Positions 1 through 64,000 of a DNA stretch of 64,000 nt are shown here, in pieces; position 1 is the first letter of the stretch, and the number at the start of each line of letters is the position of its first letter. The notes beneath the pieces were generated by a model. The model had not been told where the DNA came from. It did no database searches and saw nothing but the letters and a program-made list of their open reading frames with translations. This DNA is from an uncultured Candidatus Binatia bacterium (GTDB lineage: Bacteria; Desulfobacterota; Binatia; Bin18; CBDCRK01). The stretch is from NCBI GenBank assembly GCA_965220955.1, contig CBDCRK010000011.1, positions 26,773 through 90,772 of the forward strand, in the 5' to 3' direction. The translations under genes and the position numbers were made by a program.

Positions 1-53
1 ACCGAATTCGCTTTATGGCGCAGTAGGGGCACGGCGCGCCGTTCCCTACTCCT

Positions 54-752
54 TTGTTATCCTGCCCACCAAGTAAACGGGTTCTTCCTCTCATGGTCAC
101 CCCGCGTAATATCCACCAGGTGATAAGTGCGCTTAGACGGGCAGTGCCCACCTGGGATGCGCCGGTTGTTACCCAGATGGCCTCCCTCTCCCGTGATCCC
201 TATCAGGTTCTTATTGCTTGTCTTTTGAGTCTGCGCACTAAGGACGAAACCACTGGCCCAGCAGCAAGGCGGCTCTTTGCGCTTGCTGGCACACCGGCGG
301 AAATGCTTACCCTATCCCAAGGCCAGATCGAGAAGGAGATTTATCCCGTGGGCTTTTACCGCACCAAGGCGCAGACCGTTTTGGATATCTCCCGTACCCT
401 CCTGGAGCAATGCGGCGGGAAGGTGCCCGAGGAAATTGACGAACTTCTAAAGCTCAAAGGTGTGGGCCGCAAGACGGCAAATCTGGTTGTCACTCAGGGG
501 TATAATAAACCCGGCATTTGTGTGGATACACACGTACACCGGATCTCTAATCGTTGGGGCTATATCGAAACCAAGTCACCCGAAGAGACTGAGATGACCC
601 TACGCAAAAAACTTCCCCTACAGTACTGGATCGAGTACAATGATCTCTTAGTCGCCTTGGGGCAGCGGATTTGTCATCCGACTTCGCCCAAGTGTAGCCT
701 CTGTCCCGTGCAAAGGTATTGTGCCAAGAGCGGGGTTCAACGGTCGCGTTAG
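54..752 (+). CDS. nth: Endonuclease III (HhH-GPD DNA glycosylase/AP lyase); start may be M at 93 or upstream of window
   Basis: HhH motif LKGVGRKTANLVV, catalytic region VDTHVHRI, C-terminal 4Fe-4S cluster C-x6-C-x2-C-x5-C (CHPTSPKCSLCPVQRYC). Confidence 0.85.
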   Translation: MLSCPPSKRVLPLMVTPRNIHQVISALRRAVPTWDAPVVTQMASLSRDPYQVLIACLLSLRTKDETTGPAARRLFALAGTPAEMLTLSQGQIEKEIYPVGFYRTKAQTVLDISRTLLEQCGGKVPEEIDELLKLKGVGRKTANLVVTQGYNKPGICVDTHVHRISNRWGYIETKSPEETEMTLRKKLPLQYWIEYNDLLVALGQRICHPTSPKCSLCPVQRYCAKSGVQRSR

Positions 753-818
753 AAGGGCGAAGCCTGCAGCGGCACGCACTGACAAGAGGTCGCGACGCCA
801 TGGGCGTATGCCTCGCCC

Positions 819-968
819 TTACTTGTCTGTCTTCTCTTTTTGCCAGGCCCAGAACTTGTCTGAGACTTTCTTGGTCTGTTCTGCCAAATGGATGAGTAGC
901 TCACCATTATTCCATAAAATAAAAACGGTTGCTGCTGCGGCTCCAACAAGAAATCCAAAGAGAAACAT
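819..968 (-). CDS. Possible 49-aa small protein with one N-terminal TM helix (MFLFGFLVGAAAATVFILWNNGELLIHLAEQTKKVSDKFWAWQKEKTDK); below the ORF-track length cutoff
   Basis: Clean ATG..TAA ORF in a locally AT-richer intergenic stretch; hydrophobic N-terminus and amphipathic C-terminus. No homology check was possible. Confidence 0.25.
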   Translation of the reverse strand: MFLFGFLVGAAAATVFILWNNGELLIHLAEQTKKVSDKFWAWQKEKTDK

Positions 969-1115
969 AACTGGCTCTCCTCTTACTTTAAAAGCTTTTA
1001 CGAGGCCCTAGCCTTGATCGCTGCCACAATCTGCGGCCTGGCTATCCCCGCCTTCTCTAAGATGATGAAGTTTGAGAGGTGATCGGTCAAGGGTGTAGGT
1101 TCAGGGTTGATTTTC

Positions 1116-2354
1116 CTACTCATATCGTAGAGCCTCAATGGGGTCGAGGTGTGAGGCTTTATAGGCCGGATAATAGCCAAAGAAGATACCCACAGCTCCG
1201 GAAAAAAGAAAAGCACCCACCATAGCTGTGGAGGAGAGTAGAACCGGCCAACCAGCAAAATAGGTGACCAGCCTGGCGCTGACAATGCCTAGCCCGATGC
1301 CAACAACTCCACCCACCAAGCTGAGCACTGTAGACTCGATCAAAAATTGCCAGAGAATGTGGCGGGCTTTGGCCCCCACGGCCATACGGAGACCGATCTC
1401 TCGGGTGCGTTCGGCAACTGAAACCAGCAAGATGTTCATAATGCCAATCCCCCCCACAAGGAGGGCAATCGAAGCCGTGGAAGTAAGCAGGTTGGTCATT
1501 ACCTGGTTAGCACCGGCAGAGGCAGCGGCGATGTCCAAGAGGTTGCGCACAGTAAAATCGTCCTGCTGTCCGGGGAGGATACGGTGGCGCGCGCGCAGAA
1601 GCGTGCGGACCTCTTGTTCGGCTTGTGCTACCTGGGCAGGGGAATGGGCAGAGACGAAGATGTAGCTTACCCTGCCTAGAATCTCCGATCCCATGAGCCT
1701 TCGCTCTGCCGTGGTGAAAGGGACAATGGCGGTATCGTCTTGATCGTATCCCCAGCCAGTCCGTCCTTTGGGAGTAAGAAGCCCAATAATGCGGAGAGGA
1801 ACATTCTGAATACGGATAGTTACACCTATGGGATCTTGCCCCGGAGCAAAAAGGTCATTAGCCAGCGTCTGGCCAATCACACAGACTTTGGCTGCGCCTT
1901 GCTCTTCCCGGTGAGTAAAGAAGCGACCAGAGGCAAGAGGCCAGTCCCGCACTTGCAGGTAATCGGTGCCTGCCCCATAGACCGTGGTGTTCCAATTCTG
2001 ATTACCAGCGATTACCTGCATATTCTGCCGCCGGATCGGGGTTACGGCAGAAACCGCAGGACATTTTTCGCCAATGGCCCGGGCATCGGCCACGGTCAAA
2101 GTTGCGGCCCCACCATGCCCTGAGCGCACTCCAGAGGAGGTGGTAGAGCCGGCAAAGACCATAAGCAGGTTGGTGCCCAGGCTGCCTATTCGCTTTTGGA
2201 TTGTTATATTGGCCCCTTGGCTCACAGAGACCATTGCCACTACCGCTCCCACGCCAAAAACAATTCCCAGCATGGTGAGTGCTGAGCGCAGCTTATTGCG
2301 TCTGAGGGCGCGCCAAGCCGCGCGTACGGCCATGAGAAAAAGTTTAAGGTTCAC
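1116..2354 (-). CDS. ABC transporter permease, FtsX/MacB-type with large periplasmic domain. No adjacent ATPase gene (orphan)
   Basis: N-terminal TM, then a long periplasmic domain and C-terminal four-helix FtsX-like region. Overall MacB/LolC/DevC-type permease architecture. Confidence 0.8.
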   Translation of the reverse strand: MNLKLFLMAVRAAWRALRRNKLRSALTMLGIVFGVGAVVAMVSVSQGANITIQKRIGSLGTNLLMVFAGSTTSSGVRSGHGGAATLTVADARAIGEKCPAVSAVTPIRRQNMQVIAGNQNWNTTVYGAGTDYLQVRDWPLASGRFFTHREEQGAAKVCVIGQTLANDLFAPGQDPIGVTIRIQNVPLRIIGLLTPKGRTGWGYDQDDTAIVPFTTAERRLMGSEILGRVSYIFVSAHSPAQVAQAEQEVRTLLRARHRILPGQQDDFTVRNLLDIAAASAGANQVMTNLLTSTASIALLVGGIGIMNILLVSVAERTREIGLRMAVGAKARHILWQFLIESTVLSLVGGVVGIGLGIVSARLVTYFAGWPVLLSSTAMVGAFLFSGAVGIFFGYYPAYKASHLDPIEALRYE

Positions 2355-2517
2355 GGGTCCACCCTAGAGCTAAAAGGGTTTTCTTCCTTCTATCATGTTA
2401 CTCAGGTTCTAAACAATTCTGAACAACAAAGTTTTCTGGCGCGGTCTTCTGTGGCTTGACCTCAGACAGCGAAGAAGTGTAGACCTTAGGGATCTGTGCC
2501 AAGTCAAGGAGGAGGAG

Positions 2518-3462
2518 ATGGAACGGAAAATTCAGTTTGGCCTTTTCCTGCCCCAGGTTGGGCTTCCCTTTCCCGCGCTTAAAGAACGCGTGCTGGCCTG
2601 TGAGGAATACGGGTTTCACTCGGTTTGGTTTACCGACCACATGTGGACACGGGGCCTGCCGCAGGTTGACTTTCTAGAAAGCTGGACAGTGATGTCAGCT
2701 CTGGCTGCCGCCACCAGCCGTATTCGTATTGGTAGCCTGGTCATCTGTAACTCTTTTCGTAATCCTGCTTTTCTTGCCAAGATGGCTGCCAGCCTAGACA
2801 ATGTTAGCAGCGGACGACTGGAGTTAGGCCTGGGGGCCGGCTGGATGGAGGAAGAATACGCAGCCTATGGTTATCCTTTTCCCTCCGGTGGGGTAAGGGC
2901 CAGTCAGCTCAAGGAGGGAGTGGAGATTATCAAGAAGCTCTTTACCGAGGAAAAGGCTTCGTACACAGGCAAGTACTACAGCATTGCCGACGCCTACAAC
3001 AACCCTAAGCCCATACAAAAACCTTATCCCCCCATTACCATTGGCGCAGCGGCAGAGCAGAAGATGCTGCGTATTGTTGCCGAGCATGCCGACCGCTGGA
3101 ACTGCCCGGCGGCGGTGGCCAGCCGGGTTGAAAAGAAGTGGGGTGTGATTACCGAACACTGCAAAGCGGTGGGTCGTAACCCTGAAGAGATTGAGATCTC
3201 CGAACAAGTGGTTGGAGTGCTGGGCAAGGACGAGCAGGACTTTCAGAACAAATGGCCAATGGCTCAGAAGACACTGGGGCGTCTGGCTAATCTGGAAAAG
3301 ACGGCTCTACGGGGCACTCCGGCTGGTGTGATTGAAGGCATTAAGGAGAAAAACCGCAAAGGGGTGACCCTTTTTACCATAATCTTTAGCGACCTGGCAC
3401 AGGACGATTTTTTGGGAACGCTAAAGCTCTTTGCCCAAGAGGTCCTGCCAGCCTTCCAGTAG
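2518..3462 (+). CDS. LLM-class (luciferase-like) flavin/F420-dependent oxidoreductase
   Basis: TIM-barrel LLM signatures (VWFTDHMW, GIGAGW-like GLGAGWMEEEY). Confidence 0.8.
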   Translation: MERKIQFGLFLPQVGLPFPALKERVLACEEYGFHSVWFTDHMWTRGLPQVDFLESWTVMSALAAATSRIRIGSLVICNSFRNPAFLAKMAASLDNVSSGRLELGLGAGWMEEEYAAYGYPFPSGGVRASQLKEGVEIIKKLFTEEKASYTGKYYSIADAYNNPKPIQKPYPPITIGAAAEQKMLRIVAEHADRWNCPAAVASRVEKKWGVITEHCKAVGRNPEEIEISEQVVGVLGKDEQDFQNKWPMAQKTLGRLANLEKTALRGTPAGVIEGIKEKNRKGVTLFTIIFSDLAQDDFLGTLKLFAQEVLPAFQ

Positions 3463-3535
3463 CTGGGCGGCTTTTCCCTTAGGAAACAACAAGAAATCGG
3501 TCCTTGAGGTGGTGGAAGAACACTTCGAGCGCCGA

Positions 3536-3701
3536 CTAAATCGAACCACATAAGATTGGTACAGAAGGTCCGGGCATCTGTGGTAGGGGTGAATCTCGTA
3601 TTCGCCCTGTTATAGAGGTCTCTCACCTGGGGCGATCACCAGGGTCGCCGACCGCGGACCACCCCTACATTAGTGTACTAATGTCCTGTGGTCTGATTTA
3701 G
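3536..3701. repeat. 166-bp MITE-like structured repeat, copy 1, with 15-bp terminal inverted repeats (CTAAATCGAACCACA / TGTGGTCTGATTTAG)
   Basis: About 95% identical to 13021..13186. Internal hairpins (ACATTAG-TGTA-CTAATGT; GTAGGGG...CCCCTAC) and a palindrome GGTGAATCTCGTATTCGCC. Confidence 0.6.
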
Positions 3702-3752
3702 CTGAAGAGATGGGCAAAATACGATAGGTTCTTGCCTTCCATCAAGGTTATT

Positions 3753-3796
3753 CCCTCTCCCACAAAGCTGCGGGAGAGGGCTAGGGTGAGGGTCCC
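3753..3796 (-). terminator. GC-rich REP-like hairpin (CCCTCTCCC-N10-GGGAGAGGG + GGGTGAGGGT) directly after the stop of the minus-strand LLM gene
   Basis: 9-bp perfect stem abutting the stop at 3799. Same motif family recurs at 18056-18155 and 21636-21717. No U-tract follows. Confidence 0.35.
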
Positions 3797-3798
3797 GT

Positions 3799-4836
3799 CT
3801 ACCGAAACTCTGGCATCACTTCCTGGGCAAAGCGGCGCAGGCCCTCCCGGTCATACGGCTGGCGCATGGCAATAATAATGTGCTCTACCCCAGCATCAAT
3901 ATAGGCCTGTACTTGTTCCTTCACCTCCTCGCTTGTTCCCATAAGCATTGTTGCCCGGGCTTGCTCAGGCGTTACACCCCGGGCCTGGGCAACGAGCTGG
4001 GCTACCTGATCCACCTTTTGCTCATTATCACTTAAGACCATAAGAGTAGCAAAGGTCTTCTCAATGTCAGCACAGTTGCGGTCAAACTGCCTGCAGTAGC
4101 CATTTAGAACTTCAATCAGCTCCGCCATGCCAGCGGGGCTTAAGCCACCAGCGTTCCAGGCGTCCGCATACTTGGCAACTATGGGCAGGGTCCATTTTTT
4201 ACCCCGGCCACCGATGAGAATGGGAGGATAGGGTTTCTGCAACGGCTTGGGCTCAAAAGGGGCATCGACCAGCTGGTAATACTTCCCCGTAAAGTTTGTC
4301 TCCTTCTCTGTCCACAGCATCCGGATCAGCTGTACTGCCTCTTCCATGCGATCAACCCGCTCCTTGGCCGTATAGAAAGGTATACCATAGGCTTGGTGCT
4401 CCAACTTAAACCAGGCAGCCCCAATGCCCAGCTGCAGCCGCCCGCCGCTGATGTGGTCCACCGTGGTGGCCATCTTGGCTAGCACCGCCGGGTTACGATA
4501 AGTGTTGCCTGTAACCAAGCAGCCAATACGCATGCGCGAGGTCTTGGCGGCCAGTGCTGCCAGAAGCGTCCAGCCGTCATAACAGGGACCCTTAGGATCG
4601 GCAAAAATAGGAATAAAGTGGTCAAATGTCCAGGCAGAGTCAAACCCCAACTCTTCGGCCTCCTGCCAGAGTTTGCTGAGATCGTTGAGATCCTCCACCT
4701 GTTGGGCGGTTTGGATGCCAAAGCGGACTGTGGGTTTGTTGTTGGTGTCAGCATAAGAAAGACCTGCGCTACCCACAAATAGCAAAACCGCACAACCTAC
4801 CAATGCCTGCCAAACCGTTGAACCATATTTGCGCAT
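3799..4836 (-). CDS. LLM-class flavin/F420-dependent oxidoreductase with N-terminal signal peptide/TM
   Basis: Luciferase-like motifs (FDSAWTFDHF, GIGAAW). Hydrophobic N-terminus ALVGCAVLLFVGSAGLSYA. Confidence 0.75.
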   Translation of the reverse strand: MRKYGSTVWQALVGCAVLLFVGSAGLSYADTNNKPTVRFGIQTAQQVEDLNDLSKLWQEAEELGFDSAWTFDHFIPIFADPKGPCYDGWTLLAALAAKTSRMRIGCLVTGNTYRNPAVLAKMATTVDHISGGRLQLGIGAAWFKLEHQAYGIPFYTAKERVDRMEEAVQLIRMLWTEKETNFTGKYYQLVDAPFEPKPLQKPYPPILIGGRGKKWTLPIVAKYADAWNAGGLSPAGMAELIEVLNGYCRQFDRNCADIEKTFATLMVLSDNEQKVDQVAQLVAQARGVTPEQARATMLMGTSEEVKEQVQAYIDAGVEHIIIAMRQPYDREGLRRFAQEVMPEFR

Positions 4837-4844
4837 GTTTCCTC

Positions 4845-5255
4845 CTATTCGTTCCTGAGTGTACCGCTGAGCGCCGCCCTATAGGGATGCGTGTCCATGT
4901 AGATGCGTAGAGACTGGATCTTCTCGCCAGCAAAGGTATAGAAGTTGAGATTGTTCATGGTGATAGGCTGCCCGTCCTTGGTCTTGCCCTCTAAGTGAAG
5001 TGGGGCCACCACCTTATCTCCTTCGATGACAATATCCGTGGGTCTGGCGCTGTAATCAACCAGATTGGCGGTCAGATTCTGGTAAAAGGCGCGCAAGGCA
5101 GCTTTGCCTTTAATGCCGCTTTCTGTCAGTGGATGGATCACAATGGCGTGGTCGTGAAACAATTCCAGGATGCCTTCCACCTCTCCTTGAGTGACTCGTT
5201 GAAAATAGGCACGGACGACTTCTTCTTTGTGTTGTTCTGCCGGTCCTCTAGGCAT
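4845..5255 (-). CDS. SnoaL-like / NTF2-like (ketosteroid isomerase fold) protein. Start trimmed to MPRGPAEQ to avoid overlap with the upstream gene
   Basis: EEVVRAYFQRVTQGEVEGILELFHDHAIV pattern typical of SnoaL_2/NTF2-like family. Confidence 0.55.
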   Translation of the reverse strand: MPRGPAEQHKEEVVRAYFQRVTQGEVEGILELFHDHAIVIHPLTESGIKGKAALRAFYQNLTANLVDYSARPTDIVIEGDKVVAPLHLEGKTKDGQPITMNNLNFYTFAGEKIQSLRIYMDTHPYRAALSGTLRNE

Positions 5256-5271
5256 GGCTCCCTCCTTTGGT

Positions 5272-6126
5272 CTAAACAATTCGGTACTTCTCGGCCAGCT
5301 GTGTGGCTTCCACTGTACCAATAAACTCGTTGAACTCTTGAAACGTACAGGTCCGTTGTTGATAGTTGGGGATGGTGCCGGTCTCTTTCAGGTCCTTGAC
5401 CATATCGCGGATGGCTTTGTAAGCAATAAACAAGGACTGCACAGGATAGATGGCCACTTTCAGCCCCTGGCGTTCTAACTCTTCTTTGGGCGTATCAATC
5501 ACCACATTGAACAGTGGGGCTGGCAGGGCGTCTGCCACCTTCTTAGTGTCTTGGGTTTTGAGGTAGGTGACAAAGAGGAGGTCGGCCCCGGCCTCGGCGT
5601 AGGCCTGAGCACGCTCCAAGGCATCGTCCATCGAGGTTACCCCCAAAGCCTCGGTGCGAGCAATAATAACAAAGTCGGGATCGGTACGGGCGTCTGCCGC
5701 AGCTTTGATCTTTTCTATGGCTACCTCTTTGGCAAAAAGCCGGTCGCGGTGACCAACAAAGTGTTTACCAGGGATCATGTCTTCCAAGTGTACCGCAGCC
5801 AGCCCGGCCTGCTCACACAGACGGATAGTACGTTGCACACTTAACGGTGTTCCCCCGCCGTCATCCATGTCCGAGATGATAGGGATATCCACCGCCGCAG
5901 CCACATGACGGGCCTGGGTCAGGAGTTCGGTCATGGTAATAAGCGAATGGTCTGGAATGCCAAGCAGGCTTGCCGAGGAGGCAAATCCGCCCAAATAGAC
6001 GGCCTGAAACCCCTCTTGCTCAACAATTTTGGCGCTCATCACGTCATGGGCTCCTGGAGCAACGAGCAGGCCCGGTTCTTTTAACAACTGCCGCAGTCGA
6101 GCAGTTCCTTTCATGTCTCCTTTCAT
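5272..6126 (-). CDS. Isocitrate lyase/PEP mutase superfamily enzyme (2-methylisocitrate lyase / carboxyvinyl-carboxyphosphonate phosphorylmutase-like)
   Basis: GAHDVMSAKIVEQEGFQAVYLGG ... ISDMDDGGG signature of the ICL/PEPM family. Confidence 0.75.
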   Translation of the reverse strand: MKGDMKGTARLRQLLKEPGLLVAPGAHDVMSAKIVEQEGFQAVYLGGFASSASLLGIPDHSLITMTELLTQARHVAAAVDIPIISDMDDGGGTPLSVQRTIRLCEQAGLAAVHLEDMIPGKHFVGHRDRLFAKEVAIEKIKAAADARTDPDFVIIARTEALGVTSMDDALERAQAYAEAGADLLFVTYLKTQDTKKVADALPAPLFNVVIDTPKEELERQGLKVAIYPVQSLFIAYKAIRDMVKDLKETGTIPNYQQRTCTFQEFNEFIGTVEATQLAEKYRIV

Positions 6127-6212
6127 GTCAAGGTCCTCCTTTTTTTGGTCCTATTTTGTTGCAAGATTCTGGGGCTGCCTAGTCTTGTCAGGCTCGTTCT
6201 AGAGAGGAAACC

Positions 6213-6821
6213 TCAGGGAAAAAGTAAGCGGACGGCAACAGCAAAGCCCGGCAGGGCCCGGGAACGAAGAGTTCGGCTTGCACTATAGCGTGTTCCAGAA
6301 GTATATTTCATTCTGACCAGACGGAATACCACCACCTCACGGCGATCAGGGTCAGCCAGCCAGTATTCCTCTACCTCGTTGGCTTCGTAGAGCCGTTTTT
6401 TCTCCAAACGGTCACGCCGGGCTGTAGACGGGGAAAGAATTTCCACCACAAGCGTTGGTACAATCCTAAGAAACTGCCCCCGCCGAACCTGTGGCCCTTT
6501 AGCCCAGCGATCATGTGAGATAAATGAGACATCGGGCTCAAGGGTTTCGCCAGAAGGCAAATCATAGCCTGTACTAGAGCCAAAGATCCGCCCCAGATCG
6601 TGTTCCTCAGTAAAGTTCCCCAGAAGACGAACAATTCTGGCCTCGACCTCTCCATGACCCCAACCTGCCGGGGGTGTCATCACAATCCTTCCATCGATGA
6701 GTTCATAGCGGTTAATATCCGTTAGTGGGCGGCGTTCTACCCAGCATTTAAACTCACCCTGGGTGAAGGTTTCGGTAGAGATAAAAGTGGTGGACCGACC
6801 CGTGGTCTTGACTATTCCCAT
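6213..6821 (-). CDS. Uma2-family (DUF820) PD-(D/E)xK-type endonuclease. Start placed at MGIVKTTG
   Basis: TFEEY-like N-terminus, YELIDGRIVMTPP, EPDVSFI and EILSPST motifs characteristic of Uma2. Confidence 0.7.
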   Translation of the reverse strand: MGIVKTTGRSTTFISTETFTQGEFKCWVERRPLTDINRYELIDGRIVMTPPAGWGHGEVEARIVRLLGNFTEEHDLGRIFGSSTGYDLPSGETLEPDVSFISHDRWAKGPQVRRGQFLRIVPTLVVEILSPSTARRDRLEKKRLYEANEVEEYWLADPDRREVVVFRLVRMKYTSGTRYSASRTLRSRALPGFAVAVRLLFP

Positions 6822-6951
6822 TAGACACTTTCCTTCTTGTGCCATTCCTGTGAAACTTGTCCCTGAGAAATCAAGGATCAGGAATCTATTCGCCCCCCAC
6901 ATTTCTGGATTCCCGCTTGCGCGGGAATGACAGAACGAGAGTAGATTTAGA

Positions 6952-12645
<5,694 letters not shown>

Positions 12646-13020
12646 CAGAGAGAAATTTTTGGCTCTCTGATATTTTCCGTGGAAATGCGTGTCTCTACAC
12701 TATATATTGTGCTACCATATCTATCCTGTCTATATATAGTAGTACTCCAGGGCAAGTATCAAAGAAGAAAATTTTTCCTGTCTACAGAGAAAGGGATATT
12801 GTCCCTCCCTCTTATAACCAGGGAAGAAGGAGGTGTCTAGAGAAGTGGTTTGTTCTTCGGCAGCCGATCAGTAGGGTGCGCTACGTGTACGAATCAAGTG
12901 AAGCCTCCCTCTTTTCGTGTGCCCGGCACACGCTACGACTGTAGGGCAGGCAAGGGGATACCCGCTCTTGAGCCCAGAGACCTCGGCTGTTATAGTTTAG
13001 TTATCCCTAAACGACTCAAT

Positions 13021-13186
13021 CTAAATCGAACCACATAAGATTGGTGCAGAAGGTCCGGGCCTCTGTGGTAGGGGCGAATCTCGTATTTGCCCTGTTATAG
13101 AGGTCCCTCACCTGGGGCGATCACCAGGGTCGCCGATCGCGGACCGCCCCTACATTAGTGTACTAATGTCCTGTGGTCTGATTTAG
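13021..13186. repeat. 166-bp MITE-like structured repeat, copy 2, in the divergent uvrA/typA intergenic region
   Basis: Near-identical to 3536..3701, including the terminal inverted repeats. Confidence 0.6.
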
Positions 13187-13239
13187 AAGGGAGGCCAGTG
13201 GGCCCCCTTTGTATTTGTGCTGATAGGAAAATATCTCTA

Positions 13240-15075
13240 ATGACAAGGCACGCTAAATCAAGCCGGCGAGAAAATATCCGTAACCTTGCCATTATTGCCC
13301 ACGTGGACCATGGCAAGACTACCCTGGTCGATGCCATGTTGCACCAGAGCGGCATCTTCCGCGCCAACGAGAGGGTGGTGGAGCGGGTCATGGATTCCTT
13401 TGCCTTGGAACGTGAGCGCGGCATCACTATGTTAGCCAAGAACACGACCATTGAGTATGCTGGCGTCAAGATCAACATTGTTGATACCCCCGGCCATGCT
13501 GACTTTGGCGGCGAGGTGGAACGCACCCTGGCTATGGTCGATGGAGTTATTCTTCTGGTGGACGCTTCTGAAGGGCCTCTGCCGCAAACTCGCTTTGTGT
13601 TAAAAAAGGCCCTGGATCTGGCACTGCCGCCCATAGTTTGCATTAACAAGATTGATCGCTCAGATGCCCGTATCAGTGAGGTGCTGGATGAGATCTATGG
13701 TTTATTTATTGATCTTGATGCCAGCGAAGCGCAACTAGACTTCCCCGTAGTCTATACCAACGCCCGTGCTGGTACCGCAACCCGTGACTTACAAGAGCCC
13801 GCCGACAGCCTGCGACCCCTGTTTAATCTGATTATCCAGGCGCTTCCGGGGCCGCTAGTTGATCCCGTAGCGCCAACACAATTCCAGGTTAATAACCTGG
13901 ACTACAACGACTATCTTGGCCGCTTGGCGATTGGACGAGTTAACCATGGTATATTGCAGACCGGCGGATTTTATACTCTCTGCCGGGCCGCTGGCACCCA
14001 ACAGCCAGTTAAAGTCACACAGATTTTCGGCTGGCACGGGTTGAAACGCATCGAACTCGATACTGCCCAGGCAGGGACCATTGTTGCGGTGGCGGGAATC
14101 GAAGACATCTATATTGGTGATACCATTGCTGACAGAGAGCAGCCGCAACCGCTACCGGCTATCCGTGTGGATGAACCCACCATCACCATGATCTTTAGCG
14201 TTAACACGTCTCCTTGGGCTGGTCGGGAGGGAGAATTTGTCACTTCTCGTAAGTTGCGGGAACGGCTCATGGTGGAGCAGCGCTGGAACGTAAGCCTGCG
14301 AATCGAGGAGACCGATTCCCCGGATGCCTTGTGCGTCACCGGCCGGGGTGAGCTGCAACTCGCCGTTCTCATCGAGACCATGCGCAGGGAAGGATACGAA
14401 CTGGCAGTTTCCCGGCCAACGGTGGTAACGCGCCAGATCAATGGTACCATGCACGAGCCAGTGGAGCTGCTGGTGATTGACATTCCCGAGGATTATATTG
14501 GGGTAGTCACACAGCTCCTGGGGATACGACGGGGCAAGATGATCAAAATGATCCATGCTGGTTCCGGACGTGTACGCCTTGAGTTCTCGGTCCCCTCGCG
14601 CGGTTTGATCGGATTCCGCTCTCGCTTTCTTACTGATACTCGGGGGACTGGAATTATGAACACTTTGTTCGATGGCTGGGCACCCTGGTATGGGCAGATC
14701 CAGGGTCGCACTAACGGCGCTATGGTGGCGGATCGCGAGGGCGAGGCAACTCCCTATGCCATCTTTCATATCCAGGAACGGGGGCTCCTCTTTATTGCGC
14801 CGGGCACACGCGTGTACGAAGGCATGGTTATCGGTGAGTACTCACGCGATACGAATCTCAACGTCAATATCTGCCGCGAGAAGAAACTGACAAATGTACG
14901 CGCCGCCGGCCGCGATGAGAATATCATCATTACGCCCCACCGTCAGATGGGACTAGAAGAAGGGAGTGAGTGGATTGGCGAGGACGAACTGATGGAAGTA
15001 ACACCCCAATCGATCCGGCTACGCAAAACCGTCCTCAAGCAAGTTGAGCGACCGAAGCAGAAACAAGATGTTTAA
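13240..15075 (+). CDS. typA: Translational GTPase TypA/BipA
   Basis: [20 protein letters not shown] GTPase motifs and EF-G-like domain order. Start at MTRHAK. Confidence 0.9.
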
Positions 15076-15181
15076 GCGTTCTGTGGTATTTTCTACATAC
15101 TTTCGTCCAAGTTGCGGGCTGAAGAAGAAGCGCTCGCTTTTCGCCTCTATCCCACTACTCGTGCTGGGTTCGTCCACTCGC

Positions 15182-16513
15182 TTAGGTCTCCTGTTCAAGC
15201 TCAATGACCGAGCCGAGAGTGACAACTGAACGGGCGGTACCCAGCTCTGGAGCCGCTAAGGCAGCACCTGCGCCTACAAGGAGTACCCCGATAGAGGCCA
15301 CAAACGCCCAGTAGTAACTTCCCGTGTTATCGTAAATGGCACCGGCTATGACCGGTCCCAGAGCTCCCCCGATGCAGAGTATCACTGTGCCCAGCACGCC
15401 GGCAATGGTCCCAAAAGACCGTCGGCCAAAATCGTGGCTGACCGTCAAGGGCCAGAGCACAACCATCCCACCGAAGCCTAGGCCGAAGAGCGGAACGAAC
15501 AGCGCCAGGACCCAAAAGCCGAATACATTCAGACCCAGCACTAATCCGATGCCCACCGCCTGCATGAGCAGGCAGACCGCCAAAATATGGTGGGGATGAG
15601 GAAAATGTTCACTTGCCCAACCAGCCGCAAACCGCCCGCCCATGCTCATGCCCAAGGTCACCCCGGCAAGCGTCGAGGCCAACTCCAGGCTCAGCCCGGC
15701 ATCTTGCAGATATGCGACCTGATGCGTGTTCATGGCTGTAGCGGCCATCAGCCCCAGACAAAAGGCTACCCCCAACAGCCAGAAGGTCAGTGTGGACAGC
15801 GCCTCTCTGAGCGTCCAGTCTCTGGAGTCCTGCTCTTGCTCCTGGCCTGCCTCCACCGCATCTCCAGCAGGACTGGCCTGCCCGAGCGGCCTCAGCCCCT
15901 TTTCCTCCGGTGTCTCGACAAGAAAAAACCAAACCAGCGGGAGCATCACGCCCAGGGATAGTGCGGCTAACCCCTGGTAGGCGACCCGCCAGCTGTATTC
16001 AGCGATCAAAAAACCGGCCAGTGGGACCAGCACGAGCCCGCCGCCGCTCGTACCGACCAGGGCAATGCCCATTGCCAGACCTCTTTTGGCCACAAACCAT
16101 TGGGTAATGACCTTGCCCACGGGCATGGGTCCTATCCCCGCCAGACCTACACCCAAAAACAGGTACAAGGCATAAAAGGTGGTGAGGCTGTGCACCGCGC
16201 TGAGGAGTGCCAGCGCTACACCATCGATGAGCGCACTCAGCAGAAAGACCCATCTGGCGCCGACGTGATCGATGAGCCAACCCCACAAGGGCAATACCAG
16301 GCCAGCGACGAGCAGATACAGGGAGAAGGCACCGGCAGTCTCGGCCCGTGACCAGCCAAAGTCTTCTGTGAGCGGCTTGAGAAAGGTCGAGAAAGTATAG
16401 GTGAACCCACCGTCGATAATGGAGATGAAAAACAGGATGCCGACAATAACCCAGCCGTAGAAGAAGCGTTCGCTTCTGGCTGTTCTCCCGCTATCCGTAC
16501 TGTGTTCGTTCAT
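15182..16513 (-). CDS. MFS transporter
   Basis: 12-TM profile with MFS loop motifs. Start trimmed to MNEHSTD. Confidence 0.7.
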   Translation of the reverse strand: MNEHSTDSGRTARSERFFYGWVIVGILFFISIIDGGFTYTFSTFLKPLTEDFGWSRAETAGAFSLYLLVAGLVLPLWGWLIDHVGARWVFLLSALIDGVALALLSAVHSLTTFYALYLFLGVGLAGIGPMPVGKVITQWFVAKRGLAMGIALVGTSGGGLVLVPLAGFLIAEYSWRVAYQGLAALSLGVMLPLVWFFLVETPEEKGLRPLGQASPAGDAVEAGQEQEQDSRDWTLREALSTLTFWLLGVAFCLGLMAATAMNTHQVAYLQDAGLSLELASTLAGVTLGMSMGGRFAAGWASEHFPHPHHILAVCLLMQAVGIGLVLGLNVFGFWVLALFVPLFGLGFGGMVVLWPLTVSHDFGRRSFGTIAGVLGTVILCIGGALGPVIAGAIYDNTGSYYWAFVASIGVLLVGAGAALAAPELGTARSVVTLGSVIELEQET

Positions 16514-16933
16514 AATACACTTCAGACAACTTTCTCGGTGTCGTTTTGTACCGGCGGACAAGCCGCCAGTGGCACCTCTCTTCCTTCCGTTGCCCCACAG
16601 GTCCTCTGAGCCTGCAATAAGGACCCAGTTGCTCTCCTCAGCCGAGATTAGACAGAGGATGAGCTATGATGTCAATCTGAGGTGACAAGAAAGAATTCTG
16701 GCCTACCTAAGAAGGAGCGATGAGAGCGGGAATGGAAGCTTATCCCTGGCCGCACACTAGCGGCGGGAAAGTCTAATCCCAGCAACAACTGTCAAGGGAG
16801 AGAGGGACTTCTGCTGAAACCTATTTTCTTATACTCCGGGAAGGCGTAGGATGCCGTTACGCTGAGAAAAAGAAGAGACATGCCGTCTCCAGTTGACCCG
16901 GGGACGGCTCATTAACCTAAGGAGGGTCGCATT

Positions 16934-18040
16934 ATGGCGGAGTATCGTATCTTTTCAGCAGACTCCCATTTCGTGGAGCCACCCACAATGTGGGCGGAGC
17001 GGATGGATGTCAAGTTTCGGGACCGAGCCCCGCGCACCATCCGGGGGCATGAGGGCAAAGACGGCGAGTTTTTTACCTGTGAAAATATTAACCCGATTCC
17101 AGTCTCAGGGTTTTTTGGCTCGGGCAAGACCGCGGAGGAGTTGCCCGAGCACATCAAGCGGGGCTTTGACGCTGCGCCCAAGAGTGTGTGGGATCCGGCC
17201 GGGCGGCTCGAGGAGCAGGACACCGATGGGGTGAGTGGTGAGGTTCTGTACACCTCGATGGGCATGCCGCTGTTTGGCCTGGATGATGGTGAGCTGCAGA
17301 ACGCCTGTTTTCGAGCGTTTAACGACTGGGCGGCCGAGTACTGCAGCTATAACCCCAAGCGGCTGGTTGGCCTGGGAGTGATCTCGCTCGAAGATATTCC
17401 CTCAGCGGTCGCCGAGCTGGAACGCATCGCCAAGAAGGGCTTGCGTGGCGCGCTGATTTGGGGCAGTCCGCCCGACAACAAACCCTATAGCTCACCCGAC
17501 TATGATCCCTTTTGGGCCGCAGCCCAGGACCTGCAGATACCCTTAAGCCTCCATATCGGGACTGGCCGGAGTGGGGTACAGTTCGACGCGCGCCGGATTC
17601 TGCATCTGTATATGAAGGTACCCCAGGAGGTTCAGCTCAGCTTTGCCGATCTGATTGCCGGTGGCGTCCTGGAACGCTTCCCTCGCCTCAAACTTGTGTC
17701 GGCAGAAAACGATGTGTCCTGGATCCCCCATTTCCTGTATCGGCTGGACCATGCCTACGACCGGCTGCGGTACTTTCAAGGGCTGACCTTGTCGATGTTG
17801 CCCAGCGAATACATGAGGCGCAATGTGATGGCCACTTTCCAGTTTGAGGGCACCAACGTGGAGTTTACCCGGCAGATCTTTGGGCCAGAGAATATTGCCT
17901 GGTCGTCTGACTATCCCCACACCGACTCTACCTGGCCGAACTCCCGGGAATTCATTGCTGAGGCGCTCAAGGATGTTCCTGAAAACGGTGTGCAGAAGAT
18001 AGTTGGCGATAATGTCATCAACTTCTACGGCATCAAATAG
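16934..18040 (+). CDS. Amidohydrolase-2 family (ACMSD-like metal-dependent hydrolase/decarboxylase)
   Basis: N-terminal FSADSHFVEPP and TIM-barrel amidohydrolase_2 pattern. Confidence 0.75.
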   Translation: MAEYRIFSADSHFVEPPTMWAERMDVKFRDRAPRTIRGHEGKDGEFFTCENINPIPVSGFFGSGKTAEELPEHIKRGFDAAPKSVWDPAGRLEEQDTDGVSGEVLYTSMGMPLFGLDDGELQNACFRAFNDWAAEYCSYNPKRLVGLGVISLEDIPSAVAELERIAKKGLRGALIWGSPPDNKPYSSPDYDPFWAAAQDLQIPLSLHIGTGRSGVQFDARRILHLYMKVPQEVQLSFADLIAGGVLERFPRLKLVSAENDVSWIPHFLYRLDHAYDRLRYFQGLTLSMLPSEYMRRNVMATFQFEGTNVEFTRQIFGPENIAWSSDYPHTDSTWPNSREFIAEALKDVPENGVQKIVGDNVINFYGIK

Positions 18041-18055
18041 AGTCACCTCTTTTTG

Positions 18056-18155
18056 CTCCCTCTCCCGCTGGCGGGAGAGGGTCGGGGTGAGGGTGGAGCC
18101 CGATGTCAGAGCTCGATTCGGCTCCCCCACCCTAGCCCTCTCCCAGAGGGAGAAG
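18056..18155. repeat. Composite GC-rich REP-like palindrome: two inverted copies of the CCCTCTCCC..GGGAGAGGG-TCGGGGTGAGGGTGG unit
   Basis: GGGAGAGGGTCGGGGTGAGGGTGGAGCC pairs with GGCTCCCCCACCCTAGCCCTCTCCC. It generates spurious ORFs encoding PLSRWRERVGVRV / SPLPEGEGI peptides. Confidence 0.45.
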
Positions 18156-18500
18156 GAATTAGAGCCTTCCGAACGCCTCAAGTTGTAACCATGCCAGACA
18201 CCCCAATGGCTGGGGGTTCATCCCGAGCGAGCCATAGACTTGGGAGAAGAAGTCCCAGCCTTGCAAGAACACATCGTTGCGGGTGTCAAGCCGCATGTGT
18301 AGCCCAGCGTGCTTGAGCAGCTTGCCTCCTTTTTTCACAAATTCCTCTCTTCTGCCGCCTTGCTTAACGCTGGTGATGGAGGACAACGGGGGAGAATCTG
18401 GGTGCAGCAATCGCTTGACAACGGCTGTTAATAGCTGACAGTAATGTTTTCGTAGAGGCGTGTACCTTTAATAAACCAACGGAAGGCATGGGGGAAACAA

Positions 18501-19559
18501 TTGCTTGTTCGAGAAGACTGGGCCCCTGATTTTGTCTTGCCGCGGCAGGGTGGAACGCCAATGCGCTTCTATGGGTGGGCAGGTGGAAGGCCCACGGTTC
18601 TTTTCTTCTATGCAAGGCACGGGAGCACGGAGTCGTTGGACACTCTTGTCTGGTTCGGGGAAGCACTAAGGAAATGCGTAGCGGAGGCGATATTGATCTT
18701 CGCGGTAAACCAGGACGCGCCTTCCGTAAACGAACAGAATGCTGTCAAGCGCGGGATTTCCTTTCCGATTCTTTCAGACGCAGAAGGTTCGGTTCATTCG
18801 TCTTATGGGGTGGATGCTAGCGGGACGATGACAATTTTTGTCCTTGGCCCCAACCTTCGGGTGATTGATGTGCATCAATTATCAGATCGAGAGTCTTCGA
18901 TGCAGAGGATCCTTGCAACCCTGGAGGCGATCCCGCAGTTCGAGCCCGTAGAGGTTGTGATGCAGGCACCGGTGCTCCTGGTTCCGGCAGTGCTCGAAAG
19001 GGATTTCTGCGAGCGTTTGATCGAAGTTTGGAGAACCCAAGGAAACGTTGAGACGGGGGTGGAGCACTCCCGCAAAGGGCACCGTGAGGATACTCTCATG
19101 CCTGGCGCCAAGCGACGGCGAGATCATATTGTGACGGATGAAGAGCTTCTGCGCACGCTCACCTTTCGAGTTGGCCGTCGACTTATGCCGGCGATACACA
19201 AGGCGTTCTCGTTTAGAGCTACGCGATTTGAAGGATTCAAGATTGCTTGCTACGACGCTGCAACGGGGGGATTCTTTCGTGCGCATCGCGACAACCTGAG
19301 TCCTTCGACGGCGCATCGCCGCTTTGCTCTCACTTTGAATCTCAATGAAGGATATGAAGGCGGACATCTGCGGTTTCCAGAATACGGACCCCATCTCTAC
19401 CGCCCCGGCACCGGGGGCGCCCTTGTGTTCTCCGGATCGCTCTTACATGAAGCCCTTGAGGTAACGAGGGGGCAGCGCTTTGTCCTTCTCTCGTTCCTGT
19501 TTAGCCAGGAGGACGTCCGCACCTCGAGGAAAGATAGGGGTAAGGGGTCGGGCTTTTAA
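18501..19559 (+). CDS. Fusion protein: N-terminal thioredoxin-fold (AhpC/redoxin-like, no peroxidatic Cys) plus C-terminal 2OG-Fe(II) oxygenase (prolyl-4-hydroxylase-like) domain. TTG start
   Basis: APDFVLP...VLFFYARHGSTES (Cys replaced). C-terminal HRD...H facial triad (FRAHRDNLS ... HEALEV) and RxS motif. Confidence 0.6.
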   Translation: MLVREDWAPDFVLPRQGGTPMRFYGWAGGRPTVLFFYARHGSTESLDTLVWFGEALRKCVAEAILIFAVNQDAPSVNEQNAVKRGISFPILSDAEGSVHSSYGVDASGTMTIFVLGPNLRVIDVHQLSDRESSMQRILATLEAIPQFEPVEVVMQAPVLLVPAVLERDFCERLIEVWRTQGNVETGVEHSRKGHREDTLMPGAKRRRDHIVTDEELLRTLTFRVGRRLMPAIHKAFSFRATRFEGFKIACYDAATGGFFRAHRDNLSPSTAHRRFALTLNLNEGYEGGHLRFPEYGPHLYRPGTGGALVFSGSLLHEALEVTRGQRFVLLSFLFSQEDVRTSRKDRGKGSGF

Positions 19560-19675
19560 ATATTGGCAATCCGACTTTCTTGGGATATTCTCCTTCCATG
19601 GCTTGCCCTCCCCGTCTGTTTGCACCTAGGGCCCTCTAGCAGGTCATTGTCCGAGGCAATCAGCGCCAGAAAATC

Positions 19676-21604
19676 TTACTCTCGCGGCTGTGACCCCAGA
19701 TAGAAGAAGACTAGCGTGATCAGCACGGCAACAACGGTGAAGAAGGTGAGGAGATCATCGGGGAGGCCAAGCTTGAGCCGGGCAATGCCTATGCTGGCAA
19801 GCAGGGCAATGCCCACTCCCGTTAGCGCCTCGCCGGCAATGGCACCCGAGGCCAGGAGGACTCCGCGATGCAGGCGTGGTTCCCTTGCTTCCCGGCGGTT
19901 TCCTGTAGCTAAGATATAACCCAGGACCCCGCCCACTAAGATGGGCACGGACAGGCCAAAGGGCAGATACATGCCCACGGCAATTGGCATCAAGTAGGCA
20001 CGAAAAGAAATTTCTTGTGCCTCCAGAATCTTGTCTACAATCACCAGTACAACCCCAATGCCTGCACCTATGGCAACCATATCCCATGGTAGCTGGCCCT
20101 TACCAAAGAATCCTTGGGCCAGGCTGGCAAAGAGCTGTGCCTGGGGAGCCGCAAGCTCTTTGCCGCCAATACCTCCGGGAGTATTGTTGTGTAACAGCTG
20201 CAGTACTGGTGCCATTATCAAGGACGCCACGGCCACACCAGCAATCTGCATGATTTGCTGCCGCCGCGGTGAGGCGCCTACCAGCTGACCCGTTTTGAGA
20301 TCGTTACAAATGTCCCCAGAAGTACAGGCGGTGCAGCAGACAATGGCCGCAACTCCCAGTGCTGAGAGCATGCCCGCCTTACCGGTGAAGCCAAAAATCA
20401 GCAGTAGGGCACCAGTAAACAGCATAGCCGTGATAGTCATGCCCGAGACTGGGCTATTGGAGTTTCCTACCAATCCGACAATATAACTGGCCACCGCGGT
20501 GAAAAAGAATGCCATCACCAGCATGATTGCTGTGGCTGCTAGCGTCACCCCCAAATGTCCGGTGAGGATATAGTAGATGGCACCAACCAGTAGGGTGCAG
20601 AGTAAGGCAAGTAGAACAATCCAGGCGAAGGGAATGTCGGGGTCATCGACGGGCGCCGGTTGTGCCGGTTGTGCCGGTTGTGCCGGTTGTGCCGGTTGTG
20701 CCGGTTGTGATTGTTGGGAGCGGCTTGCACTTGTAAACAATTCTTGCAGCGCCTGGACAAGTCCGTGCCGGACCTGGATAATGGCTGCAATCCCACCTAC
20801 AACCATTGCGCCCACACCCATGTAACGCACCTGTTGGGACCAGATCTGGTAGGCACTCTCAACCGGATTGCTAAGTAATTCAGGATCGGCGCCCACAAGG
20901 GGAAGGGCGATCAGCCAGCTAAGCGCTCCGCCAATAAAAACCAGCAGGGCCACGTTGAGCCGGACAATAAGCCCCACGCCCAGCAGAGCCACCGAAATCT
21001 CTCCCCCAAAGTAGAAGATGCGGTGTCCGAGTACAATCGCGCCCTCCAGTACTCCTTGCAAGACACCCAAGAAGCTAACAAGAAATTTGCAGGCCAGACC
21101 AAACATAGCTCCCCGGACTACCAAGGAGGCCTCTTGGGGACCGGTCTGAGATTTTTCTCCCGCCTCTAACACCGCCGCGCAGGCTACGCCCTCGGGAAAC
21201 TTCAATTCTGGATTTGGGGCCACCACAAAGACACGCCGCATGGGGATCATTAACAGGACTCCCAACAGGCCCCCGGTGAAGGCCACCAGTGTTGTTAGCA
21301 GCATATCAAACTGCTGCCAGGCCCCGACTAGGACCAGGGCAGGCACGGTAAAAATGATCCCGGCTGCCAGTGATTCTCCCGCCGAGGCTGTCGTTTGCAC
21401 CTGGTTAGCCTCCAGGATAGTGCCGCTATTAAAGACCCCCCGCAGAATTAGCATGGCCAGGACCGCTGCCGGAATCGAGGCGGATACCGTCATCCCCACT
21501 TTTAGGCCCAGGTAGACATTGGCAGCCCCCATGACTACTGATAGCATTAGCCCCAGCAGCACTGCCCGTACTGTTAGCTCTCGCGTTATCTTTTGCTCTT
21601 CCAT
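19676..21604 (-). CDS. OPT-family oligopeptide transporter. Start at MEEQKIT; the longer track ORF is an upstream read-through
   Basis: Multi-TM OPT-family pattern. An internal (PAQ)6 insert is encoded by a 9-bp tandem repeat. Confidence 0.75.
   Translation of the reverse strand: MEEQKITRELTVRAVLLGLMLSVVMGAANVYLGLKVGMTVSASIPAAVLAMLILRGVFNSGTILEANQVQTTASAGESLAAGIIFTVPALVLVGAWQQFDMLLTTLVAFTGGLLGVLLMIPMRRVFVVAPNPELKFPEGVACAAVLEAGEKSQTGPQEASLVVRGAMFGLACKFLVSFLGVLQGVLEGAIVLGHRIFYFGGEISVALLGVGLIVRLNVALLVFIGGALSWLIALPLVGADPELLSNPVESAYQIWSQQVRYMGVGAMVVGGIAAIIQVRHGLVQALQELFTSASRSQQSQPAQPAQPAQPAQPAQPAPVDDPDIPFAWIVLLALLCTLLVGAIYYILTGHLGVTLAATAIMLVMAFFFTAVASYIVGLVGNSNSPVSGMTITAMLFTGALLLIFGFTGKAGMLSALGVAAIVCCTACTSGDICNDLKTGQLVGASPRRQQIMQIAGVAVASLIMAPVLQLLHNNTPGGIGGKELAAPQAQLFASLAQGFFGKGQLPWDMVAIGAGIGVVLVIVDKILEAQEISFRAYLMPIAVGMYLPFGLSVPILVGGVLGYILATGNRREAREPRLHRGVLLASGAIAGEALTGVGIALLASIGIARLKLGLPDDLLTFFTVVAVLITLVFFYLGSQPRE
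20655..20708. repeat. 9-bp tandem repeat (GCCGGTTGT x6) inside the OPT gene, encoding a PAQPAQ... loop
   Basis: Seen directly. Confidence 0.8.
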
Positions 21605-21635
21605 AGTGGTCTGCCATTGAGAGTTTTTACGAAAA

Positions 21636-21717
21636 CCTTTTTTCTCCCCCTTACCCTTACCCTTATAATCTGTCCCCTCCCCCGCAAGAGGGCGGGAGAA
21701 GGCTGGGGTGAAGGTTC
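21636..21717. repeat. Degenerate member of the GC-rich REP-like family (CCCCTCCCCCGCAAGAGGGCGGGAGAAGGCTGGGGTGAAGGT) in the OPT/hsdR divergent region
   Basis: Motif similarity to 3753-3796 and 18056-18155. Confidence 0.3.
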
Positions 21718-21950
21718 CAAAGCGCCTGACATTTATACACAACTCATGCTGGAGAGCTAGGGCTGCAGGGCGCATTGTATATTGAGCATCTGGCCGAATT
21801 GCAAGAAGCCCAAAACCAACACCAGGGGACGGATCAGGTGTTACGCACCCTGGTCGAGGGGACTGGGGGTTTTTGTTCCCAGCCGTTTCCTGGTAGATTG
21901 AGCAAGCGCATATTCTTTCTCTCACATCCGCCGCAAGGCGCTGAACCCAC

Positions 21951-24467
21951 ATGAACGAAGCCACCGCCCGTATCAAGATCAACAAACTGCTCGAAGCGGC
22001 CGGATGGCGTTTCTTTGCCGAAGGAGACAAACCCGCCAACATCTGCCTTGAACCAAGCGTCACCATCAAGGCGTCCGATCTCGACGCATTTGGTGACGAC
22101 TTCGATAAAACCGCCACGGGCTTCATCGACTTTCTCCTTCTCGACGCCAAGGGATTGCCGCTCATCGTTCTGGAGGCCAAGTCGGAGGACAAGAGTCCTC
22201 TGGTCGGCAAAGAGCAGGCCCGCAAGTACGCCCGCTCGCTGAACTGCCGTTTTGTCATTCTCTCGAACGGTAATCTGCACTACTTCTGGGATCTGGAACG
22301 CGGCAATCCCTACATCATCACCTCGTTCCCGACGCCCGACTCGGTGGACGGCTACCAAAAGATCACGCCCAACCCGCAGCGCCTGATCCATGAGCAGGTC
22401 GATGATGACTATATTATTCTCACCCAGCGGCCCGGCTATGCGTCCGAGGCGGCGTGGAAGAACGAAGACGAACGCCCCGGCTTCATCCAAGCCAACAGGT
22501 TACGCTTTCTGCGTCCCTATCAACTCAAGGCCATTCATGCCCTGCAACGCGCGGTACAGGACGGCAGCGACCGCTTTCTCTTCGAAATGGCGACCGGCAC
22601 GGGTAAGACACTCACCGCAGCCGCCGTCATCAAGCTGTTCCTGCGCTCGGGTAATTCCAGCCGTGTGCTCTTCCTGGTTGACCGGCTGGAATTGGAAGAT
22701 CAGGCCCACAAGGTTTTCAACACCCTGCTTTCGGCCGACTTCCAGACGGTCATCTATAAGGAGAGCCGCGACGACTGGCGACACGCCGAGATCGTTGTCA
22801 GTACCGTCCAATCTCTGCTGTTCAACAACAAGTACCAGCGGCTTTTCTCGCCTACGGATTTCGACTTGGTAATCTCCGACGAGGCGCACCGTTCGATTGG
22901 CGGCAACGCCCGCGCGGTGTTCGACTATTTCGTTGGCTACAAGCTTGGCCTGACCGCAACGCCCCGCGATTACTTAAGGGGCTTCGACCATACCAACCGC
23001 ACAACGGGGGACCTGCGCGAGGCCGAGCGGCGGCTGCTGCTGGACACCTACCGCACCTTCGGCTGCGAGAGCGGACAGCCGACCTTTCGCTACTCACTGC
23101 TCGACGGCGTAAAGGACGGCTTTCTGATCAACCCAACCGTGGTGGACGCGCGTACGGAAGTAACCACCGAACTCCTGTCCGAAGAGGGCTTTGTTGTGTT
23201 GTTCACAGACGACAGCGGCGAGGATAAGCAGGAAGCGTACAAGCAGCAGGAGTTCGAGAAACGCTTCTTTTCCGAAGCCACCAACCAACTGTTCTGCAAG
23301 ACCTTTCTTGAGAATGTGCTACGCGACCCGATCAGCGGCGAGGTCGGCAAGTCCATCATCTTTGCCGTCAGCCAGAACCACGCGGCCAAGCTGGCCCAGA
23401 CCCTCAATCAGATGGCCGACCGTATGTTTCCCGGCAAATACCAATCCGACTTCGCCGTACAGGTCACCTCGCAGATACCCGATGCCCAGCAGTTCACCAT
23501 TAACTTTGCCAATAACAACCTGCTCGGCTCGGGCAACTTCCTGCCCGACTACAAGACCAGCAAGGCTCGCATCTGCGTGACGGTCGGCATGATGACGACC
23601 GGCTACGACTGCACCGATATCCTGAATCTCGGCATGCTCCGGCCCATCTTCTCACCCACCGATTTCGTCCAGATCAAAGGACGCGGTACCCGCAGGCACA
23701 ACTTCCTCGACCAACTTTTCGACAACAACCTCAAGGAGGCCGTTGCCAAGCCGTGGAAAACCGCCTTCAAACTCTTCGATTTCTTTGGCAACTGTGAGTA
23801 CTTCGAGACCGAGTTCAACTACGACGAGGTCCTGAAGCTGCCCCGGCCTCGGGGTAAGGGTAGCGGCAACGGCCCTCAACTCTATGGAACCTACGAGCAT
23901 TTGGGGCGCGACATCCTTTCGATGGTCAAGGAAGAGACCATCGGCTACAAAGGAATGAAGATCGACCGAATGTTCTTTGAGAAGTTCGAGGATGCCGTAC
24001 GGAAAGACCAAATTATTGCCGAAGCCGTTATGGCTGGGCAGTGGGATCGGGTCATCGACTATGTCAACCGCGAAGTTTTCGACAAACCCGAGGAGTACTA
24101 TACCCTCGCCAAGCTGCGCCAAGCCGCCGCCGTGGACCGCCGCCTGACCCTGCGCGAGATTCTGGAGAAGGTCTTCGACCTCATTCCCCGCTTCAAGTCT
24201 AAGGACGAGTTACTGGAAGAAGAATTCGCCAAGTTTGTTGCCGACCACAAGCCCGAAGAGTTCGAGTCCATCCCAGCCCTCAAGACCTATTTCAAGGCTT
24301 ACGCCACCGACGGCTACACCCGCAACATCATCGATAAGCGGCAGTTCACCGACCTCGCAACGAATCCGGTCTTTTCCACCCGCGACTTCCGGGCTGTGCC
24401 AAAGAAATACCGCGCGCTTATTCCCGAGTATGTGAAAGACTATGTACCCCTCAACCAATTCGTCTGA
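21951..24467 (+). CDS. hsdR: Type I restriction enzyme R subunit (HsdR): N-terminal PD-(D/E)xK HSDR_N domain plus SF2 helicase
   Basis: HSDR_N (FIDFLLLD...LEAKSE), helicase motif I EMATGTGKT, DEAH box VISDEAHRS, motif VI QIKGRGTRR. Confidence 0.85.
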   Translation: MNEATARIKINKLLEAAGWRFFAEGDKPANICLEPSVTIKASDLDAFGDDFDKTATGFIDFLLLDAKGLPLIVLEAKSEDKSPLVGKEQARKYARSLNCRFVILSNGNLHYFWDLERGNPYIITSFPTPDSVDGYQKITPNPQRLIHEQVDDDYIILTQRPGYASEAAWKNEDERPGFIQANRLRFLRPYQLKAIHALQRAVQDGSDRFLFEMATGTGKTLTAAAVIKLFLRSGNSSRVLFLVDRLELEDQAHKVFNTLLSADFQTVIYKESRDDWRHAEIVVSTVQSLLFNNKYQRLFSPTDFDLVISDEAHRSIGGNARAVFDYFVGYKLGLTATPRDYLRGFDHTNRTTGDLREAERRLLLDTYRTFGCESGQPTFRYSLLDGVKDGFLINPTVVDARTEVTTELLSEEGFVVLFTDDSGEDKQEAYKQQEFEKRFFSEATNQLFCKTFLENVLRDPISGEVGKSIIFAVSQNHAAKLAQTLNQMADRMFPGKYQSDFAVQVTSQIPDAQQFTINFANNNLLGSGNFLPDYKTSKARICVTVGMMTTGYDCTDILNLGMLRPIFSPTDFVQIKGRGTRRHNFLDQLFDNNLKEAVAKPWKTAFKLFDFFGNCEYFETEFNYDEVLKLPRPRGKGSGNGPQLYGTYEHLGRDILSMVKEETIGYKGMKIDRMFFEKFEDAVRKDQIIAEAVMAGQWDRVIDYVNREVFDKPEEYYTLAKLRQAAAVDRRLTLREILEKVFDLIPRFKSKDELLEEEFAKFVADHKPEEFESIPALKTYFKAYATDGYTRNIIDKRQFTDLATNPVFSTRDFRAVPKKYRALIPEYVKDYVPLNQFV

Positions 24468-24498
24468 ACTGTGATTTGGGTGATTTAGTGATTAAGAG

Positions 24499-24927
24499 AT
24501 GATGAGGAAGGAGCAGAAGTATTCGGAATTGACCGGAAAGATCATCGGATGTGCCATGACGGTGCATTCTGCTCTGGGCAATGGTTTTCAGGAGGTGATG
24601 TATCAAAGAGCATTGGCAATCGAAATGGCGGATCAAGGTATTGCCTTCAGCCGTGAACATGAAATGCCCATTTATTACAAAGAGCAACAAGTAGGTACGA
24701 GACGGGTGGATTTTCTGGTAGACAATGTTGTCTGTGTGGAACTGAAGGCTGTTATCCACCTGGAAGACGTCCATCTGGCACAGGCCATCAATTATTTGGA
24801 GGCATACGATCTGGAGGTCGGGTTGCTCATCAATTTTGGCGCCAGAAGTCTTGAATTCAAAAGAGTGACCAACAAGAAGTTCAAGCAAAAGAATCAAGGC
24901 AATCCAAAAATCACAGTATATGCTTGA
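24499..24927 (+). CDS. GxxExxY protein (PD-(D/E)xK-like; commonly embedded in type I R-M loci)
   Basis: LGNGFQEVMYQRAL ... VDFLV ... VELKA signature of the GxxExxY family. Confidence 0.8.
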   Translation: MMRKEQKYSELTGKIIGCAMTVHSALGNGFQEVMYQRALAIEMADQGIAFSREHEMPIYYKEQQVGTRRVDFLVDNVVCVELKAVIHLEDVHLAQAINYLEAYDLEVGLLINFGARSLEFKRVTNKKFKQKNQGNPKITVYA

Positions 24928-26165
24928 CACCGCCACCAAACGCCGTATCGACACCGCCCGCGACATCCTTGTCGGCAAGGTGCCCGACCCCAAGAGCCAG
25001 GTCGAGCAGATCACCATCGCCCTGATCTACAAGTTCATGGACGACATTGACGCCGAGGCCGAAGAGCTGGGCGGCGAGCGCGCGTTCTTTGCTGGCGAGT
25101 TTGCCCGCTTTGGCTGGGCCAAGCTGATGCGCTCCGGCCTGGGCGGACACGAAACCCTGAACCTGTACGCCGAGGCTATTACCAGGATGCCGGAGAATCC
25201 CGGCATTGCGCCGCTGTTCCGTGACATCTTCAACAACGCCTATCTGCCGTATCGCGACCCCGAAACCCTGCGCGCCTTTCTCAAGATCATTGACGAGTTC
25301 ACCTACGATCACTCCGAACGCCTAGGGAGACGCCTTCGAATATCTCCTTTCTGTCCTCGGCTCGCAGGGCGACGCCGGGCAGTTCCGCACCCCGCGGCAC
25401 ATCATCGACTTTATTGTGGAAGTCATTGACCCGAAAAAGGACAACAGCGTGCTTGACCCGGCCTGCGGCACGGCCGGCTTCCTCATCTCGTCCTACAAGC
25501 ACATCCGCACGGCCAACACCGACGAGCACGGCCACAACACGCTCACGCCGGACGACCGGAGCCGCCTCGCCGCCAATTTCAAGGGTTACGATATCTCGCC
25601 CGACATGGTGCGCCTGTCGTTGGTGAACATGTATCTGCACGGTTTCGCCGCCCCGCACATCTACGAGTACGACACGCTCACCAGCGAGGACAAGTGGAAC
25701 GAGTACGCCGGCGTCATTCTGGCCAACCCGCCGTTCATGTCGCCCAAAGGCGGCATCCGGCCTCACAACCGCTTCTCCGTGCAGTCCAAACGCAGCGAGG
25801 TGCTATTCGTGGACTACATGGCCGAGCACCTGACGCCCAACGGTCGCGCTGGCATCATCGTACCCGAGGGCATCATCTTTCAGAGCCAGACCGCTTACAA
25901 GCAACTGCGCAAGATGTTGGTGGAGGAGTATCTTGTTGCCGTGGTGTCGCTGCCCGCAGGAGTGTTCCAGCCCTACTCCGGCGTCAAGACCTCGGTTTTG
26001 ATACTGGACAAGGCGCTAGCGAAGAAAACGGACTGCATCGCCTTTTTCAAGGTAGAGAACGACGGCTTCGACCTGGGCGCGCAACGCCGACCGATTGATA
26101 AGGACGACCTGCCGCAAGCCAGCGCCGAGATTGGTGAATACCTGCGCCGCCTGCGGGCAGGATCG
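24920..26165 (+). pseudogene. hsdM: Disrupted hsdM copy: about 96% nt identical to the 5' 1.25 kb of the intact hsdM-hsdS gene. Frameshift near 25324 and 3' truncation by a repeat element at about 26160
   Basis: Alignment by eye with 28143-29385. CGCCTAGGG versus CGCTTGGG gives a +1 frameshift. The reading frame ends in non-hsdM sequence after EYLRRLRAG. Confidence 0.7.
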
Positions 26166-26266
26166 GCGAATACCAGATTCGCCCCTACGCCCACTACGCA
26201 TTGTTGTGATAGGAAAGCGCAACCTTTCTCAAATTCTGATGTCCACTCAAGTGCAAACCGCTATAG
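26165..26266. repeat. About 100-bp repeat, copy 1 (GGCGAATACCAGATTCGCC ... GGAAAGCGCAACCTTTCTCAAATTCTGATGTCCACTCAAGTGCAAACCGCTATAG), replacing the 3' end of the hsdM copy
   Basis: Second copy at 34216-34310, about 90% identical. Shares the GGCGAAT-N5-ATTCGCC palindrome and the CCCCTAC motif with the 166-bp MITE, in opposite orientation. Confidence 0.5.
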
Positions 26267-26529
26267 TCAGAATTTTGTGATTACATCGCTAGAGCCGTAA
26301 CGGAGAGGCGACCTCAACCGGTTACAGCCCTCCTGCCAACCCTTTGGCCTGTTTGACGTTCTCAGGCGCGGGGGAATCCGGGACAATGGTGATATGGCTA
26401 CTCAAGTGCCTGAAAGAGTGTTGTTCAGCCAACATTCTGCTTGACCCATGATTACTGGAGGTGTATTCATCATTGATGTTTTAGAATCGTTATACTTGAC
26501 AACATTTTGGGAACAATTCATAGTTCGCT

Positions 26530-26823
26530 ATGCGGATCATCAGCAAGAAGAGGTTGCGGGAGTGTTGGGAGCGGCATGCGGACGCCGAGGAGCCGCTGCT
26601 TGCCTGGTATAGGGAGGTCGTGAAGGAGGAGTGGGAGACGCCGGTACAGATAAAGGAGAAATACCCGAATGCCCGCATTCTCGGTGACAGCCGGGTAGTC
26701 TTCAACATCAAGGGTAACCATTATCGGCTCGTGGCGAAAATCAACTATCCGGGACGCATTGTCTATGTCCGCTTTGTGGGAACACATGCCGAATATGACC
26801 TCGTGAATGTTCTGGAGGTGTAA
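26530..26823 (+). CDS. higB: HigB-family type II toxin (RelE/ParE superfamily mRNA interferase)
   Basis: NHYRLVAKINYPGRIVYVRFVGTHAEYD matches the HigB toxin pattern. The toxin gene precedes the HTH antitoxin, as in HigBA. Confidence 0.7.
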   Translation: MRIISKKRLRECWERHADAEEPLLAWYREVVKEEWETPVQIKEKYPNARILGDSRVVFNIKGNHYRLVAKINYPGRIVYVRFVGTHAEYDLVNVLEV

Positions 26824-26824
26824 G

Positions 26825-27418
26825 ATGGCCACTGGAAAGATCAAGCCGGTCCGGACCAAGCAGGATTATGAGGACGCGCTGGCTCGGATCGACGCATTAA
26901 TGGATGCGACGCCCGGCAGCCCGGAGTTCGATGAGCTCGACATCCTCGTCGATCTGGTTGAACTCTATGAGAGCAAGCACGAGCCGATGGGCTATCCGAG
27001 TCCGCTCGCCGCGATCGAGTTCCGCATGGAGCAGGGCAATTTGCGACCGCGTGACCTTATCCCCTTCATCGGGAGCCGGGCAAAGGTGTCCGAGGTGCTC
27101 TCCGGCAAGCGTGCCCTCACCATGCCGATGGCACGGGCGCTCCATAAGCATCTGGGTATTCCGGCGGATGTATTGCTGCGCGATCCGGATGTAGACCTGG
27201 ACGATTCGCTTGCCGACATCAATTGGAGTCGGTTTCCTGTCAAGGACATGGCGAAGCTGAGCTGGATTCGAGATGGTCTCAACCTGGCGGAGCACGCCGA
27301 GGCGATTATGCGCGATTTGATTGACCGGGCGGGGGGGGCCGGATGTCGCCTGTGCTGCCCTCTACCGGAAGAACGATCATATGCGTGCAAACGCCAAGGT
27401 GGACGCTTATGCCCTTAA
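26825..27418 (+). CDS. higA: HigA-like XRE-family HTH antitoxin. Probably the N-terminal part of a frameshifted HTH + ImmA/IrrE fusion
   Basis: HTH VSEVLSGKRALTMPMARALHKHLGIPADVLL. Overlaps the start of higB by 17 nt. The frame is lost at the G8 tract 27331-27338. Confidence 0.65.
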   Translation: MATGKIKPVRTKQDYEDALARIDALMDATPGSPEFDELDILVDLVELYESKHEPMGYPSPLAAIEFRMEQGNLRPRDLIPFIGSRAKVSEVLSGKRALTMPMARALHKHLGIPADVLLRDPDVDLDDSLADINWSRFPVKDMAKLSWIRDGLNLAEHAEAIMRDLIDRAGGAGCRLCCPLPEERSYACKRQGGRLCP

Positions 27419-28052
27419 GGCGTGGTGCTGGCAGGTTCTAGCGACGGGGAACGAGAACTCGCCAAAGACAGAGTACATACCTGGCACCGTGATGCCGCAC
27501 TTTCTCAGGGAGGTTGCGCAGTTGAGTTCGTTCGAAGACGGTCCGCGACTGGCCAGGGAGGTGCTGGCAAAACATGGCATCGCGCTAGTGAGCGTGCCGC
27601 ATCTGCCGAGGACCTACCTCGACGGAGCGGCGCTCCGGCTCAGGGATGGGCGGCCAGTGGTCGGGTTGACCCTGCGCTACGACCGGATCGACAATTTCTG
27701 GTTCTGCCTGTTGCACGAACTGGCACACGTGGGTCGCCACCTGGACAACAACCAGGGCAATGCCTTTGTCGATGACCAGACGTTACGTGGGGTGGAAGGC
27801 AGGCGGGAAGACCCGAGAGAGGTGCAGGCCGACGAATGGGCGACCGAGGCCCTCGTTCCTAGGGCGGCTTGGGAAGCGAGCGCGGCACGGGAGCGTCCGA
27901 CACCCATGGCGGTCATGAATCTGGCCCATGCACTGCAGGTCCATCCGGCGATCATCGCCGGCAAGATTCGATATGAGCACCAGAACTATCGGCTGCTGTC
28001 GCAGTTTGTGGGCACCGGCGAGGTCCGGCGGCAGCTTGGCATAATGGTGTGA
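27321..28052 (+). CDS. ImmA/IrrE-family (COG2856/DUF955) Zn metallopeptidase domain. TTG-initiated as drawn; more likely the C-terminal part of the HigA-like protein
   Basis: HEXXH motif LLHELAHVGRH. Joining to the upstream ORF needs a single G deletion in the G8 run. Confidence 0.65.
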   Translation: MTGRGGPDVACAALYRKNDHMRANAKVDAYALKAWCWQVLATGNENSPKTEYIPGTVMPHFLREVAQLSSFEDGPRLAREVLAKHGIALVSVPHLPRTYLDGAALRLRDGRPVVGLTLRYDRIDNFWFCLLHELAHVGRHLDNNQGNAFVDDQTLRGVEGRREDPREVQADEWATEALVPRAAWEASAARERPTPMAVMNLAHALQVHPAIIAGKIRYEHQNYRLLSQFVGTGEVRRQLGIMV

Positions 28053-28085
28053 GGTTGAGGTAAACGTGTCGATTACAGGCTCCGG

Positions 28086-28137
28086 TTAATCCTACAAATC
28101 CCAAAAATCACTTAATCCTACAAATCCCAAAAATCAC
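28086..28137. repeat. 26-bp tandem duplication (TTAATCCTACAAATCCCAAAAATCAC x2) immediately upstream of hsdM-hsdS
   Basis: Seen directly. The upstream hsdM copy carries a single copy of the AATCCAAAAATCAC-like unit. Confidence 0.6.
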
Positions 28138-28142
28138 AGTAT

Positions 28143-30614
28143 ATGCTTGACACCGCTACCAAACGCCGCATCGACACCGCCCGCGACATCCTCGTGGGCA
28201 AAGTCCCCGACCCCAAGAGCCAGGTCGAGCAGATCACCATTGCGCTGATCTACAAGTTCATGGACGACATTGACGCCGAGGCCGAAGAGCTGGGCGGCGA
28301 GCGCGCGTTCTTTGCTGGCGAGTTTGCCCGCTACGGTTGGGCCAAGCTGATGCGCTCCGGCCTGGGCGGACACGAAACCCTGAACCTGTACGCCGAGGCT
28401 ATTACCAGGATGCCGGAGAATCCCGGCATTGCGCCGCTGTTCCGTGACATCTTCAACAACGCCTATCTGCCCTACCGCGACCCCGAGACCCTACGCGCCT
28501 TTCTCAAGGTCATTGACGAGTTCACCTACGATCACTCCGAACGCTTGGGAGACGCCTTCGAATATCTCCTTTCTGTCCTCGGCTCGCAGGGTGACGCCGG
28601 GCAGTTCCGCACCCCGCGGCACATCATCGACTTTATTGTGGAAGTCATTGATCCGAAAAAGGACGATACCGTGCTTGACCCAGCTTGTGGCACCAGCGGG
28701 TTCCTGATCTCGTCCTACAAGCACATCCGCACGGCCAACACCGGCGGACACGGCCATGACACGCTGACGCCGGACGAGCGGGGCCGACTCGCCGCCAACT
28801 TCGAGGGCTACGACATCTCGCCCGACATGGTGCGCCTGTCGCTGGTGAACATGTATCTGCACGGCTTTGCCGCCCCGCACATCTACGAGTACGACACGCT
28901 CACCAGCGAGGACAAGTGGAACGAGTACGCCGATGTGATCCTGGCCAACCCGCCGTTCATGTCACCCAAAGGCGGTATCCGGCCCCACAACCGCTTCTCC
29001 GTGCAGTCCAAACGCAGCGAGGTACTATTCGTTGATTACATGGCCGAGCACCTGACGCCCACGGGCCGCGCCGGCATCATCGTACCCGAAGGCATCATCT
29101 TTCAGAGCCAGAACGCCTACAAGCAGCTGCGCAAAATGCTGGTCGAGGAGTTTCTTGTTGCCGTGGTCTCGCTGCCCGCAGGAGTGTTCCAGCCCTACTC
29201 CGGGGTCAAGACCTCGATTCTGATTCTCGACAAATCGCTGGCAAAGAAGACCAACCGTATCGCCTTCTTCAAGGTCGAACACGACGGCTACGACCTGGGC
29301 GCCCAGCGCCGGGCGATTGACAAAAACGACCTGCCGCAGGTACAAGCGGGACTCGCTGAATATCTGCGTCGGGTGCGGGCGGGCGAAGCACTAGGCGACT
29401 TCGAGCCGACGTATGGGCTCATCGTCGAGAAGGGGAAATTAGCCGCGAACGAGGAATACAACCTCAGCGGGGAGCGGTACAAGGAACGAGAAACCCAATA
29501 TCTCACAATCGACCCCAAATGGCCGATGGTGGCGTTGGGGGAGGTCATTCAAGATAAGCCGAGGAACGGATACTCTGGAAAACCTGTTCCCTATCCAACT
29601 GACCTAAAAGTTCTTTCGCTGAGTGCCACAACGTCAGGAACGCTGGACATCTCTCAGCACAAGTATCTCGACGAGAATATCTCTCTTGACTCACCGTGCC
29701 GATGCCGGCGGGGTGACATTTATCTTCAGCGTGGCAATACCAAAGAGTTGGTTGGCACCGCTGCGCTCTTCGACGTTGATGAATCAAACCTTGTTTATCC
29801 AGACCTCATGATTCGTGTGCGGGCGGATGAAGGGAAGATTACGAGTCAATTTCTCCTATGTGTTCTTCAGAGCGATTCCGTTCGAGAATACCTGACTCGG
29901 AACGCGGTCGGGTCGGCCGGAAGCATGCCGAAGATCAACCAAAAGATCGTTGAGCAGATTCCAATACCCCTCCCACCGCTGGAAGTGCAGCGGGAAATCG
30001 TGGCGGAGATAGAGGGCTACCAGAAGGTGATAGACGGCGCTCGGGCGGTGGTCGAAAATTATAGGCCGCATATCCCCATTGATCCCGCTTGGCCGCTGGT
30101 AGCGTTGGGGGAGGTGCTGACTCTGCAAAGGGGACACGACCTTCCAAAGAAAAATTTTGTTGAGGGCAAATATCCTGTTGTTGGTTCAAACGGTATTATT
30201 GGATACCACAATGAATTTAAGTATTCTGGTCCAGGCGTGGTTACTGGGAGAAGTGGAACAATTGGTAAAGTTTGTTTCATTAAAGAAAATTACTGGCCTC
30301 ATAATACCTCCCTATTTGTTAAGGATTTCAAAGGTAACAGCAAAAAATATATTTTCTTTTTACTTGAATCACTAGATTTAAGAAGCTTGGGAGAAAGAAC
30401 CTCCGCCGTTCCTTCACTTGATAGAAATAATGCGCATAGGCTAAATGTATATTTACCACCACTCGAAACCCAAACCCAAATTGTAGTCGAAATCGAGGCC
30501 GAGCAGTCCCTCGTCAGTGCCAACCGTGAACTGATCGAGCGTTTCGAGAAGAAGATTCAGGCTGCTATCTCCCGCATCTGGGGTGAAGATACGACAGGCT
30601 CTCCAGAAGCATAG
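28143..30614 (+). CDS. hsdM: Fused Type I R-M methyltransferase-specificity protein: HsdM N6-adenine MTase followed by two HsdS target-recognition domains
   Basis: HsdM_N domain, FRTPRHII, catalytic NPPF (LANPPFMSPKGG). C-terminal half has two TRDs, each followed by the conserved LPPLEVQ / LPPLETQ helical spacer. Confidence 0.85.
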   Translation: MLDTATKRRIDTARDILVGKVPDPKSQVEQITIALIYKFMDDIDAEAEELGGERAFFAGEFARYGWAKLMRSGLGGHETLNLYAEAITRMPENPGIAPLFRDIFNNAYLPYRDPETLRAFLKVIDEFTYDHSERLGDAFEYLLSVLGSQGDAGQFRTPRHIIDFIVEVIDPKKDDTVLDPACGTSGFLISSYKHIRTANTGGHGHDTLTPDERGRLAANFEGYDISPDMVRLSLVNMYLHGFAAPHIYEYDTLTSEDKWNEYADVILANPPFMSPKGGIRPHNRFSVQSKRSEVLFVDYMAEHLTPTGRAGIIVPEGIIFQSQNAYKQLRKMLVEEFLVAVVSLPAGVFQPYSGVKTSILILDKSLAKKTNRIAFFKVEHDGYDLGAQRRAIDKNDLPQVQAGLAEYLRRVRAGEALGDFEPTYGLIVEKGKLAANEEYNLSGERYKERETQYLTIDPKWPMVALGEVIQDKPRNGYSGKPVPYPTDLKVLSLSATTSGTLDISQHKYLDENISLDSPCRCRRGDIYLQRGNTKELVGTAALFDVDESNLVYPDLMIRVRADEGKITSQFLLCVLQSDSVREYLTRNAVGSAGSMPKINQKIVEQIPIPLPPLEVQREIVAEIEGYQKVIDGARAVVENYRPHIPIDPAWPLVALGEVLTLQRGHDLPKKNFVEGKYPVVGSNGIIGYHNEFKYSGPGVVTGRSGTIGKVCFIKENYWPHNTSLFVKDFKGNSKKYIFFLLESLDLRSLGERTSAVPSLDRNNAHRLNVYLPPLETQTQIVVEIEAEQSLVSANRELIERFEKKIQAAISRIWGEDTTGSPEA

Positions 30615-30675
30615 GACTTAACGGGAGCAATTGAATCTGGAACACCCAGCGTTCAACTGGTAAGGAGGACAAGAA

Positions 30676-31728
30676 ATGATTTTAGTTTTTGTAGGTGCGG
30701 GAGGCTCAGCCGCTGTTGATCCAGATCAGTATCCGACCACTGTCGAGTTCTTCAAGCGTCTTCCCAAGGAAATAACACAGCAACCCCTTTTCACCCTCGT
30801 CCGTGAATTCCTAATGACGCAGAAGGAGGATGGACAGCCTATCGATATTGAAGAAGTCCTGTGGAGCCTTGATAAACTTCAAGAGTATTTCTCGTTGTCC
30901 CGCGCTACCCATACTATAGAGGGATGGATCATGGCGAAGAATCGTCTTAACCAATTGGATGGCAACGCGCTTCCTGGAGGGAGTAACCCGCTTTTGGGAG
31001 GGATAGACAACATCAGCGTTAATCACTTAACACCGCTACGAGATAGCATCAATGCCAAGGTACATGAATTCTATGTGAAGCGTCCCGACGAGAACAAGTT
31101 GTCGGATTGGGTTAACCTCCTCCGGCATATCGAAGGGCTTGACCCGGTTATTGAGATTTTCACAACGAACTATGATCTGGTGCTGGAAACAGCCGTGAAT
31201 AGAGCCAAAATAAGGACGACAACAGGTCGAGAGTTCGATGGTTTGCATACGTTTTTGAATACCGCCCTCTGGGATGAACCCAGCGGACCCCCTAAGTATC
31301 ACGGACGGCTGACCAAACTACACGGGTCCATGGACTGGCAACGCAGAGGCAATACAATTCTTTGTAGCGACCTTTATACCGGAAACCCCCAACAACACTC
31401 AATCTTGTATCCAGGATTCAAAGGAGAGCCCAACGAGGAGCCCTTCATCAAATTCCATGAACATCTACGAGCTGTGGTACGCGAAGCAGGGGCAGCGTTT
31501 TTTATCGGTTTTGCCTTTCGCGACGACTATATTAACACAATCCTCTCTGGGCTCCGTCCGAAGACTCCCAAATACGTCATTGACAAAGAAGACTCACCTC
31601 CCGCTCTTGCTTTCCTAGATGGATGCAAGCATTTCAGCAATGGGCTTACGGTAGGGGCGATCCAGGACTGCATAAAAAGCCTAGCTGCCGTCATTTTTCA
31701 GGAGTTGAAACAACATTTAAAACCGTAG
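30676..31728 (+). CDS. SIR2-like (SIR2_2, PF13289-type) standalone 350-aa protein, a candidate NAD+-consuming defense effector
   Basis: N-terminal Rossmann GxG (ILVFVGAGGSAAVD), FTTNYDLVLE, KLHGSMDW and C-terminal FIGFAFRDDYIN motifs typical of the defense-associated SIR2_2 family. Stop is followed by hairpin 31729-31754. Confidence 0.7.
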   Translation: MILVFVGAGGSAAVDPDQYPTTVEFFKRLPKEITQQPLFTLVREFLMTQKEDGQPIDIEEVLWSLDKLQEYFSLSRATHTIEGWIMAKNRLNQLDGNALPGGSNPLLGGIDNISVNHLTPLRDSINAKVHEFYVKRPDENKLSDWVNLLRHIEGLDPVIEIFTTNYDLVLETAVNRAKIRTTTGREFDGLHTFLNTALWDEPSGPPKYHGRLTKLHGSMDWQRRGNTILCSDLYTGNPQQHSILYPGFKGEPNEEPFIKFHEHLRAVVREAGAAFFIGFAFRDDYINTILSGLRPKTPKYVIDKEDSPPALAFLDGCKHFSNGLTVGAIQDCIKSLAAVIFQELKQHLKP

Positions 31729-31754
31729 GTCGGGTTAGCGGAGCGTAACCCGAC
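31729..31754 (+). terminator. Stem-loop (GTCGGGTTA-GCGGAGCG-TAACCCGAC) immediately after the SIR2 stop; no U-tract
   Basis: 9-bp perfect stem seen in sequence. Confidence 0.3.
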
Positions 31755-31878
31755 AGCCGCCTCCTTCACCGTATGGAATGCGGCCGGTAGGTTCCGTGGT
31801 CGATAATGGGCATTGTTGGATATGGATTTTTTATTTACACTGTATCCAGTTCCAATTCTAGTCAAGGAGGTTTGGACC

Positions 31879-32082
31879 ATGGCCAGAGACACTTACAAAT
31901 ATCACTTCAAAAAGGGCAACAAGATTGTTCATACGGGCATAACCAACGATCTCGAATGGCGCGAGCAAGAGCACAAAGAGGCCTTTGGGGAAAGCGGCCA
32001 CATCAAGAAAGGTAGGTTACGTGACGACTCTCGACGCCGCCCGGAAATGGGAAAGCGAACAAGCAAAAAAGGGAAAGCCTAG
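31879..32082 (+). CDS. Short protein with a GIY-YIG-like N-terminal motif (YhbQ/UPF0213-like)
   Basis: YKYHF..GNKIVHTGITNDLEWREQEH resembles the GIY...YIG...R..EH core. Only 68 aa, so the C-terminal catalytic Glu region looks truncated. Confidence 0.3.
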   Translation: MARDTYKYHFKKGNKIVHTGITNDLEWREQEHKEAFGESGHIKKGRLRDDSRRRPEMGKRTSKKGKA

Positions 32083-32194
32083 CAGAAGGGGTTGATAAAG
32101 AATTAGTCAATATACATGCCTGACCCCTAAGTCTCTACAATCGGGAAACCGAATCGGCAGTCCTGATCACGACATATCGGCCCGACCCTGCACG

Positions 32195-32470
32195 GTGGGT
32201 CAACTGGCGTACAAGGAGGCAGAGATGATTCCATTCAATAAGTGCCCGGTGTGTAGTGGAGAAGTCGTTGCGAAGCAGACCGAAAAGCTCCTCCGTGGGG
32301 GTGTTAATTTCGCTACGGTGACCGTCCCTGCGGAAGTCTGTCTGCGCTGTGGAGAGCATCTGTACTCTCCCGAGACGATTCGTCTGTTCGAGCAAGTCCG
32401 CCGAAAGCTCAGCGCTCAAGACGTGGAAGGATTTGAACCCTTGGGAAGATCGTTCCGCATTCCGAACTAG
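32195..32470 (+). CDS. YgiT-type zinc-ribbon protein (MqsA-antitoxin-like N-domain), standalone
   Basis: CPVCSGE ... VCLRCGEHLYSPE paired CxxC motifs. Preceded by an AGGAGG RBS. Confidence 0.5.
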   Translation: MGQLAYKEAEMIPFNKCPVCSGEVVAKQTEKLLRGGVNFATVTVPAEVCLRCGEHLYSPETIRLFEQVRRKLSAQDVEGFEPLGRSFRIPN

Positions 32471-32479
32471 GGGTGGCGG

Positions 32480-32767
32480 GTGAAGAGGCTAAAGCGGAGA
32501 CGGAGGAGGCTAAAAGTTAGAGACGCGATAAAGCCCATGAGGAGAATCGCTGTGAAATACGCTATCCTCATCGAAAGAACCGACAACGGCTACTCCGCTT
32601 ATGCGCCCGATTTACCCGGTTGCATAGCCGCCGCAGACACAAAAATCGAAGTGGAAGAACTGATCCGCGAAGCTCTCAGCCTACATCTCGAATCACTCCG
32701 CGAACACGGCGACCCAATCCCCGAACCGCAAACTACCGCCACCCTGATTGAGGTCCCACCCGTTTAA
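32480..32767 (+). CDS. HicB-like antitoxin N-domain (UPF0150/DUF1902-like). Start probably at MRRIAVKYA (about 32537)
   Basis: KYAILIERTDNGYSAYAPDLPGCIAAADTKIEVEELIREALSLHLESLREHGDPIPEP matches the HicB N-terminal RNase-H-like fold pattern. No HicA partner found. Confidence 0.5.
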   Translation: MKRLKRRRRRLKVRDAIKPMRRIAVKYAILIERTDNGYSAYAPDLPGCIAAADTKIEVEELIREALSLHLESLREHGDPIPEPQTTATLIEVPPV

Positions 32768-32855
32768 GCGTTGCCGCCCAAAGTCCCAACTTTCATCCAC
32801 CACCGCCAGCAACCCGGCTAGGCCTCGTCACCAAAATCGGATCGACCCCGCCCGG

Positions 32856-32930
32856 GTCAATGCCAACCGCAAATTGATCGAGGGCTTCGAGAAGAAGATT
32901 CAGGATGTCATTGTTCCTAGCAGGGGATAA
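32856..32930 (+). pseudogene. hsdS: Orphan duplicate of the hsdS 3' terminus (encodes ANRKLIEGFEKKIQDVI). No TRD upstream
   Basis: About 80% nt identity to 30520-30580, the end of hsdM-hsdS (ANRELIERFEKKIQAAIS). Confidence 0.5.
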
Positions 32931-33014
32931 ATGCGTAAACGTCCCCGTCAAGTAGACGGGGTAAAACTAGAGCTTCCGGGACTTGTTCACGGAACGAGCG
33001 TAACCTACCTCCCC

Positions 33015-33980
33015 CTACTCCACGGTTTCGTATGCGGTCGGCAGGTTATCCGGCTGGTAGTCGTTCTTAGGATTGTCCCGGCGCTTGAATACGCCTTTGT
33101 GGATCTTCGCTCCTGCCGGGATCTTGCGGACCTCTTCGCCGCGAAAAATCCAGAAACCCGTAAACGACTGGTGCAACTTGTCATGTGGGTTGCCTACGCG
33201 ATCCGCAAGCCTATCCTCTTCTACCCGCATCCCGCACGCTACCGCCTTGCCGAGCATCCAATGCAAGGCGATGTTCGACAACCCGCGTTCGCTGTACCCG
33301 CCGCCTACGTCCGCATGGACGCCCGCGAACCAGACCTGCTCAAGGGTCTGATTCGTCCCTACCCTGCGCTCGTCCCAGAGAAAAGGCGGAAAATCGTTTC
33401 GCTTCTCGTCTATGGCCAGGGCGTGGAAGCCGTGGACAACCTCGGGGTTGAGCCGCGCGTCATGAAAACGCTTGCCCGCGTTCAGTGCCAACGACGCTAC
33501 GGTGTCCCACACGCCGATGAAGTGGACCGGACAGGCACGGCCGAACGTCTTGCGGAAGCCGCGCGCAAGGTCGGTGTTTTTGGGGGTGTTGTAAACCTTC
33601 GAGGCGTATTCGACAAGGTTCCCGGCGTCCGCGCGGAGCAGTCCGCATTTGTAAAGCATCCCGGCCAGCGAACGCACGGTGAACGCGCCACGGCTGAACC
33701 CGAACAGATACACGCGATCTCCGCTTTCGTAACAGCCCATCAGGTAGCGATAGGCGTCCTCGACGTTTTTCTGGAGCCCGTAGCCGGTCGCTTGGTCGGC
33801 CAGGGATGTCAGTTTTCCACTCTCTTCGTGGTATTCCCAGCCGCCCGTGCCTACGCCCGGGTCGTAGTACGCGACCTGGGACGCGTCTTTTACGGCCAGA
33901 TCGTAGGTTTCCACAACGTTCGTGTTGTTGCGTCCGTATTCGTTGCCGGTTCCGTCGCAGCAAACGACGATGTTCTTCAT
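33015..33980 (-). CDS. DUF2235 alpha/beta-hydrolase (T6SS Tle1 phospholipase-like catalytic domain) protein
   Basis: VVCCDGTGN, GxSxG-like LFGFSRGAFTVRSLAGM, GVWDTV and HADVGGGY motifs. The opposite-strand 355-aa ORF is antisense noise. Confidence 0.75.
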   Translation of the reverse strand: MKNIVVCCDGTGNEYGRNNTNVVETYDLAVKDASQVAYYDPGVGTGGWEYHEESGKLTSLADQATGYGLQKNVEDAYRYLMGCYESGDRVYLFGFSRGAFTVRSLAGMLYKCGLLRADAGNLVEYASKVYNTPKNTDLARGFRKTFGRACPVHFIGVWDTVASLALNAGKRFHDARLNPEVVHGFHALAIDEKRNDFPPFLWDERRVGTNQTLEQVWFAGVHADVGGGYSERGLSNIALHWMLGKAVACGMRVEEDRLADRVGNPHDKLHQSFTGFWIFRGEEVRKIPAGAKIHKGVFKRRDNPKNDYQPDNLPTAYETVE

Positions 33981-34139
33981 ACAATTCTCTTGGATTAGCA
34001 AGACTGTCGGATTGCGCTACGCTAATCCGACCTATGGGCTGCCGGTAGTCCATCTCGTATAGCGTGTTCTCAATGTCAAGACTACTATAATGCCGGCTTA
34101 TAGCATCTTTCATTTGGGTAGGCGTCTGTTGATGATCCT

Positions 34140-34310
34140 GCTCCCTGTTTTGTAGGGGCGATCCTGTCGGCCATCCTGGCCGCGTGATCGCCCACTGTGC
34201 AAGGTCGCGGGCGGGCCGGCGAATACGAGATTCGCCCCTACGCTTTGTGGTGATAGGAAAGCGCAACCTTTCTCAAATTCTGATGTCCACTCAAGTGCAA
34301 ACCGCTATAG
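34140..34310. repeat. Diverged, inverted relative of the 166-bp MITE fused to copy 2 of the 100-bp repeat (perfect GGCGAATACGAGATTCGCC palindrome at 34218-34236)
   Basis: The reverse complement reads ...GTAGGGGCGAATCTCGTATTCGCC...GGGCGATCAC...CGCCCCTACA..., matching the MITE motif order. 34216-34310 is about 90% identical to 26165-26266. Confidence 0.45.
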
Positions 34311-34477
34311 CCCGCGGTGGGGAAATTGAACCATGCTACTGTCTGGCTCGAAGGCTTCGGCCGATGCCTCTGCGATGCAGACCGATCGCATCCCCGTGGG
34401 TATCTATTGCAGCGCTGCTGTTGAAAGAAAGGCCGATATGGTCTATATTGGACCAATTCTTATTTGGAGGCTGGATC

Positions 34478-34756
34478 ATGAGCCGTTCTACACCCTGCCA
34501 GACCTGGACCGTTGCCGAGGCCAAGGCTCGCCTTTCCGAGATCTTGCGTCTCGCCGAAGAGGAGGGGCCTCAACATATCGGCAAACGTAAGTCCTTCGTG
34601 GTAGTCCCCGCGCACGTATGGGCCGAGAAGCAGTCGCAGCGCAAACCCATGGGCCAGTGGCTGATAGACAACATACCCCGGGGCGTGAATCTTGATATTC
34701 CTAGCCGTCGCGAGCCCGGGCGCGAGGTTCCGTTCAACAACGGCGATATAGAGTGA
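34478..34756 (+). CDS. Phd/YefM-family type II antitoxin
   Basis: WTVAEAKARLSEILRLAEEEGPQHIGKRKSFVVVP pattern. GGAGG RBS. 4-bp overlap with the downstream PIN gene. Confidence 0.7.
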   Translation: MSRSTPCQTWTVAEAKARLSEILRLAEEEGPQHIGKRKSFVVVPAHVWAEKQSQRKPMGQWLIDNIPRGVNLDIPSRREPGREVPFNNGDIE

Positions 34757-35172
34757 GCGGCTTCCTTCTCGACACTAACGTTGTTTCGGAGTTGACAAAG
34801 GATGCGCCGGACTCGCGGGTTGTTGAGTTCCTTGCCGCTCACGACGACCTATGGCTGTCGACTATCGTCCTGCATGAGCTGGACTTTGGCTTGAATCTGC
34901 TCCCGCTGGGGCGACGCCGCAACCGCATAAGGGCTGCGTTGTTGGCATTCGTCATGGAGTACGAGGACCGAATCCTGGCGGTGGACCGTCCAGAAGCTGA
35001 GCAGGCAGCTACTCTGAGGGCGCAAGCACATCGATCCGGCCGTGTCCTGCATCTGGGCGATGCGCTGATCGCCGGGACGGCCAAGACGCATAATCTCGCT
35101 GTTGCGACGAGGAACGTGGTGGACTTCGATGGTTTGGACGTCGCCGTTACCAACCCTTGGGAGGCAATGTGA
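34753..35172 (+). CDS. vapC: VapC-family PIN-domain toxin (GTG start)
   Basis: LLDTNVVSEL ... conserved acidic residues (D6, E, D at LGDALIAGTA, D near the C-terminus) of PIN RNases. Confidence 0.75.
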   Translation: MSGFLLDTNVVSELTKDAPDSRVVEFLAAHDDLWLSTIVLHELDFGLNLLPLGRRRNRIRAALLAFVMEYEDRILAVDRPEAEQAATLRAQAHRSGRVLHLGDALIAGTAKTHNLAVATRNVVDFDGLDVAVTNPWEAM

Positions 35173-35209
35173 AAGGCGTCATCGAATCCACTGTGGAAAA
35201 AACTATAAA

Positions 35210-35683
35210 TCAGTCAGAATTTTCCAATGAAGCGCGCGCCCTGCTTGTCGTTTCCTCAACCGCGACACTCGTAGAAATAGAATAGATATGAATATCAGGA
35301 TGCTCCCGGCAAAAAATTCGGAAAATTTCATCCGCAAAAGCCCGCCCGATAAACGGTACCCCGGAAAAATCCAGTACGATTTCCTTGAATTTATCAAAGC
35401 GAGCCAGGACTCTTCTTGCCTGCGAACGGGAAACTAACTGTTCATTGCCGTATTGTGCAAGCTTGACCGGGACCAGGGTGCGAGAAAAGCCGTACTCTCC
35501 CTCTCCGGAAGTGTAGGCGTCAAACACCTCCGTGGTCGTTCTTTGCGAATAGATACCCATCTTCATGCTGACATAGGTTCCTGGTGATGGTTGCCGCTCT
35601 TCCGACTCTATGAGCCAGTCTTGTCTGTCGGTGCTCGCACTGAAAAAGAGACCGCCCGACAAAATACTGAATTTGTCGAACAT
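35210..35683 (-). CDS. Hypothetical protein with a C-terminal DUF4325-like (STAS-like) domain; standalone
   Basis: SRSQARRVLARFDKFKEIVLDFSGVPFIGRAFADEIFRIF resembles the DUF4325 consensus. The N-terminal 80 aa is unassigned. Confidence 0.4.
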   Translation of the reverse strand: MFDKFSILSGGLFFSASTDRQDWLIESEERQPSPGTYVSMKMGIYSQRTTTEVFDAYTSGEGEYGFSRTLVPVKLAQYGNEQLVSRSQARRVLARFDKFKEIVLDFSGVPFIGRAFADEIFRIFCREHPDIHIYSISTSVAVEETTSRARASLENSD

Positions 35684-35709
35684 CCGCGAAGTAAAAAATA
35701 TACCTTACC

Positions 35710-35766
35710 TTGACAATAAAGTGATTGATAAATATTATCTGACTATGGTCATAACTACGGTCATAA
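35710..35766 (+). promoter_or_regulatory. Near-consensus sigma70 promoter (TTGACA-17-TATTAT) plus tandem direct-repeat operator (GGTCATAA x2) and AAGGAG RBS, upstream of the Phd/VapC operon at 35787
   Basis: -35 at 35710-35715, -10 at 35733-35738, direct repeats at 35747-35754 and 35759-35766. Confidence 0.5.
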
Positions 35767-35786
35767 TATTCAAATAAGGAGAAGGA

Positions 35787-36020
35787 ATGCCTTCCATTTC
35801 AAAAAGTAAATTGAAAGCCAATATGCTGCGGATCTTTCGCAATATTGAGGAAACCGGCGAAGAATTGATCGTTACAGATCACAATCGCCCCGTTTTACGC
35901 ATTCAGCCTATTGCCCAGAAAAAGACCGTGGAAGAGGTGTTCGGCACCATTCAGGGCAAAGTCATCTACCGCGAAGACATCAATACACCGACCACCGACG
36001 AATGGGGAGAGCTGAGATGA
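35787..36020 (+). CDS. Phd/YefM-family type II antitoxin
   Basis: KANMLRIFRNIEETGEELIVTDHNRPVLRIQPI pattern. Overlaps the downstream PIN gene. Confidence 0.65.
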   Translation: MPSISKSKLKANMLRIFRNIEETGEELIVTDHNRPVLRIQPIAQKKTVEEVFGTIQGKVIYREDINTPTTDEWGELR

Positions 36021-36397
36021 TTGTTCTGGACACTTCAGCCCTCATCTTCTGGACCCTGGATCAAGAGCGGCTGTCTCAAACCGCGGCACAAGCAATCTCA
36101 GACGCCGACCGCATTGCCCTCAGCTCCATCTCTATCTGGGAAATCGGCATCAAAATGCAAAAAGAAAAACTCTTCATACCGGTCTCCATCCAGGAATTCA
36201 CGGATAAACTGGAACAAATCGACCGCCTCGATATTCTCCCTATAGACGTCCAGACCTGGATCAAAAACCTCGAACTCAACTGGGATCACCGCGACCCTGC
36301 CGACCGCACCATTGTTGCTACTGCCAGTCTGCACGCCTGCGCGCTCGTTACCTCCGATTCTGCTATCCGGGCATTTTATTCACAGACAATTTGGTAA
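36017..36397 (+). CDS. vapC: VapC-family PIN-domain toxin
   Basis: MIVLDTSALIFW ... SIWEIGIK ... VATASLHACALVTSD PIN motifs. Confidence 0.7.
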   Translation: MIVLDTSALIFWTLDQERLSQTAAQAISDADRIALSSISIWEIGIKMQKEKLFIPVSIQEFTDKLEQIDRLDILPIDVQTWIKNLELNWDHRDPADRTIVATASLHACALVTSDSAIRAFYSQTIW

Positions 36398-36422
36398 GAG
36401 ATTTGTTTACCTTCAGACTTTC

Positions 36423-36806
36423 TTACACGGCTCTGCCTGACGTGTGCGATGAGGTCACTGTGACCTCGTAGCTATCTGGCCCCATAATGGTAAACCAACG
36501 GTGGACTACCCCGGTTTCAATCTCAGAAGGATTCATATCCATATCCGCATACTCTTGCCGGGCTGCCATAATATCGTCCACCATCAAATCAAAGGGCGCC
36601 TTGGTCCTGGGCACAATGGGTTCTTCAGCCGGTCTCAGCACCAGGTGCGTCCCTCCCCGTAACTCTAGAACAGCTATGGTTTCGGTCTGATGGATATGCC
36701 GTAGCCCAAGCCTGACAAAATAGTCAGTAGCCGGGGCAATATCGCTCACCCGTAAGCTCACATGGCCAACGGCCACCAGCGGGCGGGCTTGAGCTTCTTT
36801 TGCCAT
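36423..36806 (-). CDS. VOC-family (glyoxalase/bleomycin-resistance fold) protein
   Basis: VGHVSLRVSDIAPATDYFVRLGL...HLVL pattern. Confidence 0.65.
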   Translation of the reverse strand: MAKEAQARPLVAVGHVSLRVSDIAPATDYFVRLGLRHIHQTETIAVLELRGGTHLVLRPAEEPIVPRTKAPFDLMVDDIMAARQEYADMDMNPSEIETGVVHRWFTIMGPDSYEVTVTSSHTSGRAV

Positions 36807-36952
36807 AAGGGCCTCCTTTCTGCACAGGTGACTATGTTAGAGAGCTTAGCAAATAGTCCGTTAGAATCAACCATTGATCTATTGCTTTTTAATAACCAAT
36901 GCTGTTTTATTGGGATTTGCGTAACCAAAGAGTTGTGGTCTGGATGCAGCCA

Positions 36953-37006
36953 AGCGTAATCCAGGCGTAATCCCGTAATCCAGGCGTAATCCAGGCGTAA
37001 TCCAGG
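36953..37006. repeat. 11-bp tandem repeat (GCGTAATCCAG, about 5 units) in an intergenic region
   Basis: Seen directly. Confidence 0.8.
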
Positions 37007-37132
37007 AATGTTTGCCTTCAGTCTTGTTGCCCCGGATTCCGCGCTGCTTCATCCGGGCTACTGAGAGCTTGCCAACACAATGAGTGTCTTCTAGATTCTG
37101 CTTCCCAATTTCTTATGGAGGGATCTATACAT

Positions 37133-38149
37133 ATGCAGCTGTCTGAAGAAAGCAGGCTTCAGTTTACCCCTGATTTGCACATTTGTCGCCTATTAAACGG
37201 CATGTGGCAGGTCTCTGGCGGCCATGGGTCTATTGACCCTAAGGCAGCCATTCAGAACATGTTTGACTACCTCAAGGCGGGCTTTACCACTTGGGACCTG
37301 GCGGACCATTATGGTCCGGCGGAGGATTTTATTGGTGAATTCAGGCGCCAAGTGGCAGCCTTGCATGGGACAGAGGCACTCTCTGGCTTCCAGGCCTTTA
37401 CCAAGTGGGTTCCTCGGCCCGGGCGCATGACACGGCAGATTGTTGAGGAAAACATTGCCATATCGTTGCGGCGGATGGAGGTTGAGACCATCGATCTACT
37501 GCAGTTCCACTGGTGGGAATACCGCAATGCCAATTATCTTGATGCCCTTGCCCATTTGTCTGATCTCCGGAACGCAGGCAAGGTCCGGCATCTGGGTCTG
37601 ACCAACTTTGATACCGAGCACCTAAAGGTTATTACTGAGAACGGGATCAAGGTGGTGTCCAATCAGGTGCAGTTTTCCTTGATTGACCTACGGCCCGAAG
37701 TGCAAATGATTCCGTTCTGCCGGGAGCACAATGTCCAGCTCCTTACCTATGGGACCTTCTGCGGCGGCCTGTTGTCCGAGAAATACCTGGGACAACCTGA
37801 GCCTGGGTATAGAATGCTAAACACGGCTAGCCTGCGCAAATATAAACAGATGGTGGACGCTTGGGGTGGTTGGGGTTTGTTTCAAGAGCTGCTCGGGGTG
37901 CTCAAGGATATTGCCAACAAGCACAAAGTAAGTATTGCCAATGTGGCTGTACGGTACATTCTGGACCGACCAACGGTAGCCGGAGTCATTGTTGGTGTGC
38001 GGCTAGGCGTCACAGACCACCGGGAGGACAATGCTCGTGTGTTTGATTTCACACTTGACCCCGAGGATCATAAGCGAATACAGGCCGTCCTAGACAAGTC
38101 GCAGGATCTATATCGACTCATTGGTGACTGCGGCGATGAGTATAGATAA
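37133..38149 (+). CDS. Aldo/keto reductase family oxidoreductase
   Basis: GTWDLADHYG, LGLTNF and AKR TIM-barrel pattern. Confidence 0.8.
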   Translation: MQLSEESRLQFTPDLHICRLLNGMWQVSGGHGSIDPKAAIQNMFDYLKAGFTTWDLADHYGPAEDFIGEFRRQVAALHGTEALSGFQAFTKWVPRPGRMTRQIVEENIAISLRRMEVETIDLLQFHWWEYRNANYLDALAHLSDLRNAGKVRHLGLTNFDTEHLKVITENGIKVVSNQVQFSLIDLRPEVQMIPFCREHNVQLLTYGTFCGGLLSEKYLGQPEPGYRMLNTASLRKYKQMVDAWGGWGLFQELLGVLKDIANKHKVSIANVAVRYILDRPTVAGVIVGVRLGVTDHREDNARVFDFTLDPEDHKRIQAVLDKSQDLYRLIGDCGDEYR

Positions 38150-38257
38150 TAATACTGCCAGGAATACTGCCCAGGTTCGCGCCTCGGAGCCATATAGTAA
38201 CAGTTGGTCACGGGGTTTGTCTGGCACGGCCACAAATGACACTGCTATAGCGGTCTC

Positions 38258-39208
38258 ATGAAGGTTGGGGTGCTCCTTATTGTGATCGCGGCTGGGAGCC
38301 TGCTCTTTGCCAGCACTGCCCTAGCCGACCTATGCCGCAACTGGAGCCAGGGTACGGTAACCGGCACCTTGGACCATACGATTATCCGTGAGGCCAGCGG
38401 CTTGGCGGCTTCCAGAAAGTTTCCCAATAGACTTTATCACATCAATGATTCGGGTGGTGGTCCATTTTTTTATATCACCGACATTCATGGCAACCATACC
38501 CAGTCGGTGCGGATCAAAGGTTTTGATGCCAGTTATGCCGATTTTGAGGACCTTGGTATTGGGCCGTGCTCGCCTGACAAATCCTGTCTTTTTATTGGCG
38601 ATATAGGGGATAACCATACGGCCAGAGAGACAATCCAGATACTTGTTATTGAGGAAAAGGGTGAGTATGCTGGGCCCGTTGCTCCTTTGTACAGGGTGAC
38701 TCTTACCTATCCAGATCGGCCTCATAATGCAGAGGGGATGGCTATACATCCAAACGGGGATATCTATATTCTGACAAAAGAGGCTGATCTTGGGCAGTGG
38801 CGGACCTTTCCGGCAAAGCTATTTAAGCTGGAGCGCGAGAAGTGGAGAAATAGCCAAGACCGTGTTCAGTCCCTCACCCTGGTGGGGGAGATTGATTTTC
38901 CCTACCTGGCTGCTTTTCATTCCAATTTTCTGGGCCTTATTGTCACCGCATTTGACATTGCGCCTAGTGGCGCCAAATTCTTGGCCTTAACCTATCAGCA
39001 CGCCTTTGAGTTTCGCCTTGATCTGGCAACCTCCGCCCTGAAGTCCAGTGACGAACTTAAAGAAGGGCAGGACTACCATCTCATCAAATTAAGGTCATTA
39101 CCCCAACAGGAAGCCATTACCTACCAGCCCAATACCAAAAGTTTCATTTACAATACCGAACTGCGGGGGGCCAAGGTCGAGCTGATTCGCGTTGATTGTC
39201 TGGACTAA
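38258..39208 (+). CDS. Secreted hypothetical protein (signal peptide), possibly a beta-propeller esterase/phytase-like fold
   Basis: N-terminal signal MKVGVLLIVIAAGSLLFASTALA. Repeated ASGL/IGDIGDN-type motifs. Family not confidently assigned. Confidence 0.45.
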   Translation: MKVGVLLIVIAAGSLLFASTALADLCRNWSQGTVTGTLDHTIIREASGLAASRKFPNRLYHINDSGGGPFFYITDIHGNHTQSVRIKGFDASYADFEDLGIGPCSPDKSCLFIGDIGDNHTARETIQILVIEEKGEYAGPVAPLYRVTLTYPDRPHNAEGMAIHPNGDIYILTKEADLGQWRTFPAKLFKLEREKWRNSQDRVQSLTLVGEIDFPYLAAFHSNFLGLIVTAFDIAPSGAKFLALTYQHAFEFRLDLATSALKSSDELKEGQDYHLIKLRSLPQQEAITYQPNTKSFIYNTELRGAKVELIRVDCLD

Positions 39209-39233
39209 ACTGTAGAGAAGCAGAGGTTTTCAG

Positions 39234-39261
39234 GAAGGACGGTTCTTAGGGCTTGTCCTTC
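39234..39261. terminator. Hairpin (GAAGGAC-N14-GTCCTTC) between convergent genes, followed by another CCCTCC..GGAGGG REP-like palindrome (39270-39296)
   Basis: Seen directly. Confidence 0.3.
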
Positions 39262-39364
39262 TGTTTGTTCCCTCCCCATCGAGTGAGGAGGGTGAAAATC
39301 CTGGGCCTAACGCGACCCTGTTTGTTTCCTTCGTTCTTTGATTTGCCTTCACAGTACCCAGTCA

Positions 39365-40069
39365 TCAATCACTATCGGCAAGCGACATAAGAATGTGCAG
39401 TACATACCAAAACAACAACGCTACCGAGGCAAAAAGAGCCAACGCGGCCGCAACATGTTGACCGGTGTGATAGTGATGAATAATATTCGAGGTAGTATAT
39501 AGGATAGCACCAGCCGCATAAGCAACCATAATCCCCGCAAAGAAAATTCCCAGGCTGAGACCGAACATAATACCGGCTACAATGATCCCCAGAGCCACAA
39601 AGCCTCCTAGTGACAAAATACCGCGGAGAAAGGAAAAATCCTTTTTGGTTGTGAAGGCAGTATAGGTCAGGCCTACAAATAAAAGTCCGGTCATGATCCC
39701 GGCTGTGGGAATAACGTCAGGCGAGCTAAAATTCGCCGCAGTATAAAGCAATGGCAAGAAAATAACAGCATCTGCCACAACATAAAGGCCAAGTCCCAAA
39801 TACTGCATTTGGGGCGATGTATCTGAACGAGCCCAGCTATCTGCCAGCCAGGAAACGGCCATAAAAGCCCCAAGCACTATTAGCCAGGAGTAGCCACCCA
39901 CCATTATACGGACAAGTCCCTCCGCCCCGGACCACTGAAGTAAGAGAGTCTCCACACCAATGAAGCCAAGAATGGCAAACGCCAAATGGTTGTAGGTCTG
40001 ACGGATAAACTCAGCACGGGCGCTAGCCCCAGCATAAGCTACGGTGTCTGAATACGTTGCTGCGTTCAT
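39365..40069 (-). CDS. Bax inhibitor-1/YccA-family membrane protein
   Basis: 7-TM profile with the characteristic C-terminal region of the BI-1 family. Confidence 0.8.
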   Translation of the reverse strand: MNAATYSDTVAYAGASARAEFIRQTYNHLAFAILGFIGVETLLLQWSGAEGLVRIMVGGYSWLIVLGAFMAVSWLADSWARSDTSPQMQYLGLGLYVVADAVIFLPLLYTAANFSSPDVIPTAGIMTGLLFVGLTYTAFTTKKDFSFLRGILSLGGFVALGIIVAGIMFGLSLGIFFAGIMVAYAAGAILYTTSNIIHHYHTGQHVAAALALFASVALLFWYVLHILMSLADSD

Positions 40070-40157
40070 TTATATATACCTCCATTGTCCAAAATGGTAA
40101 TTGCCTCTCTTTCCCTTGTCAAGGCAAAAAATCTAGTTTTGAGCGCCAAAAAGTAGG

Positions 40158-40221
40158 TGAGGCTAGTGGTCTGATCACTAGCCTCATCATCCTACAGGAG
40201 AAGACACTACAGGAGAAGACA
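40158..40221. promoter_or_regulatory. Strong hairpin (TGAGGCTAGTG-GTCTGATC-ACTAGCCTCA) followed by a perfect 15-bp tandem duplication (CTACAGGAGAAGACA x2) in a divergent promoter region
   Basis: Seen directly. Function unknown. Confidence 0.3.
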
Positions 40222-40441
40222 TTTTATCAAATTTCCAGACACGACCCTATTCTTTCCTTCCTGAAGCTCAGCAGAGTATGGCTTCTTGCCTATCTTGACC
40301 TAGGGGTGAAATCAGGCTAGTCCTGCCGCACCTAGAGGCAATCGTGATACGTGCCGTGGGCAGGCTTGGTCAGGACGAGTATCTTGTATACGACCCCAAG
40401 GCGTACTCCGCACACGACTAAAAACAGGAGGAACGAGTCCT

Positions 40442-41239
40442 ATGATAATGGCCAATGCGTTTCGCGAGAAACTAACCCAAGGAAAACCAACTATGGGTAC
40501 GCACTATCTCTCAGCCGATCCAGACCTCCCTGAGATCATTGGAGATACTGGTTTATTCGACTACGGCGAATTTTGTGCTGAATACTCCGCTTTTGATATG
40601 CACTTACTCTACCACATGGCGCGTTCCGGCCAGTGTGGTAACTTACCCCTCATGATAAAGCCCGATCAGAAAAGCCAAGCCTATTGGGCTCAAGCTGCCC
40701 TTGGTGCTGGGTTTAAAGCAGTACTTTTTACGGATGTACGTACAGTAGAGGATGTTCGGCTGTGCCATCAAGCTATTAGAGCAGATAACCCTGATATAGG
40801 CGGGCATATGGGCGTCAAACTTCGTCGCCCTGCATTAGCTGGTTACAATCCTGAGGGCTACCTTGAAGATCTTAATTCGGTTGTGTTTTTGATCATGATT
40901 GAGAAAAACATCACCGTTGATAACATTGATGAGATTCTAAATGCGGCAAACGAAAAAGGTGTTGACATGAGCCAATGGGGACCAGCCGATTTTGGCTTCT
41001 CCAGAGGCGAACCAAGTCTTATGTATACACCGAAGATACAGCCGTTTGAAGAACTTGTCATCAAAAAGTCAATAGAATATGGTGTTTCTCCACGGATCGA
41101 AATTGGCGAGGTTGAGCAGGCAAAACGCTACATTCAACTGGGCGTACAACACTTCTGTATTGGCTGGGACCGATTCATATATCAAGCAAACTTAATGAAG
41201 CTTGGCGAAGGACTGCGAAAAATCATTGAAACTCTCTAA
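40442..41239 (+). CDS. HpcH/HpaI aldolase / citrate-lyase beta-like family enzyme (gene is AT-richer than its surroundings)
   Basis: Overall HpcH/HpaI TIM-barrel pattern. AGGAGG RBS. Confidence 0.7.
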   Translation: MIMANAFREKLTQGKPTMGTHYLSADPDLPEIIGDTGLFDYGEFCAEYSAFDMHLLYHMARSGQCGNLPLMIKPDQKSQAYWAQAALGAGFKAVLFTDVRTVEDVRLCHQAIRADNPDIGGHMGVKLRRPALAGYNPEGYLEDLNSVVFLIMIEKNITVDNIDEILNAANEKGVDMSQWGPADFGFSRGEPSLMYTPKIQPFEELVIKKSIEYGVSPRIEIGEVEQAKRYIQLGVQHFCIGWDRFIYQANLMKLGEGLRKIIETL

Positions 41240-41582
41240 TATTATTGCAATTGATATGGGTCTAATTTCCCTTAGTTCTGTCTCGAACCCCAGGGAGATA
41301 ATAGGGCTAGAGGGAAAGCGGCCAAAAGCTTTGAAGACTCGCCACAAAAGATCAGTGACAAACTGCGCCAGCTGAGTTACAGCATGGTTGCTCTTCGTCT
41401 ATGTGATGAGGCCATGCGCCTCTGGGGGTCAATGCTGACTGGTAGTGCACCCCCAGACCATGCTCAGGGTCTCCAGGCCATTCTGTAAGCGCCGCCAGTT
41501 GTTTCTTCCCTGGTCACTACACGGTATAATCTTCACCCTTGTCCTTTTCTTGGGAGTAAGAGGCTATAATCCGGAGGATCTC

Positions 41583-42416
41583 ATGGCTAAGGATTCTGTT
41601 GGTAGTCAGCATATAGGCAGCGGTCCGCTAAGCAGCGGTCCGCTAAGCAGCGGTCCTCAGTCTGCCAGCTTGCCGGAGCCGTCTTTTGCCGAGCGTGCTC
41701 GTACCCTTACGTACCTCGGCCTCACTGGCACGCTTGCGACCGTGTCGTGTAAACATTCCGGCTGGCCATTCGGCTCGGTGATGCCTTATAGCCTTGACGC
41801 CTACGGCCGACCGGTGTTCCTGATCAGTCGTATGGCCGTACATACGCAGAACCTGCGCAAAGACCCTCGTGCGAGTTTACTGGTAAGGCAGCCGGGCTGG
41901 ACTGGCGATCCGTTAGCTGGCGCGCGTGTGACCCTGATGGGACAGGTAGCCGAGCTAGCAACTACCGACCTGGAGCCAATACGGACCGCATACCTGGCGC
42001 GTCATGAGAACGCTGCAGCCTGGGTAGACTTCGACGATTTTGACTTTTACCGACTGGAGGTCACGGACGTATATTATGTGGGCGGTTTTGGCGCCATGGG
42101 CTGGGTGCTGGCTGCGGACTACACCGTGGCCGAGCCTGACCCCCTGGCGGATGCGGCCCCAGGGATTATTGACCACATGAACCAGGATCATGCTGATGCC
42201 TTGCGTCTGTTCTGTCGGGTGTATGCTGGTGTTAGGGCTGATGAGGCCGTGATGATGTCGGTAGATCGCCTGGGCTTTCGTGTCCGTGTGCGTACCGGTG
42301 AGCGGATGCACGGAGTACGCCTGGCGTTTCCCCGCGAGGCACGCAATGTCCAAGATGCCCGAACCGTGCTGGTAGCAATGGCACGAGAGGCGCGGGAAAA
42401 AGAGGAAAAAACATAG
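41583..42416 (+). CDS. Pyridoxamine 5'-phosphate oxidase-like FMN-binding split-barrel protein with DUF2470-like C-terminus (HugZ/CREG-like). Start at MAKDSV
   Basis: Split-barrel pattern. N-terminal (GPLSS)x3 encoded by a 15-bp tandem repeat at 41618-41657. Confidence 0.55.
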   Translation: MAKDSVGSQHIGSGPLSSGPLSSGPQSASLPEPSFAERARTLTYLGLTGTLATVSCKHSGWPFGSVMPYSLDAYGRPVFLISRMAVHTQNLRKDPRASLLVRQPGWTGDPLAGARVTLMGQVAELATTDLEPIRTAYLARHENAAAWVDFDDFDFYRLEVTDVYYVGGFGAMGWVLAADYTVAEPDPLADAAPGIIDHMNQDHADALRLFCRVYAGVRADEAVMMSVDRLGFRVRVRTGERMHGVRLAFPREARNVQDARTVLVAMAREAREKEEKT

Positions 42417-42425
42417 CAATCCATA

Positions 42426-42530
42426 AGCGTGCGCCATACGCACGAATAGCGTGCGCCATACGCACGAATAGCGTGCCATACGCACGAATAGCGTGCGCCA
42501 TACGCACGAATAGCGTGCGCCATACGCACG
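42426..42530. repeat. Tandem array of about 5 x 22-bp units (AGCGTGCGCCATACGCACGAAT). Each unit contains an inverted repeat CGTGCG..CGCACG
   Basis: Seen directly. No spacers, so not CRISPR. It generates long spurious minus-strand ORFs. Confidence 0.8.
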
Positions 42531-42568
42531 GAAAGAGGACTGGGCGATTTAATTCGTGCGCGTAGCGC

Positions 42569-43279
42569 ATGCTCCCGTGGCTGACAATGCCAGTCTATCA
42601 GCTTACCGCAGATCTTGCTTTCCCTAACCCGGAGTGGGCGAATCCTGAAGGGCTTTTGGCTGTGGGAGGAGACCTCTGTGCGGAACGCCTGATTTTGGCC
42701 TATACCCTGGGGATCTTTCCCTGGTACGGACCGGGTTATCCGATCCTGTGGTGGAGCCCACCGCAGCGATGTATTATGCAACCATTCCACTTTCATGTTT
42801 CCCGCAGTCTTCGGCGGTTGCTGCGCCAAGGGCGTTTTACTGTTACCTTTGACCAAGCGTTCCCCGAGGTTATTCAGGCCTGTGCCGGTACCCGGCTCAA
42901 ACGTCGCGAGGAGACCTGGATCACCCCAGAGATGATCGATGCCTATGTTCTCCTCCACGAACTTGGGCTAGCCCATTCCGCCGAAGCCTGGCAGGCAGGG
43001 GAGCTGGTGGGGGGAATATATGGGGTCAGCCTGGGGCGGGCCTTCTTTGGTGAGTCCATGTTTGCCCGAGCGCCCAACGCTTCCAAAGTGGCCTTTGCTA
43101 CCCTGGCCCAAAGGCTGGCGGAGTGGCAGTTTGTGATGATCGACTGTCAGATTACTAACCCCCACCTGCAAAGCCTGGGGGCCCAGGAGATTCCCCGGGC
43201 GGACTTTCTGGGCCGCCTGGCTGAGGCGCTCAAGTTTCCCCGCCGGCGGGGAAAGTGGTCGCAACCACATAGTGATTAA
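42569..43279 (+). CDS. aat: Leucyl/phenylalanyl-tRNA--protein transferase
   Basis: GIFPWY, WWSP and the characteristic L/F-transferase core. Confidence 0.85.
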   Translation: MLPWLTMPVYQLTADLAFPNPEWANPEGLLAVGGDLCAERLILAYTLGIFPWYGPGYPILWWSPPQRCIMQPFHFHVSRSLRRLLRQGRFTVTFDQAFPEVIQACAGTRLKRREETWITPEMIDAYVLLHELGLAHSAEAWQAGELVGGIYGVSLGRAFFGESMFARAPNASKVAFATLAQRLAEWQFVMIDCQITNPHLQSLGAQEIPRADFLGRLAEALKFPRRRGKWSQPHSD

Positions 43280-43453
43280 TAACCTCTCGCTCTTCGGGAG
43301 TGAGGGTACCCCTGGGGATCGTGAAATTATAGACCTCGTTTTCGGAAAGCAAGGGTACTTCATCTCCCTCACTATTGATCCAAGTATATCTTGCTATTCT
43401 TTGAACCCTGTCCTGGTGGCTGGTCACCTGAAGCCCAGCTTTGGTTAGTGCCA

Positions 43454-43798
43454 TTATCCTGGAGGCCACTTCATTGGCCGTCCTCCCAACAAGTGAAAAT
43501 GAATATGATACACACTTTGCCCCGCCGCCGGCCCGCAGTTGGTGACTACGCGAAAACCCTCTTTGGCAATCCCGTGGGCTTCAGCCAGCCGATTAGCCAC
43601 TAAAAAAATATGGCCTACCAGGTCTCTATTTTCTTCGCTAATCTCCAAAGCCGTAGCTATGTGCTTACACGGTATAATGAGAAGATGGACCGGAGCCTGA
43701 GGATTGATGTCCTTAATGGCTACGACCTTTTCATCTTGGTAAACAATTTCCCCTTTAACCTTACCCGCAATCATACTACAAAAAAGACACTGGCTCAC
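43454..43798 (-). CDS. HIT-family histidine triad protein (HinT-like)
   Basis: HIHFHLLGG histidine triad. N-terminal CLFC. Confidence 0.85.
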   Translation of the reverse strand: MSQCLFCSMIAGKVKGEIVYQDEKVVAIKDINPQAPVHLLIIPCKHIATALEISEENRDLVGHIFLVANRLAEAHGIAKEGFRVVTNCGPAAGQSVYHIHFHLLGGRPMKWPPG

Positions 43799-43863
43799 TC
43801 CTTCTTCCTCCTTCTATTATTGAGCAGGATTTTGCTTCATCCTGACCCTCTCACAAGGTCTTA

Positions 43864-44180
43864 TCCATAACTCCCAGGCATGAGCATAATCCGAGGCGGT
43901 TCCTTCTTTATCCGATCCTGCACTCCGCCAATGCTGGCAAGGTCTTCCCGCACGCGCCGTCGCAGCTTCTCCAGCCGCACCCCAGCGCACACGTCCGGCA
44001 GCAGAGACACTTTCTCCAAGCCTGGACCTAGCATTTTTTCTCCATGAGCCCGACGAATAGCTCCCAGCGTAGGTCCTCCTCAACCTCATCAAGCGCCTCT
44101 TCCAGATGCTCGTGCGCCTCGAAGTAGCGGCCGGAGTTAAAGTCCTTGATCGAGCGTAGCAGGGTAGGATAGTGTAACAT
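43864..44180 (-). pseudogene. Possible DUF309-like gene interrupted by a frameshift at an A6/T6 run (44036-44041)
   Basis: 50-aa ORF 44030..44180 begins MLHYPTLLRSIKDFNSGRYFEAHEHLEEAL (FNxGxYFEAHExLE is DUF309-like), then continues in other frames. Confidence 0.25.
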
Positions 44181-44368
44181 TAAATTTATATCCTAGCTTT
44201 TCTTGGTCTGGAGAGGAAGTAGTTGGGAGCAGCTAACAGCGGATTGGGGGTGTCTCTAGGGGTGGGCAACTATACTGGTTTGTTCATGAGCAGCGTAGCC
44301 GCGCTAGGGGCGGAGTCGAAGAGCGCCGAGCTTAAGAGACCTGCTATAAAGCTGAAGAAGGATGCCCT

Positions 44369-45295
44369 ATGACTTTGTCTCAACTTAGCTTGTCGTTGAC
44401 TCCCCTCCCACCCTATTCCTTTGCTCTGACAACCGCACGGTTTACTCGCTTCAAGGACGAGAATGTTGATCACGTTCAGTCCCACAGCTATCGGCGCCTG
44501 CTCTCAGTAGACGGGCAACTGGCACTGGCAACGGTGACTGATAAAGGCACGATCACCAAGCCTGTTCTATGCGTGGAGCTACAAGGCACACGTAAGACCG
44601 ACCTCAAGCGACCCGAGTTTGCTACTCAGCTCCGCCACATTCTCTGTACCGATTTGAACCTTAAGCCCTTCTATCGTCTGGCCCGCAAGCATGAACTGCT
44701 CGCTCCGTTGGTGACCCGCTTTCGTGGTCTCAAGCTTATTGCCAGCCCCACTATGTTTGAGTCCCTGGTTATGGCGGTGCTATCACAACAAGTCAACCTG
44801 ACCTTTGCCTACTCCATCAAGAAAGAGCTGGTCGAGATCTTTGGCAATAAGTGGAGGGTTAACGGCGAGACCTATTATGCGTTTCCCGGACCTGAGCGGT
44901 TTACCGTAGAGACCGAAGAGCGACTGCAGCGGTTTCGTCTGAGCCGAGCCAAGGCTGGCACCCTGGTGCGTTTAGGCCAGGCCTTTGCCTCGGGCATATT
45001 GATCCAGGAGGAATTGGCCGCACTGCCTGATGAGGAGGTGGTCGAACGGCTGACGCAAATTAAAGGAATTGGCCGCTGGAGCGCAGAAACCTGCTTAATG
45101 CGGGGTCTGGCCCGGGCTGATGCTTTTCCCGGGGGTGATCTGGGTGTAGTCAAATACTTAGCTCAGGGATTACTGGGCAAAGCGGAGCGAGCCTCCGAGG
45201 CTGAGATGCGGGCTGTGGCCGAGCCCTGGCGTCCCTACCGCGGACTTGCGCTTGTCTACTGCTATGCTGAGCTAATGCGGCGGCGGGGAGGATGA
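44369..45295 (+). CDS. alkA: DNA-3-methyladenine glycosylase II (AlkA-like; AlkA_N + HhH-GPD)
   Basis: HhH-GPD region IKGIGRWSAETCLMRGL...D. AlkA-type N-terminal domain. Confidence 0.8.
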   Translation: MTLSQLSLSLTPLPPYSFALTTARFTRFKDENVDHVQSHSYRRLLSVDGQLALATVTDKGTITKPVLCVELQGTRKTDLKRPEFATQLRHILCTDLNLKPFYRLARKHELLAPLVTRFRGLKLIASPTMFESLVMAVLSQQVNLTFAYSIKKELVEIFGNKWRVNGETYYAFPGPERFTVETEERLQRFRLSRAKAGTLVRLGQAFASGILIQEELAALPDEEVVERLTQIKGIGRWSAETCLMRGLARADAFPGGDLGVVKYLAQGLLGKAERASEAEMRAVAEPWRPYRGLALVYCYAELMRRRGG

Positions 45296-45472
45296 TTTAT
45301 AGATCCTCTCCCATTCCCCTTTGCTCGCCTGCCTGACGAATGCCGCGTTATCTAGGATGCCCTTAAGAGTTCCCGGCTTGACGATCAGTCCCGGAATGTA
45401 GACTCTGCAAAAAGATGTTGGGTTTCGCTCTTACTCAACTCAACCTACAGGTCTCTGTGGTATGAATGCAGG

Positions 45473-45937
45473 TCATGGGTATTGATTAGGGTCGTCTGCG
45501 CTCAGCTCTTCATGATTGGCTGCCGTGAGCAAGTCCTGGTCCGCAGAGACAAAAGTCAAAGGGGCAAGCTGCTGGCTGACAAGGGTCCTGTTAGCGATGA
45601 GGGCTACCGCGAGTTGTATAGCATCGTATCCACGCAGTCTTTGCCTACCCGTAAGGTCTACACCGAGAGTGATGACCTGCTGGTCTACACCCAGAATCTG
45701 ATATTGGCTGGAAGCGTCACGGATAAAGTCTTGCATCCCTTGCTTATACTCTTCGGGTGTCATTTCTTGAGACCGCTGCTTGCTGGCCAAGGCGGCAGCC
45801 ACCTCGACTATGGTTACATTGGCAATGAGGATGATATGACTACTCTGAGGGTCGCAGAGGCTGCTGACCCAAGTAGTGCCTTTTTCCATAGCGTATCGTT
45901 TGACTACAGCACTGCTGTCCAGGAAGTAGGTAGTCAC
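45473..45937 (-). CDS. vapC: VapC-family PIN-domain toxin
   Basis: YFLDSSAVVKRY ... GYDAIQLAVAL pattern. Confidence 0.6.
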   Translation of the reverse strand: MTTYFLDSSAVVKRYAMEKGTTWVSSLCDPQSSHIILIANVTIVEVAAALASKQRSQEMTPEEYKQGMQDFIRDASSQYQILGVDQQVITLGVDLTGRQRLRGYDAIQLAVALIANRTLVSQQLAPLTFVSADQDLLTAANHEELSADDPNQYP

Positions 45938-46248
45938 TTTGGAGTAGCTCGCTGCTCAATGATAACAGCGCTAAGAGGTCGCCCTTGTACCTGAATAGGA
46001 CTCTGACGGGGAGCTGACGGGTCAGAGACATAGGTTGTGATCAAGTCTGGACTAAGAGATTGTAGAAGCCCAGCAGAACGAAGGACCTGGTGCGGACGGT
46101 ATTTTTCCTGCTCTTGTTCTTTTGTGAATGGGGTTTCCTCTGCTAGGTGCTCAAGGATAAATCCTTCGAGAGCCATCCCTCTGCTTGCTGCTTTGGCTTG
46201 GAGTTTAGCATATAGATCATCGGGCAGAGTGAGAGTAAGTTCACGCAT
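45934..46248 (-). CDS. Putative cognate antitoxin (VapB-like) for the downstream PIN toxin
   Basis: Small gene with 4-bp overlap upstream of the PIN gene. N-terminal LTLTLPDDLYAKLQAKAASRG, ribbon-helix-helix-like. Confidence 0.5.
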   Translation of the reverse strand: MRELTLTLPDDLYAKLQAKAASRGMALEGFILEHLAEETPFTKEQEQEKYRPHQVLRSAGLLQSLSPDLITTYVSDPSAPRQSPIQVQGRPLSAVIIEQRATPK

Positions 46249-46776
46249 AAAACAATTTTCTCCGATTGCTCAACGTAAGCTTGACTCGTTGGCTTCTTCC
46301 TTGTTCGGGGAGAGCATTGCTAGCATCGGTTAGCCATTCCATACCAGGTGATTATAGCACATTGGGGGGAAAGGCAAGACGAAACAGGTGGGCATAGCAG
46401 GCAGGTCACCTTCTATGCGTGCGGCAAACGCCACCGCCTGCCAGACATCGGGCCGGGTTCACGGGTTCGGGCCTTCGGTGACCATCGTTACGGCTCGGCC
46501 TATCTGTTCGCTCCGCCTTTCGGCCTTGGAGTGCCTCACTAGCTCTGCCTGAGCGCCACCTACTATGCCGTCGGCTGACTTGGGAATTTTCTCATAATTC
46601 TGGCGACCACCAGGGTGGCTGCTCCCTGCCGTCTGCTCCTGCTGTTTCCCAATGTTGTAACGCGATACCTCAAAGTCGATAAGGTGATGAATGGTTCTGA
46701 GTTCTTGTTGTCTCTCACTTTTCTGTGCTATAGCGAGGCCAGTGTCATCTAGGACGCTCAAGCAACGAATAACCAA

Positions 46777-47454
46777 GTGCCGACGAGGACCCGCCTTGCT
46801 CGGCAGCCTGAATATTTCCGTAAGGAGGTTTCCTTGTTCGGTATTGAAGAGATACGAAAGGCCCTTGCCCAGCATAAGCCTGCTGTGACGAGCTTTCAGG
46901 TTGACCGCAACTGCGCAGCAGTCGCAATGGTGTTGGCGGGTCACGAATCTGATTTGAAACTATGTGTGATTCGTCGAGCGCAGAAGCCCGGCGATCCCTG
47001 GTCGGGGCATATGGCTTTCCCTGGTGGGCGCGCTTCGCCTCAGGATGCAAGCTTGCAGGAAGCAGCCGAACGAGAAACGCACGAAGAAGTGGGTCTGACG
47101 TTAGAGCGCTCGCACCGACTTGGTTCGCTATCCCCGCTCTCAATCTGGCTGAGCGGCCGAGAACAGCCCCTGTTCCTCTTTCCCTTTGTCTATTACCTGG
47201 GGCCGTCCCCTTCAGCGCTGATCCTCAACCATGAAGTGGCTGAGGCGTACTGGATGCCGCTGGCCCACCCCTGGGATGGCAGGAACGGAACATCTCTAAG
47301 TCTTTCTACGGACAACACCTCTCTTCGGTACCCAGCGATTCGCTTCGGCGATCAGACTATTTGGGGGATAACGCTGCGCGTGCTCACTCTTTTTTCCGAT
47401 GTGCTGGGTCGCCCCTTGCCGCATTTGGAAGAGATTCCTGGCTTGGGGCATTAG
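46777..47454 (+). CDS. NUDIX hydrolase (CoA pyrophosphatase-like). True start may be the internal TTG near 46830 after a GGAGG RBS
   Basis: Nudix box GHMAFPGGRA...EAAERETHEEVGL. Confidence 0.7.
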   Translation: MPTRTRLARQPEYFRKEVSLFGIEEIRKALAQHKPAVTSFQVDRNCAAVAMVLAGHESDLKLCVIRRAQKPGDPWSGHMAFPGGRASPQDASLQEAAERETHEEVGLTLERSHRLGSLSPLSIWLSGREQPLFLFPFVYYLGPSPSALILNHEVAEAYWMPLAHPWDGRNGTSLSLSTDNTSLRYPAIRFGDQTIWGITLRVLTLFSDVLGRPLPHLEEIPGLGH

Positions 47455-47520
47455 GGAGGGACAACGAACGGAAAGGCAGAAAGAGCAGACCCTCTCGCTG
47501 CATAGAGTAGGATGGGCAAC

Positions 47521-47709
47521 TTATATGTTATTCTGTCGCTTTCTCTTTTCATCTCTACTGTTAACCCCACAACCGATTGCCCGTAATCTTAGCACCCTCA
47601 GCAAGCGCTCTTTGCGCAGCAGGGCTACATGCCAGGTAACAATAGCCCCCCAGTCATGTCCAACCAGGTGAAACTTCTCCTGCCCCAGCGCATCGGCAAG
47701 CTCCGTCAC
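47521..47709 (-). pseudogene. Fragment of an alpha/beta-hydrolase (dehalogenase/epoxide-hydrolase-type nucleophile elbow HLVGHDWGA)
   Basis: Only about 40 aa of homology-like sequence; no remainder of the fold. Confidence 0.4.
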
Positions 47710-47763
47710 ATCGTTGATCAGGTTGATAACACTGTGCGTAAACCGTAGTAGGCTCCGCGAGCC

Positions 47764-47813
47764 CTTAACCTGCCTTAACCTGCCTTAACCTGCCTTAACC
47801 TGCCTTAACCTGG
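47764..47813. repeat. 10-bp tandem repeat (CCTTAACCTG x5) overlapping the stop of the MFS gene
   Basis: Seen directly. Confidence 0.8.
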
Positions 47814-49097
47814 CACAAGACGGCGTGTGGCAAGCCAAAAGCACCAGATGACCCCGCAGAGCGCCAGGAGCGCCACAACAAAAGCGGGCGTGTACGCCCC
47901 AAGATGGTCATACACGTAGCCGCTATACCAGGGTCCCAGAGCGCCGCCAATGCCGTGGCCAATACTCATGAGGCCGAATATAGCGCCGAAATGCCGACTA
48001 GGAAACAAATCCGCTGTGATCGCGCTAATAATCGGTCCACGCGCGCCATAGCCGAGCCCAAAGAAAAACGCGTAAAGATACAGTGGCCATGTGACCGCGG
48101 TGCCGTTGATCCCCAATAGCACCACAATGCCAATCTGCGAACAGAGGACGCTCAACGTCACGCCGCCGAACCGGCCTAAACGATCGGACAAGGCCCCGAA
48201 CACAACCCGCCCGCAGGCGCTCATGAACCCCATATGACCCAGAATCGCCGCTGCCAGCACTTTGCTAAACCCCGCATCCACTAGATACGCCACCTGGTGT
48301 ACTGAAATGGGAAAGATCCCCACCGGAATTAGCACCTGCGCCATGGACAAAGCCCAGAATTCCCGAGTCCTTAGCGCCTCGCGCACCGTCCAGAGGTGTT
48401 GCGGTTTGGGGGGATTCTGAGACCTTGTGGTTTGAGAAGAAGCGGGCTCCGACGCGCCATAGGGTTCCAGTCCCACAAGGTTTGGGTGATTACGAAGCGT
48501 GAAGGCAACAAACACCGTGTAGGCCGCAATGCCCAATGCCAGCGCCATAAAACTCTGCCGCCAGCCAATGAGCAAAATGAGATACTGAGCCAGAGGCCCG
48601 ACCAACTGGATGCCAATCCCCATACCCGCAAAGGCAAAGCCAATGATAGCACCACGCTGGCGCGTAAACCAATCCGCCAAAAGTGCCGAGTGTGACACTG
48701 GCCCGGCAAGCGCCACTCCGCTCCCGACACCGAGGCCAAAGAGGACAAGAAAGTGCCATAGCGTCTGCACCTGACTACACCCCGCCAGCGCCAGCGCAAT
48801 CAGTGCTAGGCCCGTGCTCACAACCCGACGCGCGCCCATGCGGTCTGTCAGGACGCCAACCACGGGCGCGAGCAACGCTTGCAGCAGATTGCCAATGGAA
48901 AACGCCAGCGACGCCTCGGCGCGACTCCAGGCAAAGTCTTCCAATAACGCCACAAAGAAAATGGCAAACGAAAACCAGACGCCGAATGTCACTGCGGTTG
49001 TAATAAACGCTTGCAACAGCGTGAACCATGAATAAGGCGCCATCCGCCTTTGCGGCAGAGGCTTTGGATGAGACGCAAACTCGGCAGAACGATCCAC
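47805..49097 (-). CDS. MFS transporter
   Basis: 12-TM profile with MFS-type loop motifs. Confidence 0.75.
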   Translation of the reverse strand: MDRSAEFASHPKPLPQRRMAPYSWFTLLQAFITTAVTFGVWFSFAIFFVALLEDFAWSRAEASLAFSIGNLLQALLAPVVGVLTDRMGARRVVSTGLALIALALAGCSQVQTLWHFLVLFGLGVGSGVALAGPVSHSALLADWFTRQRGAIIGFAFAGMGIGIQLVGPLAQYLILLIGWRQSFMALALGIAAYTVFVAFTLRNHPNLVGLEPYGASEPASSQTTRSQNPPKPQHLWTVREALRTREFWALSMAQVLIPVGIFPISVHQVAYLVDAGFSKVLAAAILGHMGFMSACGRVVFGALSDRLGRFGGVTLSVLCSQIGIVVLLGINGTAVTWPLYLYAFFFGLGYGARGPIISAITADLFPSRHFGAIFGLMSIGHGIGGALGPWYSGYVYDHLGAYTPAFVVALLALCGVIWCFWLATRRLVPG

Positions 49098-49100
49098 GAC

Positions 49101-49286
49101 TTATACCACCGAATACCCGCCACTGACACTGACCATCTGTCCCAGGACATGGCTGGCGCCATCCGCGGCCAGAAATGTTGTCATTTTTGCTACATTATCC
49201 AACACGCCCGGCTTATGCAGCCGCAGGGCTTCTGCTTCCACGGGGTCGACATTCTTCCCACCAACTACCCTATGATGGCGTGGCAC
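49101..49286 (-). pseudogene. C-terminal fragment of a short-chain dehydrogenase/reductase (FLAADGASHVLGQMVSVSGGYS)
   Basis: Only the SDR C-terminal motif is present. Confidence 0.4.
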
Positions 49287-49294
49287 GCTGGCTC

Positions 49295-50104
49295 CTAAAG
49301 AATTTTTGCCTTCTCCAGTTGGACGGTGAGCAGGCTCCCGTCTCTCAAACCGGCACGCCCAGGCTCATGCAGATGACGCTCGCGCGCATCCCACCTCCGT
49401 TCGAGTTCGATCTGCTGATCAGTGCGCTTAATGCTGTACGAGGCAGCGCAGATTCGCAGGCTCGGACCCGGGGCCAATATGACCGCGAGCTTTCGGAGAT
49501 CTCTGAGGTACGTCTTACACTTCTCCGAGTCCACATCGAACAATTGGTAAACAAGCCAGCGACTCTTAGCATCCGAGTAGCAGGCCGACGACGCCCGGTG
49601 GACGAGTTGGTAGGGCAATTCGCGTATGTCGTCTATTCGGAGCCTGTTGGTAGAGCATAGCCTTAGCAGGTCAAGCCATCCTTCAAGAACCTCAATCCGG
49701 TTCAATGGTTTTGACCCCTCTCTAAGCCAAGTGTCAACGTCCGGATACCTTGGCTCTGTCCACTTCGCTTCTATGGCGAGCGAAACCTCTTCTGAAGTCA
49801 GCATCAAGTCCGTGCAAGACGGCTTGCCCCTACCGCGCTGAACCGGTACCGTGTGGTCGAAATCCAGGAGGATTCTATCAGACAGCGGGAAGTTCAGAGC
49901 TTCAGATAGCTCCCTCGCTCGTTGGCTTGGATTGCGCCAAGATTCGAGAAGTGGCACAGTCGAGCGTCTGGGCGAATCAAACTCCGTGTCTTTGTAGCAT
50001 CCGAGTAGTTTTTCATACCCGTCGACGCAGTGTCCTGCGTATGACCATGTTATGCGCATCACTTCTCCCTCTTCTCGACGGATTTCGTCCTGTGTCAATT
50101 CCAT
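49295..50104 (-). CDS. Hypothetical protein with a candidate PD-(D/E)xK nuclease motif (TDLML ... AIEAKW)
   Basis: D-x-hydrophobic followed 13 residues later by the E-x-K pattern. No neighbouring methyltransferase. GC lower than the flanks. Confidence 0.45.
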   Translation of the reverse strand: MELTQDEIRREEGEVMRITWSYAGHCVDGYEKLLGCYKDTEFDSPRRSTVPLLESWRNPSQRARELSEALNFPLSDRILLDFDHTVPVQRGRGKPSCTDLMLTSEEVSLAIEAKWTEPRYPDVDTWLREGSKPLNRIEVLEGWLDLLRLCSTNRLRIDDIRELPYQLVHRASSACYSDAKSRWLVYQLFDVDSEKCKTYLRDLRKLAVILAPGPSLRICAASYSIKRTDQQIELERRWDARERHLHEPGRAGLRDGSLLTVQLEKAKIL

Positions 50105-50203
50105 GTGCTCAGAAGCCTGACCACCCTGGGCGCTCGGTAGCGTCTCTGCCCATTGAAGCCAGAGCTGGTGGCAAAGCCTATCAACCCATTATTTTACCAG
50201 ACT

Positions 50204-50473
50204 TCACTGGGCACGACACTCTGACATCGTTGGTGGGGTACGCTCGCAGGCCAGGGTATCGGTTACGCCCGAGGCCAGGCGTGCGCACGCGTTGGTTGTG
50301 GCTGCCATAAGTGCCTCGGCTTCTGTTGTTCCATCGACGGCACGACATACCTCCCGTCCACGGAATCGGATACAGACCTCGCATCTCATACCCCCGATCT
50401 GAAAGCTAGAATAGACCACTACTGCCATCAGGCCAACAAGCACACTAATCACGACCCACGAGGTTCTTTTCAT
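50204..50473 (-). CDS. Small Cys-rich protein with N-terminal TM/signal anchor
   Basis: MKRTSWVVISVLVGLMAVVVY hydrophobic segment. 6 Cys in 89 aa. Confidence 0.3.
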   Translation of the reverse strand: MKRTSWVVISVLVGLMAVVVYSSFQIGGMRCEVCIRFRGREVCRAVDGTTEAEALMAATTNACARLASGVTDTLACERTPPTMSECRAQ

Positions 50474-50821
50474 ATAAAGTTATTCTCCTTCCTCACACCA
50501 CCCATCTCAAGCAGTTTTCATTTGACAACCTTATCATCAGAATTCGGGCATCTTTGAAAGGTAAACCCCTGCTCATTTTGATCGACAATACGGACAAAAT
50601 TTCACCAGCGCGGGGCCTGGAAATATTCTTGGAGAATGGACAACATCTAGCCAGACCTAAAGCTAATGTTGTCTTTGAGGAAACCCCACGAAGGATTTCT
50701 GCCGCGTTGATCTAGGGTCATTGAACATTACCTCTTAAGATCGCTCAACCGTGGTAGCATCCTCCCGTGTAATAGAGGAGAATAGCATATACCTATCGAG
50801 CAACATCCGTGGAGAGAAATC

Positions 50822-52138
50822 ATGAGAGCTATATTGCGAGCGGTGTTGGGTATCATGATGTGCCTTCTTCCCGTATGGGGAGAAGCGGCAGATCCTTCTG
50901 ATTCTTCCCTTACAGTAGCGGAATGTGTGGGGATTGCTCTGGAAAAGCACCCGTCTCTTAAAGGAGCACAGGCGCAGGTGGATGCCGCCTATCAGCGGGT
51001 GTGGCAGCAAGTCGCTGGATACTTGCCCCGGGGTGGGTATGGTTATAACTTTAACCGCCAGGAACGGCCGCTTACGGCCATCTTGGGCGGAGGGCAAATA
51101 GGAGAAGGGCAAAGGCGTGAAACTTCCCAGCGCTTTAACTTTAATAGCACGTCCTTCTCTATGGAGCAGATGCTCTTTGACTTTGGCAAGAACTTAGACT
51201 CCATTCAGGCTGCCCTGGCCTCTAAGCGCGCTGATGAGGCCGACTACAAAACCACGGCTCGAAGCGTGATCTTCAGCGTCAAAGAATCCTACTACAACGT
51301 TCTCTCTGCCCAACGTCTTCTACAGGTGGCTGAGGAAACTCTAGAGCGGGACCAAGGACTCCTGCGAGAAGCGGAAGCAAGGTATGAGGTTGGTCTTGCC
51401 CCTAGGTTTGATGTGACTCGGGTTGAGGTGCAGGTGGCCAATGCGACTTTAGCCCTGGTTAGGGCTCGCAACAATGTAGCCCTTGCTCGGGAGAACCTGC
51501 GCTATGCTATGGGCTTAACCTCTCCTCTTGTGGCTGATCTTGTTGATGACCTGGCATATCAAGAGGTAGACCTGGACGCAGACAGTCTCCTTAGCCGGGC
51601 CTATGCCGTACGGCCGGAGTTGAGCAGCCTTATAGCCCAGGAACAGGCCGCGGCCGAGCGGGTCTCTTTTCTGCAGAAGCAATATTTGCCTTACCTATCG
51701 GGCAGCGCACGGTACAACTGGACCGGCAGGGAATTTCCCCTTCGGCCTGGGTGGAACCTTGGGCTAGCGTTCACCTTTCCTCTATTTGATAGCATCCTGA
51801 CCACAGCCGAGGTCGGTGAGGCTAAGGCGGAGCTGCGGGCTCTTAAAGCGCAGACTGAAGGGCTGCGACAACAAATTATCCTCGAAGTGCGTGAAGCCTA
51901 CCTTAATGTGCGTCAGTCAGAGGAGTCGATCTTTGCTAGCGAAACGGCACTCAAGCAGGCGCGGGAGAATTTGGATATGGCTGAGGGACGCTACTCTGCC
52001 GGAATAGGGAACATCATTGAGTTGACCCAGGCCGAGGTCTTGCTAGCCACGGCACAGGCCAACCATGTGCAGGCACAAGCCAACTACAAAACCTCTCTCG
52101 CCCAACTAGAGAGGGCAGTCGGTATAGACTTGCTATAG
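50822..52138 (+). CDS. TolC-family outer-membrane efflux protein
   Basis: Signal peptide and two OEP repeats with the typical coiled/beta pattern. Confidence 0.8.
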   Translation: MRAILRAVLGIMMCLLPVWGEAADPSDSSLTVAECVGIALEKHPSLKGAQAQVDAAYQRVWQQVAGYLPRGGYGYNFNRQERPLTAILGGGQIGEGQRRETSQRFNFNSTSFSMEQMLFDFGKNLDSIQAALASKRADEADYKTTARSVIFSVKESYYNVLSAQRLLQVAEETLERDQGLLREAEARYEVGLAPRFDVTRVEVQVANATLALVRARNNVALARENLRYAMGLTSPLVADLVDDLAYQEVDLDADSLLSRAYAVRPELSSLIAQEQAAAERVSFLQKQYLPYLSGSARYNWTGREFPLRPGWNLGLAFTFPLFDSILTTAEVGEAKAELRALKAQTEGLRQQIILEVREAYLNVRQSEESIFASETALKQARENLDMAEGRYSAGIGNIIELTQAEVLLATAQANHVQAQANYKTSLAQLERAVGIDLL

Positions 52139-52205
52139 AAGAGGCAGGAAGAATGAGCCTAAGTTATACGCTGCTCAGTCATCCAACACTTGCCATTAAC
52201 TGCAA

Positions 52206-53342
52206 ATGGGTATGAAGGGACTGCTCTCCTGGTGGTGGGGAGCCTTTGTGGCCCTTGCCCTGGTTATTCTGGTTATTCTGGTTATTTTTGTTCCCTTCTT
52301 CTGGCGCAGCGGCACTCCTCCAGCGCTGGAGCGGCCTACTCGCCCTCCACTTCTGGTGCGGGCAATATCGCCACGCGTGGCCGACCTGGAAGTCTCTCTG
52401 CATTACACGGCTGACATCTTACCCATAGAGCGGACCGACATCTTACCCACGGAGGTAAGCGGGCGTTTGCAATCCGTGCTGGTGGACAAGGGAGACCGTG
52501 TCAATAAAGGAGAGCTGTTAGCCACAATCGATCGCTCAGAGTTGGAAGATCATGTCAGGCAGGCAGAGGCCAACTTACGGGATGCGCAAGCCCGCTATGA
52601 GAACGCCCGGATTTCTTGGCAGCGCTATGCTGAGCTTTTTGAGCGAGGGTTTGTGGCTCGTCAGGAACGGGACAATGCAGAGATGGAGCTGAGTGTGGCC
52701 GAAGCCCGGCTGGAAAATTCGCGAGCAGCTTTAGCTGTGGCTAACACACGCCTGGGTTATATGGAGATTCGCGCCCCTTTTCCCGGTTATGTTGCTCGGC
52801 GCTATCTTGATCCTGGAGCCCAGGTCCGTTCTGATGGAGAACCTATTCTAACGCTTATGCGCCTTGCTCCGGTTAAGGTCAATGTTCCTGTCCTAGAGCG
52901 CGACGTGCGCTGGATAGAGCTTGGGCTGCCCGCTCGCCTGGAGGTGGACGCTTATCCTGGAGAGGTTTTTGTAGGAAAGATTGTCCGCTTTGCTCCAGCC
53001 CTGGACCTGGTTACCCGTACTTTGGAAGCTGAGGTAAACATTCCTAATCCCGAACTTCGGCTTAAACCCGGGATGTATGGTCGAGTCAGTCTTATTGCCG
53101 AGGTGCATCAAGATGCCCTTCTTCTTCCTCGGCAGGCGGTGATTCCTGGGGGAAATGGGGAGTACTGGGTCTATGTGGTTCAGCAGGGTAGGGCTACTCG
53201 CACCCCTGTGGAAGTGGGATATGAGCAGGGGGATGAGGTGGAAGTAACCGAAGGAGTTGCTCTCACGGATCGGGTCATTGTTGCTGGGGCGGACAAGGTA
53301 GAGGAGGGATCACCAGTAGAAATTGCCGGAGAGGAGGTATAG
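52206..53342 (+). CDS. Efflux RND periplasmic adaptor (membrane-fusion protein, HlyD family)
   Basis: N-terminal TM, coiled-coil hairpin, beta-barrel and MP domains. Confidence 0.8.
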   Translation: MGMKGLLSWWWGAFVALALVILVILVIFVPFFWRSGTPPALERPTRPPLLVRAISPRVADLEVSLHYTADILPIERTDILPTEVSGRLQSVLVDKGDRVNKGELLATIDRSELEDHVRQAEANLRDAQARYENARISWQRYAELFERGFVARQERDNAEMELSVAEARLENSRAALAVANTRLGYMEIRAPFPGYVARRYLDPGAQVRSDGEPILTLMRLAPVKVNVPVLERDVRWIELGLPARLEVDAYPGEVFVGKIVRFAPALDLVTRTLEAEVNIPNPELRLKPGMYGRVSLIAEVHQDALLLPRQAVIPGGNGEYWVYVVQQGRATRTPVEVGYEQGDEVEVTEGVALTDRVIVAGADKVEEGSPVEIAGEEV

Positions 53343-53344
53343 AC

Positions 53345-56300
53345 GTGTCTCTTGCCCGTCTGGCCCTGCGCAATCCTATTGGCATCCTGATGGCGGCTAT
53401 TGCCGTTCTGGTGCTAGGAATGACGGCTTTGAGCCGTCTTTCTGTTGACCTCTTTCCTGATATTACGTTGCCCGTTCTAACCGTGGGTACCCGCTATGAG
53501 GGGGCCAGTCCGGTGGACATCGAGCGCAGCGTTACCTATCCCGTTGAGAAAGCAGTCAGCGCGGTAACGGGCATCGACCACGTGGAGTCTCGCTCTCGTC
53601 AGGGGATTTCGCTTGTTGATGTGTGGCTGCGCTGGGGAGAAGACGTCAATGCGGCTATGGTAGAGGTTCTTCAACAGGTCCAGCAGATTGCTGCCGACCT
53701 TCCTGATGGTATCGATCAGCCCTTTGTGGTTAAGCGCGATCTCACCAATATCCCGGTCTGTTTTCTCCCCCTTGCCGGGACGGGGTTGGACGAGCGCAGT
53801 CTCTACGACTTAGCGTACAACACCATTGCTCCACAGATTGAGCAGGTGTCAGGCGTAGCGGCCGTTACTGTAAGGGGGGGAGAAATACGCCAGATCAACA
53901 TTGATCTGGACCGGGAACGAGCCTTTGCCAAAGGGGTGTCGGTCCTGGATGTGGTAGAGGCAGTCAGAGAGGCCAACCTCATCCTCCCGGCAGGTAATAT
54001 CAAGATCGGTCCTATGGATTACAATGTCTATACCAACACCCAATTTTCCCTGGTCCAACCCATGGAAAATATTATTGTCAAAAGGGCGGGCGGTGTTCCT
54101 ATCCGCATTCGCGATCTTGGCCAGGTAAAAGACGGGGCTGAGGAACAAACGAACGTGGTCAAGGCGGACGGGGTACGGGGGGTATACCTTGCTGTGCAAA
54201 AGGAACCAGGAGCGAACACCGTTGAGGTGGTGGATGGGGTGCGGGCCAAGTTCTCCCGTCTAGTAGGAGTTCCCAGCCGACTAAACCTTGCGCTTACGTT
54301 CGACCAGTCAGAATACATTCGTAACGCCGTCGGCAGTCTGCGACGCGAGGCCTTTCAGGGCGCGTTTCTTGCGGTTATTATCATTCTGGTATTTTTGCGT
54401 AGTTTTTCTTCTACCCTGATTATTTTTCTTGCTATTCCGCTTTCCATCCTGAGCGCGCTTATTCTTCTCTTTTTCACCGGCCAGACGCTTAACGTCTTCA
54501 CCCTGGGGGGACTCACCTTGGCTGTGGGTAGGTTGGTAGACGATTCGATTGTTGTCTTGGAAAATATCTATCGCCATCTGCAGCAGGGCAAGAGACCTCT
54601 GGACGCCTGCCTGGACGGCGCCAGGGAAGTTGCTCTTCCCGTTCTATCGGCTACTGCTACCACCATTGCTGTCTTTTTCCCCGTAGTTTTCCTCTCTGGC
54701 ATAGCCCGTCTCCTCTACATTCCCCTCACTCTGACCATTGCCTTTGCCTTAGGGGCTTCGTACCTTGTGTCCCTTACGGTCATTCCCGTCCTCTCCCGTC
54801 GCCTGCTGAAACCGGAGCAAGCCTACCACCTGGATTCTTCCCGTTGGGGAGAACGGCTGTATGCCTTAAGCCAGCAGTTTTTTACTCGTATGGATAGCCT
54901 TTACGAACAGGCTCTCACCCGCGCGCTGGCCCACCGCTTTGGGGTGGTCACCTCCATCCTGGGCTTTTTCTGTCTTTCGCTTCTCCTTCTCCCTTTTGTG
55001 GGCAAGGAATTTTTTCCCGAGTCGGACGAAAGCCAGTTCCGCATTTATGTCCGCGCCCCTATTGGCACTCGTATCGAGGAGACCGAAAAGATCCTGGACA
55101 AAATGGAACAGCTCACTCGCGGTGTTATCCCCGTAGACCTTACCCGCACGATATTAGCAGACATAGGCACCCGTACCCGTGGTCGGGGGGCGGTGTTTGG
55201 TCGCAACAGTGGTCCTCATATGGGTCGACTGTCGGTCTATCTTACTCCCTCGGATCAGCGCCAGGAGAGCACCACGGTAGTGATGGATCAGGTGCGTAAG
55301 AAGATGGCGGGCCAATTTCCCGGCACGCTTATCTACTTCACCAAAGGTGGTATTACCCGTTTCATTATGAACTTTGGCTCTGAGGACCCGATAGACGTGG
55401 AAATTGTTGGTTATGATTTGCAACAGGGGCGTCGACTTGCCGAGGAGACTGCCGGTCTCATGCGTTCTATTCCTGGGCTTAGCGATGTCCGCATTGACCG
55501 GGAAGACAACTACCCTGAATACCGCATTGTCATTGATCGTGAGAAAGCCGGGGAGTTAGGTTTGAGCGAAAAACAGGCAGCGGAAGCGGTGCTCACCTCG
55601 CTCACCGGCAGCATCCACAGCCCGTCAGTCTTTACCGATCCGGTCAGTGGCAATGAGTATGACATCCTAGTTCGTTTGCAGGCGCCTTTCCGTAGCCGGG
55701 CAGAGGATCTGGGCAAGGTTTTTCTTACTGTCGATGGTGGCCGGCCCATATCCCTAGGAAACTTTGCCCACATTGAACGTGGTGTGGGACCGATCGAGAT
55801 CAAGCGCAAGTATCAAGAGCGGGTGATTCATATCTATGCCAACCCCACAGGTAGGGATCTAGGCTCTTTGGCCGTCGAGTTAGAGGAAAAGTTTCGCCAG
55901 CTTGTGCTTCCGGCAGGCTTCAGCCTTCATTTGAGCGGACAGATCGCCCAGCAACGGGGGGCATTTACCAGCCTGTCTTTTGCTACAGCCCTGGCTGTAC
56001 TTCTTGTGTATATGATTCTAGCCTCACAGTTTAAGTCGCTCCTGGATCCTTTTCTGATTATGTTTACCGTTCCTTTGGGGTTTGCCGGGGTACTGTGGGC
56101 GCTCTTTCTCACCGGTACCTCTCTTTCGGTCACCTCGTTCATGGGGGTGATCATGATGGTGGGTATTGTGGTGTCAAACGGAGTGCTTTTGGTGGATTAC
56201 ACCAACCAGCTGCGGGAGAAAGGGGAAGCCCTCTTTGTTGCCGTGATTGCGGCAGGGAGGACCCGTCTCCGTCCTATTCTCATGACTACTTTGACCACTA

Positions 56301-56503
56301 TTGGTGGCCTTTTCCCCATGGCCCTGGGGCTAGACGTGGGTAGTGAGGCCAATGCCCCGCTTGCCCGGGCAGTTGTAGGTGGGCTTGGCCTTTCTACGGT
56401 GCTCACGCTTTTCCTTCTGCCGGTTCTCTACACAGTGGTGGAGGAGCGCTTTCCTGGACGGAAGGCCGAAGAGCCGTTTAATTCCAGCTCCGACTTAGAA
56501 TAG
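53345..56503 (+). CDS. RND efflux permease (AcrB/CzcA-type, 1052 aa)
   Basis: 12 TM with two large periplasmic loops. Conserved RND motifs. Confidence 0.9.
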   Translation: MSLARLALRNPIGILMAAIAVLVLGMTALSRLSVDLFPDITLPVLTVGTRYEGASPVDIERSVTYPVEKAVSAVTGIDHVESRSRQGISLVDVWLRWGEDVNAAMVEVLQQVQQIAADLPDGIDQPFVVKRDLTNIPVCFLPLAGTGLDERSLYDLAYNTIAPQIEQVSGVAAVTVRGGEIRQINIDLDRERAFAKGVSVLDVVEAVREANLILPAGNIKIGPMDYNVYTNTQFSLVQPMENIIVKRAGGVPIRIRDLGQVKDGAEEQTNVVKADGVRGVYLAVQKEPGANTVEVVDGVRAKFSRLVGVPSRLNLALTFDQSEYIRNAVGSLRREAFQGAFLAVIIILVFLRSFSSTLIIFLAIPLSILSALILLFFTGQTLNVFTLGGLTLAVGRLVDDSIVVLENIYRHLQQGKRPLDACLDGAREVALPVLSATATTIAVFFPVVFLSGIARLLYIPLTLTIAFALGASYLVSLTVIPVLSRRLLKPEQAYHLDSSRWGERLYALSQQFFTRMDSLYEQALTRALAHRFGVVTSILGFFCLSLLLLPFVGKEFFPESDESQFRIYVRAPIGTRIEETEKILDKMEQLTRGVIPVDLTRTILADIGTRTRGRGAVFGRNSGPHMGRLSVYLTPSDQRQESTTVVMDQVRKKMAGQFPGTLIYFTKGGITRFIMNFGSEDPIDVEIVGYDLQQGRRLAEETAGLMRSIPGLSDVRIDREDNYPEYRIVIDREKAGELGLSEKQAAEAVLTSLTGSIHSPSVFTDPVSGNEYDILVRLQAPFRSRAEDLGKVFLTVDGGRPISLGNFAHIERGVGPIEIKRKYQERVIHIYANPTGRDLGSLAVELEEKFRQLVLPAGFSLHLSGQIAQQRGAFTSLSFATALAVLLVYMILASQFKSLLDPFLIMFTVPLGFAGVLWALFLTGTSLSVTSFMGVIMMVGIVVSNGVLLVDYTNQLREKGEALFVAVIAAGRTRLRPILMTTLTTIGGLFPMALGLDVGSEANAPLARAVVGGLGLSTVLTLFLLPVLYTVVEERFPGRKAEEPFNSSSDLE

Positions 56504-56512
56504 TATTCACTG

Positions 56513-57688
56513 ATGGGAAAAAGGAGCGGACTTTTCCTAGCGGGGCTTCTCCTTTTGGCTCTGATCTATTGGTGGGTGAGGAGTGGAGAGGAGGAAGTCG
56601 GCTACCTTACCGCCAAGGTGGAATGGGGGATGATTTCTCAAGTGGTCACAGCCACAGGTACGGTCAACCCGGTTACCACTGTGCAGGTAGGAACATATGT
56701 GTCAGGTCCAATCAAAGAAATCCATGTAGATTTTAACTCGCCGGTTGAAAAGGGACAGATTGTGGCCAAGATAGATCCTCGCCCATTTGTTATGAAGGTC
56801 AGGCAGGCCGAAGCAAACCTGGCCAATGCCCGGGCAAAGATAAAAAAGGACGAGGCAGATCTGACCTACAAAAAGCTGAGGCTTGAACGGATGCAGGAAC
56901 TCCTTAGGCGTAGCCTGATTTCTGAGGATGATCGCGATACCGCGCAGAGTAACTACGAGCAGGCCAAGGCTCAACTAGAACTGGATAATGCCCAAGTAGA
57001 ACAAGCCAAGGCCGCCCTGGAAGAATCCCGGGTCAACCTGGGCTACACGGATATTCTCTCGCCGGTAGATGGGGTGGTGATCTCCCGCAGTGTGGACGTA
57101 GGGCAGACGGTAGCGGCAAGCTTTCAGACGCCTGTCCTTTTTCTCATTGCCCGCGATCTTACCAAGATGCAAGTGAACGCCAACGTGAGTGAAGCCGATA
57201 TTGGCCTAGTGGCCGAAGGAAATACCGCGTCCTTTACAGTTGATACCTACCCGGAGCGAGCCTTTTGGGGAACCATAAGGCAAGTGCGCAACTCTCCCCT
57301 TATTGTGCAGAACGTGGTTACCTATGATGTGGTCATCAATGTGGATAACCCAGACTTTGCGCTTAAGCCGGGAATGACGGCCACGGTTTCGGTGCGGGTG
57401 GCTCATCGGGAAGACACCCTGAAAGTGCCCTTGGCTGCCTTGCGGTTTCGTCCCGACAAGGAGGAGGACTCCCATGTAGAGGGCAAGCGAGTGTGGGTTC
57501 TTGGCCCACAAAAAGACCTGCGTCCAGTGCCGGTGGTTACTGGCATCTCCGACGACACCTTCACCGAGCTAGTGAGCAACACGCTGAAAGAGGGGGACGA
57601 AGTAGTCACCAGCTTTCGCTCTACTTCGTCGGCCACTTCACGGGTGACACTGCCAGGGTTTAGGATGCGCTGGCGCTCCCGGCGGTAA
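56513..57688 (+). CDS. MacA-like periplasmic adaptor (HlyD family) for the ABC efflux system
   Basis: TM anchor, long coiled-coil, beta-barrel domains. Confidence 0.8.
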   Translation: MGKRSGLFLAGLLLLALIYWWVRSGEEEVGYLTAKVEWGMISQVVTATGTVNPVTTVQVGTYVSGPIKEIHVDFNSPVEKGQIVAKIDPRPFVMKVRQAEANLANARAKIKKDEADLTYKKLRLERMQELLRRSLISEDDRDTAQSNYEQAKAQLELDNAQVEQAKAALEESRVNLGYTDILSPVDGVVISRSVDVGQTVAASFQTPVLFLIARDLTKMQVNANVSEADIGLVAEGNTASFTVDTYPERAFWGTIRQVRNSPLIVQNVVTYDVVINVDNPDFALKPGMTATVSVRVAHREDTLKVPLAALRFRPDKEEDSHVEGKRVWVLGPQKDLRPVPVVTGISDDTFTELVSNTLKEGDEVVTSFRSTSSATSRVTLPGFRMRWRSRR

Positions 57689-57695
57689 AAGCAGC

Positions 57696-58421
57696 GTGGC
57701 TTCGTTCATTGTTGTTGAGGATTTGCTCAAAGTCTATCGCCTAGGTGAGGTTGCTGTTGAGGCCTTACACGGAGTATCGCTTAGAATCGAACAAGGAGAA
57801 TTTGTGGCCATTATGGGTGCCTCGGGTGCGGGGAAATCTACTTTGATGAACATTCTGGGTTGCCTGGATCGTCCCACAAGTGGTCGGTATCTTCTTGCCG
57901 GGAGAGAGGTTTCGTCTCTCAGTGCGGATGAGCGGGCAGAGCTACGCAGCGCCAGGATCGGATTTGTCTTCCAGAATTTTAACCTGCTGCCGCGTACCAG
58001 CGCGCTGGAGAATGTCGAGCTTCCTCTTTTTTATAGTGCGGTTCCTTTTCAACTCCAGCGTGAGAAGGCACTAGCCGCGCTTCAGGCGGTTGGGCTTGCC
58101 GGTCGCCAGCAGCATCATCCTAGCCAGCTCTCCGGTGGTGAGCAACAGCGGGTAGCCATTGCTCGCGCGCTGGTCAATGACCCAGCATTACTCCTGGCAG
58201 ACGAGCCCACGGGCAACCTCGACAGCGAAACCAGCCATGAGATCATGGAAATCTTAACCCGCTTGAACCGTGAGAGCAGCCTGACAATTATTCTTGTTAC
58301 TCACGAGCCAGATATTGCTCGCTTTGCTAGGCGGCGGGTGGTGTTTAAGGATGGGAAGATTGTCGAAGACTCAGTAGCGGTAGCCTCCCAGGCTACAGAA
58401 GGAGATGAAATTATACCTTGA
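57696..58421 (+). CDS. MacB/LolD/DevA-type ABC transporter ATP-binding protein (ATPase only)
   Basis: Walker [10 protein letters not shown], signature [15 protein letters not shown], Walker [13 protein letters not shown]. Confidence 0.85.
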
Positions 58422-58453
58422 GTGGGCTACAATCCAGTCTTGGGGGAGGCAAC

Positions 58454-59461
58454 ATGGACAAAAAGATAGAGCTAAGGAAAGAAGAGATACGAGAACCATT
58501 AGCAGATTACATCCGTAACAAAGAGATTCCCAGGTTCTTTGGCCAGCCAGTGCTTAAAGGATCGTGTGTTCAAATAGACCCTACTCAATTAAATCCAGAA
58601 GTCCCTGCTCTCTTCTACTCTCATCCTAAGGGAGAAATCTGGGTTGGAGATGCAATTTCCTGGCTACGCTCCCTGAAAAGTGAATCCGTTGACCTTATCT
58701 TTGCTGATCCTCCATATAACATCAAGAAAGCGGAATGGGATACTTTTGAATCCCAGCAAGAATACGTTAGCTGGTCTATCCAGTGGATGGAGGAGGCAGC
58801 TCGAGTTTTAAAGCCGACTGGAACGCTCTATGTCTGTGGATTCTCTGAGATATTGGCCGATCTTAAACTTCCGGCGTTGCGGTTCTTTCAAGGCTGTCGG
58901 TGGTTAGTATGGCACTATAAGAATAAAGCTAATTTAGGTGCCGATTGGGGCCGCTCGCATGAAAGCATCCTGCACTTTAGGAAAAGCAGGAAGTTCACTC
59001 TTAATATTGACAATGTGCGGATTCCCTATGGGAATCATACCCTGAAGTATCCCGAACATCCACAGGCTGAGACCAGTCAATATGGCAGGGGTAGTAGTAA
59101 AAATCGACTTTGGCAGCCACATCCGAGGGGAGCTAAGCCAAAAGATGTTCTGGAAATCCCTACGACATGTAACGGAATGCACGAGAAAACTTCGCATCCT
59201 ACTCAGAAGCCTGAGGAGCTCTTAAGAAAAATTATCCTGGCGTCTTCAAACTCTGGTGGTCTCGTGATTGATCCCTTTCTCGGATCAGGCACGACGGCTG
59301 TTGTATCTGAGCAGCTTAAGCGAAAGTGGAAAGGGTGTGATATCGCCCTTGAGTATTGCCAATGGGCAGCCCGTAGAATCGAACTGGTTGAAGATTGGCC
59401 GATGGAAAAATGGATCCAATACGATGGGGAAAACACTGAACGTAGAAAATCCATCCGATGA
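58454..59461 (+). CDS. Type II DNA methyltransferase (N6A/N4C amino-MTase, beta-class; DPPY before FxGxG). Start at MDKKIEL
   Basis: IFADPPYN catalytic motif, C-terminal AdoMet motif VIDPFLGSGTT. Low GC (about 42%). Confidence 0.8.
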   Translation: MDKKIELRKEEIREPLADYIRNKEIPRFFGQPVLKGSCVQIDPTQLNPEVPALFYSHPKGEIWVGDAISWLRSLKSESVDLIFADPPYNIKKAEWDTFESQQEYVSWSIQWMEEAARVLKPTGTLYVCGFSEILADLKLPALRFFQGCRWLVWHYKNKANLGADWGRSHESILHFRKSRKFTLNIDNVRIPYGNHTLKYPEHPQAETSQYGRGSSKNRLWQPHPRGAKPKDVLEIPTTCNGMHEKTSHPTQKPEELLRKIILASSNSGGLVIDPFLGSGTTAVVSEQLKRKWKGCDIALEYCQWAARRIELVEDWPMEKWIQYDGENTERRKSIR

Positions 59462-60231
59462 AGGAAGCAACCCTAGCAGATTTGCAGGAGAGTGTTCAAG
59501 ACAAGTCAGCATTTAGAGCGCTGAATGATTACCTGACGATTTGTCATGCCTTCCTGTCCTTTGTGGAAAGGACTCACCCAACGCGCATTGTCTCTCCCTC
59601 TCATCCCAATTACATCTTTTACCAATACAATGAGAATTATGGACACAAGATTACCCGTCCTCTGAACGTTGATTTGTTTGTCGAGTCAATCACAGATTTC
59701 CAGGCTGCCTTTGAAAGGTTCGTTCTCTTTCTTGCAGACCTCAGGCGGCGTCAAGAAGCAGTCATTAACCGAAGAAGCAACAGACGATACATAGAGTCGA
59801 AAGAGATTAGTAAGGTAGTCTATACTGTCCAGCAAGCCATCGGGAGTATCGGTGACTCGTTCGATAATCCGAACCAATCGAGAAAGCGTGTAGGGCAACT
59901 TTTCGAAACGCTAGTCAAACTTATCATTCAGGAAGTGGGCTTAGAGTGCGAACCTCGAAACATTCATATCCCAATATCAGGCTATCCAATATCAGGCTAT
60001 CCTGGTTACGAAATGTCTTACGAACTGGATGTGGTTTTCTCTCGCAACAGAACCATTATTGCTTCGGAAACCAGGTCTATACATTCTTCGGAAGTTGTTG
60101 GCTCAGTTAAGACGACCAGCAAAGATAGGATAGACAAGGTATTTCTCGACAAGTATCTTCTGACCAAATTGCTTGGGAGGAATATACCAGTCATTGCCAT
60201 CTTTCTGCATGATGTTTCAACGTGCCCGTAG
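59458..60231 (+). CDS. Putative cognate Type II restriction endonuclease
   Basis: 4-bp translational overlap with the MTase. Same low GC. Possible D...ExK-like residues (ELDVVF ... EVVGSVK). No recognisable family. Confidence 0.4.
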   Translation: MKEATLADLQESVQDKSAFRALNDYLTICHAFLSFVERTHPTRIVSPSHPNYIFYQYNENYGHKITRPLNVDLFVESITDFQAAFERFVLFLADLRRRQEAVINRRSNRRYIESKEISKVVYTVQQAIGSIGDSFDNPNQSRKRVGQLFETLVKLIIQEVGLECEPRNIHIPISGYPISGYPGYEMSYELDVVFSRNRTIIASETRSIHSSEVVGSVKTTSKDRIDKVFLDKYLLTKLLGRNIPVIAIFLHDVSTCP

Positions 60232-60419
60232 AGGCAGTAGCATTTTCGCGGTTAATCCAACCTTTAAGAGTAATCATTTCTTGGGTTACACTTATCAGTA
60301 AGCTAACAGAAATTGCTTCAGTAAAGTGAATCTCACGTAAAGCGCTCATCTGTTTTTGGCTGGGCAAGAAAATTCTGGAAGAAGGGTAGAAGTAAGGGTG
60401 GAGGAGAAAGAGCTTTGGG

Positions 60420-61643
60420 GTGGGCGCCGTCTGCCCCTCCGCCCTGCGGGCCTTGCGGCACCGCAATTTTCGTCTCTTCCTGTTTGGCCAGCTCTTTTCC
60501 CTGGTCGGCTTTTGGATGCAGGAGGTGGCACAGAGTTGGCTTGTCTACCGGCTGACCCACTCTCCGGTTCTCTTGGGTCTTGTTGGCTTCGCCGGGCAGT
60601 CCCCGGTCTTTGTTCTGGGGCTACTTGGGGGAGTGGTGGCGGATCGATTTAATCGCCACCGAGTCCTGACTATTACCCAATGCCTTGCCATGGCTCAAGC
60701 CCTTATCCTAGCTTTTCTTACTCTGAGCGGCTGGATTACGGTGGTGGAAATTTTTATCCTTGCCTTCTTTATGGGGGTCGTCAGAGCTTTTGATATGCCG
60801 ACTCGTCAGGTCTTTGTTGTGGAGATGGTCGGGCGAGAGGATCTCCTGAGTGCGGTTGTCTTGAATTCTTCCTTTTTCAACGGCGCCCGTATTATTGGTC
60901 CCGCCATAGCCGGGGTGCTAGTGGCAAGCACGGGAGAAGGACTGTGCTTCTTGGTAAACGGCTTAAGTTATATTGCAGTCCTTTCCGGACTCCTGGCTAT
61001 GCGAGTTGATTCCCGGCCTACCCCTCTTTCCTCTGTGTCCACCTTTGCCCATATCCAAGAAGGTCTTGCCTATGCCTTTCACACTCCTTCTATCCGTACT
61101 CTTTTGCTGCTCATGGCCGGGGTTAGTCTTCTGGGAATGCCCTATGTGGTCTTGATGCCAGTTTTTGCTGAAGAAGTCCTCCATAGCGGGGCACAGGGGT
61201 TTGGTCTCTTGATGGGCGCCTCGGGTGTAGGGGCAATTGTTGGAACTCTTTATCTGGCTTGGCGTGGAGAGACCAGCGGGCTGGGCCGGGCCATTCCCTT
61301 TGCCATGGGAAGGTTTGGTGTGGGCCTTATCCTCTTCTCTCTTTCTCGCAGCCTGTGGCTATCTCTGCTTCTTCTTTCTGTGGTCGGCTCCGGCATTATG
61401 GTACAGATGACGGCTACCAATACCCTCATTCAAACCCTGGTGCCCGATCATCTAAGAGGTCGAATTATGAGTCTCTATTCTATAATGTTTATGGGAATGG
61501 CTCCGCTGGGTAGCCTTCTGGCGGGGTTGCTTGCCCGCTACCTGGGAGCCCCTGCCACGGTGGCCCTGTCTGGCCTCATTTGCCTGGCAGCTGCTGGCTC
61601 TTTTGGTCTTTGGCTACCTCATCTCCAGGAGGAGTCTATCTGA
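60420..61643 (+). CDS. MFS transporter (EntS/enterobactin-exporter-like)
   Basis: 12-TM MFS profile. Confidence 0.7.
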   Translation: MGAVCPSALRALRHRNFRLFLFGQLFSLVGFWMQEVAQSWLVYRLTHSPVLLGLVGFAGQSPVFVLGLLGGVVADRFNRHRVLTITQCLAMAQALILAFLTLSGWITVVEIFILAFFMGVVRAFDMPTRQVFVVEMVGREDLLSAVVLNSSFFNGARIIGPAIAGVLVASTGEGLCFLVNGLSYIAVLSGLLAMRVDSRPTPLSSVSTFAHIQEGLAYAFHTPSIRTLLLLMAGVSLLGMPYVVLMPVFAEEVLHSGAQGFGLLMGASGVGAIVGTLYLAWRGETSGLGRAIPFAMGRFGVGLILFSLSRSLWLSLLLLSVVGSGIMVQMTATNTLIQTLVPDHLRGRIMSLYSIMFMGMAPLGSLLAGLLARYLGAPATVALSGLICLAAAGSFGLWLPHLQEESI

Positions 61644-61805
61644 ATGTACAATGGCAGTCGGCTACAATGATGCAGAAGCGCAATATTTTTTTGTTGTCGA
61701 GAAATACTTTGAGGATTTTAAGACCTCATTTTCCGCCCTGATAGAACGATTAAAGTAGGCTTCTCTGACCTGAGACGTGTACAAAACTACCACCTTCATC
61801 GCATC

Positions 61806-61827
61806 CTCACAAAGTTTTATTTGTGAG
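61806..61827. promoter_or_regulatory. 22-bp perfect palindrome CTCACAAA-GTTTTA-TTTGTGAG about 180 bp upstream of the TonB-dependent receptor gene. Candidate operator
   Basis: Seen directly. Confidence 0.3.
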
Positions 61828-62003
61828 ACCCGCAACATCTGGGAATGCCAAGAATTATACCTGGCATATACCGTGCCATCTTTACATTTGGAAAAGGATA
61901 AGTATATTCTCGCTGTTTTCATCATGGCCTCAGGTGGACAAAGGGATGGTATCAATCTATATGTCCTATAGAATGTCCCATCCTATATGTTGAGGAGGAG
62001 GAG

Positions 62004-64000
62004 GAGAGAGGCATGTCCTACGGAAAATGCCTATTTTATGCCTTAGTTGTCTGCTTACTCGCGTCTGGAGTTTCGGCTCAGGAAGATTCGTCCACAGCCG
62101 AGGAAGCCTCGGAGCAGGAAGCGCAAGTCGTCGAGCTCGGAGAACTACAGGTGGTCGGCTCGCGTGTGGCCGGGCGTTCAGCCCAGGATTCTCCGGTGCC
62201 AGTGGATATCATTCAGGGCGAAGACTTGCAGACGTATGGCATCCGCGACATGGACTCGCTGCTGTCGGCGACCGTGCCGTCCTACAACGTCAACCAGCAG
62301 CCTATCAGCGACGCTGCAACGCTCATTCGCCCGGCGAATTTGCGCGGGCTGCCACCGGACTCGACGCTGGTGCTGGTCAACGGCAAGCGCCGGCACCGCG
62401 CCTCGGTCATCACCTTCCTGGGAGGCGGTGTTTCGGACGGGTCGCATGCGCCCGATATTTCGGTGATCCCGTCCATTGCACTCGAGCGGGTCGAAGTGCT
62501 GCGCGACGGCGCGGCGGCTCAGTACGGCTCGGACGCCATCGCCGGTATCTTGAATTTCAGGCTCAGGGAAGACACGGAGGGCCTGTCGGTACACACAAGC
62601 TGGGGTCAGAACTACCACGGGGACGGCGATAAGGTGAACGTGGCGGCCAACCTGGGCCTGCCGTTGACCGAGAACGGCTTTGCCAACTTCAGCTTCGAGT
62701 TGATGAACGCGGACGAGACCAGTCGCAGCATGCAGCGCGACGATGCGCGGGCTCTGATCGAGGCGGGCAATGAGCACGTACGAAGGCCCGCGGCGCAGAT
62801 CTGGGGCGCGCCGGAGATCCAGTACGACTACAAGTTCTTCGGCAACCTTGGTCTCGACCTTGAGGCCATCAAGGCGCGGCTGTACGCCTTCGGTAACTAC
62901 GCGGAGCGCAAGGTGGAGGGCGGCTTCTTTTTCCGTAACCCCAACACCCGGAGCGGCGTGTTCAGGGGCGACCCTCTTGAAGACGGCACGCCCACGATAC
63001 GGGTTGCCGACCTGTCGGGGACCGGCCAAGGCTGCCCCGCCGTACCAACAAACGCCGCGGCCGACTACACGGCTGCGCTGGCGGGGTTGCCCGAGCACTG
63101 CTTTGCCTTCAACGAGCGGTTTCCGGGCGGGTTTACGCCCCGGTTCGGCGGCTATGTGCAGGACTGGAGCATCGCCTTTGGCCTGCGCGGGGAGTTGGAA
63201 AGCGCGTACGCGCTGCTGGACGGTTGGTTTTATGATGCCAGCGCCAGCTTCGGCCACAACAGTGTGGACTTCTTCATGCACAACACCATCAACCCGCAGC
63301 TTGCCGCCATGCGAACGAACATTCCGACGTCGTACCGGCCCGGCGGCTATAGTGAGTTCGACAAGGTGTTCAACCTCGACATCTCCCGGCCGTTCGACGT
63401 GGGCGTCTTCTACTCTCCGCTCAACTTCGCCTTTGGGCTGGAATACCGCGAAGAGGAGTTCGAGGTCGAAGCCGGGGGGGAGAATTCCTGGTATATAGAC
63501 GACCGTGAACACGGCCTCGCGCGGCAGGGCTTCGGCGTCGCCTCCAACGGCTTTCCCGGTTTCAGGCCGGACATTGCCGGCACGTTCGACCGGGGCAGCT
63601 ACGCCGGCTATCTCGACCTGGAGGCCGAGGTGCTCAGAGACGTCATGCTGGGCATAGCCGGGCGGTATGAGGATTTTGAACGGGTAGGAGACACGCTGAA
63701 CGGCAAGGTCTCCGCCCGCTGGCAATTTCTCGCCGGCTGGGCTGTCCGCGGCTCGGTCAGCTCGGGTTTTCGCGCCCCGACCGTGGGGCAGGCCAACGTC
63801 CGCAATGTCACGACCGCGTTTGACGGCGGCGAGCTGGCAGACCGGGCCACCCTACCTCCGGACAACCCGATTGCGGCCCTCAAGGGTGGCAAGAAGCTGA
63901 AGCCGGAAAAGTCCGTCAACTATTCCGTGGGCACCGTGTTCAGCCTGGGTGACCTGGAGGTCACCGTCGACTATTACCGGATCAAGGTGCAGGACCGCAT
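62004..64000 (+). CDS. TonB-dependent outer-membrane receptor (N-terminal signal peptide, TonB box/plug and start of barrel). Partial; continues beyond the window. Not listed in the ORF track
   Basis: My own translation of frame 0: MSYGKCLFYALVVCLLASGVSAQE ... ELQVVGSR ... RVEVLRDGAAAQYGSDAIAGILNF plug signature. The 515-aa minus-strand ORF 62178-63725 is antisense noise. Confidence 0.8.

Follow-up and report, generated by a model that had tools for sequence, protein, structure and literature searches.

The window, that is the whole stretch of DNA analysed (64,000 nucleotides), contains what its sequence identifies as a natural two-gene Type I-like restriction-modification (R-M) system, consisting of hsdR and an hsdM~S fusion gene that we call hsdMS_B. 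Both are putative working genes with predicted enzymatic activity: HsdR would supply the nuclease and the ATP motor and would partner a single HsdM~S polypeptide, in which an adenine methyltransferase is joined to a two-TRD specificity module. The locus has probably grown by tandem stacking of two of its versions through recombination at the conserved genes, which left scars, among them a decayed second hsdMS allele or paralogue (copy A). The features are listed by position in the window.

21951..24467, plus strand: hsdR, Type I-like restriction subunit of 838 aa with N-terminal nuclease region, SF2 motor and DEAH motif
24499..24927, plus strand: GxxExxY (PD-(D/E)XK_3) gene that fills the gap between hsdR and hsdM, with a stop codon overlapping the start of hsdM
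24920..26162, plus strand: dead hsdM, copy A, what remains of a second hsdMS allele (codons 1-414)
26153..26266, plus strand: repeat X at the 3' breakpoint of copy A, starting with a REP-like hairpin, GGCGAAT-N5-ATTCGCC
26496..26524, plus strand: promoter-like site (TTGACA-17-CATAGT) just upstream of the HigB-like gene, with 10 of 12 consensus positions
26530..26823, plus strand: HigB-like gene, equivalent of PD-lambda-2 component A (PF09907, 7.4e-31)
26807..28052, plus strand: gene for an Xre-HTH + ImmA/IrrE (M78) peptidase, equivalent of PD-lambda-2 component B, in two frames split at a G8 run (27331-27338)
28086..28142, plus strand: 3' tail relic of a second GxxExxY gene, bounded on the left by junction J2 and holding a 2x26-bp perfect tandem at 28086-28137
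28143..30614, plus strand: intact hsdM~S fusion (hsdMS_B) of 823 aa, one ORF without stop or frameshift
30676..31728, plus strand: SIR2-like gene directly downstream of hsdMS_B (PF13289 SIR2_2, 7e-13; PADLOC SIR2, 1e-23)
32195-32470, plus strand: YgiT-type zinc-finger gene (TIGR03831, 7e-09)
32480-32767, plus strand: HicB-like antitoxin gene (PF15919, 1.5e-11)
about 32800-32930, plus strand: orphan relic of the 3' end of an older hsdS, reading ...RVNANRKLIEGFEKKIQDVI...stop
33015..34001, minus strand: Tle1-like phospholipase-domain gene (PF09994, 1.5e-75)
34207..34310, plus strand: repeat X', second copy of X about 8 kb downstream, upstream of a vapBC-like pair (34478-35172)

An initial annotation had listed hsdR (838 aa), the GxxExxY gene, the dead hsdM copy, a cassette and the intact fusion in this order, and all were confirmed in position.

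hsdR and the intact hsdM~S fusion

The domain and profile matches agree with the earlier description of the locus as Type I-like R-M, with M and S fused and HsdR separate. HsdR matches Pfam ResIII (5e-37) and HSDR_N (4e-07), with HSDR_N and HSDR_N_2 both above cut-off, as well as PADLOC REase_I (3e-58) and the Type I R structure PDB 3h1t (3e-32). Its DEAH motif lies in the sequence ISDEAHRS. Both the PD-(D/E)XK-type nuclease region and the SF2 translocase of a Type I R subunit are thereby present. The match to the NCBIfam EcoAI/FtnUII family (NF046051) gave 1.8e-65, with 221.7 bits lying below the cut-off of 550.

In hsdMS_B the M domain extends to about 29510. TRD1 (about 29520-30030) and TRD2 (about 30090-30486) come next, with one conserved helix between them and another at the C-terminus. 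The M part has the N6_Mtase domain (PF02384, 6e-50, aa 133-451) with an ANPPF motif, as in a gamma-class N6-adenine HsdM-type methyltransferase; its best PDB matches are the Type I M subunits 5ybb and 2okc, and the nearest solved structures are of separate M and S subunits. Methylase_S was found in two stretches (about aa 459-631 and 650-781), and PADLOC profiles gave MTase_I (2e-96, aa 3-457) and Specificity_I (1e-51). The score against NCBIfam hsdM TIGR00497 was 58.4 bits, below the cut-off of 242.75. The two TRDs are parted by conserved helical regions as in Type I systems, with an internal repeat at 29500-29545 and 30070-30115, and the C-terminal helix is conserved across loci. The separate subunits of the R2M2S1 arrangement are lacking: M and S form a single 823-aa ORF, likewise in 160 of the 160 loci retrieved.

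TRD2 had been noted as markedly AT-richer than the methyltransferase part. Indeed, its GC content is 0.395 as against 0.60 in the M part, which is unusual even within the family, since an equally large drop occurs in only 2% of 159 members. We saw no sign of an inverting hsdS shufflon: 20000-33000 is free of inverted repeats, and the hsd repeats are without exception direct. Domain scans of the genes from 21.9 to 36.4 kb revealed no recombinase domain.

A widespread family of hsdR and hsdM~S loci

The initial annotation regarded fused HsdM-HsdS proteins with a separate HsdR as uncommon, a view that does not hold. Among the matches listed, M~S relatives are encoded in at least 562 of 599 genome stretches and at least 540 of 600 metagenome stretches, and full-length homologues were found in more than 1,100 loci (a lower bound) from many phyla. 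We kept 160 related loci, all with a full-length M~S, to which locus labels such as L015 refer. Relatives share 71–85% protein identity in HsdR and 75–86% in the M part, and hsdR lies upstream of hsdMS in all but one of the loci with room for it. The family is thus very widespread, and at present it carries only generic annotations; PGAP gives the plasmid homologues no names other than "DEAD/DEAH box helicase family protein" and "N-6 DNA methylase". Among the matches listed, no close relative of the whole locus was present (the best M~S is 62–64% identical, and the exact proteins are not on record), and the closest relatives were all MAGs.

Copy A, the probable relic of a once-working hsdMS gene

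Alignment of the two hsdM copies confirmed a direct repeat, 24904-26162 (copy A) and 28127-29385 (copy B, the 5' part of hsdMS_B), 3.2 kb apart in the same orientation. The copies are 91.0% identical over 1258 aligned nt, and a repeat of this length and identity is not due to chance. They had been described as about 96% identical including the upstream leader. This figure applies only to the first 500 bp (96.4%); the next 500 bp are 90.8% and the last 258 bp 81% identical, and upstream of the ATG the copies share only the 16 nt CCAAAAATCACAGTAT, which are the end of a GxxExxY gene and not a promoter leader. Copies A and B are each other's closest relatives, with 91% identity as against at most 84% to any other locus.

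Copy A carries one extra A at 25324, a frameshift at codon 135, and has no in-frame stop once this A is removed. Its homology to hsdM of other loci stops at 26161-26162, so that it is without the last ~40 residues of the M domain. The copies differ at 113 nt and 29 aa, with a dS of 0.34 and a dN/dS of 0.10. With one frameshift and no stops in copy A, these values indicate that both copies were working genes for most of their divergence. Thus, copy A is the relic of a second, once-working hsdMS allele or paralogue, not a fresh duplication. An allele imported by gene transfer and an old, long-functional tandem paralogue fit the data alike. dS is 0.16 in the first 480 nt and 0.49 in the remainder; the low value could be due to gene conversion between the tandem copies or mark a recombination breakpoint.

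A functional role for the upstream fragment, as a free M subunit that lets the fusion reach the usual M2S1, is extremely unlikely. In vitro, a purified EcoKI M-S fusion did become an active restriction enzyme only with additional M subunit, but in vivo the fusion and HsdR needed no extra hsdM (PMC3510504). Copy A, moreover, is frameshifted and incomplete in the M domain, hsdR and hsdMS are spaced by at most 40 bp in 64 of 147 loci, and a second hsdM is seen in only a handful of 160.

The cassette between the hsdM copies and the neighbouring genes

A toxin-antitoxin-like cassette does lie between the long direct hsdM repeats, as the initial annotation had it. Its designation there as higB-higA/immA stands for the HigB-like gene; the "higA/immA" part is one split PD-Lambda-2_B homologue, and we prefer the name PD-lambda-2-like. 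The HigB-like protein matches PADLOC PD-Lambda-2_A (5e-39) over profile positions 1-96 of 97, as expected of component A. Component B as assembled consists of two overlapping ORFs, which match profile positions 3-171 (1e-52) and 176-396 (3e-82). Removal of one G yields a protein of 408 aa with a single PD-Lambda-2_B match (3.6e-139) over positions 3-396 of the 402-position profile. Plasmid homologues of component B are single genes of ~390 aa, one of them (H6) annotated as two genes. The G8 run is the longest homopolymer in the window and the sole one whose correction restores an ORF; both this frameshift and the extra A in copy A could be sequencing errors. The 90-bp interval between the end of B (28052) and the start of hsdMS_B (28143) holds no ORF, and component C is thus absent there. 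The promoter-like site upstream of the cassette is only suggestive as a candidate promoter, two such sites being found in the region where shuffled sequences gave an expectation of 1.7.

The gene upstream of copy A is a GxxExxY gene by its TIGR04256 score (2.8e-41, 140.5 bits against a cut-off of 35) and also matches PF13366 (3.4e-39, 134 bits against a cut-off of 22). Downstream of hsdMS_B, the YgiT/HicB pair shows 96% and 89% nucleotide identity to the pair downstream of hsdMS in the Binatia MAG L015. The Tle1-like gene is a conserved downstream neighbour in related Binatia loci; the L003 protein is 79% identical (aa), and the L035 copy is truncated. In the vapBC-like pair the PIN match is 4e-16 and the Phd/YefM-like match 8e-05 (22.7 bits, below the 29.8-bit Pfam cut-off).

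Junctions and scars

Repeat X at the end of copy A recurs as X', with 26164-26266 being 96% identical to 34217-34310, including a perfect core of 59 bp, where zero chance matches are expected; the BLAST match extends to 26153-26266 and 34207-34310 (104–114 nt). The REP-like hairpin of X is found also at 3583-3606 and 13068-13091, and the core had no match in the metagenomes searched. X belongs to a dispersed repeat family, so that the sites of X and X' are not necessarily equivalent places in two units. The first 10 nt of X (from 26153) overlap the end of the hsdM homology (26162), and this 10-mer, GCGGGCGGGC, is common to hsdM_B and the left flank of X'. This junction, J1, is a microhomology junction between copy A and the REP-like repeat.

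The 28086-28142 relic upstream of copy B matches the GxxExxY gene tails of L015 (9960-10013, 84%) and L036 (9948-9993, 81%). The hsdS 3' relic is 84–87% identical to 30508-30564, and in many loci it can be aligned, for as many as 106 nt, with the 3' end of hsdS. The X/X' repeat, the 2x26-bp tandem and this relic had escaped the initial annotation.

Comparable scars are seen in two independent closed long-read chromosomes. L011 has hsdM codons 1-121 (373 bp, 99% identical to the live copy) abutting a C-terminal fragment of hsdR. L021 has one hsdR and two hsdMS copies with M parts 94% identical (dN/dS 0.13), of which the second is cut in the central helix and runs into sequence that, by eye only, is TIR-like.

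The initial annotation proposed a segmental hsdM duplication. A recent duplication of the first 1.25 kb in place, at insertion of the cassette and with later decay of the upstream copy, would explain why the repeats are direct, 3.2 kb apart and have the cassette between them, and the 99% identical hsdM segment in L011 is a duplication of such a kind. We nevertheless consider it distinctly unlikely in the present locus. The dS of 0.34 and dN/dS of 0.10 mean that most differences arose under purifying selection in both copies, so that copy A cannot have been truncated from birth, and its retained part carries only one lesion. Furthermore, copy B is preceded by the tail of a different GxxExxY gene, and the end of copy A lies in a microhomology shared with an unrelated repeat, not at a cassette end.

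It is very unlikely that the arrangement is an assembly artefact, with two strain haplotypes concatenated in tandem in the metagenome and frameshifts that are consensus errors. The layout does resemble two diverged units placed end to end (GxxExxY-hsdM...X-TA and GxxExxY tail-hsdMS...X'-TA), J2 falls on a perfect tandem repeat of 26 bp, the longest homopolymer holds one of the frameshifts, and the closest relatives among the matches listed are all MAGs. However, the 10-nt microhomology at J1 is far too short to mislead an assembler, unique sequence joins every segment, and a chimeric join inside the hsdM repeat would have given one hybrid copy, not two. ORFs are intact at the other seven homopolymers of 7 nt or more, and the consensus is therefore not error-ridden. 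The scars in L011 and L021 also argue for genuine rearrangement.

One junction holds cassettes in half of the loci

The idea of the locus as a landing pad for defence cassettes finds support in the related loci. The gap between hsdR and hsdMS is at most 40 bp in 64 of 147 loci, 41–300 bp in 9 and above 300 bp in 74. Across many phyla the slot holds genes of more than ten unrelated families, among them GxxExxY, Fic, KilA-N, a four-helix-bundle protein, 23S_rRNA_IVP with a Zn-ribbon, YhcG, DUF559, Zeta, AbiEii and toxin genes. A GxxExxY gene occupies it in 11 of the first 80 related loci, with only 3 further matches elsewhere in the 160 loci (~2.3 Mb). Orphan hsdS 3' relics lie beyond inserted genes in 11 of 81 loci, and the genes between hsdMS and relic include SIR2 + TM, DUF4917, AAA_15 + DUF3226 and a radical-SAM pair. 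In L019, the relic-flanked SIR2 gene is 53% identical to 30676..31728 and has the same position downstream of hsdMS. In L025, what remains of an L019-type junction is the relic, the spacer and 35 codons from the start of SIR2, a sign of nested turnover.

The occupation of one 14–19-bp junction in half of the loci might suggest active, site-directed entry, for instance through homing of small GxxExxY, YhcG or DUF559 PD-(D/E)XK or Vsr-like nuclease genes at the hsdR-hsdM junction or through an unrecognised site-specific recombinase, with the partial duplications as by-products of repair. GxxExxY subfamilies only 31–44% identical to each other share the slot, 11 of 14 GxxExxY matches lie there, and several gap genes encode nuclease-fold proteins. 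Still, we regard such entry as unlikely. Domain scans detected no integrase or transposase in or beside the island, the cassettes are without a conserved flanking repeat, and many gap genes (Fic, KilA-N, Zeta, AbiEii) do not encode nucleases. The closest GxxExxY genes also diverge in step with the flanking hsdR and hsdM (~84% nucleotide identity each), which points to co-inheritance rather than independent homing.

A broader and tentative reading, to which we give a rather low probability, takes hsdR and hsdM~S as a portable docking platform for defence cargo across phyla. The conserved gene ends would act as homology arms, GxxExxY, YhcG and DUF559 might home into the 14–19-bp hsdR-hsdMS junction, and this traffic would have left the dead hsdM, the hsdS relics and the GxxExxY tail as its footprints. 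If so, any genome with one copy could capture the cargo of another.

Proposed history of the locus

Tandem stacking of two versions of the locus is the reading we favour. How the locus is built, how its copies diverge, which sequences meet at the junctions and where hot spots and scars lie across the family can be read directly from the sequences, and we infer from them an order of events and a recombination pathway. Among the matches listed no close relative of the locus was present, and these and the ancestral arrangement are therefore reconstructed, not observed. HsdR and HsdM are 71–86% identical in protein sequence across phyla and can therefore serve as homology anchors. A copy of the locus, whether incoming or sister, would recombine at a homologous end, and its other end would be joined illegitimately or unequally. 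Two versions with their cargo genes would in this way be stacked in tandem, and one copy would later decay. Here, a microhomology-mediated deletion would have removed copy A beyond codon 414 and fused the remainder to the REP-like repeat, and copy A would have acquired its +1 frameshift. Between relic and live gene lie the PD-lambda-2-like module (HigB-like and Xre-ImmA) and the tail of the second GxxExxY gene; beyond the live gene come the SIR2 gene, the YgiT/HicB pair and what is left of the 3' end of an older hsdS.

Lying between direct repeats of 1.26 kb, the cassette can be lost again by homologous recombination, and a crossover upstream of 25324 would yield an intact hybrid hsdMS. On this history, the genome would recently have lost one restriction specificity and would hold its PD-lambda-2-like module in an unstable, repeat-flanked position. 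With one sharply defined cassette slot and datable scars, the locus could provide a tractable model for the growth of defence islands by stacking and decay of alleles.

Comparison with known systems

Among classical Type I systems (HsdR, HsdM, HsdS), the EcoAI/FtnUII (Type IB) R family is the nearest by sequence. The present system shares with them an R subunit with N-terminal nuclease and SF2/DEAH motor, a gamma-class N6-adenine enzyme with an NPPF motif, and two TRDs that are parted by conserved helices and exchanged between loci and between both positions. It differs in that M and S are one polypeptide, which gives two genes rather than three and one M per two TRDs rather than two. All NCBIfam equivalog scores are far below the curated Type I cut-offs (222 vs 550; 58 vs 243).

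Fusions of this design have been engineered. The EcoKI MSFusion (Roberts et al. 2012) restricts and modifies with HsdR, the fused gene and hsdR being enough in vivo (PMC3510504), and the S. aureus CC398-1 MSfus (Bower et al. 2018) likewise restricts and modifies with HsdR, with restriction seen in vivo (PMC6158711). As in these "Type IMS" fusions, HsdM is joined in frame to a two-TRD HsdS and HsdR is separate. Whereas those are laboratory constructs made from three-gene systems, the present family is natural and widespread, and in the literature searched we found no paper that describes it. Thus, the two-gene form built in the laboratory as a hypothetical evolutionary intermediate appears to exist in nature, in this locus and in more than 1,100 relatives as a lower bound.

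In AloI, CjeI and Type ISP enzymes (LlaGI) the methyltransferase is also covalently joined to the specificity module. Their nuclease is fused too, Type ISP enzymes fuse the motor as well and Type IIB enzymes have no ATP motor, whereas here an 838-aa nuclease-motor protein is separate. The ratio of one M per two TRDs in AloI and CjeI (Type IIB/IIG, two C-terminal TRDs) is unexplained (PMC3874165). As the present fusion has the same ratio, this question of stoichiometry may now be approached in a separable system.

The cassette resembles E. coli PD-lambda-2, in which a third component is required for defence (Vassallo et al. 2022; PMC9519451), in having a HigB-like first gene and, once the frame is corrected, a second gene with Xre-HTH and ImmA/IrrE peptidase. 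It differs in that the third component is absent after B, hsdMS starting 90 bp on, and in that B is split at the G8 run.

Defence systems are reportedly embedded in a Type I operon in V. cholerae VPI-2. The accessory gene prrC lies inside the EcoprrI operon (PMC3874165). As in these cases, unrelated defence or abortive-infection genes lie between hsd genes in the same orientation. In the present family, unlike in those, they occupy a single conserved junction of a two-gene module, filled in half of 147 loci, and scars of turnover remain in the form of the dead hsdM, the hsdS 3' relics and the GxxExxY tail.

Organization of the defence island

A block of defence and toxin-antitoxin genes of about 14.5 kb lies on the plus strand of the window between an OPT transporter gene and housekeeping-type genes, which begin again at 36.4 kb. 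All features described in the initial annotation were found, and its observation as a whole proved real and well located.

Features of the island (window coordinates, strand, description)
End near 21.6 kb, minus: OPT transporter gene, left border of the block
21951-24467, plus: hsdR, 838 aa (ResIII 5e-37, HSDR_N, PADLOC REase_I 3e-58)
24499-24927, plus: GxxExxY gene (TIGR04256 2.8e-41)
24920-26162, plus: dead hsdM copy (copy A)
26153-26266, plus: repeat X, REP-like, 104-114 nt
26530-26823, plus: HigB-like gene
26807-28052, plus: Xre-HTH/ImmA-peptidase gene
28086-28137, plus: perfect 2x26-bp tandem
28143-30614, plus: intact hsdM~S fusion (hsdMS_B), 823 aa (N6_Mtase 6e-50, two Methylase_S stretches)
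30676-31728, plus: SIR2-like gene
32195-32767, plus: YgiT zinc-finger gene and HicB-like gene
~32800-32930, plus: hsdS 3′-end relic
33015-34001, minus: Tle1-like gene
34207-34310, plus: repeat X′, second copy of X
34478-35172: Phd-like/PIN pair, vapBC-like (Phd/YefM match of 22.7 bits, under the 29.8-bit Pfam cut-off)
Island tail, within 34478-36397: DUF4325 (STAS-like) gene, minus, then a second stand-alone PIN gene

The live system at this locus is hsdR together with hsdMS_B, in which the methyltransferase HsdM is fused to a two-TRD specificity module (M~S); we infer that it is enzymatically active. Membership of the locus in MADS was ruled out, the MAD2 and MAD5 matches being far under the cut-off (101 bits versus 720). 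Tandem repeats also occur outside the block. Six overlapping 27-nt matches with 9-nt spacing at 20646-20717, about seven tandem GCCGGTTGT units, sit in the OPT transporter gene (minus strand) and code for a QPA-repeat linker. At 42404-42535 there are 5-6 tandem copies of a ~22-nt unit (AGCGTGCGCCATACGCACGAAT) with an internal palindrome.

Copy A is the relic of a second gene

Copy A aligns with hsdMS_B (copy B) from 16 nt before the ATG through codon 414, with 91.0% identity over all 1258 nt. The identity is 96.4% in the first 500 nt, 90.8% in the next 500 nt and 81% in the last 258 nt, so that the value of about 96% given in the initial annotation holds for the first part and not for the whole repeat. 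The sole indel is an extra A at 25324 in copy A, which shifts the frame at codon 135; once this A is removed, the 414 codons of copy A form an uninterrupted reading frame. The 113 nucleotide differences change only 29 amino acids (dS 0.34, dN/dS 0.10). The two copies are mutual nearest relatives (91% versus at most 84% to any of 160 other loci).

The dS and dN/dS values and the lack of stops in copy A indicate that purifying selection maintained both genes over the greater part of their divergence. Copy A was therefore not truncated from birth, as a fragment truncated at the start would have evolved neutrally. We conclude that copy A is what remains of a second gene or allele that was functional until it was disabled recently, rather than the duplicate of hsdM it was first taken for. 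A recent in-place duplication is contradicted by the low dN/dS and also by the foreign GxxExxY tail that precedes hsdMS_B. Copy A may have arrived by horizontal transfer or may have been a long-lived paralogue. dS is 0.16 in the first 480 nt versus 0.49 in the remainder, a difference that could reflect gene conversion between the tandem copies or a recombination breakpoint. Copy A as a source of free or extra M subunits is excluded by its frameshift and truncation, and most loci have no such second hsdM.

Junctions and repeats

At the 3′ breakpoint of copy A (J1), homology to other hsdM genes stops at 26161-26162 and homology to X′ starts at 26153. The overlap is the 10-mer GCGGGCGGGC, which recurs at the corresponding place in hsdM_B and again in the sequence flanking X′ on the left. 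J1 is thus the signature of a microhomology-mediated deletion or an illegitimate join. X and X′ have a 59-bp perfect core in common, where none is expected by chance, and X begins with the hairpin GGCGAAT-N5-ATTCGCC. The X/X′ hairpin (GGCGAATACGAGATTCGCCCCTAC) is present in inverted orientation inside both of two 166-nt direct repeats that are 96% identical (3536-3701 and 13021-13186), which places X in a dispersed family of REP-like short repeats in this genome. X was considered as an RNA or att site and was ruled out as an identifiable RNA: no tRNA, tmRNA or Rfam family was found in the window, and the fold z-score of X is only -1.9, not significantly structured.

The left edge of the GxxExxY tail before hsdMS_B (J2) lies at 28085/28086. 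The 57 bp preceding hsdMS_B match the GxxExxY 3′ tails of two Binatia MAGs (L015 and L036) and do not match the tail of the window's own GxxExxY gene. Tails of this type are made of short AATCC-type repeats, and the perfect 26-bp tandem lies inside the tail. Many loci carry short degenerate tandem repeats with units of 7-11 nt (AATCC-, CCTTCGTGT- and ATCCTGT-type) behind their GxxExxY genes, as seen in L002, L014, L015, L019, L025, L035, L036, L045 and L072 (100 bp before the hsdM start), and a CCAGGCGTAAT array at 36950-37009 of the window resembles them. Such tail repeats may be recombination-prone sites, with J2 inside one.

Further downstream, the relic ...RVNANRKLIEGFEKKIQDVI-stop is what is left of the end of an earlier hsdS. 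As a whole, the region looks like two diverged versions of a single unit arranged in tandem. Unit 1 would consist of GxxExxY_A, hsdMS_A (its part between codon 414 and X now missing), X and the module between the hsdM copies; unit 2 would consist of the GxxExxY_B tail, hsdMS_B, cargo genes, X′ and the vapBC-like pair. This tandem-haplotype look and the 26-bp tandem at J2 call for caution over a possible assembly artefact, but we regard one as very unlikely: the microhomology at J1 is much too short to mislead an assembler, unique sequence links the segments, ORFs are intact at the other long homopolymers, and closed genomes hold independent parallels (L011 and L021, described below). Exact-protein look-ups of hsdMS_B and the HigB-like protein found no record, and hence no independent assembly of the locus was found. 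The 38-nt core of X had no match in the metagenome scan.

An inverting hsdS shufflon was ruled out, as every repeat is direct and a recombinase is absent. We also observed a 34-bp inverted match between the end of the SIR2 gene (31723-31805 region) and the start region of the Tle1-like gene (34004-34037), along with a 14-aa trace of a Tle1 C-terminus at 31764-31805. This trace is a possible relic of a Tle1 gene, too weak to call or use.

The module between the hsdM copies resembles PD-lambda-2

The cassette between the hsdM copies, initially called a toxin-antitoxin cassette, is indeed present there and is better described as PD-lambda-2-like. The HigB-like gene matches PADLOC PD-Lambda-2_A over its full length (5e-39), and the two overlapping ORFs that follow each match one half of PD-Lambda-2_B, at profile positions 3-171 for the first and 176-396 for the second. 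When one G is taken out of the G8 run (27331-27338), the two ORFs become one 408-aa protein covering PD-Lambda-2_B positions 3-396 (E 3.6e-139), and plasmid homologues of the Xre-ImmA gene are single genes of ~390 aa adjoining HigB-family genes. The G8 run is the longest homopolymer of the 64-kb window. As it is the only one of eight homopolymers of at least 7 nt whose correction restores an ORF, the frameshift is due either to genuine slippage or to a single error in the consensus. The PD-lambda-2 system of E. coli has three components: B is toxic by itself, A counteracts this toxicity, and defence depends on C (PMC9519451); the window module, in contrast, is without a C gene.

The TRDs have been exchanged

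TRD2 of hsdMS_B has a GC content of 0.395 versus 0.60 in the M part, confirming the AT-richness noted earlier. Low TRD GC is partly a family-wide trait, the TRD region of 159 related genes averaging 6-7 GC points under the M part, but just 2% of them show a drop of at least 20 points, as in the window. Even within this family TRD2 thus stands out, and its composition fits import from an AT-rich donor. Comparison of window 29520-30486 showed TRD1 to be 63-68% identical to the second TRD of three loci (L040, L048 and L055) and TRD2 to be 60% identical to the first TRD of L065; TRDs are thus swapped between the two positions as well as between genomes.

R + M~S systems form a large family

We searched for relatives with back-translated patterns from hsdMS_B. 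One-genome-per-species contigs gave at least 599 matching stretches, at least 562 of them confirmed as M~S relatives, and metagenomes gave at least 600, with at least 540 confirmed. The initial view that fused M~S with a separate R is uncommon is thus wrong for genomes, where it forms a large cross-phylum family. None of the metagenome relatives was near-isogenic with the window locus or exceeded 62% identity among the matches listed. For comparison we kept 160 loci from Cyanobacteria, Latescibacterota, Binatia, Nitrospirota, Chloroflexota, Planctomycetota, Proteobacteria and other groups, in all of which the match spans the full fusion. Protein identity to the window is 75-86% for the M part and 71-85% for hsdR, and only ~25-68% for the TRDs. 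hsdR lies upstream of hsdMS in every locus with room for it, with one exception. In the Binatia MAG L015, hsdR (9032-9523) is internally deleted to about the first 159 and last 41 codons with its GxxExxY and hsdMS genes still intact, so that decay of the restriction half has left an orphan methylase.

The module also occurs on plasmids, at 3444-8577 of the Paracoccus plasmid pPZ02 and at 3406-10954 of the E. coli IncF plasmid NZ_CP116482.1. The E. coli fusion is shorter (677 aa), matches the M part and one TRD only, and is followed by a TrlF-family AAA-like ATPase. Plasmid copies of the pair are annotated only as 'DEAD/DEAH box helicase family protein' and 'N-6 DNA methylase'.

The locus is a hot spot for cassettes

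Among 147 loci having both the hsdR end and the hsdMS start, the intervening gap is at most 40 bp (mostly 14-19 bp) in 64, 41-300 bp in 9 and more than 300 bp (up to 9.2 kb) in 74. The larger ORFs in these gaps are mostly co-oriented with the hsd genes. In the first 80 loci this cargo includes GxxExxY (11), Fic (9), KilA-N (7) and a 23S_rRNA_IVP four-helix bundle with a zinc ribbon (7); YhcG/DUF1016, DUF559, Zeta toxin, AbiEii, AAA_15, PIN-type pairs and one 2101-aa protein are rarer. GxxExxY subfamilies just 31-44% identical to that of the window fill the same slot, which holds 11 of the 14 GxxExxY matches found across all 160 loci. This slot preference suggests active, site-directed insertion of cargo, for example homing by small nuclease-fold genes, but we consider this reading unlikely. 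Many of the inserted genes do not encode nucleases, and the closest GxxExxY genes have diverged at the same pace as the sequence on either side of them.

Scars of earlier exchanges are found in the same loci. An orphan hsdS 3′ relic lies 0.1-7 kb away in 11 of 81 sequences (80 loci and the window), beyond the intact hsdMS in 10 and upstream in L010. The cargo between hsdMS and relic differs from locus to locus: SIR2 and a membrane protein in L019, DUF4917 in L065, AAA_15 and DUF3226 in L023, and DUF3644 in L002. The same gene-cargo-relic arrangement, here with a radical-SAM pair, is seen in the metagenome locus L082. In L025 a relic, the spacer and the initial 35 codons of SIR2 survive from an hsdS-SIR2 junction of the L019 type, so this locus has been overwritten at least twice. 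The gaps and relics support, across the family, the earlier idea that the locus is a landing pad.

Two closed long-read chromosomes carry comparable rearrangements. L011 has the order hsdR, Fic, hsdM fragment, hsdR end, three more genes and hsdMS; hsdM codons 1-121 are 99% identical to the live copy and directly abut the last 21 codons of an hsdR. L021, from Latescibacterota, has a single hsdR and carries hsdMS twice, the M parts of the two copies being 94% identical (dN/dS 0.13). Its second copy (15203-17383) is cut in the central conserved helix and runs on in frame as FMSYSWDDDQHKEWV..., TIR-like by eye only; this would be another defence gene joined at the scar.

Discussion

Alleles and cargo have been both gained and lost at this locus, a naturally occurring Type I-like system of two genes with a defined slot for cassettes. 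We propose that the near-invariant hsdR and hsdM sequences could serve as anchors for homologous recombination. Another copy of the locus, coming from a related strain or a sister chromosome, would recombine at one homologous end, and its other end would join unequally or illegitimately. The outcome would be two versions and cargo in tandem, the state seen in L021; loss of one hsdMS copy through deletion and point lesions would then lead to the arrangement of the window. The PD-lambda-2-like module would be stranded between 1.26-kb direct repeats and might be excised by homologous recombination, and a crossover upstream of 25324 would give back an intact hybrid hsdMS.

The R + M~S architecture seems to be little described. 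In the literature searched we found no description of natural M~S + R systems, only engineered M-S fusions, which function with HsdR in vivo (PMC3510504, PMC6158711). The Anabaena plasmid D 'hsdRMS' was ruled out as the same architecture, being an R-M fusion with a separate S, and the nearest solved structures to M~S are of separate M and S subunits. The main value of the locus is as a tractable model for the growth of defence islands and for the stoichiometry of M~S. The latter puzzle is shared with AloI and CjeI (PMC3874165): like these enzymes, M~S has one M per two TRDs, with which it would have to methylate both half-sites.

Follow-up and report, generated by a model that had tools for sequence, protein, structure and literature searches.

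PD-lambda-2 is an anti-phage defence system of Escherichia coli (Vassallo et al. 2022, Nat Microbiol, PMC9519451) that protects against phage by abortive infection. Its HTH-peptidase component, B, is toxic on its own and is rescued by the HigB-like component A, and a third component, C, which resembles the P4 antitoxin, is needed for defence (PMC9519451). Fusions of an Xre-type HTH to a COG2856 peptidase recur more generally in operons that also encode RelE or PIN toxins and were predicted to form three-component toxin-antitoxin systems (Makarova et al. 2009, PMC2701414), in keeping with a remark in the first-pass annotation of the DNA described here that such fusions are recurrent beside RelE-type toxins. 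Unfused pairs of Xre and COG2856 proteins also exist, among them ImmR/ImmA and CapH/CapP (PMC2701414; bioRxiv 10.1101/2022.04.27.489752), and a vapC-like gene with a CapH-CapP fusion has been described ahead of DISARM (Lau et al. 2022, bioRxiv 10.1101/2022.04.27.489752).

A locus of this kind lies in a 64,000-nucleotide stretch of DNA, hereafter the window, from an uncultured Candidatus Binatia bacterium. Judged by its profile matches, it consists of two genes that form a PD-lambda-2 A/B-type module, and so falls in a family that has already been named and partly tested. P0001, a protein that shares 98% identity with the window protein once the latter is repaired, matched the PADLOC profile PD-Lambda-2_B (PDLC03982) with an E value of 1.2e-138 over 3-396 of 402. 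The gene upstream of B, higB, whose stop codon is 1 nt from the start codon of B, encodes a product that matched PD-Lambda-2_A (PDLC03979, E 5e-39 over 1-96 of 97), PF09907 HigB_toxin (E 7e-31) and E. coli HigB (5IFG_A, E 3.8e-9), and that is 99% identical to HigB of the close relatives L001 and L006. Besides this family membership, the data show the split of the B gene, the exact position of the split and the single-gene state of all its relatives.

As assembled, B is covered by two + strand ORFs, 26807/26825-27418 and 27321-28052, which differ in frame and share 98 nt around a homopolymer of eight G, GGGGGGGG, the site of a +1 frameshift and the only homopolymer of at least 8 in the window. 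The first-pass annotation had reported this run and an overlap of about 100 nt, and had proposed that the HTH and peptidase ORFs are a single gene whose continuous protein of about 408 aa is recovered by deleting one G. Each of these points held: with one G removed the run opens into a 408-aa ORF of the predicted sequence, its junction reading ...LIDRAGGPDVACAALYRKNDHMRANAK... The two ORFs are one HTH-peptidase gene split by an extra G in G8, because the homologues all run in a single frame, the motif R-A-G-G spans the junction, and the nearest relative differs there by exactly one G. The real start of B is ATG 26825, with GGAGG 8 nt upstream (duplex energy -10.6 kcal/mol), and homologues begin MATGKIKP, consistent with this start. 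The 171 native residues of the 5' piece comprise the HigB-binding helices and the Xre-type HTH, equivalent to the whole of E. coli HigA, and the last 26 residues of the first ORF are conserved B sequence translated out of frame. The 3' piece ends at TGA 28050-28052 in a frame free of stops or second lesions, and the starts of the second ORF are weak by ribosome-binding-site duplex energy (TTG 27321, -1.9 kcal/mol; ATG 27381, -3.5 kcal/mol). Coordinates are collected in Table 1.

Table 1. Features of the split B gene and its surroundings (window positions).
Feature	Position	Strand	Description or basis
hsdM' pseudogene	24920..26163	+	upstream; diverged copy of first 1.2 kb of hsdMS, 90-96% identity
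Sigma-70-like promoter match	26496..26524	+	TTGACA 26496-26501, 17-nt spacer, CATAGT 26519-26524, 10/12 positions
TTTTGGGAACAA box	26505..26516	+	within promoter spacer; candidate operator for the B HTH
higB-like gene	26530..26823	+	intact, 97 aa, PD-lambda-2 component A; profile matches
B gene, 5' piece	26825..27418	+	171 native residues, 26 out-of-frame residues, TAA stop
G8 run GGGGGGGG	27331..27338	+	site of +1 frameshift
B gene, 3' piece	27339..28052	+	residues 172-408: linker and ImmA/IrrE-type M78 zinc-peptidase domain
HELAH motif	27714..27728	+	zinc-binding HEXXH of the peptidase domain; read directly from sequence
26-nt tandem duplication	28086..28137	+	perfect; between B stop and hsdMS start
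hsdMS	28143..30614	+	type I methylase fused to specificity subunit, 823 aa; profile matches

More than 100 database proteins encode B in a single frame, the junction is read without a change of frame in all 82 related genomic loci, and R-A-G-G is conserved across them. Alignment of the conceptual fusion with HTH-COG2856 homologues, the check that the first-pass annotation had proposed, returned single proteins of 401-421 aa among close and distant homologues alike, not two overlapping genes. The best genome matches were Candidatus Binatia MAGs (88-91%), and once one G is deleted the window protein is 98% identical over 408 aa to that of its nearest relative, L001, which has G7 where the window has G8. 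Long G/C runs are depleted in the window (one run of 8 observed versus 5.7 expected, and five runs of 7 versus 18.6), and the presence of a G8 run by itself is no more than chance. What is non-random is its coincidence with the frame switch, since the only 1-nt gap in the DNA alignment to L001 falls inside the G run. Among 81 loci, the G run at this site measured at most 3 in 61, 5 in 15 and 6 in 2, and reached 7 or more in L001 only (7); the tract reads GGGCGGG in L002 and G6 in L083. Because interruption by synonymous GGC or GGA codons is the rule in relatives, there is no selection to keep the tract. The long G tract is lineage-specific and not conserved among relatives, and the ancestral junction reads GCG GGG GGG CCG (A-G-G-P), with G7.

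Compared with L001, the peptidase frame carries 9 synonymous and 3 non-synonymous changes, a dN/dS of 0.10 that resembles purifying selection. Disrupted copies of B occur in other genomes as well: B genes truncated by nonsense mutations were found in three relatives (L043, L065 and L069), and several independent scaffolds of short-read style carry N-terminal remnants that lack the peptidase (P0191, 18 members). A search of other assemblies for the exact frameshifted product found no identical allele, only other truncated relatives, and a scan of JGI metagenome contigs for the junction with G6-G10 alleles gave 0 matches. In truncated homologues from public data, the breakpoints concentrate at two homopolymers, the G run and AAAAAC, and 13 of 52 fall within the 12-residue window right after R-A-G-G, in a sample that is biased in that the search was seeded with the truncated product and drew mostly on low-coverage contigs. 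The relatives themselves come mostly from long-read MAG projects (coverage 3.76x for L083 and 2x for L001), and the low-coverage contigs are full of fragmented genes, such as N6_Mtase in three pieces in L001, a fragmentation seen also in the Logan contig L084.

The domain calls of the first-pass annotation, an XRE-type HTH followed by a HEXXH peptidase of the COG2856 type, agree with what was found. Residues 9-114 of B matched E. coli HigA (5IFG_B; E 2.5e-6 with the single sequence, 4e-12 with a profile), the aligned region covering nearly all of the 138-aa HigA, and HTH_3 was matched in 15 of 33 B family members. PF06114 Peptidase_M78 was matched marginally on residues 276-377 (22.7 bits against a gathering threshold of 22), and was detected in 31 of the 33 family members with a best E value of 1e-7. 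H297, E298 and H301 of the HEXXH motif, together with E332, do not vary among 33 homologues and supply the zinc site and the downstream Glu ligand, and the PADLOC capP profile gave a weak match (E 1.1e-6). AlphaFold models of B were counted as weak support only: the full-length model (pLDDT 68) returned only HigA folds in Foldseek, with 6JQ4 and 6KMQ at the top, and the four best matches of the C-domain model (pLDDT 53) were the PprI/IrrE structures 8SLN, 8SLM, 3DTI and 3DTE at non-significant E values of 0.2-1.1 and a TM of ~0.3. B is thus predicted to combine an E. coli-type HigA module, a linker and an ImmA/IrrE (M78, COG2856) zinc peptidase. By analogy with ImmA, IrrE and CapP, stress-triggered cleavage of the cognate Xre repressor is a putative role of the peptidase.

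Upstream of higB, the first-pass annotation had called a weak leaderless-type promoter. The elements of that promoter are present, and close relatives (L001-L006) share the same -35/-10 arrangement; the match is non-significant in a scan of promoter consensus sequences (2 found versus 1.3 expected), and the higB ATG at 26530 follows it after 5 nt, where 6 had been given. The higB start lacks a Shine-Dalgarno sequence (-3.3 kcal/mol versus -10.6 for the B gene), and the placement of the promoter implies a leaderless or near-leaderless transcript if the match is functional. Across the family, -10 elements strictly matching TAnnnT at 4-8 nt from the higB start were not enriched (12 versus 9.4 in shuffles), so that a conserved leaderless promoter is supported in close relatives only. 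A box of the form T(T/G)GG(G/T)A, by comparison, precedes higB in 54 of 69 related loci versus 6.5 in shuffles, and does so in two copies in 20 of 69 versus 0.26. An inverted-repeat operator sought upstream of higB was absent; the conserved element is a direct TTGGGA-type box, and the TTTTGGGAACAA box of the window is a candidate operator to which the HTH of B may bind.

Directly downstream of the A/B pair lie hsdMS and SIR2. The hsdMS product, which matched N6_Mtase (6e-50) and Methylase_S (3.5e-21) as well as PADLOC MTase_I and Specificity_I, begins 90 nt from B and occupies the slot where PD-lambda-2 has component C; the PD-Lambda-2_C profile found no match in 14 neighbouring ORFs, among them hsdMS, SIR2 and 10 further ones. 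A similar hsdMS fusion suspected downstream of B in L067 was ruled out on examination. Each copy of the 26-nt repeat between B and hsdMS carries on the minus strand TTTTGGGA, which is the box of the higB promoter, and three of the six TTTTGGGA matches in the 64 kb lie at 26505, 28099 and 28125. Having been noticed post hoc, after the data were seen, these repeats can be proposed as possible regulatory elements upstream of hsdMS. On the other side of the module, the hsdM' pseudogene contains a 1-nt insertion outside any homopolymer (CTAGGG versus CTTGGG near 25322) and is truncated at repeat R. Scanning the window against Rfam and for tRNA genes gave no matches. In related loci, the higB-like gene is coupled to B and co-directional in 78 of 82, and the module stands directly upstream of defence genes that include CBASS cyclases (at least 9 of 70), PDC-S34 (7 of 70), TIR, GmrSD and type I methyltransferases.

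How the extra G arose admits several explanations, and the first-pass annotation had offered three: a sequencing error, an inactivating mutation or a phase-variable site. We favour a real and recent replication-slippage mutation, to which we assign a probability of roughly 0.55 and which we rank above an artefact. We infer that the extra G is present in the organism's own DNA, where B, in a decaying defence island, would have gained one G in its lineage-specific G7 tract, either by such a mutation or as the majority allele of a mixed population. Translation from the B start would then stop after the 171 native and 26 missense residues, leaving the peptidase domain in another frame without a start of its own that has a convincing ribosome-binding site. 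Loss-of-function alleles of B are to be expected given that the E. coli homologue is toxic when expressed alone (PMC9519451). In favour of a real mutation, too, the truncated product still covers the entire stretch that aligns with the 138-aa E. coli HigA. A real mutation is favoured by a consensus that is otherwise clean (38 of the 53 window homopolymers of at least 6 lie inside intact long ORFs, three 7-mers among them; ORFs of 1897, 1052, 860, 838 and 823 aa are unbroken; and no other homopolymer-linked frame break was found in the window), by the true pseudogene adjoining the module and by the truncated copies in relatives. Gene decay in the island is real, since hsdM', 1 kb upstream, has both a non-homopolymer insertion and a truncation. 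Against a real mutation, the break sits in the longest homopolymer of the window, and it is in the longest homopolymers that long-read consensus errors concentrate. The eighth G could on that account be a consensus miscall in an organism that has G7 and an intact 408-aa B, an artefact that we consider possible, if the less probable of the two. Its case is strengthened by the G7 and intact gene of L001, by the intact HigB, and by variation of the tract from G6 to G8 among the low-coverage contigs L083 and L001 and the window. The intact, low-dN/dS peptidase frame fits either an artefact or an event in the very recent past, and the clustering of breakpoints at homopolymers fits miscalls as well as slippage. 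The clean in-gene homopolymers, the lesions of hsdM' and the existence of genuine truncations in the B family speak against a miscall. Error and mutation therefore both stand from the original list of options; the phase-variable site is disfavoured.

That last option, in which the G tract is a contingency locus, or in which slippage or +1 ribosomal frameshifting yields full-length B, we regard as unlikely. G tracts of 7-8 are intrinsically slippage-prone, as in contingency genes of Neisseria, Campylobacter and Haemophilus; lengths of 6, 7 and 8 are found in three related contigs, the break falls in the inter-domain linker with both halves whole, and a quarter of the breakpoints in truncated homologues lie just after R-A-G-G. 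An evolved switch or recoding site is nevertheless disfavoured because the tract is not conserved; its usual synonymous interruption argues against selection for it, and the breakpoint enrichment comes from the biased sample described above. Programmed frameshifting was rejected in view of the unconserved tract and of relatives that are all in frame and need no recoding, and the Rfam scan of the window gave no match. A variant that we consider very unlikely is that the R-A-G-G linker is a recurrent, selectable breakpoint at which long G tracts stochastically uncouple the peptidase from the DNA- and partner-binding half. If true, the breakpoint would toggle a PD-lambda-2-like sensor between triggerable and locked states, and perhaps with it the expression of the hsdMS and SIR2 defence operon, whose upstream repeats share the TTTTGGGA box with the higB promoter. 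Scarcely credible is the view that HigA and the ImmA/IrrE peptidase are naturally separate, stand-alone genes with overlapping ends. Unfused pairs such as ImmR/ImmA and CapH/CapP give it a precedent, but it was rejected as contradicted by the single-frame relatives, and the out-of-frame end of the first ORF, the second ORF's lack of a ribosome-binding site and the 98% identity restored by deleting one G all oppose it.

If the slippage mutation is real, its functional consequences, all of them drawn by analogy with E. coli PD-lambda-2, would begin with the removal of full-length B, the toxic or effector-side component, and what remained would be a HigA-like DNA-binding fragment, complete in itself, together with an undamaged HigB-like partner. 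The first-pass annotation had described a HigB left with a truncated antitoxin; the truncation is there as assembled, but the toxin and antitoxin labels may be inverted, with B possibly toxic and the HigB-like A neutralising (PMC9519451). For annotation, the two ORFs should be recorded as one frameshifted gene, flagged as a pseudogene or possible sequencing error, and the locus as a member of the PD-lambda-2 A/B family in place of a HigA gene with a separate peptidase gene. The lesion is ordinary, and its family context is of modest interest. The cassette of HigB-like and HTH-peptidase genes is spread at 58-91% protein identity over many phyla of uncultured bacteria, very often directly before other defence genes (CBASS, PDC-S34, restriction-modification, TIR), which suggests that the A/B pair is more a portable sensor or regulator unit than a simple toxin-antitoxin pair. 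Naturally truncated copies from which the peptidase is missing could be useful in dissecting the role of A/B.

Set beside known systems, the locus is closest to PD-lambda-2, sharing the order of a HigB-like gene followed by one for a HigA-like HTH with an ImmA/IrrE peptidase at its C-terminal end. It differs in having hsdMS in the slot of component C, in the B gene that is split by a frameshift as assembled where the prototype is one uninterrupted ORF, and in its host, an uncultured bacterium in which a defence role of the module is putative. With E. coli K-12 HigB/HigA (YgjN/YgjM; PDB 5IFG, 6KML, 6JQ4) it shares a RelE-fold HigB upstream of its cognate HigA, with stop and start codons 1 nt apart, but B has an additional linker and peptidase of ~290 residues; in the PD-lambda-2 prototype, toxicity runs the other way from HigB/HigA, B being toxic and A rescuing (PMC9519451). 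It has exactly the architecture described by Makarova et al. (PMC2701414), in which an HTH-Zn-peptidase fusion shares an operon with a RelE-family gene, although theirs is a computational class without an established mechanism and the family here is one specific, highly conserved subfamily. Phase-variable restriction-modification and surface genes of Neisseria, Haemophilus and Campylobacter likewise have coding G tracts of 7-8 whose length sets the frame, whereas the tract in the window is lineage-specific and not maintained in relatives. In ImmR/ImmA of ICEBs1, DdrO/IrrE of Deinococcus and CapH/CapP, an Xre HTH repressor has an M78 peptidase as its partner, as it does here, and CapH/CapP resembles the window and related loci further in that the HTH and M78 pair lies upstream of a defence operon; ssDNA sensing or HTH cleavage by the B peptidase, as in CapH/CapP-like systems, is putative. 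CapH and CapP are usually two proteins encoded on the strand opposite to the operon they regulate, whereas B is fused, co-directional and coupled to HigB.

The first-pass annotation had proposed that the two frames downstream of the HigB-like gene (A) are a single HTH-peptidase gene (B) split by a frameshift within a run of eight G residues, and this reading is correct. The run and both ORFs are present in the sequence, the ORFs overlapping by 98 nt in different frames, and deletion of one G produces a 408-amino-acid ORF whose junction (LIDRAGGPDVACAALYRKNDHMRANAK) matches the text of that annotation. B starts at the ATG at 26825, which lies 8 nt downstream of a GGAGG (duplex energy −10.6 kcal/mol); the same duplex-energy check found no GGAGG-like site upstream of the ATG at 26807. 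Long G/C runs are depleted in the window, with one run of 8 observed versus 5.7 expected and five runs of 7 versus 18.6. The G8 run is by itself unsurprising; what counts is that the frame switches exactly within it.

When the repaired 408-residue protein was used as a query, thousands of relatives were returned; the best 120 are single proteins of 403-414 amino acids with a sole exception of 354, and the best match (P0001) is 98% identical to repaired B over 100% of its length. Scanning species-representative genomes yielded 80 loci, and two metagenome loci were added to these. The junction is read through in a single frame in all 82, with a HigB-like gene immediately upstream in 78, and the R-A-G-G residues spanning it are conserved throughout. 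The nearest relative, L001, has the same genomic neighbourhood (95.7% identity over 26074-29340), and its B gene differs in length by one 1-nt gap, inside the G run (G7 versus G8 in the window); a second related locus, L002, reads GGGCGGG at this position. That ORF1 and ORF2 are two natural genes is extremely improbable, given the single frame and the conserved R-A-G-G in every relative.

Residues 9-114 of B align with nearly the whole 138-amino-acid E. coli HigA, whose complex with HigB has been solved (5IFG_B, 5YCL_A); the E-value is 2.5e-6 in a single-sequence search and 4e-12 with a family profile, and the top structural matches to a full-length B model are likewise E. coli HigA. Pfam Peptidase_M78 (PF06114) matches the C-terminal part marginally (22.7 bits versus a cut-off of 22); of 33 family members, 31 carry it and 15 carry HTH_3, while H297, E298, H301, and E332 are invariant among the 33 homologues. 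The C-terminal-domain model is poor (pLDDT 53), and its four best fold matches, Deinococcus PprI/IrrE, are non-significant. The upstream 97-amino-acid protein is HigB-like (PF09907, 7e-31; E. coli HigB 5IFG_A, 3.8e-9). The sequence and profile matches and the HELAH motif bear out the earlier assignment of HigA, ImmA/IrrE peptidase, and HigB domains. PADLOC identified A as PD-lambda-2 component A (5e-39 over 1-96 of 97) and B, tested via P0001, as component B (1.2e-138 over 3-396 of 402), with a weak capP match for B (1.1e-6). PD-lambda-2 has three components: A resembles HigB, B joins a HigA-like HTH to a peptidase at its C-terminal end, and C is P4-antitoxin-like; in the prototype, B is toxic when expressed by itself, A relieves this toxicity, and defence against lambda-vir requires C (Vassallo et al. 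2022, PMC9519451). Operons that combine an Xre-COG2856 fusion with a RelE or PIN toxin had been noted earlier (Makarova et al. 2009, PMC2701414), and the A/B architecture is therefore already known. The HigB and HigA homology behind the toxin/antitoxin wording of the first-pass annotation stands, but by analogy with the prototype the labels "HigB toxin, HigA antitoxin" may be inverted for this family.

The case is an ordinary one: a gene from a known defence/toxin-antitoxin family carries a homopolymer frameshift, caused either by a recent pseudogenising mutation or by an error in the consensus. The longest G run within six codons from the conserved Arg was recorded in 81 loci; it is 2-3 in 61, 4 in two, 5 in 15, 6 in two, and 7 in one (L001). 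This distribution makes the long tract a lineage-specific by-product of codon choice, and the slippage-prone phase-variable site offered earlier as an option is disfavoured, the long tract not being kept among these loci. Every relative is in frame, so recoding is not required in any. On these alignments the tract is probably not an evolved switch or recoding site, a function we hold to be very unlikely.

We favour a real, recent slippage mutation, at a probability of about 0.55. That the extra G is a sequencing or consensus artefact is possible, if somewhat doubtful. The break lies within the longest homopolymer of the window, yet 38 of the 53 window homopolymers of at least six nt, and likewise three 7-mers, sit within intact long ORFs, ORFs of up to 1897 amino acids are unbroken, and a screen of overlapping same-strand frames found no further homopolymer-linked frame breaks in the window. 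In favour of an artefact, the peptidase frame is free of further lesions and has diverged from L001 by nine synonymous and three non-synonymous changes (dN/dS 0.10), as between intact pairs; against it, a true pseudogene (hsdM') lies ~1 kb upstream and in-frame stops occur in B of three related loci (L043, L065, and L069). Also on the side of an artefact, the same tract is G6 in L083 (3.76x) and G7 in L001 (2x), both related low-coverage contigs, and frameshift breakpoints in truncated public homologues cluster in two places, just past R-A-G-G and in an AAAAAC run. On the side of a real mutation, N-terminal remnants without the peptidase part recur on several independent scaffolds (P0191), and loss-of-function B alleles are expected, because E. 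coli B is toxic by itself (PMC9519451).

Many truncated B versions are found in public assemblies (P0121-P0240; L083-L091), with breakpoints clustered in the G run after R-A-G-G and in the AAAAAC run at Y-R-K followed by N. Separately, HigA-only remnants of 118-132 amino acids, which lack the peptidase part and frequently HigB as well, recur in several samples.

If the mutation is real, the 197-amino-acid product would retain the whole HigA-equivalent region and should still bind its partner and operator, while the peptidase domain would be lost, barring separate translation. In the duplex-energy check, none of the start codons close to the 5' end of the peptidase frame has a ribosome-binding site. 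Further in, the TTG at 27522 is preceded by a strong GGGAGG (−11.8 kcal/mol) and could yield a 175-amino-acid peptidase-only product, although the GGGAGG is perhaps coincidental coding sequence. In intact B, the peptidase probably cleaves the HTH part when triggered by stress, for instance by single-stranded DNA, as judged from ImmA/ImmR, IrrE/DdrO, and CapP/CapH; uncoupling the HigA half from the peptidase half would lock the module.

The promoter-like site proposed earlier before higB is present, and close relatives share its −35/−10 arrangement, ending a few nt before the higB start, but over the family as a whole a strict −10 at the higB-proximal position shows no enrichment. The higB start has no Shine-Dalgarno sequence, which, with the promoter placement, fits a leaderless transcript. 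Upstream of higB lies a conserved T(T/G)GG(G/T)A box, surveyed in L001-L082 (window equivalent 26480-26529) and present in 54 of 69 loci versus 6.5 in shuffles. Its fuller form, T(T/G)GG(G/T)A(A/T)C, often appears as two direct copies ~25 nt apart, in many phyla. This box is a likely candidate operator of the B HTH domain. Each copy of the 26-nt duplication upstream of hsdMS bears TTTTGGGA, the box of the higB promoter spacer, inverted on the minus strand, and three of the six occurrences of this 8-mer in the 64-kb window are at the higB promoter and the duplication. This pattern, noticed post hoc, raises the possibility that B also regulates the restriction-modification gene hsdMS.

Features of the split gene and its surroundings in the window
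Feature	Coordinates	Strand	Basis	Remarks
G8 homopolymer GGGGGGGG	27331-27338	+	sequence reading	
ORF1	26807/26825-27418	+	ORF calling	
ORF2	27321-28052	+	ORF calling	frame differs from ORF1
HELAH motif of B peptidase part	27714-27728	+	sequence reading	
higB-upstream box	26505-26516	+	motif comparison	in promoter spacer
Perfect 26-nt tandem duplication, TTAATCCTACAAATCCCAAAAATCAC x2	28086-28137	+	repeat search	immediately upstream of hsdMS
hsdR	21951-24467			hsdM' directly after
hsdM' pseudogene	24920-26163			90-96% identical copy of first 1.2 kb of hsdMS
~100-nt direct repeat	26164-26266 and 34217-34310			87-96% identical; in L001, 77-226 and 9908-10011
hsdMS	28143-30614			type I methylase + specificity subunit (two target-recognition domains), one ORF
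SIR2-like gene	30676-31728			after hsdMS
HicB-like antitoxin	32480-32767			
Tle1-like phospholipase-domain gene	33015-34001	-		
PIN/VapC gene	34753-35172			small upstream partner
DUF4325 gene	35210-35683	-		
PIN/VapC gene	36002-36397			small upstream partner

Ninety nt beyond B comes the 823-amino-acid hsdMS, an uncommon HsdM-HsdS fusion, and then the SIR2-like gene. hsdM' has gained one nucleotide near 25322, outside any homopolymer, and breaks off where the ~100-nt repeat begins. This repeat starts with the hairpin GGCGAATAC(C/G)AGATTCGCC, is confined to this lineage among 90 fetched loci, and may represent a small mobile element or a scar left by recombination or insertion; its two copies flank an 8-kb block of defence and toxin-antitoxin genes (higBA-like, hsdMS, SIR2, HicB-like, Tle1-like). 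The interval 32195-36397 is dense in genes of these kinds. Third-position GC is 0.68-0.77 in the higBA-like (26524-28052) and hsdM (24869-26300) ORFs versus ~0.45-0.65 for most long window ORFs, which would fit acquisition of the island by horizontal transfer.

Relatives of B occur in MAGs at 58-91% protein identity (88-91% in Binatia), and the A/B cassette is found in at least 10 phyla or classes (L003-L082), its hosts including Binatia, Entotheonellaceae, Nitrospirales, Dehalococcoidia, Caldilineaceae, Latescibacterota, Dadabacteria, Spirochaetia, Vicinamibacterales, Alphaproteobacteria, and others, a spread that suggests extensive horizontal transfer within one kind of habitat. Homology between the window and L002 is limited to 26263-28086, as expected of a portable cassette. 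The 70 genes sampled directly after B (L002-L081) include at least nine CBASS cyclases, seven PDC-S34 (HAD-like) genes, and other defence-type genes (type I methylase, TIR, GmrSD, Schlafen/AlbA_2, AAA_15/21, HNH, DUF4238), sometimes only 4-14 nt away; the remainder are housekeeping genes. The survey suggests that the A/B pair is a portable unit with a regulatory or sensing role for variable cargo, and this family context is a modest lead. As in E. coli PD-lambda-2, A precedes B, but component C has no match among the 14 ORFs neighbouring B in the window, and the type I hsdMS follows B instead. A parallel arrangement to A/B before defence genes is the vapC-like gene and CapH-CapP fusion ahead of DISARM (Lau et al. 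2022, bioRxiv 10.1101/2022.04.27.489752).

What the first reader, a model, noticed from the sequence alone, without database searches (positions are those of the whole stretch)
30615..32930. A standalone SIR2-like gene and three small genes are inserted into the 3' end of hsdS, bracketed by a duplicated hsdS terminus
Seen in sequence: the fused hsdM-hsdS gene ends at 30614 with the conserved C-terminal helix ...SANRELIERFEKKIQAAIS. An orphan 57-nt copy of that terminus, with no TRD upstream, sits 2.2 kb downstream at 32856-32912 (ANRKLIEGFEKKIQDVI). Between the two copies lie four genes. The first is a 350-aa protein that is SIR2_2-type over its whole length (GAGGS Rossmann loop, FTTNYDLVLE, KLHGSMDW, FIGFAFRDDYIN). 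Its stop abuts a 9-bp-stem hairpin. The other three are small: a truncated GIY-YIG-like ORF, a YgiT/MqsA-type zinc-ribbon ORF and a HicB_N-like ORF. Established knowledge: SIR2_2 domains are NAD+-depleting effectors in Thoeris, DSR, SIR2-HerA and SPARSA systems. Latent toxins such as PrrC and RloC are known to sit inside hsd loci. Inference: the geometry looks like a cassette integrated site-specifically into the hsdS 3' end while carrying a replacement terminus. Neighbouring genes suggest no recognisable sensor partner (SLOG, TIR, HerA, Argonaute, STAND) for this SIR2. It may therefore be an R-M-coupled SIR2 module not described before, possibly kept in check by the small ZnF/HicB-like genes.
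Basis: partly seen in the sequence, partly recalled or inferred. Interest (0 to 1): 0.72.

Follow-up and report, generated by a model that had tools for sequence, protein, structure and literature searches.

The report
SIR2 gene wired into type I restriction operon
The 350-residue SIR2 protein is not a recent insert but a conserved last gene of a type I restriction-modification operon found in several uncultivated bacterial phyla, most likely an NAD+-destroying back-up to restriction, while the small genes and the extra hsdS end beside it are debris of toxin-antitoxin modules and of recombination.

Summary
An intact SIR2_2 gene (30676-31728) follows the fused hsdM-hsdS gene. A decayed second hsdS 3' end lies at 32800-32930.

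The same hsdR-PDDEXK_3-hsdMS-SIR2 order, with a 37-61 nt gap before SIR2, occurs in at least 10 other loci (Binatia, Latescibacterota, Chloroflexota MAGs). SIR2 identity tracks hsdR identity (r = 0.79). So SIR2 is an old operon member, not a cassette newly inserted here.

Four more distant SIR2_2 genes also sit directly after an hsdS gene.

SIR2 survives under purifying selection where the hsd genes were deleted or decayed.

The fold is closest to the SIR2 of SIR2-HerA systems, but no HerA is present.

The small genes vary between loci:
- a frameshifted GIY-like gene;
- a YgiT antitoxin beside the last 30 codons of its DUF4258 toxin;
- a HicB-like antitoxin with no HicA.

The hairpin at the SIR2 stop is a conserved REP element. 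Extra hsdS ends recur in four other loci.

A Sir2-type I R-M link was noted computationally in 2012, but no experimental work on it turned up in the paper searches run here. Moderate interest.

The parts
21951..24467 (+). hsdR (838 aa), first gene of the operon
   Evidence: ORF. PADLOC REase_I E = 3e-58. 72-90% aa identity to the hsdR of related loci.
24499..24927 (+). PDDEXK_3 (GxxExxY-type) gene, conserved between hsdR and hsdMS
   Evidence: PF13366 E = 3.4e-39. Same position in L001, L003, L082, L163, L168, L170 and L173.
24920..26161 (+). hsdM pseudogene: a second copy of the first ~1240 nt of hsdM, frameshifted and truncated
   Evidence: 91-96% identical to 28127-29386 (D1 and D2). Split into two ORFs. 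Homology to the hsdM of L082 ends at 26161.
26530..28052 (+). PD-Lambda-2-like module lying between the two hsdM copies: HigB-type A gene, and a B gene split into two ORFs
   Evidence: PD-Lambda-2_A E = 5e-39. PD-Lambda-2_B halves E = 1e-52 and 3e-82.
28143..30614 (+). Fused hsdM-hsdS gene (823 aa, two target-recognition domains)
   Evidence: Pfam N6_Mtase and Methylase_S x2. PADLOC MTase_I E = 2e-96 and Specificity_I E = 1e-51.
30453..30576 (+). Conserved C-terminal region (CCR) of the active hsdS part. A recombination breakpoint lies at its start.
   Evidence: nhmmer E = 7e-33. L081 is 99.5% identical from 30488 onward but has a different TRD2 upstream.
30615..30675 (+). 61-nt spacer with ribosome-binding site AAGGAGG (30662-30668). 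No terminator-like site.
   Evidence: Sequence. Terminator scan. The spacer is 37-61 nt in all related operons.
30676..31728 (+). SIR2_2-type protein (350 aa), the predicted NAD+-consuming effector
   Evidence: Pfam and PADLOC. Invariant G7-A8-G9, S11, N165, H216. AF2 pLDDT 88.4. Best PDB matches are the SIR2 of SIR2-HerA.
31725..31754 (+). REP-type element (GTAG plus a 9-bp stem) overlapping the SIR2 stop codon. It marks the boundary between the conserved operon and the variable region.
   Evidence: The same element lies within -13 to +16 nt of the SIR2 stop in ten other SIR2 loci (L082, L163, L164, L165, L002, L083, L170/171, L166/167) and at +111 nt in L001. 0 hits in 2.2 Mb of unrelated loci. 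Fold -16.2 kcal/mol.
31879..32093 (+). GIY-YIG-like 71-codon gene, frameshifted near 32010
   Evidence: Three-frame translation against the intact L082, L163 and L169 copies. The intact L082 copy hits PF01541 only weakly (E = 0.0025).
32136..32228 (+). Remnant (last 30 codons) of a DUF4258 toxin gene
   Evidence: 90% aa identity to the C-terminus of the intact 104-aa gene in L083, which is PF14076 E = 5.7e-20.
32225..32470 (+). YgiT/MqsA-type zinc-ribbon antitoxin (81 aa); its partner toxin is lost
   Evidence: TIGR03831 E = 6.7e-9. Paired with DUF4258 in L083. Follows SIR2 directly in L170.
32552..32767 (+). HicB-like (UPF0150) antitoxin-type gene (71 aa) with no HicA
   Evidence: PF15919 E = 1.5e-11. 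About 80% aa identity to L002 and L082. Start set by alignment. Single copy in the window.
32800..32930 (+). Orphan, decayed hsdS 3' end (CCR plus tail and stop), with no TRD upstream
   Evidence: nhmmer E = 1.4e-16. Alignments. Frame change.
33015..34001 (-). Tle1-like (DUF2235) alpha/beta-hydrolase gene at the right edge of the variable region
   Evidence: PF09994 E = 1.5e-75. A homologous gene lies in the same relative place in L168.
34006..34035 (-). Second copy of the REP element, in inverted orientation

Best explanation
The SIR2 gene is the last gene of an ancient, vertically co-inherited type I restriction-modification operon: hsdR - PDDEXK_3 - fused hsdMS - sir2. It is transcribed with hsdMS and ends in a REP stem-loop.

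The protein is a defence-type SIR2 with a Rossmann GAGGS loop and catalytic N165 and H216. Once switched on, it most likely hydrolyses NAD+ and aborts infection, giving a second layer behind restriction.

It is only 350 residues long and has no sensor domain of its own. Every characterised SIR2 effector has a sensor domain or partner. I therefore take the R-M complex (HsdMS and/or the HsdR motor) as the most likely source of the activating signal, as in PrrC-EcoprrI or Ronin. The signal would be positive, for example restriction blocked by an anti-restriction protein or a stalled complex. Simple release of a constitutively toxic enzyme does not fit.

Shown here: family membership, catalytic residues, conserved synteny and spacing, co-divergence with hsdR and hsdM, fast evolution, allele swapping together with hsdS, and purifying selection.

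Inferred: NADase activity, abortive infection, and coupling to the R-M complex.

The small downstream genes are relics of toxin-antitoxin modules. The orphan hsdS end is a scar of recombination at the conserved hsdS 3' region. Neither is part of the mechanism.
For: Identity:
- PF13289 49.4 bits; PADLOC SIR2 E = 1e-23.
- N165 and H216 are invariant in 37 homologues.
- AF2 model pLDDT 88.4. It matches the SIR2 of SIR2-HerA over ~320 of 350 residues (Foldseek E = 3e-12, TM 0.57-0.59). The profile hits 8w9l at E = 4e-18, aligning TTNYD and KLHGS.

Operon membership:
- hsdMS is followed after 37-61 nt by SIR2 in the window, L001, L003, L082, L163, L168, L169, L170 and L207. In L006 the gap is ~290 nt.
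- No terminator-like site lies in the spacer.
- SIR2 identity correlates with hsdR identity (r = 0.79) and hsdM identity (r = 0.60).

Coupling to hsdS:
- Four more distant SIR2_2 genes lie directly after hsdS: L007 (SIR2 44% identical; type I genes of another family), L017 (71 nt), L030 (117 nt) and L107 (265 nt). In L080 the gap is 900 nt.
- hsdS and SIR2 are swapped together between two strains that are 98.5-99% identical in the flanks (L207 vs L082: SIR2 66% nt). The breakpoints lie in hsdM and at the REP.
- About 200 clusters at 50% identity, almost all 330-360 aa, so the family has no sensor domain of its own.

Precedent: PrrC and Ronin.
Against: - SIR2 is retained intact after loss of the neighbouring hsd genes in at least three lineages. 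L002, L009 and L172 share a deletion from hsdR codon ~21 to the hsdS end. L164 and L166/167 keep only hsd debris. L004 keeps only the spacer.
- dN/dS between the R-M-less pair L002-L009 is 0.33 at dS 0.37, like R-M-linked pairs at 0.25-0.32. This argues against an obligate cis partner and against simple inhibition by Hsd proteins.
- No HsdS-SIR2 or HsdM-SIR2 fusion protein was seen among the listed homologues (best 120 and best 150 of the two searches).
- More distant family members (33-47% identity) mostly lack any R-M neighbour.
- No biochemical or phage data exist.
- The converse survey, of how many hsdMS operons of this type lack SIR2, could not be run.
Confidence: 0.45

Rival explanations
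1. Autonomous effector. The SIR2 protein senses infection by itself, for example through its own oligomeric state or a host metabolite. It sits in the hsd operon only for co-expression and co-transfer. The R-M proteins play no part in its activation.
For: SIR2 is retained under purifying selection after independent loss of the hsd genes. Many family members at 33-47% identity have no R-M neighbour. Variants with a C-terminal TPR array occur in an unrelated, plasmid-like context (L174). SIR2 of SIR2-HerA systems forms dodecamers on its own (PDB entry titles).
Against: A 350-aa SIR2-only protein has no recognisable sensor domain. All characterised SIR2 effectors use a sensor domain or partner (established knowledge: ThsA-SLOG, DSR2, SIR2-HerA, SIR2-APAZ/pAgo). 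The position directly after hsdS, on the same strand, was reached by the window's family and by four more distant SIR2_2 genes, which is more specific than island co-location. hsdS and SIR2 are exchanged as one block.
Confidence: 0.3
2. First reader's model. A SIR2-plus-small-genes cassette integrated site-specifically into the 3' end of hsdS in this genome, bringing a replacement hsdS terminus. The ZnF and HicB-like proteins keep SIR2 in check.
For: Direct hsdS-end repeats bracket SIR2 and the small genes here and in L003, L083 and L168. In L056 another insert is bracketed the same way. SIR2 keeps an hsdS 3' end or hsd debris upstream where the hsd operon has decayed (L164, L166/167). In 8 of about 16 close loci the gene just downstream of SIR2 is antitoxin-like: HicB-like, DUF1902 or YgiT.
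Against: The junction is conserved and SIR2 co-diverges with hsdR and hsdM across phyla, so any insertion was ancient. No integrase or att-like core was seen. In its 5' half the orphan end resembles other hsdS alleles rather than the active gene, so it is not a simple duplicate of it. The ZnF gene came with a DUF4258 toxin whose remnant is still there. Intact copies of the HicB types pair with HicA (L168, L169). The small genes differ in kind and order and are absent in L001, L003, L006, L009 and L166. HicB-like genes also sit between hsdR and PDDEXK_3 in L163 and L170.
Confidence: 0.12
3. Recombination platform. The conserved hsdS 3' region acts as portable homology. Circles or fragments carrying one copy integrate by homologous (Campbell-type) recombination, stacking defence and toxin-antitoxin genes behind hsdS. 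SIR2 is simply the oldest such passenger.
For: Multiple CCR copies bound single genes or gene sets. Examples are L168 (CCR-SIR2-CCR-two ORFs-CCR) and L056 (CCR-ORF197-CCR-SIR2). The orphans in the window, L003 and L083 start right at the TRD/CCR boundary. A live breakpoint lies at the CCR start in L081. In L083 a foreign ORF replaces TRD2.
Against: Only five loci show it. Most operons have no orphan. Orphans are closest to CCRs of their own lineage, which also fits local duplication or gene conversion. REP elements, not CCRs, flank most small-gene blocks. In the window, the hsdM pseudogene and the orphan end could be the two ends of one older hsdMS gene split by a 6.6-kb insertion.
Confidence: 0.2

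Closest known systems
PrrC anticodon nuclease in the EcoprrI type Ic locus (and RloC)
   Same: A latent suicide effector gene is embedded in a type I hsd operon next to hsdS. The link is conserved across taxa and is thought to back up restriction (PMC3506569).
   Different: The effector here is a SIR2 NAD+-consuming enzyme, not an ABC-ATPase/HEPN anticodon nuclease. PrrC alone is overtly active, whereas this SIR2 is stably kept without hsd genes. No trigger is known.
Ronin (RonA plus HsdMS decoy; bioRxiv 10.1101/2023.04.06.535777)
   Same: A cell-death effector is genetically tied to HsdM and HsdS and is fired by anti-restriction proteins.
   Different: RonA is a 61-aa membrane protein and Ronin lacks hsdR. 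Here hsdR is present, M and S are fused, and the effector is a soluble SIR2. RonA is always linked to hsdMS; this SIR2 is not.
SIR2 of SIR2-HerA (Nezha / GAO_19) systems
   Same: Closest fold and sequence (8wld, 8w9l, 8j4u): full-length match including the helical insertion, and the same TTNYD and HGS motifs.
   Different: 17-20% identity. No HerA gene in the window or in any related locus. The neighbouring translocase is HsdR (SF2), not a HerA/FtsK hexamer.
Sir2 genes linked to type I R-M systems, noted by Makarova, Anantharaman, Aravind and Koonin 2012 (PMC3506569)
   Same: The same kind of association: a Sir2 superfamily gene inside type I R-M operons, read as a toxin coupled to immunity.
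   Different: That was a general comparative note, made before SIR2 NADase activity in defence was known. This family, its fused hsdMS partner, the REP boundary, the R-M-loss derivatives and the TPR fusions are not described there.
Thoeris ThsA, DSR1/DSR2, SPARSA SIR2-APAZ
   Same: SIR2_2-type catalytic domain. Weak to moderate PADLOC hits (Aga_SIR2 E = 6e-22, ThsA E = 2e-4).
   Different: No SLOG domain, no long sensor region, no APAZ domain, and no TIR or pAgo neighbour.

Membership tests
SIR2_2 (PF13289) defence-type sirtuin-like enzymes | Pfam model above its gathering score | tested here: met
   49.4 bits against a cut-off of 24.5, residues 160-307.
SIR2_2 (PF13289) defence-type sirtuin-like enzymes | N-terminal Rossmann glycine loop and catalytic Asn and His | tested here: met
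   G7, A8, G9, S11, N165 and H216 are invariant in 37 sequences. They align to TTNYD and LHGS of 8w9l.
SIR2_2 (PF13289) defence-type sirtuin-like enzymes | NAD+ hydrolase activity | not testable with these tools
   Needs enzyme assays.
SIR2-HerA (Nezha / GAO_19) | SIR2 subunit of that structural type | tested here: met
   Foldseek E = 3.4e-12, TM 0.57-0.59, ~320 aligned columns. Profile E = 4e-18.
SIR2-HerA (Nezha / GAO_19) | Adjacent HerA/FtsK-type ATPase gene | tested here: not met
   No HerA in the window island nor in the annotated neighbours of 12 related loci.
Thoeris | ThsA with a SLOG domain, plus a ThsB TIR gene | tested here: not met
   The protein is SIR2-only. PADLOC ThsA E = 2.4e-4 over the SIR2 part only. 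No TIR neighbour.
DSR1/DSR2 | Single large protein (~1000 aa) with SIR2 plus a sensor region | tested here: not met
   350 aa. Family members are 330-360 aa.
SPARSA (SIR2-APAZ plus short pAgo) | APAZ domain and an adjacent short Argonaute | tested here: not met
   Aga_SIR2 models match the SIR2 part only. No pAgo in any locus.
R-M-embedded suicide effectors (PrrC/RloC/Ronin logic) | Effector gene conserved inside or next to a type I hsd operon across taxa | tested here: met
   At least 10 operons in three phylum-level lineages, plus four more distant SIR2_2 genes directly after hsdS.
R-M-embedded suicide effectors (PrrC/RloC/Ronin logic) | Effector held latent by, or activated through, the Hsd complex; fired by anti-restriction factors | not testable with these tools
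   Needs genetics and biochemistry. Retention after hsd loss argues against pure inhibition by Hsd proteins.
Site-specifically integrated cassette (integron- or island-like) | Integrase or recombinase and a defined att core at the junctions | tested here: not met
   No recombinase among the Pfam- or PADLOC-scanned ORFs of the island, 21.9-36.4 kb. Junctions share only hsdS homology. No formal attC search was run.
Site-specifically integrated cassette (integron- or island-like) | Empty target site in close relatives | tested here: inconclusive
   All sampled relatives were found through SIR2, so loci without it could not be seen.
MqsA/YgiT antitoxins | YgiT zinc ribbon. Full MqsA also has a C-terminal HTH domain and a partner toxin. 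| tested here: inconclusive
   TIGR03831 35.9 bits (cut-off 20.2) is met. The MqsA full-length models are below cut-off. The partner here is a truncated DUF4258 gene, not MqsR.
HicAB toxin-antitoxin | HicB-type antitoxin with an adjacent HicA toxin | tested here: not met
   PF15919 45 bits is met, but there is no HicA in the window. Homologous HicB types pair with HicA in L168 and L169.

The most novel reading that the evidence does not exclude
The type I R-M complex itself is the sensor for the SIR2 enzyme. When restriction is blocked by a DNA-mimic anti-restriction protein, or the HsdR motor stalls, the complex switches on SIR2, much as HerA does for its SIR2. NAD+ is then destroyed. This would be a PrrC/Ronin-type guard that uses NAD+ depletion. 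Alleles carrying a C-terminal TPR array would be versions that acquired their own sensor.
Probability: 0.3. Interest if true: 0.7.

Novelty: new variant of a known kind. Interest (0 to 1): 0.5.

Why it matters
Restriction-modification is the commonest bacterial defence, and phages routinely disarm it. Only a few back-up systems wired to type I enzymes are understood (PrrC, Ronin, and PARIS acting in trans).

This is a widespread family: about 200 clusters at 50% identity, mostly in uncultivated phyla. If it couples a type I enzyme to NAD+ depletion, it would add a new effector class to that logic. It would also give a compact four-gene operon in which the trigger can be tested directly.

The loci also show, at nucleotide resolution, how a defence operon diversifies:
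- hsdS and SIR2 are swapped as one block between near-identical strains;
- the restriction genes are lost repeatedly while the effector is kept;
- TPR arrays are fused on;
- recombination scars accumulate at the conserved hsdS end and at a REP element.

Tried and rejected
- Rfam scan of the whole window: no family at gathering score.
- Promoter and terminator scans: no more sites than in shuffles, and nothing between hsdMS and SIR2.
- The hairpin is not unusually stable compared with shuffles (z = -1.25). Its significance comes from conservation.
- Viral contigs: only generic SIR2_2 relatives at 35% identity or less, so the family is not phage-borne.
- Metagenome scan: only five family members.
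- The 100-nt repeat R (26164-26266 / 34217-34310) matches none of the fetched loci and remains unexplained.
- Cluster look-up gave no names or taxon for the window proteins.
- I first thought the 73-aa ORF after HicB in L082 was HicA. Pfam shows it is another UPF0150/HicB-like protein.
- I tested whether TPR-fused SIR2 alleles go with loss of the R-M genes. Four of five do (L009, L172, L173, L174), but L207 has hsdR and a 655-aa hsdMS. One-sided Fisher p is about 0.06 by my own arithmetic, with non-independent cases. It is a trend only.
- The iterative HMM search with full mafft timed out and was redone in a lighter form.
- An earlier copy-number check for HicB used the wrong frame and was repeated.


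Full report
**What is in the window**

The region belongs to a 14-kb island (about 21.9-36.4 kb). It is flanked upstream by housekeeping genes: BipA, an MFS transporter, an amidohydrolase and an OPT transporter. Its content, in order, is as follows:

- hsdR (21951-24467)
- a PDDEXK_3 gene (24499-24927)
- a frameshifted, truncated copy of the first 1240 nt of hsdM (24920-26161; 91-96% identical to the intact copy)
- a PD-Lambda-2-like module (HigB-type A gene; B gene split in two; 26530-28052)
- the intact fused hsdM-hsdS gene (28143-30614)
- SIR2 (30676-31728)
- three small genes
- an orphan hsdS end
- a Tle1-like hydrolase gene on the other strand
- two Phd-PIN pairs with a DUF4325 (STAS-like) gene on the other strand between them

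No SLOG, TIR, HerA, Argonaute or STAND gene is present.

**Check of the observation**

- The 57-nt repeat is real: 84% identity. A profile of the conserved C-terminal region (CCR) of hsdS from eight loci finds 32800-32913 at E = 1.4e-16.
- The orphan runs from the TRD/CCR boundary to a stop at 32930. It has a 1-nt gap and a frame change.
- In its 5' half the orphan resembles the consensus and the L081 allele rather than the active gene. It is therefore a relic of another hsdS allele, not a fresh duplicate.
- SIR2 scores above the Pfam cut-off. It keeps GAGGS, N165 and H216, all invariant in 37 homologues.

**The small genes are debris**

- The 'GIY-YIG-like' ORF is a 71-codon gene that is intact in L082, L163 and L169. 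Here it is frameshifted near 32010. The intact form matches GIY-YIG only weakly.
- The zinc-ribbon gene starts at ATG 32225. It overlaps, by ATGA, the last 30 codons of a DUF4258 toxin gene. The intact DUF4258-YgiT pair is in L083.
- The HicB-like gene is 71 codons and has no HicA. Homologous HicB types pair with HicA in L168 and L169.
- Across about 16 close loci these small genes (two HicB types, a DUF1902-like 57-mer, YgiT, GIY71 plus ORF66, ORF61) occur in different orders and combinations. They are absent from L001, L003, L006, L009 and L166.
- HicB-like genes also lie between hsdR and PDDEXK_3 in L163 and L170.
- In eight loci the gene just after SIR2 is antitoxin-like. This is worth noting, but no single partner is conserved.
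- The window's source and sequencing method are unknown, so the frameshifts could in part be assembly errors.

**SIR2 is an old operon member**

- A homologue search gave 456 relatives. A full scan of 1.84 billion representatives gave 201 clusters at E <= 1e-30, nearly all 330-360 aa.
- hsdR-(PDDEXK_3)-hsdMS-SIR2 occurs with a 37-61 nt gap in L001 (Binatia), L003 (Latescibacteria), L082, L163, L168, L169, L170 and L207. In L006 (Chloroflexota) the gap is about 290 nt.
- hsdR is 72-90% identical between loci, hsdM 80-92%, and SIR2 only 39-74%. SIR2 identity nevertheless correlates with hsdR identity (r = 0.79).
- dN/dS for SIR2 is 0.25-0.33, which is fast for a protein under purifying selection.
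- More distant SIR2_2 genes also lie directly after hsdS: L007 (SIR2 44% identical; type I genes of a different family), L017, L030 and L107. L080 has one 900 nt after hsdMS.
- Makarova et al. 2012 had already noted that Sir2 enzymes are linked to type I R-M systems.

**Loss of the R-M genes with SIR2 kept**

- L002, L009 and L172 carry the first ~64 nt of hsdR joined to the last codons of hsdS, 45 nt before SIR2.
- L164 and L166/167 keep short fragments of R, M and S in order, upstream of an intact SIR2. L166 lies inside a urease cluster.
- L004 keeps only the spacer.
- These R-M-less SIR2 genes nest among R-M-linked relatives: L164-L163 81% and L166-L169 75%. The losses were therefore independent.
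- dN/dS between L002 and L009 is 0.33 at dS 0.37.
- Some alleles carry a C-terminal TPR array: L172, L173, L174 and L207, with a short one in L009. Most lack an intact R-M, but L207 does not.

**Recombination**

- L081 has the same SIR2 (99.5% nt) but a different TRD2. The breakpoint is at window 30488, the start of the CCR.
- L207 and L082 come from one sample. They are 98.5% identical in hsdR and 98.9% identical over 8.6 kb downstream. They are only 66% identical in SIR2 and differ in hsdS. The breakpoints lie in hsdM and at the REP after SIR2. hsdS and SIR2 are thus exchanged as one block.
- Extra CCR copies occur in L003 (after SIR2 and a membrane-protein ORF) and L083 (after SIR2 and three ORFs).
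- L168 has the order CCR-SIR2-CCR-two ORFs-CCR. L056 has CCR-ORF197-CCR-SIR2, with SIR2 cut by an IS.
- Orphans are closest to CCRs of their own lineage.
- In the window, the hsdM pseudogene and the orphan end could also be the two ends of one older hsdMS gene split by a 6.6-kb insertion. I cannot decide between these histories.

**The hairpin**

- The element GTAGGTCGG(A/G)TTAGCG(A/G)AGCGTAA(T/C)CCGAC consists of GTAG plus a 9-bp stem, the REP design.
- It overlaps or abuts the SIR2 stop (-13 to +16 nt) in the window and ten other SIR2 loci, and lies at +111 nt in L001. It is absent from 2.2 Mb of unrelated loci. It recurs at the far end of several small-gene arrays.
- It marks where synteny breaks.

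**Structure and mechanism**

- The AF2 model (pLDDT 88.4) matches the SIR2 subunit of SIR2-HerA complexes over nearly its full length. No HerA is present anywhere.
- All characterised SIR2 effectors have a sensor, and the only conserved neighbours here are Hsd proteins. I therefore favour a back-up NADase that receives its signal from the R-M complex (0.45). An autonomous effector is the main rival (0.30).
- Retention after R-M loss argues against simple inhibition by Hsd proteins.

**Verdict**

This is a new variant of a known kind: suicide effectors embedded in type I R-M operons. The Sir2 link itself was noted in 2012; no experimental work on it turned up in the paper searches run here.

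Noticed in passing
window 24920-26161 and 28127-29386: The first ~1240 nt of hsdM, plus the last 24 nt of the PDDEXK_3 gene, are present twice at 91-96% identity. The upstream copy is frameshifted and ends exactly where repeat R begins. Together with the orphan hsdS end, it may be the remains of an older hsdMS gene.
   Followed up: partly
window 26530-28052: A PD-Lambda-2-like module lies between the two hsdM copies. It has a HigB-type A gene and a HigA/M78-peptidase B gene. The B gene is split into two overlapping ORFs (frameshift or assembly error). No C gene was seen.
   Followed up: partly
window 26164-26266 and 34217-34310: A ~100-nt direct repeat (96%) made of a short hairpin (GGCGAATAC.AGATTCGCC) plus a 73-nt unique part. 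Each copy lies upstream of a toxin-antitoxin-type module. It has no Rfam match and no copy in any fetched locus.
   Followed up: partly
window 28086-28137: A perfect 26-nt tandem duplication (TTAATCCTACAAATCCCAAAAATCAC x2) at the left junction of the second hsdM copy.
   Followed up: no
L002 9894-10000, L009 9894-10000, L172 ~9890-10000: The same deletion joins codon ~21 of hsdR to the last codons of hsdS. This leaves SIR2 behind the hsdR promoter. The SIR2 of L172 is no closer to those of L002 and L009 than R-M-linked ones are, so the junction may have arisen twice or SIR2 was later exchanged.
   Followed up: partly
L172 10001-11635, L173 8001-9815, L174 8001-9407, L207 4865-6391: SIR2 alleles with a C-terminal TPR array (468-604 aa). 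L172 sits at the same chromosomal site as L082, L163 and L207 but has lost the R-M genes.
   Followed up: partly
L207 versus L082 (same sample): The flanks are 98.5-99% identical, yet hsdS plus SIR2 are replaced by a divergent allele (SIR2 66% nt). The PDDEXK_3 gene is replaced by a Phd-PIN pair. The L207 hsdMS is only 655 aa, apparently with one target-recognition domain.
   Followed up: partly
L083 3685-5100 and 8724-10358: A 471-aa ORF with no family match occupies the place of TRD2 between the hsdMS body and the conserved hsdS end. After the downstream orphan hsdS end comes an FRG-TPR protein that matches the PADLOC candidate PDC-S15.
   Followed up: partly
L007 5182-9738: The hsdS gene upstream of SIR2 appears split by a ~3-kb insert. 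The insert carries a 563-aa ORF on the opposite strand that looks like a group II intron reverse transcriptase. This was judged by eye only.
   Followed up: no
window 33015-34001 (-) and L168 14992-15957 (-): A Tle1-like (DUF2235) alpha/beta-hydrolase gene lies at the far edge of the variable region in two loci. Its role there is unknown.
   Followed up: no
window 28143-30614 and all related loci: HsdM and HsdS are fused into one 815-863 aa polypeptide while HsdR stays separate. This architecture is conserved in the family and is unusual for classical type I systems.
   Followed up: no
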